DNA of 64,000 nucleotides from an uncultured Chloroflexia bacterium (GCA_963737985.1 CAVTUU010000012.1:9157-73156), one strand, 5' to 3'; positions 1 through 64,000 are shown, counted from the first letter of the stretch. Numbers and translations are program-made. Notes: a model not told the origin generated them from the letters alone.

Positions 1-328
1 AGCGATGCTCCCTTTCCATTGACGAAGAGTCAGTTTTGGGATCATATCCGCTCCATGGCCAAAGCGTATCTCTGTCTTTGAATTGGCATAGGGATCGCCA
101 AGCCGCGTGCTTCTCGGATCACCGATGAGCCGAGGAAGAGTTCGACCGCTGCCCCATTGACACCAGACCTAACCGGGCATAAAGTAGATGCCGGTTTAGA
201 ATATGCGTTCTGATTGGGCGACGCTTCCGCAATCCCGGCCCCGGGGTTTGGCCCGCCCACCTCTCCCGTAGTACAGTGACAAATTCCGCGGCGCTGGTTC
301 GGCACGACCGGCGCCGCTTCTGGTCCAA

Positions 329-2163
329 TTGACTCTTCTATCGCTTCTGAGGCGCGCTCACATGAGATCCGAGTTCACTGTCGCGGATCAACACCACTAT
401 GACCACCGCAGTCCGCTGCGATGGATCATTTCCCATTTGCTTCGCTTCAAAGTGGCCCTGTTCACGTTCGTATTCGGGGTCGTCATCGCCCAGGTGCTCA
501 ATGGCGTCATTCCCGGGCTCGTTGGCCGCGCCTTCGATGCAGTGCTCGACGATGACAACACGCTTCACCGCTTGGCTGTCATCAGCCTGGTCATCCTCGG
601 CGTGGTCATCCTTCGGGGCACACTCGATCTCATGGCGAGTTGGATGGCGGAACGACTCGCCAAAGGGTTCGAGCGCGACGCGCGCGACGAACTCTTCCTG
701 AGCCTGCTCGGCAAAAGTCAGACATTCCACAACCGGCAGCGGGTTGGCGATCTTATGGCCCGCGCCGCCAACGATGTTCGTCAGTTGAGCCAGATGGTCG
801 TGCCGGGGATGAGTCTGATCCTCGACTCGTTTACCGGTCTCTGTATCCCGATCATCTTCATTGCGCTTCCTCGATTGGCGGTTGCTCGCGGCTCGCTCTG
901 ATCTTCACCGTCGCCTTTGGGTTCGCGTTGCGCCTTTACATGAGGCAACTCAACCCAGTCTCCGGCGCGATGCGGATGCAATTCGGCAACCTCAATGCCG
1001 GGCTGACCGAAACAGTGACCGGGATCGAGGTCGTCAAATCGACAGGTCAAGAAACGCAGGAGTTTGGCAAGTTCGATCGCAACGCCCGCGCCTACCGCGA
1101 TCTCTTCACCCAACAAGGACTCGTCCAGGCGCGATACATCCCCACCCTCCTGATTGGCATTGCGCAGGCGGGCGGGTTACTACAGGGCGTTTGGTACGTC
1201 TCACGCGATCGAGCTCACGGTCGGACGGCTCGTCAGCTTTCTCGGGTTGATGCAAATCCTGCGGTTCCCCACATTCATCTCGATCTTCACCTTCTCGTTG
1301 GTCCAGCTCGGCATCGTCAGCTCTGAACGGATCCTTTCGTTGATGCGCGAAGAGACCGAGATGGACGAGAACGCAGGCGGATATCAGGGGGGAGATGCGG
1401 CGGTGAAATCGTGTTCGATCACGTCACGTTCAGTTACGAAGGTGAGCCCGTTCTGACCGACATCTCGTTCCGGGTTGAGCCGGGACAGACGGTCGCGATC
1501 GTCGGCGAGACCGGATCGGGCAAGAGCACCTTGACCAAACTGGTGAATCGCATCTACGACGTCGACAGCGGCCGCATTCTGATCGACGGGATAGACGTCC
1601 GCGATTGGAGCCTCGATGCGCTGCAGATCGCGCATCTCGACGATCGAACAGGACATCGTGCTCTTCTCGCGGCCGGTGGCCGAGAACATCGCGTTCAGTC
1701 TCGGGTCAGATCGCGGAGCAATGGCGCGATTGAGCAGGCGGCGCGCGACGCACAAGCGGATGAATTCATCCGCGCTCTGCCCGAGGGATACGAAACGATC
1801 ATCGGCGAGCGCGGCGTTACGCTCTCCGGCGGTCAGCGCCAGCGGCTGGCGATCGCGCGGGCGCTGCTGACCGACCCGAGCATTCTCATCCTCGACGATT
1901 CGACCAGCGCCATTGACAGCGCGACGGAAGACGAAATCCAACGCGCCATTCGCCGCGTGCTCGAGGGCAGAACGACCTTGCTGATTACCCACCGGCTCTC
2001 GCAAATCCGCTGGGCCGATAAGGTGCTTGTCTTGAAGCACGGTGAAGTCGTCGACGAAGGAACGCATGAAGAGTTGCTGGCGCGATGCGATCTCTACCAG
2101 CGCATCTTCGCCCGCTACGACATGGCGCCAACCGCGCGGGTTCCGGAAGCGGTGACGCAATGA
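329..2163 (+). pseudogene. ABC exporter half-transporter (fused permease/ATPase, MsbA/MdlB-like), disrupted by about six frameshifts
   Basis: The TMD and NBD are spread over ORFs 329-901, 861-1250, 640-1326, 1154-1456, 1411-2163 and 1616-1870 in alternating frames. Walker [10 protein letters not shown], signature LSGGQRQR, Walker B ILILDD. One shift lies in a G6 run at 1387-1392. Confidence 0.85.
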
Positions 2164-2407
2164 TGCTGCCGCCTCTTCTCTTATTTAGAAATGAATTGTG
2201 CCCTTCCCGCTCAGCGTCGGTAATCCTCTCGGGACTGAGTACGTGGCCATTTCGGAGCGGTTTCGTCGTAGGAACGACGAGGCGGTTACCTCTTCCAGTC
2301 GGTTTGAACAGACTTCTGATTGTGAGCGGGCGCCCTCTGGGCATTGTTCATTCCCGGGCGGGCGAGGGAGCGATTTCGAGACCAGGAGGCGATCTGTGGG
2401 TTTCATA

Positions 2408-4228
2408 ATGGAGGGTCTCGAAGCCGAGTCGTACGACCGGACCTATAGCGACCGCGAGCTCGTCGATCGCATCCTGAGCTATTTCAAGCCGCAGGCGAAG
2501 GGGATGCTCCTCGTCTCGTTGATGGTCGTCATGCAATCGATATTGGACGCCGCGTTGCCGATCCTGAGCGCGCGGACGCTCGACAAGCTCACTGGCAATC
2601 ACATCGATCCCGCCGTTTGGTGGCTGGTGATCATCATTCTCGTCACCGGTGTCCTCTCCTGGGTGTTCAACTTCTTCCGCCAATCACGCACCGCGGCCGT
2701 TGTCAGCGATGTCGTTTTACATCTCCGGCTCGATGTGTTCCGGGCGGTGCTCCGCCGGGACCTCTCCTTCTTCGACGAGAACCCTTCGGGCAAGATCGTC
2801 AACCGTGTCACTTCCAACACCGAGGATTTCGCAAACACGGTGACATTGTCGCTGAACCTGGTCAGCCAGATTCTGCTGATCGTGATCGTCACGGTCGTGC
2901 TGTTCACGCGCGATGTGAAACTGGCCCTGCTGGCGATGCTCATTTCCCCAATCGTCGTTGCCATCGCCCTCGGATTTCGCAAGATCGCGCGGGAGAGCAT
3001 TCGCGCGTCTCAGCGCGGCATGTCGAACGTGAATAACACCGTCCGTGAAACAATGAGCGGTATCTCCGTCGCCAAGAACTTCCGCCAGGAAGAGACGCTC
3101 TACGGCGAGTTTCAGGAGGTCAACGACCAGGCCTACCGGGTCACGTTGCGAGCGGGATATGTCTTCGCGAGTGTCTTTCCAATTCTCTTCACCGTCGCTG
3201 GACTTGGCACGACAATCCTCGTCTATGTCGGTGGCCGCGACGCCCTAAACGGAAGTGTCTCTCCTGGAGACTGGTTCCTTTTTCTCCAGGCAATCGCGAT
3301 TTTCTGGTTCCCGTTGACGAGCATCGCCAGCTTCTGGAGCCAGTTTCAACAGGGGCTCTCATCGGCTGAGCGGGTCTTCGCGCTAATCGACGCCACACCG
3401 CGCGTCATCCAGCACGATCCCGAACCGGCCGGCAAGATTCGGGGTCAGATCGAATTCTGCAACGTCGATTTTGGGTACACCGACGATCAGCCAGTGCTCG
3501 AGGATTTCAACCTCAATATTCGCGCCGGCGAGCTCGTCGCGTTCGTCGGTCACACCGGCGCGGGAAAATCGACACTCGGCAAACTCGTCGCCCGGTTCTA
3601 CGAATTTCAGGGTGGCCAGATTCTGATCGATGGTCGCGACATCCGCACCCTCGAACTCGAAAGCTACCGCCACCAACTCGGGTTCGTGCCACAGTTGCCG
3701 TTCCTCTTCTCAGGTACGGTTAGGGACAACATCCGCTATCCGCGCCCAGAGGCAAGTGACGAAGAAGTTGAGATCGCGGCCCGGCGGCTTGGACGCGGCG
3801 ACTGGATCGACGCCCTTCCCAACGGCTTATCGACCGAAATCGGCGAACAGGGCCGGGGACTCTCGATGGGTCAGCGCCAGCTTGTCGCTTTGGCTCGCGT
3901 GCTGATCCAGGATGCCGCAATCGTGATCCTCGACGAAGCGACGGCGAGCGTCGACCCGCTGACCGAGGCGCAGATTCAGGAAGGCCTCGACGAAGTCTTG
4001 AAGGACCGCACCTCGATCGTCATCGCCCATCGCTTGGTCACGGTCCGCCACGCCGACCGTATCATCGTCCTGCGCGAAGGCAAGATCGTCGAGGAAGGCA
4101 ACCACGACACGCTCATGGCCAAGCACGGTCCATATGCCCAGCTTTACAACACCTACTTCCGTCACCAATCGCCCGACTACCGGCCCGGCGAAGGCTTCGT
4201 CGAGGTTGCGGCGGGGGTGACGATCTAA
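2408..4228 (+). CDS. ABC exporter half-transporter (fused permease/ATPase), intact partner of the upstream gene
   Basis: Six-helix TMD followed by an NBD with Walker A GHTGAGKST, signature LSMGQRQL and Walker B IVILDEATASVD. ATG at 2408 (MEGLEAESYDRTY...) chosen because the 70 codons upstream in the ORF are not protein-like. Confidence 0.9.
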   Translation: MEGLEAESYDRTYSDRELVDRILSYFKPQAKGMLLVSLMVVMQSILDAALPILSARTLDKLTGNHIDPAVWWLVIIILVTGVLSWVFNFFRQSRTAAVVSDVVLHLRLDVFRAVLRRDLSFFDENPSGKIVNRVTSNTEDFANTVTLSLNLVSQILLIVIVTVVLFTRDVKLALLAMLISPIVVAIALGFRKIARESIRASQRGMSNVNNTVRETMSGISVAKNFRQEETLYGEFQEVNDQAYRVTLRAGYVFASVFPILFTVAGLGTTILVYVGGRDALNGSVSPGDWFLFLQAIAIFWFPLTSIASFWSQFQQGLSSAERVFALIDATPRVIQHDPEPAGKIRGQIEFCNVDFGYTDDQPVLEDFNLNIRAGELVAFVGHTGAGKSTLGKLVARFYEFQGGQILIDGRDIRTLELESYRHQLGFVPQLPFLFSGTVRDNIRYPRPEASDEEVEIAARRLGRGDWIDALPNGLSTEIGEQGRGLSMGQRQLVALARVLIQDAAIVILDEATASVDPLTEAQIQEGLDEVLKDRTSIVIAHRLVTVRHADRIIVLREGKIVEEGNHDTLMAKHGPYAQLYNTYFRHQSPDYRPGEGFVEVAAGVTI

Positions 4229-4465
4229 AATGTCCCGGGGGTTTCAACCCGGACTACCAAAGACGGAGCCTTGCCATGGCTCCACACACAGCCGCCCCGT
4301 CTTCGTAGCGGCGTACGGCTGTACGCCTAAAACCGAATTCGCACCTCTGTTGCATCATCCAGACGCCGTCATTCTCGCGAAGGCGCACGGCCGTGCGCCG
4401 CTACGGAACGCGTGGAGCGCGACCATCTCTTGGAGCCCCGGGCGGGCGGACGCGAGAGAAGGACC
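4229..4465. repeat. Cluster of short palindromic intergenic repeats
   Basis: Contains TTCGTAGCGGCGTACGGCTGTACGCC (4302-4327), identical over 26 nt to 38774-38799. Also contains a CCCGGGGGTTTCAACCCGGA hairpin and a GGCGCACGGCCGTGCGCC palindrome. Confidence 0.6.
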
Positions 4466-4469
4466 CTTG

Positions 4470-4895
4470 TTACTTCCCTCGCTCCCACGAAAGCAACTGA
4501 CCCGCCGGCGTTTCCCGATAGCCATCGAGTGTGCGCAAGACGGCTTCGGGGCCGCCGGGGTTATAGACGACAAGCAGACGCAACGGTTCCCAGCCAGTGT
4601 TGATCGTCGAGTGGAAGACCGCGGTTGGGACGTAGACGACATCGCCGCCGCGAACTTCGAACGGCTCCCCGTCATCGAGCATTTGCTCCCCAACTCCGTT
4701 CAAGAAGTAGAGGATCTCCTCCGACTCGGGATGGTTGTGCCGTTCATGTCCTTTCCCCGGCATGAGGACCACTTCCCCAACCGTCATCGCCGCGCCAGGC
4801 GTGATATCCGGCGTCACTAACCACTTCAACAGACCCCAGTCGAAACTCGACGTCGGCAGCTGCGCCCGTTCGATCGCCGGTAATTGATTCGGCAT
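4470..4895 (-). CDS. Cupin domain protein
   Basis: Cupin metal motifs GKGHERHNHPESEEILYFLNG and GDVVYVPTAVFH. RBS AGAAAGGGG upstream of the ATG. Confidence 0.8.
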   Translation of the reverse strand: MPNQLPAIERAQLPTSSFDWGLLKWLVTPDITPGAAMTVGEVVLMPGKGHERHNHPESEEILYFLNGVGEQMLDDGEPFEVRGGDVVYVPTAVFHSTINTGWEPLRLLVVYNPGGPEAVLRTLDGYRETPAGQLLSWERGK

Positions 4896-5224
4896 ACGGT
4901 GACCCCTTTCTGTTCTATCGCTCCTGCTTGATTCTTTGTTCCCTGGTTCTCTGATCTCTTCCCTTTGCGATATGCAGACCTGCGGGGAATGGAGTTACGG
5001 GTATCCCTGCAGCGCGCGATCATGTCTTGGCGTTTGTTTCCCGGTCAAGAGGCCGGATTTCTTGGTTTACGGGAGCATCTGCGACGCGAGCGCTGTTCTC
5101 GCCCACCGATCGAATACTAACCTCATCGAAGTTACTTACTTTGTGATAGCATCGTGGTCATCGACATGACGGCAAGGGATGGCTTCGCCGTCAGTTTAGA
5201 GCGGTTCTTGGGAGAGGAACGGCC

Positions 5225-5635
5225 GTGGCAACTCAGCGTTCGAGCGTCATTCCAGATAATTTCGTCGACCTGTTGAAAGCGAAAGCGTTCCCAGTGGTGG
5301 CAACGGTCGGTCCGCACGGCGAGCCGCAAGCCAATCCGGTCTGGTTCACCTGGGATGGCGAGTACCTCCGGTTCAGTCAGACCACCCATCACCAGAAGTA
5401 TCACAATCTTCAGCGCAACAAGCGCATCGCGATGACTTTTGTCGATCCCGCGAACCCATACCGCTACTTGGAAGTGCGCGGGACAGTCGCCGCACTTGAC
5501 GACGACACTGATCTCAATTTCCTCAATTCACTCGCGCTGCGATACATGAAGGTCGAGAAGTATCCGTACCACCAAGAGAGCGACCAGCGCGTCATCGTTG
5601 TCGTAAAGCCTGAGCACATCACGTCGATGGGATAG
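5225..5635 (+). CDS. Pyridoxamine 5-prime-phosphate oxidase family (PPOX-class, probably F420/FMN-dependent) protein
   Basis: 136 aa with the typical split-barrel pattern (FPVVATVGPHGEPQANPVWFTWDGEYLRFS ... YLEVRGTV). GTG start preceded by GGGAGAGGAA. Confidence 0.7.
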   Translation: MATQRSSVIPDNFVDLLKAKAFPVVATVGPHGEPQANPVWFTWDGEYLRFSQTTHHQKYHNLQRNKRIAMTFVDPANPYRYLEVRGTVAALDDDTDLNFLNSLALRYMKVEKYPYHQESDQRVIVVVKPEHITSMG

Positions 5636-5644
5636 CAGACTTGA

Positions 5645-5968
5645 CTCATCGCCATCGTCATCCTTCCGGTCTACTGGCTCGCGGGCACGGTTGCGGTCAC
5701 ATTGATCGCGCTGTTCCTCGCCGGTCTTAGCAGCGCAAACGTCTATCCGTTCACCGTCACCGCCGCCCTGGAAACCGCTCCCGACCGCGCCGATCTTGCC
5801 ATCGCCCGCCTGATTCTCACGGGTGGGTCGGCAGTTCTTCTGGCGCCGCTCGCTCTCGGTTTTCTCGCCGACCAAATCGGCATCGACCGCACGTTCGGCA
5901 TCGCGGTGCTGTTCAGTCTTGCGGCGCTCTTGCTGGTGCTGGGGATTCGAGCGCGAAGCTCATGGTGA
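5645..5968 (+). pseudogene. C-terminal remnant of an MFS-type transporter (5-prime truncated)
   Basis: The frame is open from 5645, directly after a TGA, and encodes only the last three hydrophobic helices (LIAIVILPVYWLAGTVAVTLIALFLAGL...LADQIGIDRTFGIAVLFSLAALLLVLG). No N-terminal half is present upstream. Confidence 0.5.
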
Positions 5969-6408
5969 TTGAGAAGCGCGTTGCCTCGCTTCCAGCAAAG
6001 CAAGGAATTCACGAGGCGACATGACCGGGATGCCCCGAATTTGCCTAACCGCCCGGAGTTGTCTGTCTCCGGTGACAAGAACGTCCGTGTCTCCGCTCAG
6101 TACCGTTGCTAAGACGAAATCATCTTCAGGGTGGGTAGCTCAGTTTCGGTGACGGAAACGAACACACTTCGCCGTTCAATTGCCACCAACGCGGCTTTGC
6201 GTCCAACAACCGTCAAGCGCTCATCAAAGTAAGGACTGTCAAGAGTCCGCTTCACTTCTTCGAGCAAGAACTCAGAAATGACCAGATCGAATTCTTCCGC
6301 TTGCCAGCGACGAAATAGTTCGCCGGGAGTGCTTGTTTCCGGTCGGGGCGGACCGAGAATCCCGAGGCGAGCACATTGGCGTCGAAGACAACCCTCACGC
6401 TGATCGTG
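5960..6408 (-). pseudogene. PIN-domain toxin, two frameshifts
   Basis: VRVVFDANVLASG / GPPRPETSTPGELFRRWQAEEFDLVISEFLLEEVKRTLDSPYF / THPEDDFVLATVLSGDTDVLVTGDRQL lie in three different frames, with shifts near 6365 and 6135. The GTG start overlaps the antitoxin stop by 14 nt. Confidence 0.7.
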
Positions 6409-6754
6409 GAAGGCGTTGTTCACGCTTTGCTTGCATTTCTGCACGCATTTCTGAGCGCACTTCCTCCAGCGCTTCCGTGAGTTTCTCTTCAAGTTCCTCA
6501 ATCGGAACATCGCGAAAGGCTTCGCCAATTGCAGCAATGGCCTCAAAATCCCGCTTGCGTTCTTCGTCCAAGCGTACGAGTCGCTCAAGATCCCTAGGGG
6601 AGACAATGGCAGCAATTGGAATCCCGCTCTTCTCGACGAGAATGCGTGATTCCTTGCCGTAGACTGCATTGACAAGCGTGTTGAGCTGGGCGCGAACTTG
6701 AGAGATCGGCATCGATTGGGTCACCGGCTGAGGGATGTTCATTCGTCTCTCCAA
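6395..6754 (-). CDS. Phd/YefM-type antitoxin
   Basis: The N-terminus PISQVRAQLNTLVNAVYGKESRILVEKSGIPIAAIVSPRDLERL is typical of the Phd/YefM fold. It lies directly upstream of and overlapping the PIN gene. The true start may be internal. Confidence 0.7.
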   Translation of the reverse strand: MERRMNIPQPVTQSMPISQVRAQLNTLVNAVYGKESRILVEKSGIPIAAIVSPRDLERLVRLDEERKRDFEAIAAIGEAFRDVPIEELEEKLTEALEEVRSEMRAEMQAKREQRLPRSA

Positions 6755-6970
6755 ACAAGCGTGTGTTGTACAAAGAAAGCCGCTTACAGCTTACTATAGC
6801 GCAAATAGGCGCAGTTCACTGATTCGGCAAATTAATCAGGGACGACCCACTCGCCCACGCCACCCATTACACTTATCGGCGCGAATTCCAACGATCGAAA
6901 CCGGGAGCGGGCTTGCGGATGGCCGCGCTCCACTCCGTTCCAATTGATTACGGACAAGAAGGACACGCGC

Positions 6971-7940
6971 ATGATCATCGTCATGAACCCAGGCTCGTCT
7001 CGGGAAGAGATCAACGACGTCGTCGCCCGCATCAAATCGCTCAACCTCGATGCCCACCTCTCGGAGGGCGAAGAGCACACCATCATCGGCGTCGTCGGCG
7101 TTCCCCTGCCTCCGACCCTCGACGAAATGATGGAAGTTTTCCCCGGCGTCGAGCGCGTCGTCCGGATCACCACGAAATTCAAGCTCACTGGATGGCACTT
7201 CCATCCTCAGAAAACGGTGATCCCTGTCGCGGGCGCCGAGATCGGCGGCAATGCCGTCACGGTCATCGCCGGTCCCTGCTCCGTGGAGAGTGAAGAGCAG
7301 ACCATCTCGACCGCGCACGCGGTCAAGGCAGCCGGCGCGACGTTGCTGCGCGGCGGCGCCTACAAACCCCGCACCTCGCCCTATGAGTTTCGCGGACTCG
7401 GTCAGCGCGGTCTCGAAATCTTGGCGACAGCGCGCGATGAAACCGGTTTGGGGATCATCACCGAGGTCATGACCCCGGCCGATGTCGAGACTGGTCCACC
7501 CCTACACCGACATCTTTCAGATCGGCGCCCGCAACTCCCAGAATTACCTACTCCTCGAGGAGGTCGGCAAAGCGGGCAAGCCGGTGATGCTCAAACGCGG
7601 TTTGTCGATGCTGATTGAAGAATGGCTCCTGGCGGCCGAGTATGTTCTCGCCCAGGGAAACCCAGATGTGATCCTGTGCGAGCGCGGAATTCGCACCTTC
7701 GAAAATCAGACGCGCAATACGCTTGACGTCAGCGCCGTCCCCGTCGTGCAAAAACTGTCCCACTTGCCCGTGTTCGTCGATCCCTCGCACGCAGCTGGAA
7801 AGCGCGCCTACATCGAGGCGCTGTCATTGGCTGGCGTCGCTGCTGGCGCGGACGGGCTCATGATAGAAGTCCACCCGAGCCCCGATCATGCTCTGAGCGA
7901 CGGCGCGCAATCGCTCAACTTCGACGAATTTCTGATCTGA
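6971..7940 (+). pseudogene. aroF: 3-deoxy-7-phosphoheptulonate (DAHP) synthase, type I-beta with N-terminal ferredoxin-like regulatory domain; one frameshift
   Basis: GPCSVESEEQ, KPRTSPYEFRGLG, and after the shift [19 protein letters not shown] ... [10 protein letters not shown]. The frame changes near 7490 (gtcgag-a-ctggtc); ORFs 6944-7618 and 7482-7940. Confidence 0.85.
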
Positions 7941-8029
7941 TGCCAAAGGTGAAAGCAGTCGCCGACGCCGTCGGCAGATCCCTGCCCACCGTCGCCCAGC
8001 AGCCGGTGTTCTGAAGCGAGACAACCCGC

Positions 8030-8430
8030 ACCCAGCGCGTCGCGGCTTCCCTCTCCCTGCGGACCAGGCCGACAAAGGTAGGTACCAGGCCGGCATCCTG
8101 AACGGAGCGGAGCGAAGGCGAAGGTTCGCGCGCCGGAGCAGCTTGGTCGTGCGGGCAGCGATGCTGCGTTCCGCGCAGAATGACGAGGGAATCGGTTCTA
8201 CCGACCCAGTCAGTGGGACCAGGGAGAGGGCGCGATACCTTCCGTCATCCTGCGCGCTCACCCTATCGTCATCCTGAGCGGAGGCGGAGCCGGAGGCGAA
8301 GGATCTCGCCGTGTTCATAGCCTTGGTATCGCCAAGCGAGATGCTTCGCTGCGCTCAGCATGACGGTAGGGATGGCTCAGCATGACGGTGGGAAGGCCCC
8401 GGCATGACACGTTGTCAGGGCGCATGGCGT
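8030..8430. repeat. Cluster of GTCATCCTGAGCG...GAAGGATCT-type repeats in both orientations
   Basis: 8268-8307 matches 22195-22234 at 37/40 nt. Degenerate copies at about 8094-8135 and, inverted, at about 8160-8186 and 8338-8367. Also CCCTCTCCC/GGGAGAGGG arms at about 8043 and 8220. Confidence 0.7.
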
Positions 8431-8577
8431 CAGCCCAGTGCTGTCTGCAACCTGGCGTCATTGCCGACAATCGTGCTTGCCACGCGAGCGCAAGCCTTGC
8501 GCCACTATGACCAATACCTCATGTCGTTCGCGCTCGTGTCAACCTAACCTTTCGGGGATATGTCGTGCAGCGCGCTC

Positions 8578-8919
8578 CTACTTCGCGGGCAGCGTCGCCG
8601 CGAATTCCATGCCCCTGGCCATCCACCACTGCAAATCACTGTCCGACTCATAGCCAGGTGGATCGACCTGGACCCAGCCTGCCATTTCTTTGCCCTTCAT
8701 CACCATGGTCCGAGCGTTTGGCCGCTGTAGTGCTTCGTCCGAGCCTTCCTTCCCGATTCGGACCAGCATATGACCGCTAGAAACGCCAAAACAGAGATTG
8801 CCTCGGTCCAAAAACGCGAGCCCGCCAAACATCGCTTTTCGCTCGAGCTTCGCCCCCTCTGGCAACAATTCCTCGACTCGCTGTTCGAGACCGGGATCGC
8901 GCGCCATAGCCCTTGCCAC
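8578..8919 (-). CDS. TfoX N-terminal domain protein
   Basis: KAMFGGLAFLDRGNLCFGVSSGHMLVRIG ... MKGKEMAGWVQV matches the TfoX/Sxy N-domain pattern. Confidence 0.7.
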   Translation of the reverse strand: MARAMARDPGLEQRVEELLPEGAKLERKAMFGGLAFLDRGNLCFGVSSGHMLVRIGKEGSDEALQRPNARTMVMKGKEMAGWVQVDPPGYESDSDLQWWMARGMEFAATLPAK

Positions 8920-9160
8920 TCCTTTCCGTCGAATCAGTCGATCGCAAGAACGATCGCGGAACGTTGTCGTGGTGTACGTACATTACTACAATGCGTTGTT
9001 AGCTGTTTTCCGCAACAACTCCTTGCGGCAATTTTGGAGCCCTTTGTGCTTGTTTCGGACTAAATTTGCCTAGGGAGAGCGGGACGCCTCTTGCCGAACA
9101 TCTCACTCCGTCGTAGCCTCAACGAATGTGTCACAGGATTGTCAAAAGCAAGGAGCAATC

Positions 9161-9877
9161 ATGGCGGTCGATCAAAACGCGTGGTTCGATCGAGTGCGGT
9201 CGGTTTGGAACGAGCGGTCCGCCTCCTGGGACGAAATGTCGGAAGCGAACGCGGTCGCGCCCGATCGCGTGACCGAACTGGATCGCGTGCTCAGTGCGCT
9301 CTCGATCAAACCAGGCGACAAGCTCCTCGACGCTGGCTGTGGCACCGGGCAATATGCGCTTGCCTTCGCCGAGCGCGGCCTCAAGGTAACTGCGATCGAT
9401 CTCGCGCCCGATATGATCGCACGGGCCAAGACGCACGCGGCTGAACGGAACCTGCACTTGACCTTTCGCGTTGAAAGCGTCGACGCCATTTCCGATCCGC
9501 TCGCCATCTACGACGCGATCCATGCGCGCGTTGTGCTGCAATTCGTGCCGAGCATACCGGCCGCGCTCGCCGAGCTGCGACGTGTGCTCAAACCGGGTGG
9601 ACGAATGCGCGTTAGCGTTCCCGGCGCACTCTCCCCGATCTACAACCGTTCCTGGCGCCGCTACATCGAACCAGAAGCGATGGGGGCCAACTTTGTGGTC
9701 CCCTGGGAGCTCGAAGAGATTCTGATGTCCCTCAGGTGGAACGTCCTCGATCAATGGGGCGAATTAGGGGAAAGCCTAACAGGTGAGACCAACGCCGTTA
9801 CTCAAGAAGAGTTCGCACAGCTTCCGCGACGATTACAGCAGGCCGCCGCAACCACCTGGACCTTCATCGTGAGGTAG
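9161..9877 (+). CDS. Class I SAM-dependent methyltransferase
   Basis: Motif I LLDAGCGTGQYALAF, followed by KVTAIDLAPDMI. ATG at 9161 is preceded by AAGGAG at 5 nt spacing. Confidence 0.85.
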   Translation: MAVDQNAWFDRVRSVWNERSASWDEMSEANAVAPDRVTELDRVLSALSIKPGDKLLDAGCGTGQYALAFAERGLKVTAIDLAPDMIARAKTHAAERNLHLTFRVESVDAISDPLAIYDAIHARVVLQFVPSIPAALAELRRVLKPGGRMRVSVPGALSPIYNRSWRRYIEPEAMGANFVVPWELEEILMSLRWNVLDQWGELGESLTGETNAVTQEEFAQLPRRLQQAAATTWTFIVR

Positions 9878-9893
9878 CCGCAGAGACCATACT

Positions 9894-10322
9894 CTACGTT
9901 CCGTCATCCCAGGGGTTGATGATCGGGACTCCGCTCGCGACAAAGTCCCGGCTATTGCGTGTCATGACTGGAAGTCCATGGTGCAACGCCGTCGCGGCGA
10001 TCAATCCATCGGTCGCCGGGACATGGGCGCCGTGAGATTGAGCTTGGGCGGTCAACTCTCCCCACAGCCGCGCGATCTCAATCTCGACTGGCAGGATCCG
10101 CGAGGTGAAACTTTGTTCCAACCCCAACAACCAGAGGGCGAACTCCTGCCGGCGAGCGCCCGCCGGCCAGAGCGCGATCCCTTTCGCAATCTCCCCTACA
10201 GTGATCACGCTCAGAAACACCAGATCTGGATCAAATTCAGCGACTCTGGCATCGACTCTGGGGTCACTCCTTGGCCGTTGCAGCTCGGCAACGATGCAGG
10301 TGTCCAACAGGACTCCTACCAT
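9894..10322 (-). CDS. vapC: VapC-type PIN-domain toxin
   Basis: LLDTCIV (first acidic residue), SVITVGEI, IAATALHHGLPVMTRNSRDF. Overlaps the upstream antitoxin. Confidence 0.85.
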   Translation of the reverse strand: MVGVLLDTCIVAELQRPRSDPRVDARVAEFDPDLVFLSVITVGEIAKGIALWPAGARRQEFALWLLGLEQSFTSRILPVEIEIARLWGELTAQAQSHGAHVPATDGLIAATALHHGLPVMTRNSRDFVASGVPIINPWDDGT

Positions 10323-10555
10323 TCAAACTCTCGCATTGGACTCTCATCTCGCGTTATGTCCAGCTCACTTAGATCAGGACCACTACGCAGATAATCGACG
10401 AGTGTTTGCCGTTGACCAGTCAGCCGCTTGTATTCTTCTTCTGAAAGCAGAACAACGACATCACCGCGGCGAGTAATGCGCTGTGGACCCTCGGTCAATG
10501 CCCGGTTGACGACCTCGCTGAACTTGTTTTTCGCTTCCGCCAACTGCCAATCCAT
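10316..10555 (-). CDS. Phd/YefM-family antitoxin partnered with VapC
   Basis: LAEAKNKFSEVVNRALTEGPQRITRRGDVVVLLSEEEYKRL. GGAGG RBS 6 nt upstream. 7-nt overlap with vapC. Confidence 0.8.
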   Translation of the reverse strand: MDWQLAEAKNKFSEVVNRALTEGPQRITRRGDVVVLLSEEEYKRLTGQRQTLVDYLRSGPDLSELDITRDESPMREFEW

Positions 10556-10575
10556 GATCGACCTCCAGTCGAATT

Positions 10576-10590
10576 GGCTAGATTGTCTAG
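10576..10590. promoter_or_regulatory. Perfect palindrome GCTAGA-TTG-TCTAGC, candidate TA autoregulatory operator
   Basis: Located 21-35 nt upstream of the antitoxin start codon. Confidence 0.4.
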
Positions 10591-10620
10591 CTAAAAACTT
10601 CGTATCACAGTGCGTCTAAC

Positions 10621-10654
10621 ACACAGAAGAAGGATCGGGGCGAACCCCCGATCC
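10621..10654 (-). terminator. Intrinsic terminator candidate downstream of the NlpC/P60 gene
   Basis: 9-bp stem GGATCGGGG/CCCCGATCC with a 5-nt loop, followed on the minus strand by TTCTTCTGTGT. A second 9-bp hairpin CCGCGAGCG/CGCTCGCGG lies at about 10673-10697. Confidence 0.5.
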
Positions 10655-10752
10655 CTCTTCCTCCCCCTTTTACCGCGAGCGAGCGTTTCGCTCGCGGCCC
10701 TGTGGCCCCCGCGGTCTACCGTCTGCCTCTGCGGGGCGACAACCGGCTTGAA

Positions 10753-13180
10753 TTAGGCGAGTCTGACTGCTCCGTACCACCGGGACGCGTAATACTGCGA
10801 CTTCAAGCTGCTGATCGTGACGCCGGTCGATTCGTTCTCGGCATGGATAAATTGATCGTTGCCGATGTAGATGCCGACGTGCGATAGTCCCCAGGTATAG
10901 GTGTTCTGGAAGAACACGAGGTCGCCGGGCTGCAATGCATTCCGCGAAACAGGAGTTCCCGCCGCGACCTGCGTCCAGAGCCCAGCGCCGATGTTGATAC
11001 CGAGAACGTTGAGCGCAACCCAGTAGGTGAAGCCGGAGCAGTCGAAGCTTCCAGGCCCATGCGTCGCCCAGACATATGGATAGCCCTTGTACTGCATGGC
11101 ATAGGAAACGATCGCGTTCCCGTTCCTGCTGCCACTACTATTTCCGGTATCGCCTGATCCGCCATCGTTGCCGCTGTTGTCATTAGCAGATCCACCTCGG
11201 TCACTGAGCGCAGCGCCGGTCGAGCTGAGGTATGTCGTGTACATATACCCCTTCAGCCCATCCCAATTGACCGGATAAAAACCTGCCTTCGGCGTACCGG
11301 TGATCAGAACCACGGTTCCCTTCGGCACCACCGCCGCGACACCCCCGGTGAAGCTCGGCGAGTAGCGCAGATTCAGGTTTGTCGTGACCCGTGCGTGGTC
11401 GCCATTGCTCAGCCGGTAACCGCCACCACCGGAATTGCCTGAGTTGCCCGAGCTATTGCCGTTCGAGGGCGGAGCACTCGACTTACTGAGGTAATCCTTG
11501 TGGATGAAGCCGTTGCTCCCGTTGTAGGTGACCGCGACCCACTCGCCACTGCTGCCCGAGCGAACCTTGACGTAGGTTCCTTCGCCCAGGACCGAGATGA
11601 TCGACGCGTTCGTGCTGGCGCCGGTGCGGAACCGCACGCCAGTGCCGTTCGTGCCGCTGACCTTCGCCCAGCTTCCCGCGGAGAGTCCGGAGGAAGAGGA
11701 GTTGCCACTACTATTGCCAGAGTTGCTGTTGCCGGAGCTCGTCCCGCTGCCGAAATCGACATACATCTTCAGGACGTAGGCTTTGCGGCCATTGCAAACG
11801 ACGGGTTGCCAATCGGCGTGGCCAATTCCGCGCAGATCAATCCTCGCGCCATCCGCCAGGACGGTGATGATTCGGTTGTTATAGCTCGCGCCGGTGCGGC
11901 AATTGAGACCACTGCCGTCGTCGGTCTTAACCCGCGCCGTGCCGGTGATCGTCACGCCGCCGCCTGTCGATTCGTTCGTTGATGGCGAGCTGCTGGAGCC
12001 ACCACCGTACGAGAGGTAGTCGGTGGAGACGTATCCGTTGCGGCTCTTGCACGTGACAGGCTGCCAACCGCTCTTCGCGTTTCCACGAAGGCTCACCTTG
12101 GCCCCTTCGGCAAGGACGGTGATGATATTGCCGTCGAGACTGGCGCTCGAGCGGCAGCGCAATCCGCCGCCGTTGGTGCCCTTGACGGTTGCAGTGCCGG
12201 TTGCGGATGCAGAGAACGACGCGCTGGAATCACCGCTCGATGATGAGGTTTCTCCCGAGCCGCCGACCTTCACGTAGGCCTTGTTGATGAAGCCTTTGCG
12301 ACCACCGCAGAAGACTGGTTGCCAATCGGTCGCGGAGGTGCCGCGGAGATCGACGTGCTCGCCTTCTGTGAGAACCGTGATCACGTTCTTATCGGAACCC
12401 GCTCCAGCGCGGCAACGAATGCCGTCGCCATTCGTGTTGTAGATCTCACCGGTACCAGTGACGCCGGTGTCGTCCGCCGCTGGATCTGATGTGTCGCTCG
12501 TGCCACTTGTGTCGCTCGTGTCGCCAGCGGGAGCCTGTGTCTTCGAGGAGCCCCCGACAGAGACGTATTCAGCGTGAACGTACCCCGAGCGTCCCTTGCA
12601 GTTGACCGGTTGCCAGATATCGACTTGGTCGCCGGTAAGCTCGACAGTCGCGCCTTCAACGATAACGGTGATGACTTCCGCGTCCAAGCTAGGGGCCGTT
12701 CGGCAGAGCACACCATCGTTGTTCGTGCCGCTGATGACGCCAGTGCCGGTTACAGGCGCTGCCGGTTCTCCAGCCGTGCTTGAATTGTCTGTTGGGGTGT
12801 CATTGGAAGAGATCTGATGGAGTGGAATCCTGCGAATCGGAGGAGCTTCCATCATCAAGCGCCAAGTAAAGCGAAACGATATAACCCGTTTTCCCGTTTG
12901 CGCGGACCTTGTACCAGAGGGTGCCGTCGTCGGCGGCGACCGGCCCATCAAGGACATCAACCGTTGTGCCTTCGGAAACGTGGGCGAGCACCCCAGCGTC
13001 GTATCCAGGATCGCTGCGCAACATCACATCATCGCCATCTGCATAGGCGATGCGTGCCTTTCCTCCAACCACGAGATCGGTATCAGCCAGCGCCGCGATG
13101 GGCGCCATCATTGTCAGTAGCAGTGCTCCAGCCATGGCAAACATGAGGCCACGTGGAGCCCAGCGGGGAAAACTAGCCAA
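10753..13180 (-). CDS. Secreted NlpC/P60 peptidoglycan endopeptidase with seven SH3b repeats; interrupted by one frameshift near 12820
   Basis: ORF 12800-13180 supplies the signal peptide (MASFPRWAPRGLMFAMAGALLLTMMAPIAALA) and SH3b-1. ORF 10753-12960 supplies SH3b 2-7 and the C-terminal NlpC/P60 domain (FDCSGF, SHVGIYIG, IHA). TTG start with a GGAGGG RBS. Confidence 0.85.
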
Positions 13181-13267
13181 AACCCCTTCCCTCCGTAAAT
13201 CCTTCCAGCTGAGCAGCCCCTCAGCCGTCCCGCAGGTGTCGGGTATGGGAACCTGTCTGGCCTCCCT

Positions 13268-13293
13268 AAAGAAGAACGAGCGACCTCTCGCTC
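13268..13293 (-). terminator. Terminator/attenuator-like hairpin upstream of the NlpC/P60 gene
   Basis: On the minus strand, GAGCGA-GAGG-TCGCTC is followed by GTTCTTCTTT. It lies about 90 nt upstream of the TTG start at 13180. Confidence 0.35.
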
Positions 13294-14806
13294 ACTTCCA
13301 CAAGACCGGCGACTCCAACCAGTCGCCATTCCAGAATTGACGATATTGCAAATGCCCCGACGTTATCGCGGGCACAAAAAATCCGGCGACTACTGTTCTT
13401 GAGCGAAGGTTTGGCGAGCACGAACTCTGCGGGAATCTTCCTTGGCAGTGTTGTTTGTGCTCATCAATCCAACTACCTCTCGAACGCCCTCGCCGGAGAC
13501 GGTCAGCAAAAGTCGCAATGGTAGTGCCGTTTACGACTCATGCTTCTTCACGATACCGGAACGACGCGAAACTAACAGACTTCCCAGGCACTGTCAACCC
13601 CCGTGGAGCGCTCTCATGGGTTGTACAACGTTTTGAGCAACGTTCATTCGCAAGTCTTTGGCCACCACATTCGGCTCTTCCGAAAATCATGGGATTGATT
13701 GTACGTACGGGTGCATTATCGCCTTCATCGACGAATTGCGCTACCCCTTGGCGTTCGGCGCGACGACATGAGCCAACCGCCACAGCCGACGATGTGAATA
13801 CGGTAAAAGGCGACTGGGAAGCAGAGCAGTGGCCGAAAGTACTTTTCGCTCCCTGGTATTCGCTCCTGGTAGTTGCCTCTTACGTGTGGGGGACGATTCC
13901 ACGGAACCTGAGAAAATGACAGACCCTCGCTGGCATTGCCGGCGAGGGTCCGGACTCCAAGTTTGCCTCCCTATCTCGGGTTTCTCAAAGAAACCGAGTA
14001 GTTGCAACAACAAGGAATCTTTACGCACACTCGGCGACGTACAGTTGCGCCACCGAGCCGGACTAACGTCCGGTCGCGGGAGGGCCGCTACCTTGGAAGC
14101 CACAGGCGAGGGAAGGGGGAAATCCCGCGACACACCAGGTAACGACCCAATCCCAACGATCACGGAGTGTATTGCTCCGTATCGCTTGTGATTGCCGTTG
14201 GCTGGAACGACGATCACACCTTATAAAACGCAGAGAGCGTGCCATGGTGTCGCCAATTTGCGGAATTATTTGAGAAATCCTTGCGTCCCGAGGCGAGAGT
14301 GCCGATAGAACCAGACGATGACGGGCGGCGACGTAATTGAGCGGTTCGATTGGCCTCATGTTGAGGATCATTCTACACACCCGAAACTGGCGCAGAGAAT
14401 GCATCCATGGCCGGCTCTGGCGATTCAGGCCAAGTTAGCTTCACACGCCACTTCGAGCGCGAATCCGATCTCCGGCTCAACCGCGCCGGCTTACGAACGT
14501 GTGAGTCAAATATCTTACCTCTGACGGCTGGGCATCTCGAGAGATCAGAGGCCAGATCCCGGGTAAGTCAAGCACTCAGATCATCGGTCGCCTTGAGCAA
14601 CGCGACCGCCGGAACTGAATGCTCAGCCCAATCGATAGGATTCCCGCAACGAGCGAGAATTGACCGCACTTTTCAGTCGAATTGAACGTAGATCAACCCG
14701 GGACCCGGCAATGGATTCCCCGATCATCGGGCAACGATATGGATTTCTCGCACTCATTCATATGCCAAGCGGGCATAGTTCAGGGAGACGCCCGTTCCTG
14801 GGTCGA

Positions 14807-15337
14807 CTAATCGCTTACCTGGCCCAATTCCTTGGTGCCACCGGTCTCCACGGGAATTTCCTCTGTGCGTCGCGAGGACTCGCTCGAGCCTGTACCGGCG
14901 CTAACTGGTATTCGCCGCTCCTTCGCCTCCTCGCTTTTTGGCAGGATGATGGTCAGCACGCCATCCTTGAATTCCGCTTTGGCCGCTTCCGGTTTGACTG
15001 AGGATGGCAGGCGAACCGTGCGGTCGAACATGCCGTACTGTTGCTCTCGCACGATCCAGCGATTTCCGTCGTCGGTTTGCTCTTTGGATTCTCGCCGCTC
15101 GCCCCGAATCCGGAGGGTGTCGCCAAGGACCGTGATCTCTACATCATCGGGCGCGACGCCGGGAACCGGCGCGGTGACGACGAAGTTGTCTCCCTGCTCC
15201 GCCACATCGACCGATAGTGGAGCAGCGGTCATCGCTTTCTCGCCACGCATCGGGACAAAACTCTCGGCAATGAGCCGATCCATCGCATCACGAAGGCTCA
15301 TCATGTCCCGCCAGGGATCCCATCTGCTGATACTCAT
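14807..15337 (-). CDS. Hsp20/alpha-crystallin small heat-shock protein
   Basis: Alpha-crystallin domain (VDVAEQGDNFVVTAPVPGVAPDDVEITVLGDTLRIRGERR ... AEFKDGVLTIILPK). GGAGGTG RBS. Confidence 0.9.
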   Translation of the reverse strand: MSISRWDPWRDMMSLRDAMDRLIAESFVPMRGEKAMTAAPLSVDVAEQGDNFVVTAPVPGVAPDDVEITVLGDTLRIRGERRESKEQTDDGNRWIVREQQYGMFDRTVRLPSSVKPEAAKAEFKDGVLTIILPKSEEAKERRIPVSAGTGSSESSRRTEEIPVETGGTKELGQVSD

Positions 15338-15381
15338 TGTGTCACCTCCAGGCGCATATTCGATCCAAATTGACGCTGCGC

Positions 15382-15398
15382 CATTGCAGAATGCAATG
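15382..15398. promoter_or_regulatory. Perfect 7-3-7 palindrome CATTGCA-GAA-TGCAATG upstream of hsp20
   Basis: Lies 45-61 nt upstream of the hsp20 ATG. It matches neither CIRCE nor HAIR consensus. Confidence 0.3.
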
Positions 15399-15509
15399 CA
15401 AGCAAAATGCGTTCCAGGCCGTGCAACCCATCACTGGTGCAAGAGCCGGTAGGATCTCCCTGACATATGCACACACCGGTCCCATAAGTCCGATCCTATG
15501 ACTCCCGAA

Positions 15510-15950
15510 TTACCAGTCTTCTTCCGATCTCTCCTGGATGCGATCCGCGGCGTACCCACCGCCGTAATACCAGGCCAGTGAAAACAGACCGCCTGCTCCG
15601 ATACCGACTCCGAGCAGAATCGCGCCGGCCGCGAGGCCATGCACAACCGGTTGATCGACGAAACTGAGAACCACGCACGCGAAAAGCCCAACGAAGAGGC
15701 CTTCTGCCAATCGCAAGAACGCGTGTCGCTTCGCGGCGCCCGGAGCAAAGTTGAAGAAGAAATCCGCGGTGCGGGCCTCGAAAACGGCGCCTGCGATCGC
15801 CAGCAGCACGGCGACGACATCGAGGAAATACGTCCAGTTAGCCCGATCGCTTCCTCGATCAGCTCGATACCAGCTACTGAGACCGGCGAGGACCGCGCCG
15901 GCCACGACGAAGCCAAGCCCGATGCGGCGGAAGAGAAGCGGACTGTTCAC
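15510..15950 (-). CDS. Hypothetical integral membrane protein (four predicted helices)
   Basis: 146 aa with hydrophobic segments such as GLGFVVAGAVLAGL and VVAVLLAIAGAVF. Last gene of a same-strand cluster. Confidence 0.6.
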   Translation of the reverse strand: MNSPLLFRRIGLGFVVAGAVLAGLSSWYRADRGSDRANWTYFLDVVAVLLAIAGAVFEARTADFFFNFAPGAAKRHAFLRLAEGLFVGLFACVVLSFVDQPVVHGLAAGAILLGVGIGAGGLFSLAWYYGGGYAADRIQERSEEDW

Positions 15951-15984
15951 GAAATCGAACGCTGTAGGGGATCAGCTGACCGCG

Positions 15985-17145
15985 CTAGTAGTCAAACGTG
16001 TTTCGATTGGGTTGGTTGATCTGGCGAATCTCTGGCGGTGGAGTGCTGTCTGTTTCCCGGCGTTGCCCGGTGAGCTGCTCGAGTTCTTGTTGAATCTGTT
16101 CGAGTCGCACGCGCACGCGCTGCTCGTTCAGCGTCCACAGATCGCGCCGCAATACTTCGTCCGTTTGGCGCAGCTCGTCGAGATGCTGAGCCAGGGCGCC
16201 GATGCGATTCCCCATGTCCCGATACATCTCGGCGATGCCCTCGATTCGCTCAATCAGGCGATCGATTCGCTGGTCCTGCCCGGTGCGCAAATCGGCAACA
16301 TGTCCATCGACCTCCTGCCGTAAATCCTCGTAGCGTTCGAGGATGACCTCGTGGCGTTCAATTGATTGCGTTTGGAACTTCGTGAGGTCCTGACGGAGCG
16401 TGGCATCAAATGCCCGCAGCTCCTCGAACGACGGATCGATATGACCAACCGAGGCCTTGGTTTCTTCAATGAGATCGAACGAGTGGGTCAAATCGGAGCG
16501 CATTTCGTCGATGCGCGACTTGGTCGTTTCGAGCGATTCGACAACCTCAGCGGTTCGCCGGCGCGCTTCCTGATCGACGATCCGGATCCCATCTTCATTG
16601 CGTAACACATCACGCCGGACCTGATCGATTTCACCCTTGACTAAATCGAGGGTGTCTCGTAATTGATGGGCGATGATCGCGTTGCGATCGCCAACCGCCG
16701 ACAAATGCTCGAGAGCAGAACGAATCTCTTCGAAGCGCTTCTGATTCTGCCCAGTGTCATCTGTCTTGCGCCGGGACGCTTCCAATAGCTCTGAGACGTG
16801 CGCTTGTAGCGCTCGCACCGGGCGCGAAACATCATCCAGGCGCGCTTCCATATCGACAATCTGCTGGCGCGTTCGGTTCTCGTCCAATGACCGCGCCTGT
16901 GATGACTGCTGGGTGTCGTGGCGAATCTGATCAAGGAAGAGCTTGTTCTGAGCCACGCCGCCTTCGTACTGTTTCAGTCCCTCTTCAACCCGAACCTGGC
17001 GACTCGCCAATTCACGCAGCGCCTGTCGCAGTTCGTCGACCTGATTCTGCAATGTCGAGAAACGCGCTTCGTCACGCTTTCGCTCATCTTCTTGCCGAAA
17101 TGCGGTTACGGGAATCGGATTGGCTCCCGATTGGCGATTGTTCAT
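15985..17145 (-). CDS. Hypothetical coiled-coil protein (386 aa)
   Basis: Almost entirely heptad-like and charged, rich in E/R/Q/L/D. No TM segment and no motif I recognise. The ATG overlaps the HDAC stop as ATGA (17142-17145). Confidence 0.7.
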   Translation of the reverse strand: MNNRQSGANPIPVTAFRQEDERKRDEARFSTLQNQVDELRQALRELASRQVRVEEGLKQYEGGVAQNKLFLDQIRHDTQQSSQARSLDENRTRQQIVDMEARLDDVSRPVRALQAHVSELLEASRRKTDDTGQNQKRFEEIRSALEHLSAVGDRNAIIAHQLRDTLDLVKGEIDQVRRDVLRNEDGIRIVDQEARRRTAEVVESLETTKSRIDEMRSDLTHSFDLIEETKASVGHIDPSFEELRAFDATLRQDLTKFQTQSIERHEVILERYEDLRQEVDGHVADLRTGQDQRIDRLIERIEGIAEMYRDMGNRIGALAQHLDELRQTDEVLRRDLWTLNEQRVRVRLEQIQQELEQLTGQRRETDSTPPPEIRQINQPNRNTFDY

Positions 17146-18170
17146 GGGCGGGCGCTGGTCTCCTCGTTGATGTGCTGGACGTCACTACCATCATACTCGC
17201 CATCCGAGCCGGTATCGAGTGCTTCGACAACCTCGGCGACGCTCGCGGCCAGCGCATGCGGGTCGTAGCCACCCTCGAGAAACGCGACGATACGACCGCT
17301 TGCAGTCTCTTCCGCGAGCTCGATCGTCCGCTCCGTCATCTTTCGAAATCCCGTTTCAGTCACGCGCATCGATCCCAACGGATCAGCGTTGTGGGCATCG
17401 AATCCTGCTGAAACGAGCACCAACTCCGGTCTGTACTCACGCACCCGTGGCGCGATGATCTCATCGAACACGCGCAGATAGGTCGTGTCTCCTTCACCGG
17501 GCGGCAACGGGAGATTGAGCGTGAAGCCCCAACCCGGGCCAACCCCCTTCTCGGACGCATCACCAGTGCCGGGATAGAGCGGCGACTGGTGCATTGAGCA
17601 GAAAAGCACTCTGTCGGTCTCGTAAAAAATGTCCTGTGTGCCGTTTCCGTGATGGACATCCCAATCGATAATCGCGACCCGAGCGACGCCGCGCGACAAC
17701 GCGTGCGCCGCCGCAACCGCGATGCTGTTGATCAGACAAAAACCCATACCGCGCTGGCTCGTCGCATGATGACCTGGCGGTCTGCCAAGCACCATCGATC
17801 GTTGCACCACGTCGTCGAGCGCGGCGTCAACGGCCGCGATACCGGCCCCAGCTGCGAGCCGGGCAACGTCATACGAATCGGGACCGATCATCGTGTCGGC
17901 GTCGAGCCAGGCTCCGCCGGAGCTCGTCACCCGTTCAAGCAAGTCGATGTACCGGGCATCGTGCACGCGCTCAATCGCTTCCCGCGACGCAGGTGAGAAC
18001 GAAATCTCCGGTCGACCTGCGAGAAGTGCTCGACGGCGCAATTCGGCGTCGATCGCGAGCAGCCGTCGTGGATTTTCGACATGCGTGCCGGTGTCGTGAC
18101 CGAGAAACGCGGAGGATCGCAGAAGCGCTGCTCGGTGATTGGATGGAGCCGGAGCGGATGCATCACTCAT
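17142..18170 (-). CDS. Histone deacetylase-family (class II HDAC/AcuC-like) deacetylase
   Basis: GRPPGHHA, IIDWDVHHGNGTQDIF, LYPGTG, GFDAH. Start placed at MSDASAP (18170); the longer ORF upstream is not protein-like. Confidence 0.85.
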   Translation of the reverse strand: MSDASAPAPSNHRAALLRSSAFLGHDTGTHVENPRRLLAIDAELRRRALLAGRPEISFSPASREAIERVHDARYIDLLERVTSSGGAWLDADTMIGPDSYDVARLAAGAGIAAVDAALDDVVQRSMVLGRPPGHHATSQRGMGFCLINSIAVAAAHALSRGVARVAIIDWDVHHGNGTQDIFYETDRVLFCSMHQSPLYPGTGDASEKGVGPGWGFTLNLPLPPGEGDTTYLRVFDEIIAPRVREYRPELVLVSAGFDAHNADPLGSMRVTETGFRKMTERTIELAEETASGRIVAFLEGGYDPHALAASVAEVVEALDTGSDGEYDGSDVQHINEETSARP

Positions 18171-18234
18171 GAGGTGAGTATAGCGAGTCAGATCTCGCGA
18201 ACTGCTAAGCGCCCAGTCCGCAACGCCGGTCGAG

Positions 18235-18582
18235 CTAGTTGCGGTGGGCGCCGTTGCTCGACAAGTCCGCGGTGACATCGACTGGCTGTGTCTGCCTTGG
18301 CGCTTCCGCGTAGGCGGGAGGTCGATTGGGGCGAGGAAGGAAGCTCGTCGGACCCATGATGAGGTACATCAACGCCCCGACGAACGGCAAAATTAAGATC
18401 ACAAACGCCCAAATGACCTTGTTGTCGCCCCGGACCGATGGCCGTCGCATGAGATCGCGGATGGCATAGAACATCAGGCCGTACTGCACTGCGGCGGCGA
18501 TCAGAATCAAAAAAGCAAGCAGCCACGTCTGCCACGACATCCGTTCGAAGGTCCTCCGACACCAATTGTAGCGGGATGACAA
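18235..18582 (-). CDS. Small membrane protein with PLD-nuclease N-terminal (PLDc_N) type domain
   Basis: WLLAFLILIAAAVQYGLMFYAIRDL ... KVIWAFVILILPFVGALMYLIMG. The start may be the internal ATG at 18540. Confidence 0.6.
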   Translation of the reverse strand: MSSRYNWCRRTFERMSWQTWLLAFLILIAAAVQYGLMFYAIRDLMRRPSVRGDNKVIWAFVILILPFVGALMYLIMGPTSFLPRPNRPPAYAEAPRQTQPVDVTADLSSNGAHRN

Positions 18583-18648
18583 GGGAGAGGCGTTTTTTGG
18601 GCCTTTTACGCCAGGTTGAAAACCTAGGTGATCGCACTAACAATCACC

Positions 18649-19983
18649 CTACCCCGCCCGGTCCAGGAACTCGGATGCGATCCAGCCTTTGTCGCCGGTG
18701 GCGGGATCTTTGACGGGGTACCAGGTGTGACCATCGGCTTCCTTGGGACCGCCGGTAACGGTCAATTCAGTGCCCTGCGGGAGCGCCTTGACCACCGTGG
18801 CGTCGGTCGAGGCGCTCTTTCGCAGATTGACGCCCTGATCGTTCGTGACGACCTTGTCCCCGACTGCCAAATCGGTCAAGGGAACGTGCGTCACGTCTGG
18901 TTGCGCGGCGTTCGACGGGGCCGATCCTGACCACGTGAAGTAACGCGGATCGGCGCCGGTGAGATTCGGCAGGAACCGGACGAGGCTTCCGCTGTAGGAC
19001 GCGGGAACTTCGAAGACGACCCAGCCTTCACGAGTTGCGCCCGGGAAATAGCTCCCGCTGGCGTCTGGTGAAGGTGGCGTTAGGGTGAGGACATCGTCGA
19101 TCGGTTTGCCTTCTTCATCAGCCAGCTCAAACGCGCTCGGCGACAGAAAGGCCGGCTTTCCACCCGTGTGGACATTCGTGACTTGCACTTTGAACGCCAG
19201 CCACGGATCTTCGTCGGTCGCTTGCTCGAGCCCGAGCGCCGTCGTGCGGTAGTCGCTGGCGGGATAGAGGTTGTAGACAGCTTCGCCCGATTCCACTTCG
19301 GTGACCTGAATCGCCCAATCAGCGGTTACGATCTGCGAATCGAGTTGGGCTGGTGCTCCTGGGCCCTTGCCGGCGTCGTTCGGTTTCGCCGCGGCCTCGG
19401 AGGCATCGGCGACCGTCGCCCCACCTTGCAGTGCAAGCACGCCATCCGCCCAGTTGCCCGGAATCGACAGGCTGTCGTAGAGCAGGAGCAGATTCTGCTC
19501 ATCGTTCGACTCCCCGAGCACGACCCAGCCTTCGAGACTCGCGCCCGGCTCGACCGCACCGTCGAGGGCGGGATCGGGAACGACGACGCCAACGTAGCGC
19601 CGGACGTTGCCTGAGGCGCCGGTGATCGCGAAATCATCGGGCGAAATATCGAAGGACTGTTGCGACGTATTCGTGACCTTGACTTTGACGAGGAGATACC
19701 CAAACCCATCGGCGGGCGCAACGTTTTGGTCGCTCGCGGCAATGACCTGCTGAGTCGCGTCGTCGCCCGTAACGACATCGGTGATCGCCATCTTCCACGG
19801 GTCGATCTGCGCTTCCTGCTTGAACGGCACCGGATCGCTTCGCGACGCCCCGACGGCAAGCGCGGCCGAGCTCGCAACGCCAACCAGAACCAGGGCAGCT
19901 ATCAACGAAACGAACTTACGGCTGAACCGATTTGCTCCCGCGCGTCGATTCGTCGTCAATCGATCCAATTTGCCTATCTTCAC
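18649..19983 (-). CDS. Secreted protein with two DUF4352-like Ig-fold domains and a C-terminal SH3b domain
   Basis: Signal/anchor segment FVSLIAALVLVGVASSAALA. Twice the pattern GYLLVKVKVTNTS...F...DF / WLAFKVQVTNV...EGWVVFEVP. C-terminal GVNLRKSASTDATVVKALPQGTELTV...WYPV...GWIASEFL. Confidence 0.65.
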   Translation of the reverse strand: MKIGKLDRLTTNRRAGANRFSRKFVSLIAALVLVGVASSAALAVGASRSDPVPFKQEAQIDPWKMAITDVVTGDDATQQVIAASDQNVAPADGFGYLLVKVKVTNTSQQSFDISPDDFAITGASGNVRRYVGVVVPDPALDGAVEPGASLEGWVVLGESNDEQNLLLLYDSLSIPGNWADGVLALQGGATVADASEAAAKPNDAGKGPGAPAQLDSQIVTADWAIQVTEVESGEAVYNLYPASDYRTTALGLEQATDEDPWLAFKVQVTNVHTGGKPAFLSPSAFELADEEGKPIDDVLTLTPPSPDASGSYFPGATREGWVVFEVPASYSGSLVRFLPNLTGADPRYFTWSGSAPSNAAQPDVTHVPLTDLAVGDKVVTNDQGVNLRKSASTDATVVKALPQGTELTVTGGPKEADGHTWYPVKDPATGDKGWIASEFLDRAG

Positions 19984-20181
19984 GCGGGAACTCCTCGCAG
20001 CGCGAACGCCAAGGCGACTACAGGACTGTTGCGGGCGCTGTCCAAACTGTGTCCGGTCATTGTACTCATCCGGTCAGCCGCGACACCAACTCGATCCCAA
20101 CTTGCCCATGCGGATAACTCCGTGTAGCGTTGTCGCCTATCGCTTGTCACGGCCCTCGGCCATATTTCTCGGGAGCGTCGG

Positions 20182-22122
20182 ATGTCGGAAGCGCCATTTG
20201 GTTCATGGAAATCGCCGATTACTTCGGAGTTGATCGTCGCCGGCACAGTCGGCTTGCTGGAACCGACGATTCACGATCAATCGATCTATTGGGTCGAGTC
20301 CCGCGCGACCGAAGCCGGTCGCCGCGTCGTCGTCCGCCGCAAGGCCGACGGTACGACCGAGGATGTAACGCCTGCTCCCTTTAACGCGCGAACGCGGGTG
20401 CATGAGTACGGCGGAGGGGCATATGGCATCCACGACGGGGTTGCATACTTCGCGAATTTCGCGGATCAGGTCTTGTATCGGGTCGACCCCGGCGCCGAGC
20501 CCCGGGCAATCACGCCGAATCTTGGCAACTCGGAACTGCGCTACGCCGACTTCGCCTTTGACGACGCGAAAAACCGGATCATCTGCGTGCGCGAGGATCA
20601 CCGCGATTCGAGCCGGGAAGCGGTCAATACGATCGTCTCCCTCAGCCCAGTTGGTCCGAATGAGGACGGCGGGCAGGTGCTCGTCTCCGGCAACGATTTC
20701 TACTCGAATCCTCGCCTCAGTCCCGATGGCACAAAGCTCTCCTGGCTGACCTGGCATCATCCAAACATGCCCTGGGATGGCTGCGAACTCTGGGTGGCGG
20801 ATGTCGCCAGCGACGGTTCGCCAACGAACGAGCGTCTGGTCGCGGGAAGCAAAACCGAATCAATCTTCGAACCGCTTTGGTCGCCGGATGGCGTCCTCAC
20901 CTTCGCCTCCGACCGCACGGAATGGTGGAACCTCTATCAGGAACGAGACGGCGCGATTCGAGCGCTTTGCGAGATGGATGCTGAATTCGGCATGCCGCAG
21001 TGGGTTTTCGGGATGTCGACTTACGGCTTCGCCTCCGCGCAGACGATCGTCTGCATCTACACCAGCGACGGGAGCTGGAAACTCGCCACGCTAGATGTGG
21101 GAACTGGCAAGCTCAATACGGTTGAAACGACATTGACTGACTTCGGCGGAGTCGATGCCGAAAATGGCGTCGCGGTCGTGGTTGGCGGCGATCCGACCGA
21201 CGGCACCGCGATCTACCGATTCGATCCGGCAACGGGCAAACTGGACGTGCTGAAGCGTTACTCGACGCTCACTATCGACCCCGGCTACCTCTCGATCCCA
21301 GAGGCGGTCGAATTTCCGACCGAAGGCGGGTTAACGGCCCACGGCTTCTATTACACACCCAAGAACAAGGATTTCACCGCTCCTGCAGGCGAGCGTCCTC
21401 CGCTGGTTGTCCTCAGCCATGGCGGCCCGACCTCAGCCGCCGATACTGCCCGCGACCTAACGATTCAATATTGGACGAGCCGCGGTTTCGCCGTGCTCGA
21501 TGTGAACTACGGCGGCAGCACCGGCTACGGCCGGTCGTACCGCCAACGATTGAACGACAACTGGGGAATCGTCGACGTCGACGATTGCGTGAACGGCGCG
21601 AAGTACTTGGTCAATCAAGGCCTCGCCGATGGCGATCGCTTGATCATTCGCGGTTGGAGCGCCAGCGGCTACACCACACTGGCCGCCCTTGCCTTCCGCG
21701 ATGTCTTCAAAGCGGGCGCCAGTCACTTCGGCGTCAGCGAGCTCGAGGCGATGGCCGAGGACACGCACAAATTTGAGTCCCGTTACCTCGATGGTCTCAT
21801 CGGCCCCTATCCCGCCGCCAAGGATCGCTACGCCGAGCTTTCGCCGATCAACTCAGTCGACAAGCTCAATGTGCCGCTGATCCTATTCCAGGGATTGGAA
21901 GACAAAGTCGTCCCGCCCAACCAGGCGGAGATGATGTACGACGCGGTGAAAGCAAAGGGAATCCCGGTCGCCTATGTCCCGTTCGAAGGCGAGCAGCACG
22001 GCTTTCGCAAAGCGGAGAACATCCGCCGCTCCCTCGATGGCGAACTCTACTTCCTCTCCCGCGTCTTTAACTTCGCCCTAGCCGAAACCATCGAACCCGT
22101 CGAGATCGCAAACTTGGGATGA
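20182..22122 (+). CDS. S9 family serine peptidase (prolyl oligopeptidase / acylaminoacyl-peptidase type)
   Basis: N-terminal beta-propeller-like region. C-terminal hydrolase with nucleophile elbow GWSASGY, then LFQGLEDKVV and GEQHGF. Confidence 0.9.
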   Translation: MSEAPFGSWKSPITSELIVAGTVGLLEPTIHDQSIYWVESRATEAGRRVVVRRKADGTTEDVTPAPFNARTRVHEYGGGAYGIHDGVAYFANFADQVLYRVDPGAEPRAITPNLGNSELRYADFAFDDAKNRIICVREDHRDSSREAVNTIVSLSPVGPNEDGGQVLVSGNDFYSNPRLSPDGTKLSWLTWHHPNMPWDGCELWVADVASDGSPTNERLVAGSKTESIFEPLWSPDGVLTFASDRTEWWNLYQERDGAIRALCEMDAEFGMPQWVFGMSTYGFASAQTIVCIYTSDGSWKLATLDVGTGKLNTVETTLTDFGGVDAENGVAVVVGGDPTDGTAIYRFDPATGKLDVLKRYSTLTIDPGYLSIPEAVEFPTEGGLTAHGFYYTPKNKDFTAPAGERPPLVVLSHGGPTSAADTARDLTIQYWTSRGFAVLDVNYGGSTGYGRSYRQRLNDNWGIVDVDDCVNGAKYLVNQGLADGDRLIIRGWSASGYTTLAALAFRDVFKAGASHFGVSELEAMAEDTHKFESRYLDGLIGPYPAAKDRYAELSPINSVDKLNVPLILFQGLEDKVVPPNQAEMMYDAVKAKGIPVAYVPFEGEQHGFRKAENIRRSLDGELYFLSRVFNFALAETIEPVEIANLG

Positions 22123-22129
22123 GCAACCC

Positions 22130-22885
22130 TCACCCACTGGGTTGTGGCTGCTTGAGGGCCGCCCGCGCCTCACCTCCGCCACACCCCCAGCCAGGTCATC
22201 CTGAGCGGAGACGGAGCCGGAGTCGAAGGATCTGTCCCTTGCCTACCGCCGTGGAAAGATCGCTCACCCGGGGTCGAAACCCAGGGCTAAGACATCGAAG
22301 CCCCGGAGAGGCTTTCTCTTGTCAGTCCTAGGTTGATGAGCGTGGACAGTGTGATCGGACCATCCGCCCGCCGCAGTCGGTTGATGGCGTTCGCTTCAAT
22401 ACCAGGCGCATCCGTCGGCCCACCCGGGAATCAATTCCCGGGCTCAGTGACCGGAAGTCGGTTGAAACCGACTGGAGCCGGCGCACCAGTGTATCCAGTG
22501 ATGAGGTGAACGCCATAAATCTCGGGCTCAGTGACCAAAGTCTCTCCGGGACTGAGCCCGAGACCGGTGCAACCGTCAGTCAGTTAATGAGCGTGGAGAG
22601 CGTGATCGGACCATCCGCGTGCCGCAGTCGGCTTCAGCCGACTTCCGGTCCGTAGCCCGGGAATTGATTCCCGGGCGGGGCGGCGCGGAGGCCTCATATT
22701 TAGGAGAACGCCATCAATCCCGAGTGGGCCGGCCCACCACCCTGGTCCATTTGTGTTGTCACCGTTCATCAGCCGACTTCCGTCACTGAGCCCGGTGCCC
22801 TCTGGGCCTTATTGATTCCCGGGACGGGCACGCGCACCACCATGGTCCGATGCTGTTGACCAGTTTCATCAATCTAGGGACCACC
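22130..22885. repeat. Dense nest of a composite, roughly 100-nt palindromic intergenic element (at least five full or partial copies, both orientations)
   Basis: Core TGATGAGCGTGGAnAGyGTGATCGGACCATCCGC + GCAGTCGGCTTCAGCCGACT + CCCGGGAATTGATTCCCGGG. Copies at 22321-22380, 22423-22481, 22576-22676, about 22735-22830 and about 22838-22880. Family 8268-8307 also has a copy at 22195-22234. Confidence 0.75.
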
Positions 22886-22890
22886 GCTCC

Positions 22891-23946
22891 CTACTCCTCG
22901 TCGTCCTCTTCCGCTTCCTCGGTGGCGCCAGATTCGGAGCCATCGAAGGAGATGCGGCCGGTGAGCTCAGGGGAGCCGGATTTGATCTTCTTCGTGATGT
23001 CTTCCATCACGTCTGGATTGTGCTTCAGGAACTCCTTGGCGTTCTCTCGACCCTGACCGAGGCGCTCCTCACCAAGATAGAACCACGCGCCACTCTTGCG
23101 GACGATTCCGAGATCGGTCGCGACATCGAGGACGCTGCCGGAGGCGGAGATGCCTTCGTTGTACATGATGTCGAATTCGGCTTGGCGGAAGGGAGGCGCG
23201 ACTTTGTTCTTGACGACCTTTACGCGAACGCGGCCACCGACGGTGTCTTGGCCATTCTTGATCGCTTCGATACGGCGGATGTCAAGCCGGACCGAGGAAT
23301 AGAACTTAAGCGCGTTGCCGCCCGTGGTCGTTTCCGGGTTGCCGAACATGATGCCGATCTTCATGCGAAGCTGATTGATGAAGACCACGGACGTCTTCGA
23401 TCTGCTGATCGCGCCGGTTAGCTTCCGCAACGCCTGACTCATCAGCCGGGCCTGCAAACCGGGGTGGGAATCGCCCATGTCCCCTTCGATCTCGGCCTTC
23501 GGCACGAGCGCGGCGACCGAGTCGACCACCACCACGTCGAGCGCGCCTGAGCGGACGAGGGTTTCCGCGATTTCGAGCGCCTGTTCACCGGTATCCGGCT
23601 GGGAAATGAAGAGTTCTTCGAGATTGACGCCCAACCGCTCGGCATAAAGCGGATCGAGCGCATGCTCGGCGTCGATATAGGCAGCCACGCCGCCCATGCG
23701 CTGCGCCTCGGCAATAACGTGCAGGGCCAGCGTCGTTTTACCTGAGGATTCAGGTCCATAGATCTCAGTGATTCGCCCCCGAGGAACGCCACCGATGCCG
23801 AGGGCCAAGTCAAGCGCGATGCTCCCAGTCGGGATGCTCTCCACCGCCATCCTGTTGGCCTCGCCGAGCTTCATGATCGAGCCTTTGCCGAACTGGCGCT
23901 CGATTTGGGTTACCGCGAGGTCGATCGCGCGTGCGCGTTCCGACAT
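22891..23946 (-). CDS. recA: Recombinase RecA
   Basis: [15 protein letters not shown], Walker [51 protein letters not shown]. Acidic C-terminal tail. Confidence 0.97.
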
Positions 23947-24046
23947 GGAGAAGCCGTCCTTCCTTTACCTCTGCGCTTGACAGCAACCCGTCAAGCTAAA
24001 GTGAAAATTGACCGCCGCAACGGCCGTTTTGACCAGTCACGACATT

Positions 24047-24060
24047 AGAATGAATGTTCT
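24047..24060. promoter_or_regulatory. Cheo-type LexA (SOS) box candidate upstream of recA
   Basis: On the recA strand it reads AGAACATTCATTCT, that is GAAC-N4-ATTC, one mismatch from GAAC-N4-GTTC. It lies immediately downstream of a TAAAAT -10-like hexamer (24061-24066) and 101-114 nt upstream of the ATG. Confidence 0.55.
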
Positions 24061-24508
24061 ATTTTACGCCTGAATAATACCTAATTATGAAGCCCCGGTC
24101 AAACGGAAGCAAGCCGATCTACTTCTGTCCGTACGGGCCGATTATCGCAGGTTGCAATGGGCCTGCACTGCCACGATTTGCCCGTTTGCATTTGGTGATG
24201 CAAGAACGGTGCGAACAAGAACATCGCCCGGGGCTCGCGCGCCGCCCGGGGATAAAGGGCAGTGATCCGAATGCCGCGATTAATGGAAAAGCTGTGATCC
24301 GAACGCTGCCCAGGGATAAATCCCCGGGCTCAAGCTCCGAGGCCCTCTAAAGAAGGCTAGGTGCGCCCCGCCGCATCAGATTGGGAACGAAATTGGCCCG
24401 ACCGAAATGATCTAGTCCGCTTCAGCGGGCTTCGGAGCTTGAGCGCGGTCCATTCATGGCCGCGCGGCGAGCGTAACGAGTCCTCGCCCAATAGATCACG
24501 AGCCGTTG

Positions 24509-27007
24509 CTACGCACACGTATCAATCAGTGGCGGCAGAATCTCAACTTCGGCCAATCCACCGACCTGGGCGGCGCCGTTCGGGTTCGGGAATTGGAACC
24601 GGATGAATTGCCACGCCGACCCGAGCGTCAGTTCGCGCCAGTCACCCGGTGTCACATCAGCCGGCGCGGCCACCGTTTGCCAGTTCGCGCCATCGTTCGA
24701 AACGGAAATGACCATGCCCGCGGCCGCGTTGGGATCGGTCACTACCCAGCGGAGCTTGTCGATCGTTTGTGGCGCTCCAAGATTGACGACGATCTGAGCC
24801 GGGTCCTGATCTGTTTCCGGTGGGGTCGCCAGCCAAGCCGATCCCGGATTCTGATCGAAGATGATCGCCGAGCTCGGCGCGCCGGCAGTCTGCTGCACGG
24901 AGGCCGGGAGTAACGCCGCCACCGTGGGCGGAATACAGGGCGTTTCTGTCGGCAATTCGGTCGGGGTTTCAGTCGGTACGTCTGTCGGCGTGTCGGTCGG
25001 AGTCTCGGTTGGCGTATCGGTCGGTTCCTCCGTCGGCGCTTCGGTTGTCGCGGTTTCGTTGACGACCGGGGTTTCAGTCACGATCTCGGATGGAACAGTT
25101 TCTGATGGGACTGGGGATGCTTCGGGCGATCCCTCAGGGACAGTCGAAGTTGGACTCGGCGTTGGCGTTGGCGACTTCGTGGTCGCGGCGGCACCCCCAG
25201 TGACATCGAACGCGTTCGTCTGGGCGCGAGCAACGCTGCCGTCGCCGCGGACTTTCTGCGAGCCAATTGCCGCCCACGACGGGACCTTGACATCGACATT
25301 CGCACTGCCGGTGCTCGACGTCATGACGCGCTTCAACTCGACCCAGCTCGAGCCATGAAGCCAGCGGATTCGCACCGATTCGTGCGCGGCGTAGCCGCGG
25401 AGCGAGACGTTAATCGTTGCGCCTCGTTTTCCAGAATCCGGGATGAGTTTGATCCGAGGTTTGATCCGATATGGGATGACAATCGCGACATCGCCCGCGG
25501 CCATGCGCACGGCATGCTGGCCAATTGGCGAGGCCGGCGCTTGGAAAACGAAGTTGGCGTCACCAGCGCTGTTGACCGGATATTTGCCAATAAGGTTGCC
25601 ATCCCAGCGCAACCAGACATTGGTATGCGGTGGGAAATCGGTCACCGTTCCCGAGATGTAGCTGTTGACGGTGCCGTTGGTCGGTGAGAGCACTGCTCGC
25701 GGATTGCCAGCGGGTCCGAGCCACAGCACGGGTTCATGCGTGCTGTCAGGATCACCTTTGAAGCCGCGCCCGCTGGATTGAGACGACGCGGCGATCGTAA
25801 ACAACCAGTTGCGAATCGACGCGATGCTCGCGCCAGGATTGGCCGACTTGAAGAGCGCAATCGCCCCGGTCACGTGAGGCGTCGCCATGCTCGTACCGGT
25901 CTTTTCGCCCGTGCCTCCGCCCAGTGTGGTCGAGAGAACGCACGATCCCGGCGCAGCGATATCGACATCGGCTCCAAAGTTGCTGTACGGCGCGAATCGA
26001 TCGTCAGAACCGAAGTTAGGGCAACCAGGACCACTGCCCCCGGCAATGCCGTCGGTGTCAGTAAAGGCGGAGACCGTAATAACTTCAGGGTACGTGGCGG
26101 GAATCACGTTGGTCGTAGTCTTCGTGTCATTTCCAGCCGCGACGACCACTGGGATTTTCTTGTTGACGACCTTGCAGATCGCGTCATGCAGTGGATCGGG
26201 CGATGACGTGCTGAAACAGGTGCTGTCAGCGCCGCCACCTTCGACGCTCATATTCACAACATCGATCGTGCTGGAGTGCGCCGCGACCCAATCGAGTCCG
26301 CAGATGAGGGTCCCTTCCGAGCCACTTGCGGTGGAATCGAGGACGCGGACCGACCATATTTTTGCGCCGGGCGCTACGCCGACAACGCCGCTGCCGTTAT
26401 CGATCGCGGCCGCGATGCCGGCGACATGGGTGCCGTGACCATTCCTGTCAGTGAACGTGGCGCCGGGGTTGCCGTTGCCGACCACGCAGTCGGTCCCGCC
26501 GACAACGTTGAGATCGGGATGACTCGTGTCGACGCCGGTGTCGAGCACCGCAATGTCGGCATTAACACGTTGATCGGCGCCATCAATTCGGGCAGTTGAA
26601 TTCTGATTCGCGCCAACACGTTTTATGTTATCTGGAATGGTTTGCGCCGCCGCGTGAATCGGCCGATCGGGCACGATCGCCGCCACAGCGGGATCGTTGG
26701 CCAGCGCATCAGCTTGTTCCTGCGTCACGGTGGCAGAGAAGCCGTTGATCACGTTGGTGTAGACGTGGGTGGGGGTGACAGCCGCCGTCCGCGATCGCGA
26801 AGTAGTCGCGGCCGCGACCTGGTCGTCCTTGAGCACGACGATCACATCGCCCGAAGGGGGATCGGCCGCGGCCGCACGTCGATTGAACGACCAACTGCCG
26901 AGTCCAGTCGCGCCAAGAAGCAGGAGGCAGATAAGCAATCCGGTCAGGAACCGGTGGCGGGGGTGTTGGTTCCGTTGGATTGCGCTCGAACGAGCGACAA
27001 GCAGCAT
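24509..27007 (-). CDS. Secreted subtilisin-like S8 protease with I9 propeptide, Ig-like middle domains, TETPT linker and C-terminal F5/8 type C (discoidin) domain
   Basis: Catalytic triad motifs VLDTGVD, HGTHVAGIAAA and GTSMATPHVTGA. Propeptide VYTNVINGFSATVT. C-terminal IVVNLGAPQTIDKLRWV...VSNDGANW...FIRFQF. Signal peptide LLICLLLLGATGLGS. Confidence 0.9.
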   Translation of the reverse strand: MLLVARSSAIQRNQHPRHRFLTGLLICLLLLGATGLGSWSFNRRAAAADPPSGDVIVVLKDDQVAAATTSRSRTAAVTPTHVYTNVINGFSATVTQEQADALANDPAVAAIVPDRPIHAAAQTIPDNIKRVGANQNSTARIDGADQRVNADIAVLDTGVDTSHPDLNVVGGTDCVVGNGNPGATFTDRNGHGTHVAGIAAAIDNGSGVVGVAPGAKIWSVRVLDSTASGSEGTLICGLDWVAAHSSTIDVVNMSVEGGGADSTCFSTSSPDPLHDAICKVVNKKIPVVVAAGNDTKTTTNVIPATYPEVITVSAFTDTDGIAGGSGPGCPNFGSDDRFAPYSNFGADVDIAAPGSCVLSTTLGGGTGEKTGTSMATPHVTGAIALFKSANPGASIASIRNWLFTIAASSQSSGRGFKGDPDSTHEPVLWLGPAGNPRAVLSPTNGTVNSYISGTVTDFPPHTNVWLRWDGNLIGKYPVNSAGDANFVFQAPASPIGQHAVRMAAGDVAIVIPYRIKPRIKLIPDSGKRGATINVSLRGYAAHESVRIRWLHGSSWVELKRVMTSSTGSANVDVKVPSWAAIGSQKVRGDGSVARAQTNAFDVTGGAAATTKSPTPTPSPTSTVPEGSPEASPVPSETVPSEIVTETPVVNETATTEAPTEEPTDTPTETPTDTPTDVPTETPTELPTETPCIPPTVAALLPASVQQTAGAPSSAIIFDQNPGSAWLATPPETDQDPAQIVVNLGAPQTIDKLRWVVTDPNAAAGMVISVSNDGANWQTVAAPADVTPGDWRELTLGSAWQFIRFQFPNPNGAAQVGGLAEVEILPPLIDTCA

Positions 27008-27399
27008 CTACAACGCTCCGACCGCTGGGAGAATGACATGATCAAAGCTCCCCGCAGTCGCGCGTGATGAGACAAAAACCGGTGAGCACGTGAAGGATAC
27101 GCCCGCACGCCTAACGGTTGCCACTTCATTCCCCCTTGGAAAGGATAGTAATCCGCGGGGTAGCGATACGCGCTACAGCAGCCGCGCCAAGCGTTTCGCG
27201 ACTGTCCCTTAGAGTCTAAACGATTCAGTGCATCATTTGGACGGGATTTTTTCCGATTTTTGTATGAGGTAAAAGACTCTCGGTGGACGTGATACCTGTT
27301 GTGTCCGCTACAAGACTTCACCCTGCAGACACTCAGCAATCACCTTTCCCAGAAGAGCCCGCAAAGCTCGAAGGATCGTCCAAGCATAGTTTTCCTGTT

Positions 27400-27830
27400 G
27401 CGCTGAGTGGCAACGGTGCCGGGGCAGAAGTGCCGGGCTAAACCTACGAAGCCGGTTAAAGACCGGCTAGGCACGAGGATCCGTCAGGATATGCCGGAGG
27501 GGCGTTTGGCGAACGCCCTCTGTCCAACACGGGGGTATCAATAGTCCACGATGCGACATTCGCACCAGGGCGTTCGCCAAACGCCCCTACAAATGGATTA
27601 CGGCCGTCTGATTGCCCAGCCTCCAAAGGGCGAATAGATTGGAATCAGCGACGGTCTTAAGGATCTTGACGAGTTAGGTCGGGATCCCCTCGTCAGTCGG
27701 TTGATGAGGTTGGACAGCTTGATCGGACCATCCGCCTGCCGCAGTCGGCTGAAGCCGACTTCCAGTCACTGAGCGGGGAAGGGCCTTATTGATTTCCAGG
27801 CGGGAGGCCGACTACGACGGCTCCCGTTTG
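27400..27830. repeat. Intergenic repeat cluster
   Basis: 27446-27471 is the inverted copy (24/26) of 45722-45747. GGGGCGTTTGGCGAACGCCC (27499-27518) recurs as an exact reverse complement at 27568-27587. 27693-27805 is a copy of the composite element seen at 22576-22676. Confidence 0.75.
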
Positions 27831-28006
27831 AGACCGAACCATTTCGTCCAACTCCACTAGGTCCGGGCTATCTGACGCCACCGCAAACACCAGCACAACA
27901 ACCCTTGAACAGATGATTGAGCGCGACATCCGATTCGTCCGGCGTCGCGCTCAATGTGGAAGAAACGATTCGGTGTGATCTCTAGGGACCGAACCCTAGT
28001 GCACTG

Positions 28007-31000
28007 CTACGCCACCAACCTCCGTCGTCGCCACACGTACGCCGCCAGCGCAAGCGCCGGCCAGGCAAGACCGAACAGCATCATTGAGTTTCCGCCGCCC
28101 GGTCCGATGCCGGCGGTGCTGCCAGTACCCGTGTTGGGCGGATTCTTCGTCGGCACGCAATTGAAGATCCAAACGGTCGCGCGCTGGTTCGCCTTGACGA
28201 TGATGTCGCCCTTGGCATTCACCGAATCCGACTCCGCGTGGCACCAATCGCTGCCAGTTTCCTTCGGCAAGTACGTGCCTGGTGGGAGGCGGCTGAACCG
28301 GAGGAGACCGTCCGGGTTGGTCACGCCGGTCGTTTTCGGCACGTACTTGGTTCCGTTCCAGACCGAGAGCGTGAACTTCGCGCCGTCTGTCATCGGGGCG
28401 CAGTTGTTGAACCAGTCGAAGTTCGACGGGTACTTGCCCGCATCGCAGACGTACTTGTAAATCAGGATCGCACCGGTTGTATTCGTCACGTCATCCGGCA
28501 CGTTGAACCACGTGCAGTACATCGTCGTGCCTTCGAGCACGTTGAACGAGATCTGCGTGCCAACCACCTTCAGGGTCGGATTGTTTGGATCGACCCCGCA
28601 GAAGGCATAGACAACCAGATCGGTCGTGTTCGCATCTTCCTGCAAGGTATAGCCACCCGGTGGCAATTGGCTGAAGGTTGTTTGGCCCTTCTGCCCGAGA
28701 TCGCCCGTGACGTGCTTGACCGCGAGCTTGCCGGTCGTGCGGAAGGTGACGTTGTTGGTTAGCGTCGTGGTGTCGGCGCAGTTGTTGATGAAGTCCGCAA
28801 AGTAGACGCCCGCGTACCCGGCATCGCAGGTGTACTTCGTGACCTGGATCTTGCCCGGTGTCGGCGCCGGCGGCTTCTTGTAGTTCAACACCACGACGGT
28901 CGTCTGCTGGCTAGCCGAGATCACGATGTCCTCGTTCGTGTCGGCGCCCTGATACTTCGGCGTTGTCTCGTTCAGCGTGTAGGTTCCGGCCTTCAACGTC
29001 GCCTGATATTCACCATCGGTCCCCGTGTTGAAGGTGACGACGGTGCCGCCACTCTTCGGCTTCAGGGTGAAGGTCGCGTCGCCCTTCGTGCAATTCGCCG
29101 TCTTGGTCAACGGCTGCCCGCCTGGGTTCGACGAGTCGATGATGACCGTCTTCTCGGGGCCGGTTCCGGCCGGGCAGTAGAACTTGACGACCTTGACCGA
29201 TCCGGTATCGGGTGGCGGCGGCGCTTTCTTGTCGACGATCGTGATCGTCGTCGTCACTCCCGGATTGACGATGATGCCCGATTTATCCGCCACCTTGAGA
29301 TAACCTGTCGGCGCGCTCAGCTCCTTCAGCTTGAACGTGCCCGGCGTCAGGTTATCGAAGCTCGCGTACCCGTTGGTATCGGTGCACTGCTGGCCTTTGC
29401 CATCCGGCGACAGATCGAAGCAGGCGCTGTGCAGCGGTTGTCCCTGCTGATTGATCTTGTGCACGAGAACGCGGCCCGGCTTCAGGGTATTGGTGACCTT
29501 CACGGTCGTGGTCTGGTTCGCTTGAACGGTCACATTCTTGTCGGCCACGGTCTGGTAGTCGGCCGACGGTTTCTGCGTTTCGTGCAGCGCGTACGTGCCG
29601 GTGCCGACATTCACGAACTTAATCGTGCCGTCGTTCGCCCCGTCCGTGCTGTCGCAGACCGGACCGTACTTCGTGACCGCGCCCTGTTTCAGCGAGAAGC
29701 ACGAGTTCGCCAGCGGATTGTTTTCCGAGTCGACCTTATTGACCGTGACATTCCCCTTCGTCGGCGGTGGCGGCGTCGGAGTGTCTGTAAACGTGAGGAA
29801 GGTGGTGAGGTTCGCCTTCACCGCGAAGTTCTGGTTGTCGCCGGGATCAAATCCGGCCGGCGGCAACGTTTCGACCGCTTCGTAGTTGCCCGCCGGGATA
29901 TTCTCGAAGCGGATGATGCCAACAGTGGAGCTTTGATCGCCGGCTTGGTTGTCACAGAGTTGGTATCCAGCTCCACCGTTCAGTGCGAAGCATGAACCGC
30001 CAAGCAGGTTGCCATTCGGATCTCGCTTGTAAATCTGCACGCGGCCCGGCTTGAGCTCGTCGGTCACCGTGACCGTCGTGTCGGTCACTCCGGCGACGAT
30101 CGTCACGTTCTGATCGGATGCGAAGAAGTAATCGGTCGACGGCGCTTGGGTCTCACGCAGGATGTAGGTGCCCGCATCGACATTGGTGAAGTGAATCGAG
30201 CCATCGTTCGAGCCATCGTCACCGTCGCAGACCGGCCCCGCGATCACGGTTGATCCGTCGAGCAATTCGAAGCAGCTCGACTTCAGCTTGGCCGCCTGCG
30301 CATCGACCTTGACCACGGTCAAATCACCTTGCGTTTCCGGCACCGGCTGATCATTGACGGTGATGAAGATCGTGCTCGCCGCGTTGATGTCGACCGTTTG
30401 ATCATCCGAGGTTTGGAATCCGGCCGGCGGCGTCTTCTCGTGCAGGGTGTAACTGCCGAACGGGATATCGGTGAACAGGATGAATCCCACGCCACCGTGC
30501 CCATCGTTCGCGTCGTTGTCACAAATCTCGAACGTGTTGGGGACCGACGACAGCGTCCAGCAGGACCCGGGAAGAAGCGTGTTCCCCTGGTCTTCTTTTG
30601 TCACGAGCAAGCTCGCGGTATCGGGCGCCTGCACGATCACGATGATCTCGGCGCTGACGACGACGTTCGGCTTAATCGTGACGGTGATCTCGTCGAAGCT
30701 CGATGACTGGAATCCCTGGCCAGGGCCAACCGGAGCATTCGACTGCTTGATGCTGTAGACGCCAACCGGCAAGCCATTAATGAGCATTCTGCCTGGTCGC
30801 GAATCCTCGTCGCCACCCACTTGCAGGTTTTTGACGAACATCTGGCCAATGCGTCGTTCGGCGTTACTTCCACCGTTGTCGCAAATCTCGGTGGGCGCAT
30901 CGAGCGCATCGCTCGTGAAGAGCAAGCAGGCGCCTTCTGTCAGATTTCCTTGCGCGTCCTCGAGCCGCAGTCTGATGCCACCTGTTTCCGGCGGCGCTTC

Positions 31001-34000
31001 CTCATGCGAGAAGGTCACCTTGTTCAGCGTATCGGCCACGATAGTGATCGTTTGCGGCGCCGCGAGGAGGAATCCTTCGGGCGGGCTCGTCTCGGTGATC
31101 TTGAGCGAACCGACGTTCAGTCCGTCGAATCGGACTTCGCCCGGCGCGTTGCTGAGGTCACCATCTCCCTGGTCGCAAACATCGTTCGAGGCAAAGGTGA
31201 AGCATGCCCCACCGATAGCGTTGCCGTCCTGATCCTGGACCAGGATTTGCAGATTTCCGGTCGCCGGCGCCTCCGCCGTGTTGTTGAAGGTCGCGGTGGC
31301 TGTTTGTCCAGCAACAACGGTCAGGTCTTGGTCTGGACCGGCCGAGAAGCCGTCCGCCGCCTGCGTTTGGGTCGCGGTGTAATCGCCAGCCGGAACATCA
31401 TTGATTGAGATGATGCCCGGTTCGCCATCCTCGTCGCCGGTTCCGTTGTCGCAGATCGGCCCGACATCAGTTGCGCCGCTGAGCGCGAAGCAACCACCTT
31501 CGAGCGGGTTGCCATCGGGATCGAGACTTGTGATTTCGACCGTACCGTTTTGCTGAGCGGGCGGCACGATCGGCGGCTGCGTCGCTGTCGGCGGTTCCGT
31601 CGTTGGCGTGTCGGTCGGAGCCGTGGTTGCGGTGTCGGTTGGAGCCGACGTTGCGGTATCAGTTGGCGGAACTTCCGTTGGCGTTTCGGTTGGTGGAACC
31701 TCGGTCTCCGTCGCCGTGGGGGTCTCCGTCGGTGGGACAGCGGTCGGTGTCTCCGTCGGAAGCGGCGTCGGCGTTTCAGTCGGCGGCACTTCTGTCGCGG
31801 TTTCGGTTGGTGTGGCCGTATCCGTTGGCGCCTCGGTCGGCGTCTCGGTCGGCGTCTCCGTCGGCGTCTCGGTTGGAATGGTGGTTGCCGTTTCAGTCGG
31901 TGTGTCGGTTGGAACTTCGGTCGCGGTCTCAGTCGGCGTCTCGGTCGGGATCGGTGCGTCCTCGACCACGACGTTGGTCTGCTTTCCGGCATCGACGACG
32001 ACTTGCTGATCCGGGCCGGTTTCGAAGCCCTCTGGCCCGCTGTCTTCGTGCAAAGTGTATGTGCCCGCAGGCACCTTGGTGAAGAGCAGGATGCCATCTT
32101 TGCTTGTGCTGTCACCGGCCTGGTTATCGCAAGCCTGGAAGGTCGCCGGACCAGAAAGAGTGAAGCACGCGCCGAGCAGCGGTTCATCGCCGCCTGCCGG
32201 CACTTTCGTGATCTTCACCTTGCCGGGCTGCGGTGTGTTCTGGACGGTCAGCTCCGCCGTTTGTCCAGCGGTGACGTCAACTTGCTGATCGGCGCCGGGA
32301 TCGTATCCGTCTGGCGCTTGTGGCTCGCTGACCGTGTGTGTCCCGGGTGCGACACCATTGATCACGATGGAACCGTCTGCTGGATCGCCGTCGTTCGCGT
32401 CGTTGTCACAAATTGGCTGTCCACCATCGACCGCGAAGCATGCGCCAGCGAGCGCATTACCGTTCTCATCGGTCTTCGTGATGTGGATCGAACCTGCCGA
32501 AACAGACACCGCGAAGGTGACAGTGGCCGTCTGACCGGCGGTCACATCAACATCCTGCGAGGCCGGATCGGATGGGTCGTAGCCGTCGGGCACGGAATTC
32601 TGGATCACCGTGACTGTGCCGACCGGCAAACCGTCGACCGTGATCGAACCGTCGCCGTCGTCATCGCACTGTTGCCCTTGATCGCCAACGTCGTAGCAGG
32701 CGCCGCCGACCGCGTTGAGATCGCCATCCTGCGTACTGATGGTCAGCGAACCGGTGGCTGGCTGGTTCTGAATCGTGAGCGTGGTCGGCTGGCCACCTTG
32801 AACGGTGATGTCTTGGTCTTGTGCCGGTACGTAGCCATCGGGAGCTTGTTCGCTGAGCGTGTAGGTTCCCGCCGCGACGCCGGTGAACTGGATCACGCCG
32901 TCGCTAGCATCGGCATCATCAGCATCTCCGTCGCAAAGCGGGCCATAGGTTTGATCGCCGGTCAACGTGAAGCAGGCGCCGGCGAGTGGATTGCCGTCCG
33001 CGTCCTGCTTGGTGATGATCACATCACCGGTTGGGACTGGCGTTTCAGTCGGTTCTGGTGTTTCGGTTGGCGGAGCAGTCGGTTGATTTTGAATATCGAC
33101 CGGCGTGTCCTGACCCGCCGTGATGTCGAAATCGACACCGGCAGCAAGGTCGTACCCATCCGGCGCGGTCGTTTCGTCGACGTGGTGTGACCCTTCGGCG
33201 AGGCCTTCAATACGGATAGTGCCGTCGGCCGGATCGGTATCAGTCCCGTCGTTATCACAGACTTCCGCGCCGCCATCGACGCTGAAGCAGGCCCCCGCTT
33301 GGAGGTTGCCGTTTTCATCGGTCTTGGTGATCACGAGGGCGCCGGTTGTTGGCTGCGGCGCGCCCTCTGTCAAGGTCACGTCAGCTTCGGATCCAGCCTC
33401 GACCGTGGCCGTTTGCGGCTGGGCCAATTCGTTGCCGACCTGCGGCTGTTGTTCGCTGACTGTGTAATCGCCCGGCGTCAAATTCTGAACGAGGATGACC
33501 CCGTCTGCGGGATTGTCGTCGCCCGACTGGTTGTCGCAGACGCTCAGACTTTGCGCGCCGCTGATATCGACGCAAGCACCCTGGATCGCGAAACCATCGG
33601 GATCGGTGATGGTGATCCCGAGCGATCCAGCGGTGGGCGCCTCAGGGGTGTTGACGACTGTCGCTTCGTTGAGCTGACCGCCGGTAACACTGACGTCGCT
33701 GTTTTCTGGTTTGGAGTAACCCTGTGGCGGCGTCGCTTCCGACAACCGGTAGGTGCCCTCGGCCAGTCCAGTGAAATTAACGTCTCCGTCCTCGTTCCCG
33801 TCGTCACCGTCGCATGCCTGGACTTTCTCGCCTGGCGTGCCGGTTTTCGGCGTGAGCGAGACGCACGCGCCCGGCAGCGCGTTGCCCTGGTCATCCTGAA
33901 TGTGGATGACGATATCGCCGGGTGGGACCTCGGTCGGCACCTCCGTCGCGATGGTGGTCAACTGGACCGGGAAATCGCCGCCCTGATCGCCGACGGTGAT

Positions 34001-35342
34001 CGTTGTCGTGTCAAAGCCTTGATAGCCATCCGGAACCGACGCGACCGCCAGACTGTGGTCGCCCGGCAGAACCTGGTCGAAGACGACCACGCCATCGCCA
34101 TCGTCGTCACAAACGCCGTTGCCGCCATCAAGCGAGTAGCAGGCAAAGGCCACCACATTCCCATTCTCATCGACCGAGCTGATGGTGATTTGAACCGGTT
34201 GCGCCTCCGGTGGAATCTCTTCAGTCGGCGTCTCTTCTTCAGGCGGGGTGATTTCGCCACCCTCTTCGGTCGGCGTCTCTTCCTCCGGCGGCGTAATCTC
34301 GCCACCTCCGGCGGTCAGTTGAACGTTGTTGTCACCTTCGTTGATCTGGATCTGCTGACCATCGACCGTTGGTTGGCCATCCGGCGTGTTCGACTCTTCG
34401 AGATCGACCTGACCACTTGGCGGGCCGTCGGGGAAAGCGAGTGTGATGATGCCATCCTCAGCCCCGTCGCTGATGTCGCAGGCTTGGCTGGCGACATCGT
34501 TTCCGTCATAGGCGGAGAAACATGCGCCCGGAAGTGGATTCCCGTCGGCATCGGTGAGCTGGATCGTGAGGGTTGCCGGTTGGATGACGTCTTTGGTGGT
34601 GATGTTGCCATTACCATCGACTTCGACGTGCGCCCGCGCCGGATTGTCGCTGCTGATTTGGTCCGGATTGCCGACTGGCTGACCGTCGAAGATTGCCTGG
34701 ATATTGACCGGACCACCGGGCAAATCGAAGTTGACCTCGTAGCCGCCGTCGTTCTTTGGCGTCATCGCGAATTGTCCGGAGTCAGTCTGGAGCACGGCGG
34801 CATGTTCGGAGGCGATCGCCTGAATCTCGCCAGTTAGCGCGTTGTATTCGAAATAGGTGTTAATCGTGTTGTCAGGGACGTTGAGTCTGAATATCGCCGC
34901 CGTCCGGATCGCCGCCTTCACCGAATGAGCGATCGATATCGCTCGAGGCGACAACGCGGAACGTGTAGTCACCCGGCGGCACCGGGATATTCGCGCTCCA
35001 CGTGCCGTCGTTGTTGTTCTGTAGCGCGGTGATGTCGCAGGTCTTATCAAAATCCTGCGGACAACCGAGGGCGGCCTGGAACGTGCCCGCGACCACCACA
35101 CGATTCGGAGCTGGGAAGGGGGGCGGAGTGTTCGGTTTCTGATCTTTCAGCGCGGTGAGTCGCGAACCGCTCGGCGCCGGACTTGCCGTCGCCATCATTG
35201 GCGACAAGAGCCCAGCGAAAAGAATGAGAACTGTCAGCGCATGGACAAAATTGGGCGCTCCCCTGCCTAATTTCCTGCGGCTACGCGGAGCGATCCATTT
35301 AATGGAAGCTAAGGACGAAAACCGGCGATTAGGGGCACGCAT
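28007..35342 (-). CDS. Giant cell-surface protein (about 2,445 aa): signal peptide, N-terminal CBM-like beta-sandwich, about 17 Cna-B/SpaA (prealbumin-fold) repeats, three Cys-rich C-terminal domains, LPXTG-like anchor; one frameshift near 34890
   Basis: Repeat signature D..GN.L.GACF.L...(n)..CD...(n)DG.I.F..L..G.Y.L.E...P.GY occurs about 17 times. ORF 34872-35342 gives MRAPNRR...[15 protein letters not shown] plus the first domain. The C-terminus is PPNTG + hydrophobic helix + RRRRLVA. GGAGGA RBS. Confidence 0.85.
31560..31955. repeat. Coding low-complexity (T-E-T-P)n linker inside the giant protein
   Basis: About 130 codons of [19 protein letters not shown]... A similar shorter linker lies in the S8 protease at about 24945-25075. 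Confidence 0.8.
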
Positions 35343-36053
35343 GTGCGTCCTCCAGAGATTAGATGACGCCGGTGCGGGGAGCGCATCGTTGAGCGCCGCG
35401 CCGTCCCCTTTTCGGCAAACATAGGACAGCTTTTTTCAAATCGATTCGATGGCCGTTTCAGATTCGGCCAACTTCACACAATCGAATAGGACTCTTGCTG
35501 GTTGACTTTGTACGCGACCGCCTGCGCGCCCGCGAGGGAATTTGCTTAACGCTAACGTAGCACGCCCGCGTCCTGCGTCAACCCGCCAAAATCTGTATCG
35601 CCCCGCAGATCGAAGGCGCTTCGCGCCACCCCTGCATGATGAGAAACGAGCAATGCCGACTTTCCGTTTCTCGTTGGGTCAACATGTTTGTGATCAGAGA
35701 GACCAGGCAACAGTTTCCCTGGCCTGAAACTTGTGAATCTCAGCAAGAGTCGTGGCAAGCCAAGGCCTGCAAACGCTTTGACTGCTGGTCCAATTCAGAT
35801 AAATCCAAGCGATTCCTGGCATGTCTAAATGCAGATGCTCTAGACTCGGTTGAATAATCCTGACGTCAAGACTGATGAGCGACTGGCCGTTACAGAATCT
35901 GTGCGTTGAAGTGAGTTGCATTCTCGGATAGGCATCTTAATGCTTAGGATCACGCTCTGGCCTCGTGTTGGAGAAATGGAGACATGCCAGACTTGATAGC
36001 ATCCGGGACGGCCGTCCAGTCACTCCGATCGGCGGTGTGGGACCTGAGAACTA

Positions 36054-38588
36054 ATGTCAAGAGCTGAGGCGGTTCCAAATATTCGATCAATGCCTAGAGA
36101 GCGGCCACGCTCGGAAATTGCCGCCACTGTTTGGTCATGGCTAGCAACAGACTGGGCAGCAATTGTTCTCCTTTGCGGAATTACCGCTCTTGTCACTTGG
36201 TACAAGTCTAGTTTCGATATGTGGCTTGCCCGCGGCGACAATCTTCAATATTACATGCCGTATTACAACCTCCTTGGCCAGCAACTGCGTGACCTGCACA
36301 TCCCCGGCTGGAATCCTTATCAGTTCTCCGGCACAACCTTAGCCGCCGATCCCCAATCCGGCTGGATGCAAATTCCGGTTATGGCGGCGACAGTTTTCCT
36401 TGATCCCATTCCGGCCTTTAAGGTGATGATGACGGTGAACGTTACGATCGGCGTGATTTCAACCTATGCGCTCGGTCGTGTCCTTGGCATGGGCAGACCT
36501 GCCAGTCTCGTCGGCGCAATCTCGTTTGGCTTCATCACTCTGATCCAATTCAATACGTTTTGTTGCACCATTTATGGCAACCTGGCCCCGTGGATACCAG
36601 TGGCCCTCCTCGGCATTGAAATAGCGACACGAACGCGCAACCGACTGTACTTCCTCGCTGGGATCTTCGTCGCTGGTCTGGCGCTGAGCCAGATGATCGC
36701 GGCCTGGATCGGCCAAGGCGCGTATTACGCGCTCATCATCACCGGAAGTTACGTGCTCTACCGCACTGTGATCTCACCGCAAAGAGAAGGCTTGACGATT
36801 AAGCAACGACTACTAGCTCTAGGGGTGACAGCTGCCGTCTTACTCTTGATCACGTTCGCCTTGGGCGCCGCCGCGCTCTTGCCTCGTCTCGATATTAATC
36901 GTTACACGAATTTGGCCGGCGGCAACTACGACGCTCTAGATGCGGCTAGTGGCAACGGCTGGTCTCTACCGCTACTCTTTGTCCGTGTTCTTGATCCCGA
37001 GTGGGACTTCCGACGATTGTATATCGGAACAATAGTTGTGATGCTGGCGCTCCTCGCGCCCGTTGTCGCCCGCAAGCGATTTGCGGTTCCATTTTTCACG
37101 GCATTCTCAATCATCTGCCTTATCTTGACACTTGACCGTACTCCTATCCACTCGCTCTTTTACCTTCTGCCCCAATTCCGCGTACTTCATACACACAATG
37201 TATCTCGCATTTTAGGAGTGTTTTACATTGGTCCATCAATGCTCGCAGCTGCGAGCATTGAATCGCTCGTGCACATGCGCGCGCGCTCAAAAACACTGTT
37301 GATTGCTCTTATTCCACTGCTGTTCTACGCGGGTATAGGACTCTACCTCCGAGCCAACGATCGCATGCTGCCTGGACGGGTATGGATCTTGGTCGGCGTA
37401 GGGACACTTCTCCTCCTAGGACTCCTCATCCTTCGGCTGAATCACGACTGGCCGTTTTTCAAATCAGCGCGTCACTTCGCTGTCGCAATTCCGTTCTTGT
37501 TTGCCCTTCTCATCTTAGTCGATCCGTTAGGCATGGAGTTCATCGAGTCGGTCCGTGGGCATTCGAGTTACCCACTCTATGATTCGCAGTTGACCAATCA
37601 GGCTTTAATCGAGGCGCGGGTCCAGACATATACGGATAGCGCGGACAAACAAGGAGCAGGCGGCTTCTTGGCAGAACAGGAGGATGAGCAGGGCGCTCCG
37701 GTACGATACTTCGGCTACGATCCGGCTGGTCTCCGCACTGATGACGAGACTGGATCGAGCTACCAAGCACAGGTGGCATCGCCGGTCATGCAAGCGCTCC
37801 TTGTCGGGTCACGTGCCACTTCGATTGGAATCGATGATATTCAGGGCTACAACCCAATTCAAATCCAGCGTTATGTCGATCTGATACGGCAAATTAATGG
37901 GGTCACCCTGAATTACCATGATGCCTGGATTCTGCCCTCCGGTCTCGATTCACCGCTTCTTTCACTTCTCAGCGTAGATTACATCGTCGTTCCGAGTACG
38001 ATTCCACTCACTGACACTCGTCCTGACCTGAGTCACTTAAGGCAGACACATAAGACTGTCTTCAATAATCAAACTGTTCGCGTTCTTGCCAACCCGAATG
38101 CACTTCCTCGGGCCTGGATCGCCCATAACGTGCAGCAAATGCCGAAGGACCGGATTCTTGACGCGCTCGTGTCGGGCAGTGTCGATCCGCGGCAAACCGC
38201 GATCATCGAGACGACCGCGCCAAAGTTTGCCTCAACTCCACCGCAGGGTGAGGATCAGGTTCAGTTCACAACCTACGACGCCAATCACCTGGCGATGGAT
38301 GTCAACGCGGCGAGCGACGGCATGCTCGTGCTCAGTGAGATTTACGTTCCGGGCTGGAATGCCTACGTCGATGGCAAGAAGACCGATGTTTACGCAACCG
38401 ATTACGCATTGCGCGGCGTTGCGTTGACCGCCGGCAATCACCACGTGGAGCTCCGCTACGAGCCGGCCCCGCTCAAGCTTGGAATCATCATTTCCGCAAT
38501 CGCGGGAATCGCAATGGTGATCGTCTTCGCCTTGGCCCTCTGGTATTGGCGCCGCGATCGACGAACGCGGGCTGGCCTTCCTTCCTAA
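36054..38588 (+). CDS. YfhO-like polytopic membrane protein (GT-C-type glycosyltransferase family)
   Basis: More than 12 hydrophobic helices. C-terminal extracytoplasmic domain ending in the typical VLSEIYVPGWNAYVDGKKTDVYATDYALRGVALTAGNHHVELRYEP plus a final TM helix. Start uncertain (alternative ATG at 36090). Confidence 0.75.
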   Translation: MSRAEAVPNIRSMPRERPRSEIAATVWSWLATDWAAIVLLCGITALVTWYKSSFDMWLARGDNLQYYMPYYNLLGQQLRDLHIPGWNPYQFSGTTLAADPQSGWMQIPVMAATVFLDPIPAFKVMMTVNVTIGVISTYALGRVLGMGRPASLVGAISFGFITLIQFNTFCCTIYGNLAPWIPVALLGIEIATRTRNRLYFLAGIFVAGLALSQMIAAWIGQGAYYALIITGSYVLYRTVISPQREGLTIKQRLLALGVTAAVLLLITFALGAAALLPRLDINRYTNLAGGNYDALDAASGNGWSLPLLFVRVLDPEWDFRRLYIGTIVVMLALLAPVVARKRFAVPFFTAFSIICLILTLDRTPIHSLFYLLPQFRVLHTHNVSRILGVFYIGPSMLAAASIESLVHMRARSKTLLIALIPLLFYAGIGLYLRANDRMLPGRVWILVGVGTLLLLGLLILRLNHDWPFFKSARHFAVAIPFLFALLILVDPLGMEFIESVRGHSSYPLYDSQLTNQALIEARVQTYTDSADKQGAGGFLAEQEDEQGAPVRYFGYDPAGLRTDDETGSSYQAQVASPVMQALLVGSRATSIGIDDIQGYNPIQIQRYVDLIRQINGVTLNYHDAWILPSGLDSPLLSLLSVDYIVVPSTIPLTDTRPDLSHLRQTHKTVFNNQTVRVLANPNALPRAWIAHNVQQMPKDRILDALVSGSVDPRQTAIIETTAPKFASTPPQGEDQVQFTTYDANHLAMDVNAASDGMLVLSEIYVPGWNAYVDGKKTDVYATDYALRGVALTAGNHHVELRYEPAPLKLGIIISAIAGIAMVIVFALALWYWRRDRRTRAGLPS

Positions 38589-38599
38589 ATCAAGGAAAT

Positions 38600-39130
38600 T
38601 TCCCAACCCAAGCATTCCCTCACCCCCAACCATGCCCAGACGGAATGCGCGGCAGTGGGGAGCGCGTTTCCGGTGTAGGCGTAGGCTCAGCGACCGCCAC
38701 CCGGGAATCAATTCCCGGGCTACTGACCGGAAGTCGGCTCAAGCCGACTGCACCGGCGAATGCACCATCCTGTTTCGTAGCGGCGTACGGCTGTACGCCG
38801 CTACGACGACAGGGGCTCGTGGTCAGTCCAGGCGGTATTTCATCGTCTTGTCCCAGGATTTCAACCCCGGATGGGCGAGCCAACCACGACCGCACAGCCC
38901 TCATCCCGGCGCTACGCGCCATCCCTCTCCCTTGCGAAGGAGAGGGATGCATTTATCCGGATTCCTTCATGACTCAGGCCCTCTCCCTGCGCATCAGGGA
39001 GAGGGCAGCCGCAAAGCGGCGGGTGAGGGTTGTTCCCGGGTGAGGGTAGTCCCGAGTGGGGGCAGCAGGTTCGTTCTCCACTCAGCCAAACGCCAACCGG
39101 CCCCGGGAATACCCGGGGCCGGTTGGCCGA
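38600..39130. repeat. Intergenic repeat cluster
   Basis: 38700-38756 is a copy of 22423-22481. 38774-38799 is identical to 4302-4327. CCCTCTCCC...GGGAGAGGG hairpins at 38921-38948 and 38979-39005, with another at 48516-48539. Confidence 0.75.
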
Positions 39131-39208
39131 TCAACTATGGATGATGAAAAGAGTGCTTAGGCGTTGATCGCGAGTCGGCGGTCCCCCATCCATTGTCCGC
39201 CGGCGGAA

Positions 39209-40054
39209 TTATCCAATCAGTGCGCCAGCAGCCACGCTGGCGAATTGCAAGGTTGTTGATGATGACTTCGCATTATTGCGCGGGCGCTCACGCTCGAGCG
39301 CGAGCGCGGCGAGATTTGCCATGCCCTGCGCGAGACCGAACTGCTCCAGGTTGAATTGGAGGTCGCGACCACTGCGGTCGGCGAGGATCAGTCCGAGACG
39401 GCGACTGCCGACGCGAAGCGGGAGGACAAGCACTGAAGAGGCGTCGCGGAGTGAGCCAAACGCATGACCGTTCTCGTCAAGGTACTCGATCTCGACGCCC
39501 TGCTTATCCATAAAATAGGAAGCGCCGCCGGGAATCTCTGCCAAAGAAACCGAATCAGGTAGGTCAGTCAGCGGCAGCCCGAATCGCGCCATCAATGAAG
39601 TGTGAACATACTTTTCGTCCAGCGCCCATATCTCGACGCGCTTGAGGTCGAGCACATCAGCGATGCGGTCGGCGATCAGTGGCAGGAATTCTTTCGCGGA
39701 AACGCCGCGCGCCGACGCGTCGACGACTTGCAGCATGACCGAGAGTTGGCGGGCCAGCTCAACCCGCTCGCCTGAGGCGAGATCGATAAGGGCTGGAGCC
39801 GCATCGGTCTGCGGCGTGCGGCGCCGGTACTTACGTGGCGCGCGCTCCACCATCGGCCGCCATGCCTGGAGATCGGCCGCCGTGATGAAGGCCATCTTGC
39901 CAAGCCGCTGGGCCGGCAATTTGCCACGGCGCACTGCGCGTGAAACGGTGTGGTAGGACACACCTTTCAGACGGGCAGCCTCCGCCATTGTGTACACATC
40001 GCCCCCACCAGATACAGCCGAGGCGAATCCTTGGGAGCCATTCTCAGCCACCAA
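39209..40054 (-). CDS. Transcriptional regulator, excisionase/MerR-type HTH fused to a GAF domain
   Basis: YTMAEAARLKGVSYHTVSRAVRRGKLPAQRLGKMAFITAADL, then a roughly 150-aa GAF-like region. GTG start with an AAGGAGGA RBS. Confidence 0.7.
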   Translation of the reverse strand: MVAENGSQGFASAVSGGGDVYTMAEAARLKGVSYHTVSRAVRRGKLPAQRLGKMAFITAADLQAWRPMVERAPRKYRRRTPQTDAAPALIDLASGERVELARQLSVMLQVVDASARGVSAKEFLPLIADRIADVLDLKRVEIWALDEKYVHTSLMARFGLPLTDLPDSVSLAEIPGGASYFMDKQGVEIEYLDENGHAFGSLRDASSVLVLPLRVGSRRLGLILADRSGRDLQFNLEQFGLAQGMANLAALALERERPRNNAKSSSTTLQFASVAAGALIG

Positions 40055-40068
40055 ATCCTCCTTTTACA

Positions 40069-40087
40069 CGAACATCAACATTGTTCG
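40069..40087. promoter_or_regulatory. Inverted repeat CGAACA-N7-TGTTCG just upstream of the HTH-GAF regulator RBS
   Basis: Perfect 6-bp arms, 15-33 nt upstream of the GTG start. Candidate autoregulatory operator. Confidence 0.3.
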
Positions 40088-40410
40088 GCATCATATCACC
40101 AAACGGCCGCGATGTAGCGACCAGCTCTGGACACATTGTACTGGATTTTATCAATGTGTTTTAACAACATGGTGAGTGTAGCCCGGATTACGCTCATGCC
40201 CCGTCTTTATGTTGTCAGTCGTTTCGGCTCACTGCCTGATTTCGGGCAAGTCGTACGGTGGATCTGTCTATTTATTCGCTGATGTGCTCACTACAATCGG
40301 ATTTGATAATATCAGAAGCAGAAGTGCCGAAAAATCGTCGTTCTTCATGCAGCTTATTCTGCGCGAAATCCGTCCGCGGTAACCTGCCATCCGCACTTCT
40401 TTATCGGAAT

Positions 40411-41511
40411 TTACCTCATAAAACCTTGTACATCATTTGGTGACTTTCGATGATGACAAATGTCACTGAGTAACTTCCTGTCGCCAGCCTGCCGCTGGTC
40501 GATGAACACATGCGTTACGCCAAGCTCGGCCAGCGCTGCTAATCGTTCCTTAACCAGCTTCAGATCACCAACGACCGCCAAATGCGCCATGAGGGCCGTT
40601 GGAATCAGGTTGCGAGCTGCCTCAAGATCCCCGCTACGGCGCAATTCGGGGAATCCGCCGCCGTGGGCAAGGACTTCATCGGTCTTCATCACTCGCCTGA
40701 CTTCGGTGATGATCTGTTCAACGTCGAACCCAGGAGTTTCGATCAGCCGCTCCATCCCAGGCAGCGCGTGGATCATGGCGATGGTTGCTTTGCGCCGTTC
40801 GAGCTCAGGCTCGGGATTATCGGTCACGTAAATGCCGGTGCGGGCAAAAAAGGAAAGTGATGCCGGGTCTCGATCCGAGTCCTCCGCAGCCGTTTTCACC
40901 CGCCCAATTGCGTCTTGCAGATATTCGATCGAAGCAAGTTCATTGAATAGCACCCCGTCCGCGCAGCGACCGGCCAACGCCAGCGCCTTTGGTCCCGCGG
41001 CGGCCAGGTAGATCGGTGGACGTTCGAACGGGGCTACGGTTCGCTCCCAATTGTTCACCGCGAAGTGTCCACTGGAGCTGGCGCGGTGATCGCCGGTCCA
41101 CCAACTGGTCAAGAGATCGATCGTCTCTTCCAGCCCCTCGAGCGGATTGCCGGTGCTGATTCCAAGCGCTCGTTGGTACCACTCGGTCTGTCCTCGGCCG
41201 AGGCCGAGGAAGGCTCGCCCGCCCGAGAGTTGATCGATCGTCGAGACAGAAGCCGCGATGAGGTTGGGATGCCGGTGGTATGGGTTAGTGACGCCAGTGC
41301 CGAGTCGCGCGTGCGACGTCTGTATCGCGACCGCGCCGAGTACGGCGAAGGCGTCCCATCCGTCGGGATCTTCGCTCACCCAGATCGATTCGATCCCGGC
41401 GGCGTCGGCGGCCCGAGCCGTCGCGAGCAGTTTGCCGGGTGAAGCGCGATCACCGGTTGTCCAAGGCTGGTGGGAAAACGCTACGCAATATTTCAGGGAT
41501 GTGTGAGGCAT
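40411..41511 (-). CDS. LLM-class (luciferase-like) flavin/F420-dependent oxidoreductase
   Basis: IWVSEDPDGWDAFAVLGAVAIQT, LGTGVTNPYHRHP, SGGRAFLGLGRG, typical of the TIM-barrel LLM pattern. Confidence 0.8.
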   Translation of the reverse strand: MPHTSLKYCVAFSHQPWTTGDRASPGKLLATARAADAAGIESIWVSEDPDGWDAFAVLGAVAIQTSHARLGTGVTNPYHRHPNLIAASVSTIDQLSGGRAFLGLGRGQTEWYQRALGISTGNPLEGLEETIDLLTSWWTGDHRASSSGHFAVNNWERTVAPFERPPIYLAAAGPKALALAGRCADGVLFNELASIEYLQDAIGRVKTAAEDSDRDPASLSFFARTGIYVTDNPEPELERRKATIAMIHALPGMERLIETPGFDVEQIITEVRRVMKTDEVLAHGGGFPELRRSGDLEAARNLIPTALMAHLAVVGDLKLVKERLAALAELGVTHVFIDQRQAGDRKLLSDICHHRKSPNDVQGFMR

Positions 41512-41538
41512 GAGCGTTGGGTCCCACCAGCATTCACA

Positions 41539-41832
41539 TTAGCCTTCTTTCGGCCGGTAATAGAGGAGGATGCCGCCGTGGCGTTCATCGCCGGTGCGAC
41601 TCGCCACACCTTCCGTGCCATCGTGCATCGTGAACGGATCGCCCCGCTCGAGTTCGTCGGCCTGCTCCTTAGAGACAACCTGGGCGAACAAACCGTGTCG
41701 TGGGCATTCCCAAACGCCGGGATAACCCGCGACCGGACGCATCCGATGACGATCGCGTGGGTGCGTGCGCCCAACTTCACAAAGCGGATTTGGCCCGCTC
41801 GACTGCTGAGACTCCATTCCTGCTCTGTCCAC
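41539..41832 (-). CDS. Hypothetical small protein
   Basis: GC3-rich frame between the SBP and LLM genes on the same strand. No recognisable motif. The start is uncertain; an internal ATG gives about 67 aa. Confidence 0.35.
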   Translation of the reverse strand: MDRAGMESQQSSGPNPLCEVGRTHPRDRHRMRPVAGYPGVWECPRHGLFAQVVSKEQADELERGDPFTMHDGTEGVASRTGDERHGGILLYYRPKEG

Positions 41833-41924
41833 CCCTTCACACGTTCATCGACACATTCTGCCTGCCCTGCCTGCTGCCTGCCGCCTGCCAAGTATGCCAC
41901 CGGTGGTGGTGAGCTCGACGTGGG

Positions 41925-43055
41925 CTAACCCGCCATCTTCGCGTAGCGCACCCGATCCCATGCCGTCACCCAATCCGGATAACTCGTGATCGTCGAATCG
42001 GAGGTGTTGAACGGCGGGAAACCCAAGAGCGGGTTCATCGCAAAGAACGGATCGAGATTGTCATAGGGATAGAGCCCGCGACTCATGTCGTCGAGCATCG
42101 GGACCGCCTTTGCGTTCACCACGCCCCGGCGTAGCCGGTTCATCAGCCCCGCCTGCACATCGGGCGAGATGAGATAGTTGATGAACGCGTGCGCGGCATC
42201 GGGCGATGGCGCTCCTTTGGCCAGGGCAAACGCGTCGGCAAAGGTGAAATCGCCCGGCAGCGGATGCGAAGTTTGCAGAGGCTGGCCCTTAGCGGTGACC
42301 ATCGCCGGCACCACTTCCCAGGCGATAGTCGACACCGTGGCGTGACCGCTGGCAAGCTGCGCGGCGAGGTCTTCCATCCGGCCGACGAACGAGACCACGT
42401 TATCGGCTTTGAAGCTCATCAGCGTTTGCACGGTGGTTTCGAGCTGATCTGGCGTTACCTTGGTTGGATCTTCCGCGCCTAAGGCGCGATTCCACACCTT
42501 CAAGTGTCCAACTCCATCGTCGAACATGACCACCTTGCGGCGAAACGCCTCGCCCTGCAGATCGGTCCAGTTCTTGGGAGGATCCGAAATCAACGCCGAG
42601 TTGTAGGCCATCGGCGAACTCCCCCACAAACAGGGCGCGGCATAGGTCACCCCGTTCCGTATCGTCCAGTACGCCTTTTGAAACTGGGGGAGATAGTCCG
42701 CGGCGTTGGTCAGCTTGGTTGGGTCCAGCGGCTGAATGAGATCGACATTGATCAATCCGTGAACCACGCCGTTTTGCGGTGTGACGAGATCGAACCGGCC
42801 GAGTCCACCGGCCCGGAGCTTGAGAAAGATCTCGTCATTGGCGGCGATGGTCGTGGCTTCGACCCGAATGCCGGTCTGGTCGGTGAACGTGCCGAAGAGC
42901 CCCGGGTCGTTGTATCCGGACCAGCACAAGATTCGCAGGGGCGGCGTCGCCGCCCGGCCGATGAGCGGCCAGGGACCAATTCTGGCGCCAAGCGCCACCG
43001 CCCCAGCCCCTACCACTGTCCTTCGATTGATCCGCATTGTTTCTGAGGTCGCCAA
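41925..43055 (-). CDS. ABC transporter substrate-binding protein (PotD/polyamine-like, family 1) with Tat-type signal
   Basis: MRINRRTVVGAGAVALGA, then PLRILCWSGYNDP...; no cognate permease or ATPase adjacent. Confidence 0.75.
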   Translation of the reverse strand: MATSETMRINRRTVVGAGAVALGARIGPWPLIGRAATPPLRILCWSGYNDPGLFGTFTDQTGIRVEATTIAANDEIFLKLRAGGLGRFDLVTPQNGVVHGLINVDLIQPLDPTKLTNAADYLPQFQKAYWTIRNGVTYAAPCLWGSSPMAYNSALISDPPKNWTDLQGEAFRRKVVMFDDGVGHLKVWNRALGAEDPTKVTPDQLETTVQTLMSFKADNVVSFVGRMEDLAAQLASGHATVSTIAWEVVPAMVTAKGQPLQTSHPLPGDFTFADAFALAKGAPSPDAAHAFINYLISPDVQAGLMNRLRRGVVNAKAVPMLDDMSRGLYPYDNLDPFFAMNPLLGFPPFNTSDSTITSYPDWVTAWDRVRYAKMAG

Positions 43056-43064
43056 GTTTCGAAC

Positions 43065-43868
43065 CTATCCTTCCGTCGCCCGGGCCGAACCCGGCAGCGG
43101 CTCCTCCGGCAGCGGCAAATGCACGCCGAGGGTGAGGCCACCATCCAAGATGACCGTTTCTCCAGTGATATACGACGCATCGTCGGAAGCGAGAAAGGCA
43201 ACTGTGCTGGCGATCTCCGCTGTCTCTGCAAAACGGCCGAGGGGAACGCGCTTGAGATACTCCGGCGCGCCGACCGGATCTTCGGTAATGAACGCCGCCC
43301 GTGTCTTCACCATACTTGGCTCGATCGCATTCACCCGCACGCCGTAGGGCCCAAGATCGAGCGCCGCCGAGCGGACCAATGCGACGACCCCACCCTTCGA
43401 GGCGTTGTAATGGACCATGTTCGTTTCGACGTAGAACGCGTTGGTCGAGGCGGTAACGACCATCGATCCCTTGCGTGCGGGGATCATCACCCGGGCAGCT
43501 TCTTGAATACAAAAGAAAGTGCCGGTGAGATTCACGTCGATAATCCGCCGCCAGCTCCGTTCCTCGATCTCCAGCAACGGTTGCGCATCCGCAATGCCAG
43601 CGTTCGCGGCAAGAATATCGAGACCACTGAAATGCTCGACGCACGTTTGCACGGCTCGCGCGACATCCGTTCGCAGAGAGATATCGCCGGTGACCGCTTC
43701 GCCCTGACCACCACGTGATTTGATGCCAGCGATGACCTCGCCAACCGAATCGGATTCGAGATCAAGCGCGACGACGCGTGCGCCTTCACTGGCGAATCGC
43801 TCGGCGATTGCTTGCCCAATTCCATTCCCTGCTCCGGTGACCAGCGCCACCTTTCCACTCAACCGCAT
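43065..43868 (-). CDS. SDR family oxidoreductase
   Basis: TGAGNGIG cofactor motif, NAG, catalytic YNASKGG. Confidence 0.9.
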   Translation of the reverse strand: MRLSGKVALVTGAGNGIGQAIAERFASEGARVVALDLESDSVGEVIAGIKSRGGQGEAVTGDISLRTDVARAVQTCVEHFSGLDILAANAGIADAQPLLEIEERSWRRIIDVNLTGTFFCIQEAARVMIPARKGSMVVTASTNAFYVETNMVHYNASKGGVVALVRSAALDLGPYGVRVNAIEPSMVKTRAAFITEDPVGAPEYLKRVPLGRFAETAEIASTVAFLASDDASYITGETVILDGGLTLGVHLPLPEEPLPGSARATEG

Positions 43869-43960
43869 GTATTCGCTCCCTTCATGCGCAATCCGGGACT
43901 TCTAACACAGGCGGCTACAATGTGTCCGGTGACATCTGAAGTACGCCGAGGGATCGATTT

Positions 43961-45580
43961 TTGACGCGGAACATTCCATCTGATATCGAACGCAAGCGTT
44001 TTGATCTTGTCGTCATCGGCGCGGGGATCAACGGTGTCGGCATCGCGCGCGATGCCGCGTTGCGCGGTCTGCGTGTCCTCGTCATCGATAAAGGCGATAT
44101 CGGGAGCGGCACGACCAGCGAATCGACCCGTCTCATTCACGGCGGGCTGCGCTATCTGCAGCACTACGAGTTTGGCCTCGTCCGCGAATCGCTACGCGAG
44201 CGCGAGCTCCTCCTCCGCAACGCGCCCCATCTCGTGCGGCCGATGCCGACGCTCTTTCCTATCTATGAAGGAGCACGGCGCGGACCAAAACTCGTTCGGA
44301 CCGGAATGGTCCTCTACGATGTGTTGTCCTATGACAAGTCGCTGAGCCGCCATCACATGATGGATCACGACCAAGCGCTTGCCAAAGCACCCGGGCTCGA
44401 CACCAGCGGTTTGCGCGCGGCGGCACTCTTCTTCGACGCTCAAGCGACGTTCCCCGAACGGCTCGCGGTCGAAAATGCGATTTCCGCGCGGGACTCCGGG
44501 GCAACAATCATCACCTACGCTCGTGTCGATGGCATCGTGACCGAAGGCGCCGTCGTACGCGGCGTTTCGATCACTGACGTGCTGACCGGAGATTCGTTCA
44601 TCGCTAAAGCGAAGATCGTTGTCAATGTCGCCGGCCCCTGGGTCGATCAGGTGCTGACAAGCGCGCCGAACACCAATTCCCGCGAACATCTCATCGGCGG
44701 TACTCGTGGCAGTCACCTCGTTGTTGCCTCATTTCCCGGCGCTCCCGAGGTTACGCTTTATTTCGAGGCAGGGGCGGATGGCCGCCCGATGATGGTCGTG
44801 CCCTGGAACGGTCTCTTTCTCATTGGCACAACCGACATTCGCCATGAGGGGAATCCGGACGAGGCCCGGGCAAGCGATGAGGAGATCGACTATCTCCTCA
44901 AGGAAACCAATCAGCTCATCCCTGACGCTGGGCTGACAGGCGACGACGTGCTTTACACGTTCAGCGGTGTGCGCCCGCTGCCATTCACGCCGGATGGCAC
45001 AACCGCCGCGATCACTCGTCGCCACATCATCAAAAACCACGCGCCGAAGCTGCGCGGTCTCTACTCGATCATCGGCGGCAAACTCACCACCTATCGCAGT
45101 CTCGCCGAGGAGATGGTCGATCGCGTGTGCGACGATCTCGGCGTCGACGAACGCTCCTCCACCGCGAATTCCCCGCTTGGTCATACTGCCGATTCCTCAT
45201 CGGAAGACATCGGGCTGCCGGGATCGGCCCTCGACCGTCTAGCAGCGGTCTACGGAGACAAATCGGACAGCGTCCTCGATCTGGCCGTAACATCGCCCGA
45301 TCTGCTCGAGCCGTTCTGCCCCGAAACCGGCGCGATCGGCGCTGAGGTCGTCCACGCTGTGAAATCTGAAATGGCGACCACACTCGAAGACATCCTGCTA
45401 CGCCGGACGATGGTCGGATTGGGACCTCGCATGGGCATCGGCGCCGACGTTGCGGCCGCCGCAGTCGCCAAACGCCACCTCGGCTGGGACCAAGCTCGCG
45501 CCGACCGCGAAGTCGACGCTTACCGCGCCGCCCTCAGCCGGTTCCGCCCACGCGCATTGCAAGAAGCCGCCACGACCTAG
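43961..45580 (+). CDS. glpD: FAD-dependent glycerol-3-phosphate dehydrogenase/oxidase
   Basis: DLVVIGAGINGVGIARDAALRG, GTTSESTRLIHGGLRYL, GGKLTTYR. TTG start. Confidence 0.85.
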   Translation: MTRNIPSDIERKRFDLVVIGAGINGVGIARDAALRGLRVLVIDKGDIGSGTTSESTRLIHGGLRYLQHYEFGLVRESLRERELLLRNAPHLVRPMPTLFPIYEGARRGPKLVRTGMVLYDVLSYDKSLSRHHMMDHDQALAKAPGLDTSGLRAAALFFDAQATFPERLAVENAISARDSGATIITYARVDGIVTEGAVVRGVSITDVLTGDSFIAKAKIVVNVAGPWVDQVLTSAPNTNSREHLIGGTRGSHLVVASFPGAPEVTLYFEAGADGRPMMVVPWNGLFLIGTTDIRHEGNPDEARASDEEIDYLLKETNQLIPDAGLTGDDVLYTFSGVRPLPFTPDGTTAAITRRHIIKNHAPKLRGLYSIIGGKLTTYRSLAEEMVDRVCDDLGVDERSSTANSPLGHTADSSSEDIGLPGSALDRLAAVYGDKSDSVLDLAVTSPDLLEPFCPETGAIGAEVVHAVKSEMATTLEDILLRRTMVGLGPRMGIGADVAAAAVAKRHLGWDQARADREVDAYRAALSRFRPRALQEAATT

Positions 45581-45840
45581 AGATTCCCTCATTCGCCGCT
45601 GCGCGGTCTGCGCCCCGCGCGGCCCTAAAGGGATCCGCACTCAAGCGCCGAAGCCCGCTGAAGCGACTGAGATGCGCACCGCCGCATCAACCTGGTAACC
45701 AAGCGGACCCGACCGCATGAACCTAGCCGGTCTTGAGCCGGCTTCGTTCTTTGAGCCCGGCTTCTTTAGGACCGGGCACGTGGCAACGCCGCGTAGGCTC
45801 CAGTCGAATTTACATACAATCAGCTAGGCTGAGAGTCGCG

Positions 45841-46908
45841 CTACTGCAACTTCCCACGCGCGGCGACAGGCCAGACGGTTTCGACGATCCCGTGGCGCAC
45901 ACCGTAGAGCGCTTCGTGGAGGTGAACGACCTGATCGCTGTAACCAATGCCAAGCTCGACCCGCTCGCCGACTCTCGGTTCTGGACAGGGAACGTCCAGG
46001 TAAATCTTGCCGTGTTCTGCCGAGAACCCCAGCGGCTGCTTTACCGCCAGCCCTCGCACGCTCGGTTGGCAGTTGGTCGGATCGATCGTTTTGCGCCCGG
46101 CGTCGATGATCACGCGATCAGGTTTCGGCCGGCTAACGACCTGCGCCATGAGCGTCAGCGCCGGTTCGACCCGTGCGCCGAGGTCGCGATAAATTGAGTC
46201 ACCGAAAACACCGCCACCAGCCTGAACTTCAGTCACGCCCTGGATGCCTGCGGTCACCAAATAGGTCCCCGTCCCGCCACAGGAAACGATGTCGACCGGC
46301 AAGCCAGCTTCGCGACAGGCGTCGGCCGTCGAGACGAGCAGGCCAACGGCCTCCCGAATCGCGGTCTCGCGTTTACCTGGGTCTGCAATGTCCATCGTGT
46401 GGCCTTCCCAGGCCATGACTCCGACAAAACGCAGACCGTCGCAGGCGGCGATTTCGTGAGCCAGGGTGACCGCGTCGACCGGTTCGACACCGCAGCGATT
46501 CATACCGGTGTTGACCTCGATCACGACGCGGGGCCGCGTTCCTTGGCGGCGAGCGGCATCGTCAAGCTGTCGCATCCCCTCAAGTGAATCGACGGCAACG
46601 ATGACATCCGCCTGGCGGCAGAGCGCGGCCAAGCGCCGCGTTTTGATCTCCCCGACGACCTGGTTGGCGATGAGAATGTCGCGGATACCGAGGATGCCAT
46701 CACTTCGGCCTCGCCGAGTTTGGCAACAGTCACGCCGATCGCTCCCGCCGCAATCTCCGTGGGCAATCGCTGGCGTTTTCAGTGCTTTCGTATGGGGCCG
46801 CCATGAGGCGCCAAGGGCCGCGATATCTTGCGCCATGGCAGTAATGTTCGATTCAAGCGCATCGAGATCGACGAGGAGCGCGGGTGTATCGAGTCCACTA
46901 ACCGGCAA
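45841..46908 (-). pseudogene. Alanine-racemase-fold PLP enzyme (D-threonine aldolase / D-serine dehydratase DSD1-like) with an internal compensated double frameshift
   Basis: LLVDLDALESN, RPHTKALKTP, VVIEVNTGMNRCG and the C-terminal beta domain are in frame. Residues 51-74 (46687-46758) read GDCGGSDRRDCCQTRRGRSDGILG, whereas the expected EIAAGAIGVTVAKLGEAEVMA is in another frame (ORF 46521-46766). Confidence 0.7.
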
Positions 46909-47102
46909 CCCAACGAACGACGTCCCGCACTCCCCGCTCCTTCTCTATCTCATCTCATATCCAAGACTTGAGCGGTCAGAATACACCGGGCCGCGAGTTC
47001 ATCGCCGGCTGGGATCCTCAGTTCATCGCACTTTCACTCGTCCTCGATAGGGTGGTCATGCGCGAGGCGGTGCCAACTCAGCTTCATTGAAAGGAAACCC
47101 TC

Positions 47103-48444
47103 ATGGCCACACGAACATTCCTTCCGTTACTCGTTGTAGCGCTCTTGGCAATGATCTGGGCAATTCCGGCTTCTGTTCTTGCTTCGCCGTCGCCCACCGC
47201 TTCATGCGTGAAAGTCGAGTCGAGCGATCGCTGTCTTCCGATCGCGCCAGATAGCAAGCGCGTCGATCTCGGCGCACCGGTTTTCTCGAACCCGAACAAA
47301 CATTACGAACCCGCTCTTCCCGGTCAGCCAGCAACACTCCGTTCTCATCCTCGGCTACATCGGAGAAAAGCCGCTTCGAATCGAAATCACCCTGCTCCCA
47401 AAGACCCAAAGAATCGAGTGGAACGGTCAGCAAACCGAAACGCTGATTTCCCAGTTCGTCGCGTACCTTGACGGCCGAATCGAAGAGGTTGCGATCGACC
47501 GCTATGCCCAGGCCGACGACGGTTCGGTCTGGTACTTCGGTGAAGACGTGTTCAATTACGAGAACGGCGTTGTCGCCGACACCGAAGGGACCTGGCTCGC
47601 CGGGATAAATGGGCCGCCTGCGATGATCATGCCTGCGCATCCACAGATCGGCGACGTCTATCGCTCCGAGAACATGCCCGATTTCGTTTTTGAGCAAGTG
47701 ACCGTCAAAACCATCGATGAAACCGTAAACGGCCCGACGGGTCCAGTCGAGGGGGCGATGGTCGGACAGGAACTTCATCAGGACGGGACGTACGAGGACA
47801 AGATCTTTGCACCAGGCTACGGCGAATTCCGCAGCGCATCGCCGGGTGAGCTGGAAGCGCTTGCGCTCGCTGTGCCCTCCGACGCGCTCGCTCAAGCTGT
47901 CCCAGGTCGAGTGACGACCCTCGCGTCTGGCGCCTCAGACCTCATCGACGCGTCGTCAACCGGCGATTGGGAAGCAGTTCGGGCGACAGTCCAGGATCTT
48001 TCCGCCACGTGGTCCGCGTTTCGCGCGCAGGATGTGCCCGATCTCGTCGAGTACGAGATGAGTGAAGCACTCAACTCACTTGCCGGGGAGGTCGACGCCC
48101 AAGACGCAATCGCCACCGGTCAGGCAGCGATCAACGTCGAGCGCGCCGCCCTCGATCTTCAGTTCCGATATCGACCACCGGTCGAGATTGATCTCGCCCG
48201 TCTCGATCTGATGGTGCGGCAACAACTCCTCGATGCCACGGCCAACGATCCTGCCGGTATCTTGAGCGACGTCACCTTTGAGGAGTTGATTTGGAACCGA
48301 ATCGCTCCGACTGTCGACCAGTCTGTCGCGACGCAAATCGATGCGGAACTGAAGCAGTTGCGGACTGCCGCCGACGCTGGCGACTTCGCGGCCGCGGCGA
48401 AAGGCGCGACGAAGCTGCGAGTGCTGCTGGGTTCGATCAAGTAG
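47103..48444 (+). CDS. Secreted hypothetical protein, interrupted by one frameshift near 47300
   Basis: ORF 47103-47471 starts with the signal peptide MATRTFLPLLVVALLAMIWAIPASVLA. From 47302 the protein-like sequence (ITNPLFPVSQQHSVLILGYIGEKPLRIEITLLPKTQRIEWNG...) continues in the frame of ORF 47548-48444. The C-terminal half is helical. Confidence 0.6.
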
Positions 48445-48454
48445 AGAACCCGGT

Positions 48455-48660
48455 CTTTCAAGCGGCGGGGCTTCCCTCACCCCGGCGGAGTTCCCTCACC
48501 CGGCCCTACGGGCCACCCTCTCCCGTGCGCGGGAGAGGGAGCGACACTAGCGCCGGCCCGGCTAAACGACTCCCCTCTACCTCGCAAGGGAGACTCCCCC
48601 CGGTGGGGGGAGGTGGCCCACAGGGCCGGAAGGGGAGGGGATCAAGGGGGTGAGGGAACT
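48455..48660. repeat. Intergenic CCCTCACCC / CCCTCTCCC...GGGAGAGGG repeat cluster
   Basis: Hairpin at 48516-48539 plus flanking CCCTCACCC and GGGGAGG motifs, related to 38921-39060. Confidence 0.6.
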
Positions 48661-48678
48661 CTTGGTGGAAACCTTCCT

Positions 48679-49092
48679 TTACGCTTCGGTTGTGATGTCA
48701 TCGATGAGCCAGCGACCGCGCTCGGGGGACCAACTGAAGATATAGCGCTCAGGCGGCAAAGCGCCGTTGGGCCCGTACACGACGTTTGCGCTGATTCTGC
48801 CGTCGGGGAGCGTGATCACACTTTCCATATGAGCAACCAGCGATCGATGTTCGTTCGCGCGAACGCCCGGTCCCTGATAGCGCCGAATGAACTCGTCGAG
48901 CGAAAGACCTAATTCCTGCGCGAACTTCTGAAAAAACCGGTCGGTGTAGAGACCGAATCCACTCAGCATCGCGCCGTCATTGGCGCACTCGAGGAGGGTT
49001 GAGACCGTGGCTGAGATTCCGGACGGTACGGAGTTGTCACTCGATCCGCCACTCGCTGGCGCCGTTTGGTCCGATGGTAGGTCACTCGTCAT
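48679..49092 (-). CDS. Hypothetical protein
   Basis: Start placed at MTSDLPSDQ (49092), which overlaps the upstream stop as ATGA. The C-terminal part (VAHMESVITLPDGRISANVVYGPNG...YIFSWSPERGRWLIDDI) looks like a small alpha+beta fold. Confidence 0.5.
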   Translation of the reverse strand: MTSDLPSDQTAPASGGSSDNSVPSGISATVSTLLECANDGAMLSGFGLYTDRFFQKFAQELGLSLDEFIRRYQGPGVRANEHRSLVAHMESVITLPDGRISANVVYGPNGALPPERYIFSWSPERGRWLIDDITTEA

Positions 49093-49643
49093 GGCACTCC
49101 GATCATCACGGCATCCCCTGGCTTGGAAGGCTGAGCTGGCTGTGAAGTTCCCGATCCGCTCCCAGGCCGGGCCGGTTGGACCGCGCCTGCTTCCCACCGC
49201 GCCCACCGCTCCCCATGCACGTCTTCGTGCGGATTCGGGTCGCTCGGTTGACTGGAGGACAACTTCGCCAAGAGTGGCCGAATCAGGTAGGCAATGAGCC
49301 CGATGCCGACAGTCATCGAGACGCCGATCGCAATTATGAGTCCAATCCCGGCATCAGATGCCTGATTGGCCGTTGGCGCGATCGAGAAATGTGGAAGCTG
49401 GTGAAGAACGACTGTTCCGGGCAGCGCCACCACGGCCCCACTCGCTCGATCCGGGCGCCGGCGGAACCTGTGTTGCAACCGGCATTTCGTCATCTGCGAT
49501 CTCGCGATCTCGATTTCATGTCGCTCTTGCGGACTGACCGGATGAGCGAGTTCATCGCCCAGAGCCGGCCAGTCCACCCGCCAGTCGGGTCGCGTCGTAC
49601 CGGAGAAAGGGTCCCAGCACGACACGACCCACCCTAGCGGCAC
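49089..49643 (-). CDS. Hypothetical single-pass membrane protein
   Basis: One clear TM helix (GIGLIIAIGVSMTVGIGLIAYLI). Translationally coupled to the downstream ORF. Confidence 0.45.
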   Translation of the reverse strand: MPLGWVVSCWDPFSGTTRPDWRVDWPALGDELAHPVSPQERHEIEIARSQMTKCRLQHRFRRRPDRASGAVVALPGTVVLHQLPHFSIAPTANQASDAGIGLIIAIGVSMTVGIGLIAYLIRPLLAKLSSSQPSDPNPHEDVHGERWARWEAGAVQPARPGSGSGTSQPAQPSKPGDAVMIGVP

Positions 49644-50113
49644 CCCCCATTCGGGTCAATCGAGGATGATCGCCAGGTGGTCTAGAGTTCCTAGGGGAGA
49701 TTAGTACGCCTACGCGGCCTATTTACCCGGTTTTCCCATGACGGCGGTACTTTAGAACATTCTTGACGCTGGCGTCAGCCGATCACTGTGCCCGCGTTTC
49801 ACAGCCAAATATGACCGCGTGGCTGCGCATATCTCAGTCTGGCTCGGTTGAGTGTCTCGGTCATGATCTGCGTCAGAATCGACCGCGACAGCGCGAGGCG
49901 CTCATGTCAGGTGCCTAAGGGTTTCTCAGTATGGCACACTGGGCCTGAGCGTCTCAATTGTGGTCGGAATTCGGCAACGCAAACCGTTACACAAAGGTCG
50001 AAACTGTCGAGTGTCAATCTCGTCGTCATTGGGGAAACCAAACACTAGGCGAGCGCGATCTCGAGCGTCAGACCGCGGAACTCTTCTCGCTCCGGTGACA
50101 AGAGCAGCAAACA

Positions 50114-50263
50114 TCAACCATCGTGATCGACCCACCACTCGTCAATGTAGCCGCGGCGTTCACGAATGGCGTCTTGCAGATCGCGCTCCTCGAGCGAGGT
50201 GTCGACGCCGGCGCGGGCGATAGCTGCTGCGAGGTCAGGGGAGAATCTCTTGGACAAGGTCAT
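50114..50263 (-). CDS. Hypothetical 49-aa protein (below the ORF-track cut-off)
   Basis: ATG at 50263, TGA at 50114-50116: MTLSKRFSPDLAAAIARAGVDTSLEERDLQDAIRERRGYIDEWWVDHDG. Lies 36 nt downstream of the DUF4411 gene on the same strand. Higher GC than the islet. Confidence 0.3.
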   Translation of the reverse strand: MTLSKRFSPDLAAAIARAGVDTSLEERDLQDAIRERRGYIDEWWVDHDG

Positions 50264-50299
50264 GCGTGAGTGGTTGCTTGAGAGTATGCGTAATCCTGC

Positions 50300-50773
50300 T
50301 TACTCAAAAATCCAGCCTTCTGTAGTCACAATGTCGACCATTCGGCCATGAGGAATACCGTAACGATTGCAAATAAAAGGAATCTTTGGGTTTTCCTTTG
50401 ATCCCGCGTGCTCGCCACAAAGCACTTTCAATCCTCGGGTCTTTGCAAGTGCAATGACCCACGGATCGGCGGGATCCGGTCTGGTGTGTTTTCTTGAAAG
50501 CGCCGGAAAATCACGCGCAATTTCATAGAAGACTTTTAGTTGTTCCATATCACGGTCCACAAACATTTCTCTATGCTCCCTGACCCAGCGAGAGAGATCG
50601 TCGTCTCGTTCCTGAAGTTCTTTGTACACCTGTATCGGCGCAACAAGCCGACCCGCTTTTACGAATTCAGAGATGCGGCGCCAGGGTGCGACAAAATTCT
50701 TGGCTGGAAGGTCACTATAATACGCCGCGGTGAATTCGCTCGTGTCTATGCAATAAGACTGATCATTAGCCAC
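50300..50773 (-). CDS. DUF4411-family PIN-like nuclease
   Basis: YCIDTSEF...APWRRISEFVKAGRLVAPIQVYKELQERDDDLSRWVREH...ADPWVIALAKTRGLKVLCGE...KIPFICNRYGIP follows the DUF4411 pattern. GTG at 50773 behind GGAGAGGGAAG, overlapping the upstream stop by 8 nt. Confidence 0.75.
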   Translation of the reverse strand: MANDQSYCIDTSEFTAAYYSDLPAKNFVAPWRRISEFVKAGRLVAPIQVYKELQERDDDLSRWVREHREMFVDRDMEQLKVFYEIARDFPALSRKHTRPDPADPWVIALAKTRGLKVLCGEHAGSKENPKIPFICNRYGIPHGRMVDIVTTEGWIFE

Positions 50774-51949
50774 CTTCCCTCTCCAGCACATTGACGAGCT
50801 CCGGAACGTGCTTGAATTTGAGGTTCAGGTAGGAACTGACTTCTAGGGAGAGATGTCCGCCTGGTCGTAAGCGCGCAGTACCGAAGTGATGAATCGCCGA
50901 CCCAAATGCCGAATAGTGTTTTCGTACGGATTTCCCCAGACCTCGGCCTTGTAGCTTTCTGGGCTTTTGGCTTTTGATATCTCGCGTTGAAAATCCGCTT
51001 CCATTTCGCATAGTGCTGCGCGACGTTTTCTCGAGTGTGACAAGCCGAAGAAGCATCGCTTCCTCACTCACCCCATAGCGGTCAGCAATCGTATGAGGTC
51101 GCGCCCTGACCATTTTGTCCGCGGACCCGCCTCGGCGATGATCGGATCTTGCAAGAGGACGTGCTTCGGCATAAGCGCGGCCGCGGCAACTGCGTTGCAA
51201 TACCGCTCCAGCGACTCATTTGATTTATTTCGGCCGCTATATTGATCCTGGAGATCGCAAATGCCGCCGCGCCGGAGCAAGATATGGACGAGCTCATGCA
51301 AAAGGGTGAAGAGCCTGCCTCTTGCTGAGTCCCGGCTATTTAGCGCTATTGCCGGAAAAGGGAAGGTTCCAATTGAGAACCCACGCATCTGATCAATGGG
51401 GATTCCAGGTACGTGAGTGACCAGAATCCCCTTCTCTTCAATGAGTGAAGACCAAAATGAAAGCATTTGACCAGGGGTACGCTGAGTCTCGGGAACCTGA
51501 TCAACGTTGAGCCACGTCCTAATTCTCTCTCCGGACTTTTCGGGATCACTGTCCAAATCGAGCCGAAGATCAATTTCGGACGGCTGAGCTTCTGCCTCCA
51601 TCTCAACAAAGTCGAGGAGGATCTCCCGCTCACCGAGCACACGGCGATGGGCCTTGTGCAATTCGGGCGGCCATGCACGTCCGTGATTCTCCGGGAGGAG
51701 ACGGAAGTCGGGGAGACTCTCGGCGAGCGCCGGAGGGGTATCCAGAAAGAATGAAATCAAGGGCCGATCATAGAGATCAGCCATGTTCTCGAGCGTCGCC
51801 AACGGAACCGAGAGCTCGCCCAATTCGTACAGCCCAAGGTCTGAGGAGAAGATATTCAGGCTCTTGGCCGCATCCTGGGGCGAAATGCCAATGGATTCTC
51901 GCGCCCATCGAAGAACAGATGGAGCGGCCTCGACTGACAACACTGCCAT
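50766..51949 (-). pseudogene. XRE-family HTH fused to ImmA/IrrE (COG2856, M78) zinc metallopeptidase; three frameshifts in the C-terminal third
   Basis: HTH region LRWARESIGISPQDAAKSLNI. HEXXH as LLHELVHIL. The C-terminal helical domain is split over ORFs 51068-52000, 50766-51200 and 50843-51067, with shifts near 51090, 50995 and 50850. Confidence 0.75.
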
Positions 51950-52093
51950 TTCCCGCCCCCTTTTCAGCAAGTTGTGCTCGTTCGTGGCACATACTAACAC
52001 CAGCTTTCAGTCGGCAACAGACTTCCTCTACCAATTGCTAAAACCCGATTTCAAGTGCGTCAGCGCGCCCTTGATTTTGAGCACCAGTCGGAC

Positions 52094-52135
52094 AAACGAA
52101 CGGCGGCCATCACCTCGACGAGCCGCCGTTCGCTT
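52094..52135 (-). terminator. Terminator-like hairpin downstream of the Ig/IPT-repeat ORF
   Basis: 12-bp stem ACGAACGGCGGC/GCCGCCGTTCGT-like with a 14-nt loop, followed on the minus strand by TTTGTCC. Confidence 0.35.
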
Positions 52136-52275
52136 TGCACATTAGCCGAGAAATAATTCTTAATCTATTCCGCTACCCAGTTTTGATATGCCTCGACTCA
52201 AGCCCCACCCCCAACCGGCCATCGCCGATAATCTTTGTCACCGGATAACGGATGACATTACATCGCTCGTGCGTA

Positions 52276-53664
52276 TCAGTTGCCGTCTGGTGGAACCGTC
52301 TTCTTCACGACACTGCTCCACAACAACTGGTCCTGGCTGACTTTTGGCGGGACCTTCCTCCCGTCGGTGGCCGAAAAATCGAGCGTCAATCCCACAAGAA
52401 TCGCTCCTTTGATCTCGTAATGAATGGTGCCGGCTTTGGGACCCGGACCGGGCTCCGATTTGGTTTGGTAATATTTATAGTTCTGCACGTCGTCATCCCG
52501 GACAACCCGAATCCCAACGTTGTTGCCTGGCGCGAAACCGCTTCCCGTAACTGCAAACGTCGCGTTTGATGACGGTCCCTTGTAGTCGACTTGAATAATC
52601 GGCGGGGCCGGTAACGGTGGTGACGGTGGTTCCAAGACGTGTAACTCAAGCAGGTTAGAGGTAGATGTCTGTCCGCCGGGTTTCGGGTAGACGATGCCCA
52701 CCTGATAATCACCATGCGATGCAACACTATACTCGGGGATTATGGTCCGCAGTTCTGTGTCGGAGACAGTGTCTGAGTTTCCGAATCCATACGTGGAAAA
52801 TCAGATGTTGAAGCCTTCACGGAAGAATTGGCCGCGGGCTGTGAGGTGGAGATCCCCCTTTCCTTCCTCTACCGCGTTGGGTATTAGCTCCGCCAAGATT
52901 GGTGGCCGGTATTCGACCGTCGTCGCGCCCTCCATGCGTGAATAATCCCCACAGAACCTGATCATCCCGTAAATGTGGTGGTCAAATAAGAGTGGCTTGA
53001 CTCCTTTGAAGATGACCGAAACGATCCCGCTTTCACTTGACGGCGCTTGGCCACTGGCGATCGGCTTGAGTGGGTCTGCTTGATCCCACAGTTCGATGTC
53101 GACTCCGGCTGAAACATTCACTACCGTCATCGACGTGTCCCCGTCATAAAGCGGGTCCAAGATGGCGCCATAGTGGAGCCCACCGGTTAGCAGTACCGTC
53201 TTCGGATCCGAGACTTGCACTTGGCCGCAGGCTTGATGCACCGCCGTGATCTCGTGGTCCTGGGAAAGCGCCGGGGCGACCCGTATATACATCTGGTCAC
53301 CGGTCACGGGCTCGGGATTTGAAATCGGTCCACTCCGGTTAGAGACAACGGTGATAGTTCCAGCCAGGGGAAATATGTCGTGTACCGTGACCACGTTCTG
53401 GCAATCGAAGAGGTTGCCGAAGATGTTTGGTTTGTGAAGCGGTCCGAACTCAAAAGGTGTCTGCGAATTCGACCAGTCGCTCCAGTGATCACACTCTCCT
53501 TGGCGAACGCGCACAAGGCAGCCCGGTTGCATTCCAGGCGCCGTTCTCGGCTTATCAACATCGGTGGCTACGGTGCGAGAAAGAGTTGTTTGCCCATTGG
53601 ACTCGACGGAATATTCGACATCTGCACCAGGTTTGAGACCCCGGACAATTATTGTGGATGTCAT
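52276..53664 (-). pseudogene. Hypothetical Ig-like/IPT-TIG repeat protein, split by a single in-frame TGA at 52801-52803
   Basis: ORFs 52801-53829 and 52276-52701 are in the same frame. The 33 codons between them are open and protein-like. The stop falls inside an IPT-like domain (IPNAVEEGKGDLHLTARGQFFREGFNI*FSTYGFGNSDTVSDTELRTIIPEY). No signal peptide. Start uncertain. Confidence 0.55.
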
Positions 53665-54414
53665 ATGGCAATGAGCCGGGCCTGGATGGTTCCGACCTCT
53701 TGTGTTTGTCCGCCACGCGTGCGCAGCAGCGTCAAGGTCGCGCCGGGGGAAGCGTCCTCGAAAATTACCGAGCGGCTGCATTCCGATAAGGGACCGAAGA
53801 CTTTGGGGGGAAGGAGTTCCATCGATCATCCTTTATGAATGAGGCGATGACGCTTTCTAAGGCAGCTGCGATGTTCGCGGCGGCTACCGTGATCGTAATG
53901 CGACATTATCGATTGATTTCCATCCTAACGTAAACAATTGCTGGGGCTCTCAGTAAAAAATGCGTATTTTGCTGAGATTGATTGGTGCAAAGTAGCGGAC
54001 ACCGGACAGCTGACTGTCCGGTTCCATGGGAGACAAGAGGCGGTAATTAATCGAGGAGTAGACTTTTTGACTTGCTGCCCATCGCATCCAATCAACTGTC
54101 GACATTATTACTTCGGGTGATTCTTCGAGGCCTCAGCTAGCACAGCCAATTTTGATGCCCGTTGTTTCATATGGCACGTGAGATATGCGCGACTTGAGAT
54201 AACGGTTGAGAGTTTCGATCTACTTTCAAATCCGCCTCCGTTCCAAGTAAGGCTGTCCAGCGGATACACGAAGCATTAACGCGTTTGGGATCTTTCGGAT
54301 GTACGATGAGCGCCTTATACTGGGTGAACGTACACCTGGACAAGGTGGGGAAGGAGCGTTGGTGAAAAACGCGGAACGAACCGTCGAACAAACTCGGGCT
54401 CGGGGTAGAACCAG

Positions 54415-55134
54415 GTGACGAAGAGCCCGGCCCCTCTCATCGTTTTTCTCCCAGGTTCGTGTGGTCAACTCGTGCCGGACTTGCAATCGACGTTCGTCAC
54501 CGTGGCTCCTAGCATTGACCTAGTCGCGGGAAAGATCGACCAAACCGGGCACCTCGCCGCTGCCATCCTCGCAGGCGATCCTGTCGATGTTTTCATCTCG
54601 GCTAATCGCCGATATATGGAGCAGGTTCGCGATGCAGGCTTGGTGGGCGACTTCTATGTCTTCGCGCGCAATGCACTCTGCATGTTCGTGCGCAAGGAAC
54701 GCGTTGGCGATATCAATAACCTCGCGGATATCGGTCGATCCGACGTTCGCACGATGGTAGCGCCGGCGGAATCCGATCCTGGCGGCGCCTATACCGTTGA
54801 ACTCATAGAACGCGCGGAGCTAACGGGGATATTCGAGGAACAGAAACAACGCGGAAACATCATGGTCGCCGGAACCGGCCGTCCAATGCCTGAATTGATT
54901 GCGAGTGGTGAAGTCGATGCGATCATCCTCTACCGGTCGCTCGCCGGTAGGTTTCCGGATTTTGAGGTCGTTCTGCTGCCTCCAGAATTGGACATGAGCG
55001 ATCGCAACGTCTTCACTGTCGGCGCGATCGTTCGGGACGGCCGAAAGCATCCTATGGCAGATGCGTTCACAGTCATGCTGTTCAGCCCCGCTGGTCAGGA
55101 GTTGCTCGAACGAAACGGTTTCCTCCCCGCTTAA
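54415..55134 (+). CDS. ModA-like (molybdate/tungstate type) periplasmic-binding-fold protein lacking a signal peptide
   Basis: LIVFLPGS...GDPVDVFISANRRYMEQVRDAGLV...FARNALCMFVRK resembles ModA-family SBPs. GTG start. Confidence 0.6.
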   Translation: MTKSPAPLIVFLPGSCGQLVPDLQSTFVTVAPSIDLVAGKIDQTGHLAAAILAGDPVDVFISANRRYMEQVRDAGLVGDFYVFARNALCMFVRKERVGDINNLADIGRSDVRTMVAPAESDPGGAYTVELIERAELTGIFEEQKQRGNIMVAGTGRPMPELIASGEVDAIILYRSLAGRFPDFEVVLLPPELDMSDRNVFTVGAIVRDGRKHPMADAFTVMLFSPAGQELLERNGFLPA

Positions 55135-55203
55135 ATCTGACACGACGAGTTTCTGCAACCAGTTCGTGATGTGATGGAGCTAACTGCAATAGGGAGCCAA
55201 ACG

Positions 55204-55779
55204 ATGAGTATCGACGATGAAATCGATCAACTCTCGGGACAGATCGGTGAATTGAAGGCGAAGCTTTCCGAGGCGCGCCGCCGGCGACCGGCCGAGCCGG
55301 TCAACGATTACGACCTGATGAACCAGGACGGATCGACGGTGAAACTCTCGGAGCTTTTTGGCGACAAGAACGACTTGCTGGTTGTCCACAATATGGGCCG
55401 GGGCTGCGTCTATTGCACCATGTGGGCCGACGGCTTCAACAGCATGACCCCACATCTTGAAAACCGCGCTGCCTTCGTCGTCGTCTCGCCAGACGAACCT
55501 GCGGTCCAATCGGCTTTCGCCAAGTCTCGCGGTTGGACCTTTCGAATGGCCTCGGGTGCGCAAAGCGACTTCATCAAGGACATGGGATTTCTCTGGTCCG
55601 ACTCCAATGACAGCGGATATCAGCCTGGGATTTCAGCATTCCACCGCAACGACGACGGCTCAATCGTTCGCACCGGCAAGGACGAATTTGGACCCGGAGA
55701 CGATTACTGTCCCGGCTGGCGCATGTTCGATCTGCTCGCCGGCGGCGCCGGCGAGTGGGAACCGAAATACAGGTACTAA
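55204..55779 (+). CDS. DUF899 thioredoxin-like family protein
   Basis: N-terminal coiled segment, then LLVVHNMGRGCVYCTMWADGFN ... PGISAFHRNDDGSIVRT ... YCPGWRMFDLL. Confidence 0.7.
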   Translation: MSIDDEIDQLSGQIGELKAKLSEARRRRPAEPVNDYDLMNQDGSTVKLSELFGDKNDLLVVHNMGRGCVYCTMWADGFNSMTPHLENRAAFVVVSPDEPAVQSAFAKSRGWTFRMASGAQSDFIKDMGFLWSDSNDSGYQPGISAFHRNDDGSIVRTGKDEFGPGDDYCPGWRMFDLLAGGAGEWEPKYRY

Positions 55780-55834
55780 CGTCGACTACCTGCGTGTCGA
55801 ACTTGCGGTAGCCGTCGCTTGAGCTTGTCGGCTC

Positions 55835-56599
55835 TCAGGATGCGAAGCGAGCGCTGAGACCGCCATCGACGAGAATCGTCGCTCCCGTCATGAAACTCGC
55901 TTCGTCGGAAGCGACGAAGGCGATGACATTCGCGATCTCGTCGGGGGCGCCTATCCGGCCCATCGGGTGCTGCGCGAGGATGCTCGCTTCTGCTGCGACT
56001 GGATCGGGTTGCATCTCGATATTTTCCTGGACAAGGCGAGTTCTCGTCCATCCGGGGCAAACCGCGTTGACCCGTATTTGATCCGATCCATAATCGAGCG
56101 CGAGACTACGAGTGAGACCAACGAGCCCCGATTTTGCGGCCGCGTAGGGGAACATGTTCTTCATCGTCATGAAGGCGTGGATTGAGGCGTTGTTGACGAT
56201 CGAACCGCCGCCGGCCTTCTGCATCTCCGGGATCGCGTACTTCGCGCAGAGCCACGCGCCCTTGAGATCGACGCCAAAGACATGCTCCCAATCGACGTCG
56301 GTCATCTTGACCGCGTCGTGGTAGGCATTAATACCGGCGTTGTTGACGAGAATATCGAGTTTGCCGAAGCGAGCGACGGTGGCTTCGACTCCGGCCTTGA
56401 CCTGATCTTCCTTCGTCACGTCGGCGATCTGAACGAGCACCTGTTCGAGATTGAGCCCATCGACCGCCGCGCGTCCCTTGGCCTCATCGCGGACGAATGA
56501 GACGACGTTTGCCCCCTCCGCGACGAACTTTTCGACGCACGCTTTCCCGATCCCAGTCGCCCCACCGGTGACGATCGCGACCTTCCCCGCAAGCCTCAT
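55835..56599 (-). CDS. SDR family oxidoreductase
   Basis: TGGATGIG, NNAG, catalytic YAAAKSG. Start at MRLAGKVAIVTGG. Confidence 0.9.
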   Translation of the reverse strand: MRLAGKVAIVTGGATGIGKACVEKFVAEGANVVSFVRDEAKGRAAVDGLNLEQVLVQIADVTKEDQVKAGVEATVARFGKLDILVNNAGINAYHDAVKMTDVDWEHVFGVDLKGAWLCAKYAIPEMQKAGGGSIVNNASIHAFMTMKNMFPYAAAKSGLVGLTRSLALDYGSDQIRVNAVCPGWTRTRLVQENIEMQPDPVAAEASILAQHPMGRIGAPDEIANVIAFVASDEASFMTGATILVDGGLSARFAS

Positions 56600-56898
56600 C
56601 GCCCACTCCCTCACATGGCCGCATCGACCCGCCCATTGCGCGTCGTTGGAAACCTATTTTCACCAAGGACGATGGATGGTAGGGCGCGACCGGATACGTG
56701 TCAATTTGGAGCGACCAAAGCCACTTTCTTTGAACTCAGGCATGCCGCGGGTTGCTGAAAACAACGAAGCCGATCTGACGCTCTTTACCTGACCAGCCCA
56801 AGTCGACTCTGAATTGCCGCTAGAGCCGGCACACGCTTGTGCGCCACTGACGGAAAGTTCAGTCGTGTATGTCGAGCCACTAATTCGGATGCCGAATG

Positions 56899-57732
56899 CT
56901 AGATCGAGAGGCCCAATTCTTCTTCGAGGTAACGCTTGCTCATCTCGACGCTTTCATACGGAGTGCGGCGGGTGTAGTCCAATTCAATGGTGATCCAACC
57001 GGGATAATTGTGGCTCGCCAAGATCTCAATACATCCGCGCAGGTCCACCTGACCTTCTCCGAGTTCAACAAAATCTCGAATAATGGCAGTGCCTCCCTCT
57101 CCTGCCACTTCAGCCGGAAGAGATGGGTCCCAGTCTTTGAGATGAACATATTTGATGCGCTCCGCGTATTTGTTGAAGAGCATGATTTCCGCACCCGGAA
57201 CGGTTGGATTGCCCTTGGCGAAGTGGGCTGTGTCGGCTGCCATCTCGACGTATTGAGGATCGAGCCGATCAAAAACGTAATTGATCTCATCAATGGTTTC
57301 GACGACCGTATTGATGTGCGGGTGGAAGCAAGACAGTACCCCGAGCTCCGCAGTACGTCTCCCGATTTCGGTGGCGCAGGCGACCAAGGCATCAAGCTCT
57401 GCGTTCGTTGGTCCGGTGGCCCCTCGGCGACCGGGACCGAGCACCATCCGATCAGCGCCACACTGGCTCAGGAACGACGCGATCTTAACATTTCGTGTGA
57501 TCAACGCTTCGGATTCTGCAGGCACGTGCATATTGCCGCCTCCGTACAAGGCGACCAACCGCAAACCTCGGTCTTGCAAAAGTTCTTTGAAGTCGGCGAT
57601 CTTATCGCCGTCGAAGTTGTCAATTACTGATGCAAATGTCTCGAAGCCGTGGAATCCGAGTGCGGAGATCTCATCCATCGCGAGCAAAAAGTTCGGTTCC
57701 CCCCAAGTAATACCGTGGCAGGCAATTCGCAT
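56899..57732 (-). CDS. Sugar-phosphate isomerase/epimerase (xylose isomerase-like TIM barrel)
   Basis: GFHGFE, metal-binding style HPH, HLKD and ELD motifs. ATG at 57732 behind AAGGAG. Confidence 0.8.
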   Translation of the reverse strand: MRIACHGITWGEPNFLLAMDEISALGFHGFETFASVIDNFDGDKIADFKELLQDRGLRLVALYGGGNMHVPAESEALITRNVKIASFLSQCGADRMVLGPGRRGATGPTNAELDALVACATEIGRRTAELGVLSCFHPHINTVVETIDEINYVFDRLDPQYVEMAADTAHFAKGNPTVPGAEIMLFNKYAERIKYVHLKDWDPSLPAEVAGEGGTAIIRDFVELGEGQVDLRGCIEILASHNYPGWITIELDYTRRTPYESVEMSKRYLEEELGLSI

Positions 57733-57778
57733 GATGGATACTCCTTGCACGTGAAGAGCAGATGAGTCAGTTTGCCGC

Positions 57779-58480
57779 TTAGTTCTGGTCGCGAAGCATC
57801 ACCTCCAACATGCGATTCCGGCCCGCGAGAAGGTGTTCGCGCATCAGGCTAGCCGCCGCACTGCCGTCACCTGCGTCGATCGCGTCAAGCAAGCGTTGAT
57901 GCTCTTTGAACGATTCCATGACGCTCGCATCTGACAATCCGTTTGCCGCCAAAGCGAGTTGTCGCAGAGCCTGTCGACTCAGACTCTCAAGAATGGCGGA
58001 GATGCGCGGTCGTGAAGCTAATCGCCATAACTGATCATGAAGCGAGAAATCGTCATTCGCGAAGTCAACGCCGGTGGTGAAATCGCGCATTTTCTCGTTG
58101 AGTTGATAGCACAACTGAATGGTTGAGTCGGAGCGGTTCAGTGCGGCGTATTCGGCCATCAACGGTTCCAGGCCGATGCGGATTTCAAAGATTTCGTCGA
58201 TATCCGAAGGACGCACAGGAGCAACAATCGTGGACGTGTTCGGGAGCGTGGTGACGAGCCCATCCTTCTCAAGTTGCCGAAGCGCTTCGCGAAGCGGCGA
58301 GCGGCTCACACCGAGTTCCGCCGACAGCGTCGATTCGACCAAACGGAAGCCCGGCGGCATGGTGCCGTCGATGATTCGCGCAGTCAGTTGATTGAGCACC
58401 CAGGCGCGCAACGTTCGCGTCGTCGGGCGAGTGAGTCCATTCGCTGATATGTCGTCTTCGCCACATTTCGGATACCGCAT
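57779..58480 (-). CDS. GntR-family transcriptional regulator with FCD ligand domain
   Basis: LVESTLSAELGVSRSPLREALRQLEKDGLVT, followed by a helical FCD domain. Start uncertain; the ORF extends to 58594. Confidence 0.85.
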   Translation of the reverse strand: MRYPKCGEDDISANGLTRPTTRTLRAWVLNQLTARIIDGTMPPGFRLVESTLSAELGVSRSPLREALRQLEKDGLVTTLPNTSTIVAPVRPSDIDEIFEIRIGLEPLMAEYAALNRSDSTIQLCYQLNEKMRDFTTGVDFANDDFSLHDQLWRLASRPRISAILESLSRQALRQLALAANGLSDASVMESFKEHQRLLDAIDAGDGSAAASLMREHLLAGRNRMLEVMLRDQN

Positions 58481-58777
58481 TGCTCTTCCAAATCTGCTTT
58501 CAGTATCGGTGCGCGAGCGCCCAGCGTGTGTTTCGGTCAGCTTAACCACTTCGATGACTTGCGTAGTTGATTCGAAAACATGTTCCTGCGGCACAAAGAT
58601 CTATTCAACTGTGTAGCGTTAGATCGCATTGTCGTTCATCGATCATATACAATCGACTGTATCCTATCAGGGTTCGGACCCTCCTAACAATGTCGCTGGG
58701 TAAAAAAGCAATTGAATAGGACTTGCTTGCAACGTGAGTGAAGTCGGTGGCGTTCGTCGATTGGCAAGGGGGAAGAA

Positions 58778-60169
58778 ATGTCCTCAGCTTATGAGCATGT
58801 CGAATCTGTCGATCAGAAATCAGTACCCAGGATTTCAAGACGGTCACTTCTTCGTTCGGCAAGCGCAGTGGGAGCTGCCGCCGCGGTCGGCTCTCTCGCC
58901 TCCGTGTCCTCCACATCGGCATCGCCAGCTTCAGGCGCTAAGCCCTTCACGCATGCGCAAGCACAGGACGCTGTTGAGCTCAAACTGAACGCGAGAACCG
59001 GTAGCGAGCAGCAGATATTCGAGGGGTTCATTTCGCAGTTTACGGAGCAGAATCCCAATATCAAGATCACCGGCCAATATTTCACTCCCGACAATCAAGA
59101 GTATTTTCAGAAGATCGCTGTGCTCATCGCGGGCGGCACAGCCGGCGATCTCATCTGGATCTCGAGCATCGAGGGGTACTACGACTACGCCTCCCGGGGC
59201 ACCTGGCGCGCGCTCGACGATTACATCACCAAGGATGCAATCGATAACACTCAGTGGTACGACGCAGCGGTGAGCATGCTCAAGGTCGGTGACGTCTCCT
59301 ACGCGCTCCCTTTGTGGTCTCACCCGTCGATCGTCGGTCTCTACTACAACAAGGATCTTTTCGATCAAAACGGTCTCGCCATTCCCGACGACACGTGGAC
59401 GACGGATAACCTCGCCAATGCAGCAATCCAACTAACGAAGCGCACGGGTGACACGGCCGATTTGCTCGGTTACGCGCCAGCTGTCGGATTCTTCAACGGC
59501 CTCTGTCAAGTCCTTCCGAGTTTCGGCGGCAATCCGATCTCTGCTGACGGAAAAACTATGACGTTTACGGAAGACGCGTCGAAGGCCGCAATACAGTGGT
59601 TGGTCGATCAATTTGTCACCAACAAAGTGACTCCGACTGCGGGATCAACCTACGACACCAACAATGACACGCTGATGTCCAGCCAAAAGATGGCCATGAG
59701 GGCTAATGGTTATTGGGGCCGGTGGGGCGCTAAAGCAACCTGGGAATTCAACTGGGGAGTGTCGCCCATGGCGAAGGGGCCGGCCGGTACAAGCGGAGCC
59801 ATGCTGCAGACGGATTCGGTACCGCTGAACAAGACCACCAAGCACCCAGACGAAGCGTGGGCATTCCACAAGTTCCTCTCCACCAAGGATGCTGGAATGT
59901 TTCTCTGGGAGCAGAACTACTTGCCCGGATCGCGGCCGGACGTTTGGGAAGATCCGACCTTGATGGCCGACGAGGGGCACGCGGTCTACGCCAATCTGAT
60001 GAAGGACGCAGCGCCACTCTACTATCCAGCCAACTATCGATTCCGCGAGTTCGAAGTCGCGATCAATCAAGAGATGACGAAAGCTTGGCTGGGTGACGCG
60101 AGCGTGGACGAGGCGATCGCCAGTGCGACGAAGGCAGGGCAAGACATCCTCGACAAGGGCCCGGCGTAG
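58778..60169 (+). CDS. Sugar ABC transporter substrate-binding protein (family 1) with Tat-type signal
   Basis: ISRRSLLRSASAVGAAAAVGSLA, then a typical carbohydrate SBP body. AGGGGGAAG RBS. Confidence 0.85.
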   Translation: MSSAYEHVESVDQKSVPRISRRSLLRSASAVGAAAAVGSLASVSSTSASPASGAKPFTHAQAQDAVELKLNARTGSEQQIFEGFISQFTEQNPNIKITGQYFTPDNQEYFQKIAVLIAGGTAGDLIWISSIEGYYDYASRGTWRALDDYITKDAIDNTQWYDAAVSMLKVGDVSYALPLWSHPSIVGLYYNKDLFDQNGLAIPDDTWTTDNLANAAIQLTKRTGDTADLLGYAPAVGFFNGLCQVLPSFGGNPISADGKTMTFTEDASKAAIQWLVDQFVTNKVTPTAGSTYDTNNDTLMSSQKMAMRANGYWGRWGAKATWEFNWGVSPMAKGPAGTSGAMLQTDSVPLNKTTKHPDEAWAFHKFLSTKDAGMFLWEQNYLPGSRPDVWEDPTLMADEGHAVYANLMKDAAPLYYPANYRFREFEVAINQEMTKAWLGDASVDEAIASATKAGQDILDKGPA

Positions 60170-60247
60170 GTCGGAATGAGCCTCTAAAGGTCTGTGAGGC
60201 ATGCGTCGACGAACTTCGACGCATGCCTCCACAATTCGTCGGGGGTT

Positions 60248-61213
60248 GTGCCTGTGGGCGTCGTTATAGCCCTGCCGAAGAAGCGCTTTGGCACGAGGCG
60301 GCTGTCGCTTCGAGCCCGAGACAACCTGGTCGGCTACCTCTTCATTCTTCCCGGTGTATTGGGATTTCTGATCTTCAGCCTCGGACCCATCGTCGCCGCT
60401 TTTCTCATGAGCTTCACCGACTACAACATGATCGAGAAGGCGAACTGGGTTGGGATTCGACAATTATTCGCGTGCGCTTTTTCACGATCCGCTGTTCTGG
60501 CCTTCGCTCAGACGGACCATCGTCTACGCCCTGCTCAACGTTCCAATCGGTATTGCGCTGTCACTCGCAGTGGCAGTGCTTCTGAACCAAAAACTACGAG
60601 GGACATGGCTTTTCCGAACCCTCTTCTTCCTCCCGTCGGTCGTGCCAACTGTTGTCGCCATTCTTTTCTGGGTCTGGCTCATGAATCCAGACTTTGGACT
60701 TCTGAACTACATCCTTAGCCAGTTTGGTATTCAGGGGCCAGCCTGGTTATCCAGTACGCCGCTGGGCGCTCCCGTCGCTGGTTTTCATGGACTGGTGGTC
60801 GAGGTCGGCGGCACCAGAATGATCATCTTTTTGGCGGCGCTCCAAGGATCTCGCAAGATCTGCTTGACGCCGCTTCGCTCGACGGCGCAGGGCCATTGCG
60901 CCGGTTTTTTGGCGTCACGCTCCCGCTCATTACTCCATCGGTGTTCTTTGTCACGATCTTGACCGTCGTTGCATCTCTGCGCGTGTTCACGCCAGCGTAC
61001 ATCGCCACTGACGGCGGGCCGAGCTATGCAACTTGGTTCTATGGTTTCTACATGTTCAAGGAGGCGTTCCAGTTTTTCGAGATGGGATACGCGTCCGCCC
61101 TGGGATGGCTCTTCTTCATCATCATCTTTGGTCTCACGATATTGCAATTCCGGTTGCAATCCCGCTGGGTCTACTACGAAGGGAACGTGCATGACCGTAA
61201 GAGACGCTCATAG
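60248..61213 (+). pseudogene. Sugar ABC transporter permease (MalF/UgpA-like), at least four frameshifts
   Basis: LVGYLFILPGVLGFLIF (frame of 60194), FDNYSRALFHDPLFW... (60450), WALPSLVFMDWW (a third frame), GTRMIIFLAALQG, then DLLDAASLDGAGPLRRFFGVTLPLITP (frame of 60896). Confidence 0.8.
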
Positions 61214-62077
61214 TCCCTCGTCACCTCTTCGCAACGGTTTGCGCATCAGCGGGCGGATCATCCTCTATCTTTTAGCGGTTCTGCTTGCCATCGTCTTTGC
61301 CATTCCAGCCTATTGGACAATGGTCGGCGCCTTCAAAACCGTGACAGAGATTCGCCACATCCCCCCAATCTGGGTCCCAAGCACATGGCATTACGAAAAC
61401 TTCCACCAGGTCTGGCAGACCGTTCCCTTCGGCACCTTCTACAAGAACACGGTCATCGTGACCGGATTGGCGACACTTGGTCAGGTGTTTACTGCGGCCG
61501 TCGTCGGTTACGGATTTGCTCGCTTTAAGATGCCCGGCGGCAACATCTCTTTCTGCTGATCCTGAGTACGATCATGTTTCCGCCGGAACTAACGCTCGTG
61601 CCGACATTTGTGCTCTTCAAGCACTTGCATTGGCTTGACACGCTCAAACCACTCATCGTGCCGTACTGGTTTGGCGGTGGCGCGTTCTTCATCTTCTTGT
61701 TCCGACAATTCTTCATGGCGCTTCCACCCGATCTCATCGACTCAGCTCGACTCGATGGCGCCGGGCACTTCCGAGCGTTTATGGAGATTGCGGTCCCGCT
61801 GACTCGACCCGCCTTTGCCGCGGCCGCGATTATCTCGTTCTTCTACCATTGGAACGATTTCATTAATCCGCTGATCTATCTCAACAGCAGTGAAAACTAC
61901 ACGCTCGCGCTTGGTCTGCGAGCGTTTACGACAGGCGAAGTTGGGCTCTCGGGGGTGCCGGAAGATAATCTCTTCATGGCCGCTGCCGTCATGATGATCC
62001 TGCCAACCGTTCTCATCTTTATCGTTGCCCAACGCTATTTCATTCGCGGGATTGTCGCGACGGGAATGAAAGGATAA
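61191..62077 (+). pseudogene. Sugar ABC transporter permease (MalG/UgpE-like), one frameshift near 61545
   Basis: The N-terminal half is in the frame of ORF 60969-61559. The EAA-loop half (DSARLDGAGHFRAFMEIAVPLTRPA) is in ORF 61574-62077. Confidence 0.8.
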
Positions 62078-62079
62078 CC

Positions 62080-63082
62080 ATGCGCGTTAAGCGGGTTTCG
62101 TTTGTAAACAAGGCAGAAGCCGCGCTCGTCGACGAGGAACTCGATGCCGAGAACATTGGACCCACTGACGTTTTAGTCTCAACAGAAGCGAGCCTGATCA
62201 GCCCAGGCACAGAAACGGCAACTTACCTCGATCTCACTTTGCCAGATCGTATTGATCCGCCCGCATTCCCGCGACGGGTGGGATACGCAAACGTTGGCCG
62301 CGTCGTTTCAGCCGGGGTTGATTCGGGTCAAGCCAGGCGATCGCGTTTTTTCGATGGGCAACCATGTATCCGCATTCCGCATCGACACATCTCGCCAACT
62401 GTGCATCGCGGTACCGGAAAAATTGTCCTCGCCCCATGCGGCCTTTGCCCGAATGGCAGTGGTCTCAATGACCACGCTTCGCACCACCACTGCTCGCTTG
62501 GGAGATCGCGCCGCCGTCATTGGACTCGGCCTCGTCGGCAACCTCGCTGCCCAACTCTGCCAGATCGCCGGGATGAAAACGTCCGCGATCGACCTCGACC
62601 CATCACGCCTGGAAATCGCCGAACGAAGCGGTATCGGCTCAGTGCATTCCGCCGCTCCCGAAGATTTCCGGAGCACGTTTCAACTCGTGATTGAAGCAAC
62701 AGGATCAACGAGCGGCGGCGTTACCGCCGCCAATCTCGTCCAGCCGGGCGGAGAAGTGTCGATTGTCGGCACCCCTTGGGGCGCAGGTGATCCATCCTTG
62801 GGCGCTCATGCGCTCCTCGGTCGCGTTTTTGTCGGCTACGTCACTGTGCGCAGCGGTTGGGAGTGGCAAATTCCTATCCTGCCGCAGAAGCACCAAGCGA
62901 GTTCATTGCAATTGAGCGCTCGTTCGATTTTGGACTGGTTGGCAGAAGGGCGAATCAAGGTCGATCCGTTGCTTACGCATGTCGTCTCGCCCGCCGACTG
63001 TGACAAGGTTTATCAGGGCTTTGCCAATCGCACCGGTGGCGCCCTTGGCGTCGTCTTCGATTGGACATCTATTGCTATCTAG
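62080..63082 (+). pseudogene. Zinc-type (MDR) alcohol/sugar dehydrogenase, one frameshift near 62325
   Basis: GPTDVLVSTEASLISPGTE and GYANVGRVVSAG are in ORF 62080-62694. VKPGDRVF and the Rossmann motif VIGLGLVGNLAAQ are in ORF 62252-63082. Confidence 0.75.
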
Positions 63083-63142
63083 AAGCAGCGCGCGTCATTC
63101 GCCCCAACTGCAGCAGCGAGCCTCCGAACGAAGAGCAAACAA

Positions 63143-64000
63143 GTGATAGACGAGCGTTACGTTCTGGACGGTGACCGCACTAAGCTCATGTTGAGTCGCG
63201 GCGCCCGAACGATGACATCGCTTCTCCGTCCGACGTTCGGGCCACTCGCCCGGACCGTGGCAATCTCGGGCGCCCTCGCCGGGGAGAGCCCAGAGGTGCT
63301 CGACAGCGGCGCGATCATCGCGCGCCGTACCGTCCAACTGTGCGATCCATTTGAAGATATGGGCGGAATGATCATCCGGCAACTCGCCTGGACTCAATTT
63401 GATGAGTTCGGTGATGGAACGGTCACCGCCTGCCTTATCGCTCAGACGCTCATTGACAACGTGCTTCCATATCTCGCCGCCGGTGGTGATCCAAGGGAAG
63501 TGGCCCGGACCTGGAACGATTCGCTCCCAAACGTCTTCAACGCGCTTCAAGCGCAGGTGACGACCATTTCGTCGACTCAGGATCTGCGGGCCGTCATTTC
63601 AGGGTGCTTCGCGAGCCAGACCTCGCCGAGATGCTGACGGATGTGATGGACGCCGTGGGAATCTATGGTCACGTCACAATCGAAGATTCGGCGACGACCG
63701 AATCTGGATATCACTTCCTCGAAGGCATCGCCTGGCAAGAAGGATGGACTTCGGCCGCATTTGCTCGCGATGGTGACCGCTCTCTCACGTTCGACGAGCC
63801 AACCGTGTTTGTTTCGGAACAAGGGCTCGAAACTGCAGCCGAAGTACTGCCAGTGCTTGAAGCTTGCATCGAAACTGGTGAAAAGCGCCTCCTAGTCATC
63901 GCTCCCCACGTTGGTGACGCCGCACTGAACTTACTCCTTCTCAACCGAGAACGTGGTGTGCTCCAAGACGTTGTCGCCGTGCGGGCGCCGACTGACTGGA
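63143..64000 (+). pseudogene. Highly divergent GroEL/Cpn60-family paralog (partial, runs off the window), one frameshift at about 63602
   Basis: Collinear with GroEL: TFGPLARTV, FEDMGGMIIRQLA, GDGTVTACLIAQ, AAGGDP, then after a 1-nt shift in a G-run EPDLAEMLTDVMDAVG...VTIED...EGIAWQEGW...VLPVLEACIETGEKRLLVIA...VAVRAP. No groES upstream. Confidence 0.65.

Follow-up and report, generated by a model that had tools for sequence, protein, structure and literature searches.

The two minus-strand genes at 50300-51949 of the window, that is, of the whole 64,000-nucleotide stretch of DNA analysed here, form in our reading (at a probability of about 0.68) a type II toxin-antitoxin/abortive-infection module of the VapBC52 kind, RosmerTA-like, which is carried by a lineage-specific block of about 6 kb in a Thermomicrobiales chromosome and whose frame breaks are most likely artefacts. 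Judged by its sequence, the pair appears to be an ordinary copy of an already characterised type of toxin-antitoxin and phage-defence system, namely that of Mycobacterium tuberculosis VapBC52, consisting of the antitoxin Rv2515c and the toxin Rv2514c (structures 9vzy and 9vzz; Singh et al., Nucleic Acids Res 2026, PMC13273310). We make this identification because both partners match 9vzy, which holds both the antitoxin and the toxin of that system (PMC13273310), because the functional motifs are conserved, and because the cassette is a conserved two-gene unit. The features to which the text refers are the following, with the basis of each call in brackets.

49766-55831, no strand: block of about 6.07 kb missing from the closest relative found, locus L010 (tblastn, tblastx)
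50114-50263, minus strand: 49-aa ORF directly downstream of the toxin gene (ORF list)
50300-50773, minus strand: VapC52-like toxin, an intact DUF4411 PIN-like nuclease of 157 aa from its GTG (Pfam, PDB matches)
50766-51949, minus strand: VapB52-like antitoxin, whole gene with frame repair (Pfam M78, 9vzy_A alignment)
50766-51090, minus strand: C-terminal ~105 codons of the antitoxin, needing four frame changes (three-frame translation, tblastn, DNA reading)
51068-51949, minus strand: N-terminal 293 codons of the antitoxin, frame-intact (Pfam, PADLOC, 9vzy_A alignment)
52094-52135, minus strand: terminator-like hairpin, a stem of 13-14 bp followed by TTTGT (inverted repeat, sequence reading)
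52276-53822, minus strand: remnant of a Chloroflexota IPT/TIG protein of ~760 aa, a pseudogene (tblastn with the homologue P0004)
53830-54414, no strand: spacer of lowest GC (0.494), without recognisable gene or mobility remnant (GC, Pfam, Rfam)
54415-55134, plus strand: divergent ModA-like solute-binding protein without signal peptide (Pfam SBP_bac_11, E=4.7e-37)
55171-55779, plus strand: DUF899/thioredoxin-like protein (Pfam DUF899, E=2.8e-22; AhpC-TSA, E=1.8e-11)

The antitoxin is matched by Pfam Peptidase_M78 at E=3.5e-12, and its match to HTH_31 is weak (E=1.3e-4, under the Pfam cut-off) but is backed by homologues that carry HTH_3, so that the XRE-HTH/ImmA assignment of the preliminary description holds. 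Once its frame is repaired, residues 10-391 align to the whole length of 9vzy_A (E=9.4e-58), and the homologues, which are 384-409 aa long, are 44-47% identical. The XRE HTH, the DFR ('FR') motif, the HELVH (HEXXH) motif, the switch cysteine in GGICD, and the glutamate zinc ligand in SLERYCN all lie within the frame-intact 293 codons, the last four lining up with the corresponding residues of 9vzy_A; the HTH and HEXXH parts are therefore readable, as had been said. The remaining ~105 codons correspond to the HTH sub-domain of the middle domain and to the C-terminal helical domain. In a PADLOC run of the kind that the preliminary description had proposed, eleven RmrA models matched the antitoxin (best E=3.6e-12), but its DUF4411 partner found no match among the PADLOC models, those for the RmrT toxin included, at E<=0.01.

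The toxin covers the full Pfam DUF4411 profile (PF14367, positions 1-159 of 159, E=1.3e-26), which bears out the family first proposed for it, and matches PDB chains 9vzy_D (E=3.4e-18) and 9vzz_A (E=1e-17), both titled 'DUF4411 family protein'. The PIN-like acidic residues, whose loss had been named as grounds for abandoning the nuclease assignment, are conserved as D10, E52, D103, and E121 (numbered from the GTG) in an alignment with 9vzy_D and two cassette homologues, and the 474-nt gene is free of frame breaks. A Shine-Dalgarno-like GGAG motif lies 8-11 nt upstream of its GTG. Canonical VapBC systems, in which a PF01850 PIN toxin is paired with a small RHH, AbrB, or Phd antitoxin, were rejected as a class for the pair: the PIN model scores 18.7 bits against a cut-off of 23.6, and such systems need an antitoxin of ~8-13 kDa, whereas the partner here has ~395 aa and a peptidase domain. 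The 49-aa ORF downstream of the toxin gene has no NCBIfam match and in Pfam nothing above chance level, and may be non-coding.

The pair has an antitoxin-first layout with overlapping stop and start codons. In the repaired frame, the antitoxin stop (TAA, 50766-50768) and the toxin GTG share 8 nt (GTGGCTAA), exactly the overlap previously described, and the cassettes in loci L006-L009 overlap by 4 nt. Intact ImmA-DUF4411 cassettes elsewhere are two-gene units, found on viral contigs or with unrelated housekeeping genes as neighbours, and in the viral-contig loci DUF4411 lies directly downstream of the antitoxin gene in 20 of 25. The toxin, antitoxin, and Ig/IPT genes had all been placed correctly, at the right coordinates and on the minus strand. 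The terminator-like hairpin that separates the IPT remnant from the antitoxin gene suggests that these two are separate transcription units.

The Ig/IPT ORF is also set apart from the module by its relatives. Its homologues P0002-P0017 have 694-791 aa and are 33-43% identical, and they sit in unrelated contexts without an ImmA or DUF4411 gene nearby; for this reason, and because the intact cassettes are two-gene units, we place the ORF outside the module, beside which the preliminary description had listed it in the islet, and its sequence indicates a decayed gene with no relation to the toxin-antitoxin pair. What had been described as an orphan ORF of 460-520 aa is indeed an ORF on the minus strand, and one with a homologue (P0004) that is matched by Pfam TIG at residues 559-642, but it is no plain orphan, being what is left of a family of ~760 aa. 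The first 44 codons (53822-53691) are in one frame and the rest (53670-52276) in another; the two parts match residues 1-44 and 299-684 of P0004 by tblastn, so that family codons ~45-298, 254 in all, are missing, with a frame change at the junction. A TGA at 52801-52803 interrupts the frame inside the IPT/TIG domain, and Pfam TIG has no match to the window copy of the ORF.

The surroundings of the pair were compared with L010, a locus of a Thermomicrobiales MAG and the sole syntenic comparison, synteny being lost in more distant relatives. Positions 1-15608 of L010 are colinear with window positions 33767-49796 and positions 15566-16375 match window positions 55826-56632 (tblastn, tblastx), so that in L010 just ~160 bp separates the two flanking genes. 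The block whose presence or absence in relatives the preliminary description had proposed to check is thus absent as a whole, in this one relative, between conserved flanks, but its borders are 49766-55831 and not 50.3-54.4 kb. None of the block genes was present in 80 GlpD-anchored loci. Both the ModA-like and the DUF899 gene are absent from L010 and would accordingly be counted as cargo of the block. The right edge had previously been set at the ModA-like gene, whose lack of a signal peptide was taken to fit an insertion; a stop does lie directly upstream of the gene, but it appears to be block cargo rather than a host gene cut by an insertion, and it is not clearly truncated, because its alignment to NCBIfam NF002918 starts at position 6 (6-245 of 246). 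Only one other relative of this protein was found among 5.8 billion proteins. The small ORFs of the adjoining spacer have no Pfam match at E<=1, and the spacer has no Rfam match.

The composition of the block is deviant to a degree. The stretch originally described as a lower-GC islet, 50270-54414, has a GC of 0.533, the lowest among all 4.1-kb stretches of the window (mean 0.588, sd 0.021; only 0.4% are as low), and a tetranucleotide distance of z=2.1, but the 60-72% ascribed to its flanks was overstated: the left flank has a GC of 0.594 and the right one only 0.56, so that the contrast is mainly with the left, and the median of 60-nt lines is 0.53 within the islet as against 0.62 to its left and 0.57 to its right. 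The whole block has a GC of 0.547 against 0.594 in the syntenic left flank. By gene, the deviation is confined to the DUF4411 gene, whose GC3 of 0.468 is the lowest of the 28 genes measured; the values for the ImmA and IPT genes (0.61-0.62) overlap those of ordinary genes such as YfhO and the XylTIM gene, and those of the ModA-like (0.63) and DUF899 (0.70) genes are close to those of the host.

It is possible, though rather unlikely, that the block at 49.77-55.83 kb is ancestral and has been lost by deletion from the L010 lineage, rather than acquired horizontally as an insertion. Such an origin would be consistent with the host-like GC3 of the two cargo genes just given, with the nearest homologues of the ImmA and IPT proteins coming from Thermomicrobiales and Chloroflexota, and with the lack of insertion marks: as had been noted before, neither an integrase nor a tRNA nor a clear att repeat was found, the search covering tRNA genes in the window, boundary or att-like repeats of the block, and integrase or recombinase remnants among the block ORFs, and the alignment with L010 reveals no target-site duplication at the junction. 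A single syntenic relative, with the distant ones out of synteny, also provides no outgroup. Against an ancestral block stand the lowest GC of any such stretch in the window together with a toxin GC3 of 0.47, and contents of the accessory type (a toxin-antitoxin module, a pseudogene, and an orphan-like ModA); synteny with L010 ends again immediately to the right of SDR2, which marks a zone of plasticity, and the cassette is mobile elsewhere, as its unrelated housekeeping surroundings and its presence on viral contigs attest. With L010 as the only relative compared, the difference may reflect an insertion or a deletion.

We now turn to the frame breaks of the antitoxin. Translation, tblastn with intact homologues, and reading of the DNA place four of them, each looking like a 1-nt deletion, near 51089, near 51022, within 50945-50990, and near 50846; the first premature stop, a TGA at 51068-51070, comes after 293 codons. 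The preliminary description had counted three, but was right that they are confined to the last ~330 nt, the 880 nt upstream having none. We consider these breaks most likely to be consensus indel errors of a draft metagenome assembly and not biology, because frameshifts also hit about 8 other genes of the window, with one nonsense codon only. The whole window has at least 18 frameshifts in about 10 genes against a single in-frame stop, at least 14 of them outside the antitoxin in about 8 genes, an indel-only pattern that is typical of consensus error. The ABC exporter at 272-2163 changes frame at least 5 times, with ~90 nt between two of the switches; the DAHP synthase, two ABC permeases, a Cpn60-like gene, and unk48/49 are broken too, and unk47 has one extra base relative to L010, followed by 381 open codons at 84% identity. 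The repaired segments of the antitoxin are all open and keep the family motifs. The breaks are thus not specific to the regulator, and the puzzle that the preliminary description had seen in an intact nuclease beside a broken regulator loses its footing: the unchecked nuclease is probably an artefact, and the module, if the breaks are consensus errors, is probably intact and ordinary. By general toxin-antitoxin logic, selection should act against a genuine truncation of the antitoxin next to a toxin that is catalytically complete.

Some features of the breaks sit less easily with consensus error. With four of them in ~240 nt, their density is far above the average for the window, about 1 per 3.4 kb; every one is a deletion, and two of the four sites lie outside homopolymers. 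The identity of the repaired C-terminal part relative to the N-terminal part, 0.85, falls towards the bottom of the natural range (0.78-1.05 over 27 intact homologues, 2 of which are lower) and is compatible with some neutral drift. The neighbouring IPT gene, with its long internal gap and its TGA, is hard to ascribe to consensus error, and for the same two defects we conclude that real decay does occur in the block.

We weighed, and regard as unlikely, the alternative that the breaks are real and that the module is decaying, the antitoxin being a pseudogene with a 293-aa product that retains the peptidase core and the XRE domain that binds the toxin but lacks the HTH sub-domain and the C-terminal domain that occludes the toxin active site. 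The toxin may then be tolerated in one of three ways: translational coupling may be lost, or polarity may arise, because of the premature stop ~300 nt upstream; the N-terminal domain may suffice to keep the toxin sequestered; or the toxin may be neutralised by non-cognate antitoxins. The clustering of the breaks downstream of the first premature stop, with 880 nt upstream and the toxin gene untouched, would fit selection on the break-free parts and neutral drift in the rest; moreover, the IPT gene next door looks like a genuine pseudogene, the block is accessory DNA of deviant composition, a VapBC52 construct without the C-terminal domain retains the toxin in pull-downs, and VapC52 is also neutralised by VapB proteins other than its cognate one. 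Decay is, however, poorly reconciled with fresh indel-only breaks in about 8 other genes of the window, housekeeping genes included, or with repaired segments that have no stop codon and no clear excess of substitutions; the toxin has its own GGAG motif, so that loss of coupling alone would not silence it, and the truncation reaches beyond the C-terminal domain, which makes a stable neutralising product doubtful.

Taking the module as an intact VapBC52-type pair, a mechanism can be proposed by homology. The preliminary description had held that trigger and mechanism are not defined, but both have been published for the homologous VapBC52 (PMC13273310; 9vzy, 9vzz), in which self-cleavage of the antitoxin, activated by single-stranded DNA, releases a tRNA-cleaving toxin (PMC13273310, June 2026); a 1:2 antitoxin:toxin complex and growth arrest or phage protection are known from experiments in M. 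tuberculosis (PMC13273310). On this basis, the ~395-aa antitoxin would bind a dimer of the DUF4411 PIN nuclease, its N-terminal XRE domain anchoring the toxin and its C-terminal helical domain covering the toxin active site. Single-stranded DNA from phage infection or DNA damage would open the cysteine-switch loop over the HEXXH zinc site, the peptidase would cut its own chain at the FR motif, and the released toxin would cleave tRNAs, with growth arrest as the result. The homologue from which this scheme is transferred is of moderate sequence similarity and belongs to a different phylum. It is highly improbable that the ImmA/IrrE-like protein is instead a stress-response protease-regulator of neighbouring genes, comparable to IrrE/DdrO or ImmA/ImmR, and that the DUF4411 nuclease has no connection with it, for although the M78 core also matches IrrE structures (E~1e-8) and PADLOC capP (E=7.7e-9), the full-length match that includes the toxin-contacting terminal domains is to VapB52 and not to IrrE, the strict adjacency to DUF4411 and the overlap are conserved over dozens of loci, and no separate repressor substrate gene adjoins.

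Among known systems, VapBC52 is the closest, and the earlier reading of the pair as toxin-antitoxin or abortive-infection-like is upheld by the full-length homology of both proteins to it (E=9e-58 and 3e-18). The two share the gene order, with the large antitoxin gene first and the DUF4411 PIN toxin second; the antitoxin architecture of XRE domain, FR motif, M78 domain with HEXXH, switch cysteine, glutamate ligand, and, once the frame is repaired, HTH sub-domain and C-terminal helical domain; and the PIN acidic residues. They differ in host, Actinomycetota as against Chloroflexota/Thermomicrobiales here, in sequences that are only moderately similar, and in that the present copy, with its 8-nt overlap and its last ~105 antitoxin codons out of frame (probably an artefact), is known from sequence alone. 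The pairing of HTH-DUF955 with DUF4411 has been described before (Matelska 2017; Ernits 2023), and the predicted three-component COG2856/DUF955-HTH-PIN systems (Makarova 2009; Matelska et al. 2017, DUF4411.1) have exactly the same arrangement, with DUF4411.1 downstream of a fused HTH-DUF955 gene and no substantial difference from the pair here; the Makarova and Matelska accounts were predictions only, the mechanism having been supplied by the 2026 work on VapBC52. RosmerTA (RmrA/RmrT; Millman et al. 2022, Ernits et al. 2023) likewise has an antitoxin of HTH and ImmA-type zinc peptidase, its toxins are interchangeable, and the partners noted for the RmrA-type antitoxin hub include PIN-like toxins, but the characterised RmrT toxins include membrane-depolarising proteins and not PIN nucleases, and PADLOC-type rules would not call a complete system here because no RmrT model recognises the DUF4411 protein. 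Finally, CapP/CapH of CBASS and IrrE/DdrO of Deinococcus resemble the module in their M78 peptidase, their cysteine-switch or zinc site, and, on the mechanism proposed above, their DNA-damage or single-stranded DNA signal, but in those systems a separate repressor is cleaved and transcription is turned on, whereas in the module described here, by homology with VapB52, substrate and protease would be one chain and the output would be the release of a bound toxin.

The low-GC stretch at 50270-54414 carries three minus-strand genes at the coordinates proposed in the preliminary description, two of which make up a toxin-antitoxin (TA) pair of an established type, here in a lineage new to it, whereas the third is unrelated to the pair; both family assignments made for the pair are borne out by profile searches.

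50300-50773, minus strand: DUF4411 toxin ORF (Pfam DUF4411, E=1.3e-26, whole profile covered)
51068-51949, minus strand: frame-intact part of the antitoxin gene (Peptidase_M78, E=3.5e-12; HTH match below threshold; PADLOC RmrA models)
52094-52135: terminator-like hairpin between the IPT gene and the antitoxin gene
52276-53822, minus strand: ORF with IPT-type repeats (IPT ORF)

A search of solved structures identified PDB 9vzy, which holds both partners: its "HTH cro/C1-type domain-containing protein" (393 aa) matches residues 10-391 of the repaired antitoxin, i.e. the reading after mending four frame breaks, with E=9.4e-58, and its "DUF4411 family protein" matches the toxin with E=3.4e-18. The antitoxin DFR motif, HELVH, switch Cys (GGICD) and Glu ligand (SLERYCN) all align to the corresponding residues of chain A of 9vzy, and the PIN-like acidic residues D10 (VapC52 D6), E52, D103 and E121 are conserved in the nuclease. 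The pair in 9vzy is Rv2515c/Rv2514c of M. tuberculosis, named VapB52/VapC52 (Singh et al., NAR 2026, PMC13273310); VapC52 is a PIN tRNase, the dimer of which is bound by one VapB52 and has its active site occluded by the VapB52 C-terminal four-helix domain, while ssDNA activates the VapB52 M78 peptidase via a cysteine-switch loop, and self-cleavage at the conserved FR motif frees the toxin (PMC13273310). Over-expressed VapC52 protected M. smegmatis from phage D29, and cross-neutralisation of VapC52 was also reported (PMC13273310). The pairing had been predicted for family DUF4411.1 (Matelska et al. 2017) and was noted again inside the ImmA/Rosmer hub (Ernits et al. 2023). Because the VapBC52 paper describes the ssDNA trigger, the self-cleavage and the tRNase, the earlier remark that trigger and mechanism are not defined is out of date. 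At the present locus, homology, domains, motifs, gene order, overlap and block variability are seen directly, and from VapBC52 we infer how the module would work: one antitoxin would hold two toxins in a complex, with the XRE domain anchoring the toxin and the C-terminal domain occluding its active site; ssDNA would induce antitoxin self-cleavage at the FR motif, and the ensuing tRNA cleavage would lead to growth arrest or abortive infection.

The antitoxin gene is interrupted in the assembled sequence. Intact homologues measure 384-409 aa and share 44-47% identity over 98-100% of the frame-changing reconstruction, and tblastn with these homologues, together with direct reading of the DNA, located four frame changes, each equal to a 1-nt deletion; the frameshifts noted earlier are thus real in the sequence, but they number four, not three.

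near 51089, minus strand: break 1, between DLIR and IADRYGVS
near 51022, minus strand: break 2, between TSR and QHYAKWKRIF
somewhere in 50945-50990, minus strand: break 3, in a Lys-rich linker
near 50846, minus strand: break 4, between tct cc and c cta

As assembled, the gene runs into its first premature stop at a TGA (51068-51070). In the repaired frame, which ends at the TAA at 50766-50768, the 8-nt overlap described between the protease stop and the toxin GTG (50773) holds.

We regard these breaks as an assembly artefact, with a probability of roughly 0.7, on account of the indel-only frameshifts found throughout the window, the open repaired segments and the expected counter-selection. 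The frame-broken genes outside the cassette are the following.

272-2163, plus strand: ABC exporter, at least five frame changes, two of them within about 90 nt
6836-7940, plus strand: DAHP synthase, one break
47082-48444, plus strand, and 48679-49643, minus strand: genes syntenic with intact ORFs of L010 (the closest relative found, a Thermomicrobiales MAG locus), one break each
60150-62077, 62080-63082 and 63083-64000, plus strand: two ABC permeases (at least three breaks together), an ADH-like gene that is probably split, and a split Cpn60-like gene

The break sites outside the cassette fall at 0.8-1.8 kb, ~7.49 kb, ~47.30 kb, ~49.15 kb, 60.4-61.5 kb and ~63.63 kb. The DAHP synthase covers Pfam profile positions 12-101 in one frame and 105-253 in another, owing to an extra A in GAG-A-CTG; a 457-aa ORF of L010 occupies two frames in the window because of a single extra base (CAAACATT vs CAAG-ATC), downstream of which 381 codons are still open and 84% identical to L010, and a 318-aa ORF of L010 is split as well. 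Over the whole window, at least 18 frameshifts affect about 10 of some 55 genes, against only one in-frame stop, and the segments on either side of each break are open and well conserved. In the antitoxin, too, every repaired segment is open. An excess-substitution test gave a C-part to N-part identity ratio of 0.85, against 0.78-1.05 in 27 intact homologues, a value that fits an intact gene as well as some neutral drift. Real pseudogenes gain nonsense and missense changes alongside indels, and a patchy, indel-only pattern at about one per 3-4 kb is that of insufficiently polished long-read metagenome assemblies; the spread of breaks points to a draft in which indel errors are frequent. The puzzle raised earlier, of a broken antitoxin beside an intact nuclease, thus probably dissolves into an artefact, as the rest of the window carries frameshifts of the same kind.

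Real decay of the antitoxin gene is an unlikely though not negligible explanation: the density of four deletions in about 240 nt is unusual, two of the four sites lie outside homopolymers, and the IPT ORF next door has the look of a true pseudogene, but the window-wide frameshift load with its single in-frame stop speaks against it, as does the 293-aa product, which would lack the C-terminal domain and, in the middle domain, the HTH sub-domain; selection should act against a cell that combines such a product with a complete toxin. More doubtful still is that the deletions are real and leave an antitoxin truncated after its peptidase core beside a catalytically complete putative tRNase that is either restrained or freed. 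Restraint could come from residual toxin binding by the N-terminal domain, from lost coupling or polarity (although a GGAG motif of its own precedes the toxin GTG by 8-11 nt), or from cross-neutralisation as for VapC52. Were this so, the locus would be a natural experiment in which the N-terminal XRE domain alone, lost coupling or cross-neutralisation suffices to render the toxin harmless; otherwise, the toxin would have been set free to act constitutively or on a hair trigger.

The IPT ORF was taken for an orphan of 460-520 aa, a view that does not stand. Its homologues are proteins of about 760 aa from Chloroflexota metagenome bins (33-43% identity); residues 1-44 of one of them, P0004, match 53822-53691, and a second frame (53670-52486) picks up at residues 299-684, which leaves a gap of 254 codons. 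Within the region equivalent to the Pfam IPT/TIG domain of P0004, the frame is interrupted by a TGA (52801-52803); selenocysteine or other recoding at this codon was rejected in view of the frame change and the 254-codon deletion in the same gene. The neighbourhoods of the homologues are unrelated to TA genes, the terminator-like hairpin stands between the IPT ORF and the antitoxin gene here, and the AT-rich spacer holds no remnant of the 230-aa gene that precedes the homologues. The family (L001 8001-10319, L004/L005 8001-10277, from Chloroflexota-type bins) lacks a signal peptide; its members share a conserved N-terminal sequence (M-x-L-L-P-P-R-V-x-G-P-L-S-E-C-S-R-S), the motif VRVRQGECDxWSDWS, which is strongly conserved, and a single IPT/TIG domain, and they vary at the C-terminus.

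As to composition, no 4.1-kb stretch of the window has a GC as low as that of 50270-54414 (0.533; mean of the stretches 0.588, sd 0.021), which has a tetranucleotide distance of z=2.1, and to that extent the low-GC islet stands; it is set off clearly from the left flank (0.594) but weakly from the right (0.56). The window's most deviant tetranucleotide usage (z~3) belongs to a giant 2364-aa ORF at 28007-35101 (minus strand), which has strong AT skew (about -0.2) and a 3' part conserved in L010 and probably encodes a repetitive surface protein. Synteny sets the borders elsewhere than at 50.3-54.4 kb. The window contains recA and a GlpD 77% identical to that of L010, which is colinear with 33767-49796 and then jumps to 55826-56632 (the SDR2 gene, 84% identity), with about 160 bp between the two points; the variable block, missing from this one syntenic relative, is therefore about 49766-55831 (6.07 kb, GC 0.547).

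Contents of the block: a small unassigned ORF region, the TA pair, the IPT remnant, a spacer (585 nt, GC 0.49), a ModA-like gene and a DUF899 gene

The ModA-like gene, previously thought truncated by an insertion, is block cargo rather than a truncated host gene, because its product aligns from position 6 of the 246-position NCBIfam model and it lies inside the block. Its product (54415-55134, plus strand) lacks a signal peptide; a word-based search of 5.8 billion proteins found, apart from the protein itself, a single 159-aa fragment (78% identity), and a genome-collection scan gave no matches. Directly downstream of the toxin, and within the block, a 49-aa ORF (50114-50263, minus strand) has a stop overlapping (GTTGATG) the start of the next (49926-50138, minus strand, 62-70 aa), a layout resembling that of TA pairs; neither matches a family, nor do the small ORFs of the spacer and on either side of the toxin gene. 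Block genes were absent from the other 79 GlpD-anchored loci. As described before, the window has no tRNA and the islet and block no mobility gene or boundary repeat; no att, target-site or inverted repeat at the block borders rose above chance level, promoter and terminator scans stayed at background, and Rfam had no match in the block. Near it, a serC leader match at 48565-48623 (minus strand; 34.5 bits vs gathering score 35, E=1e-4) is more likely a terminator hairpin between two convergent genes. Right of SDR2 (from about 56650) synteny breaks again, so that variable segments lie on both sides of this conserved gene; next in the window come genes for a xylose-isomerase-like TIM barrel, GntR and a sugar ABC transporter, and L010 (16556-21614) goes on with ABC sugar-transport genes and one resembling a cation-diffusion facilitator. 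As there is a single syntenic relative, an insertion in the window is not distinguishable from a deletion in L010; composition, most clearly the toxin gene GC3 of 0.47, and content favour acquisition by the window lineage.

In other genomes the cassette stands by itself. Four loci (L006-L009) and one JGI contig with intact antitoxin homologues hold a two-gene unit with a 4-nt overlap among unrelated housekeeping genes, and in IMG/VR viral contigs DUF4411 lies directly downstream in 20 of 25 ImmA-like loci, four of the five exceptions ending at a contig edge; no IPT gene stands beside the cassette in either set. A metagenome scan with DUF4411 gave one distant match only. The window may also hold a second, classical VapBC-type toxin gene, a canonical PIN-domain ORF (9897-10322, minus strand; Pfam PIN, E=2.2e-11). 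Beyond annotation the locus carries little weight, apart from the caution that, before an antitoxin in a draft MAG is taken for a pseudogene, its breaks should be weighed against the frameshift load of the entire contig. Compared with RosmerTA, the antitoxin matches the PADLOC RmrA models, whereas the DUF4411 toxin is not recognised by the RmrT models; the pair adds a Chloroflexota/Thermomicrobiales example, located in a strain-variable 6-kb block, to the VapBC52 or ImmA-PIN class of ssDNA-sensing TA defence modules.
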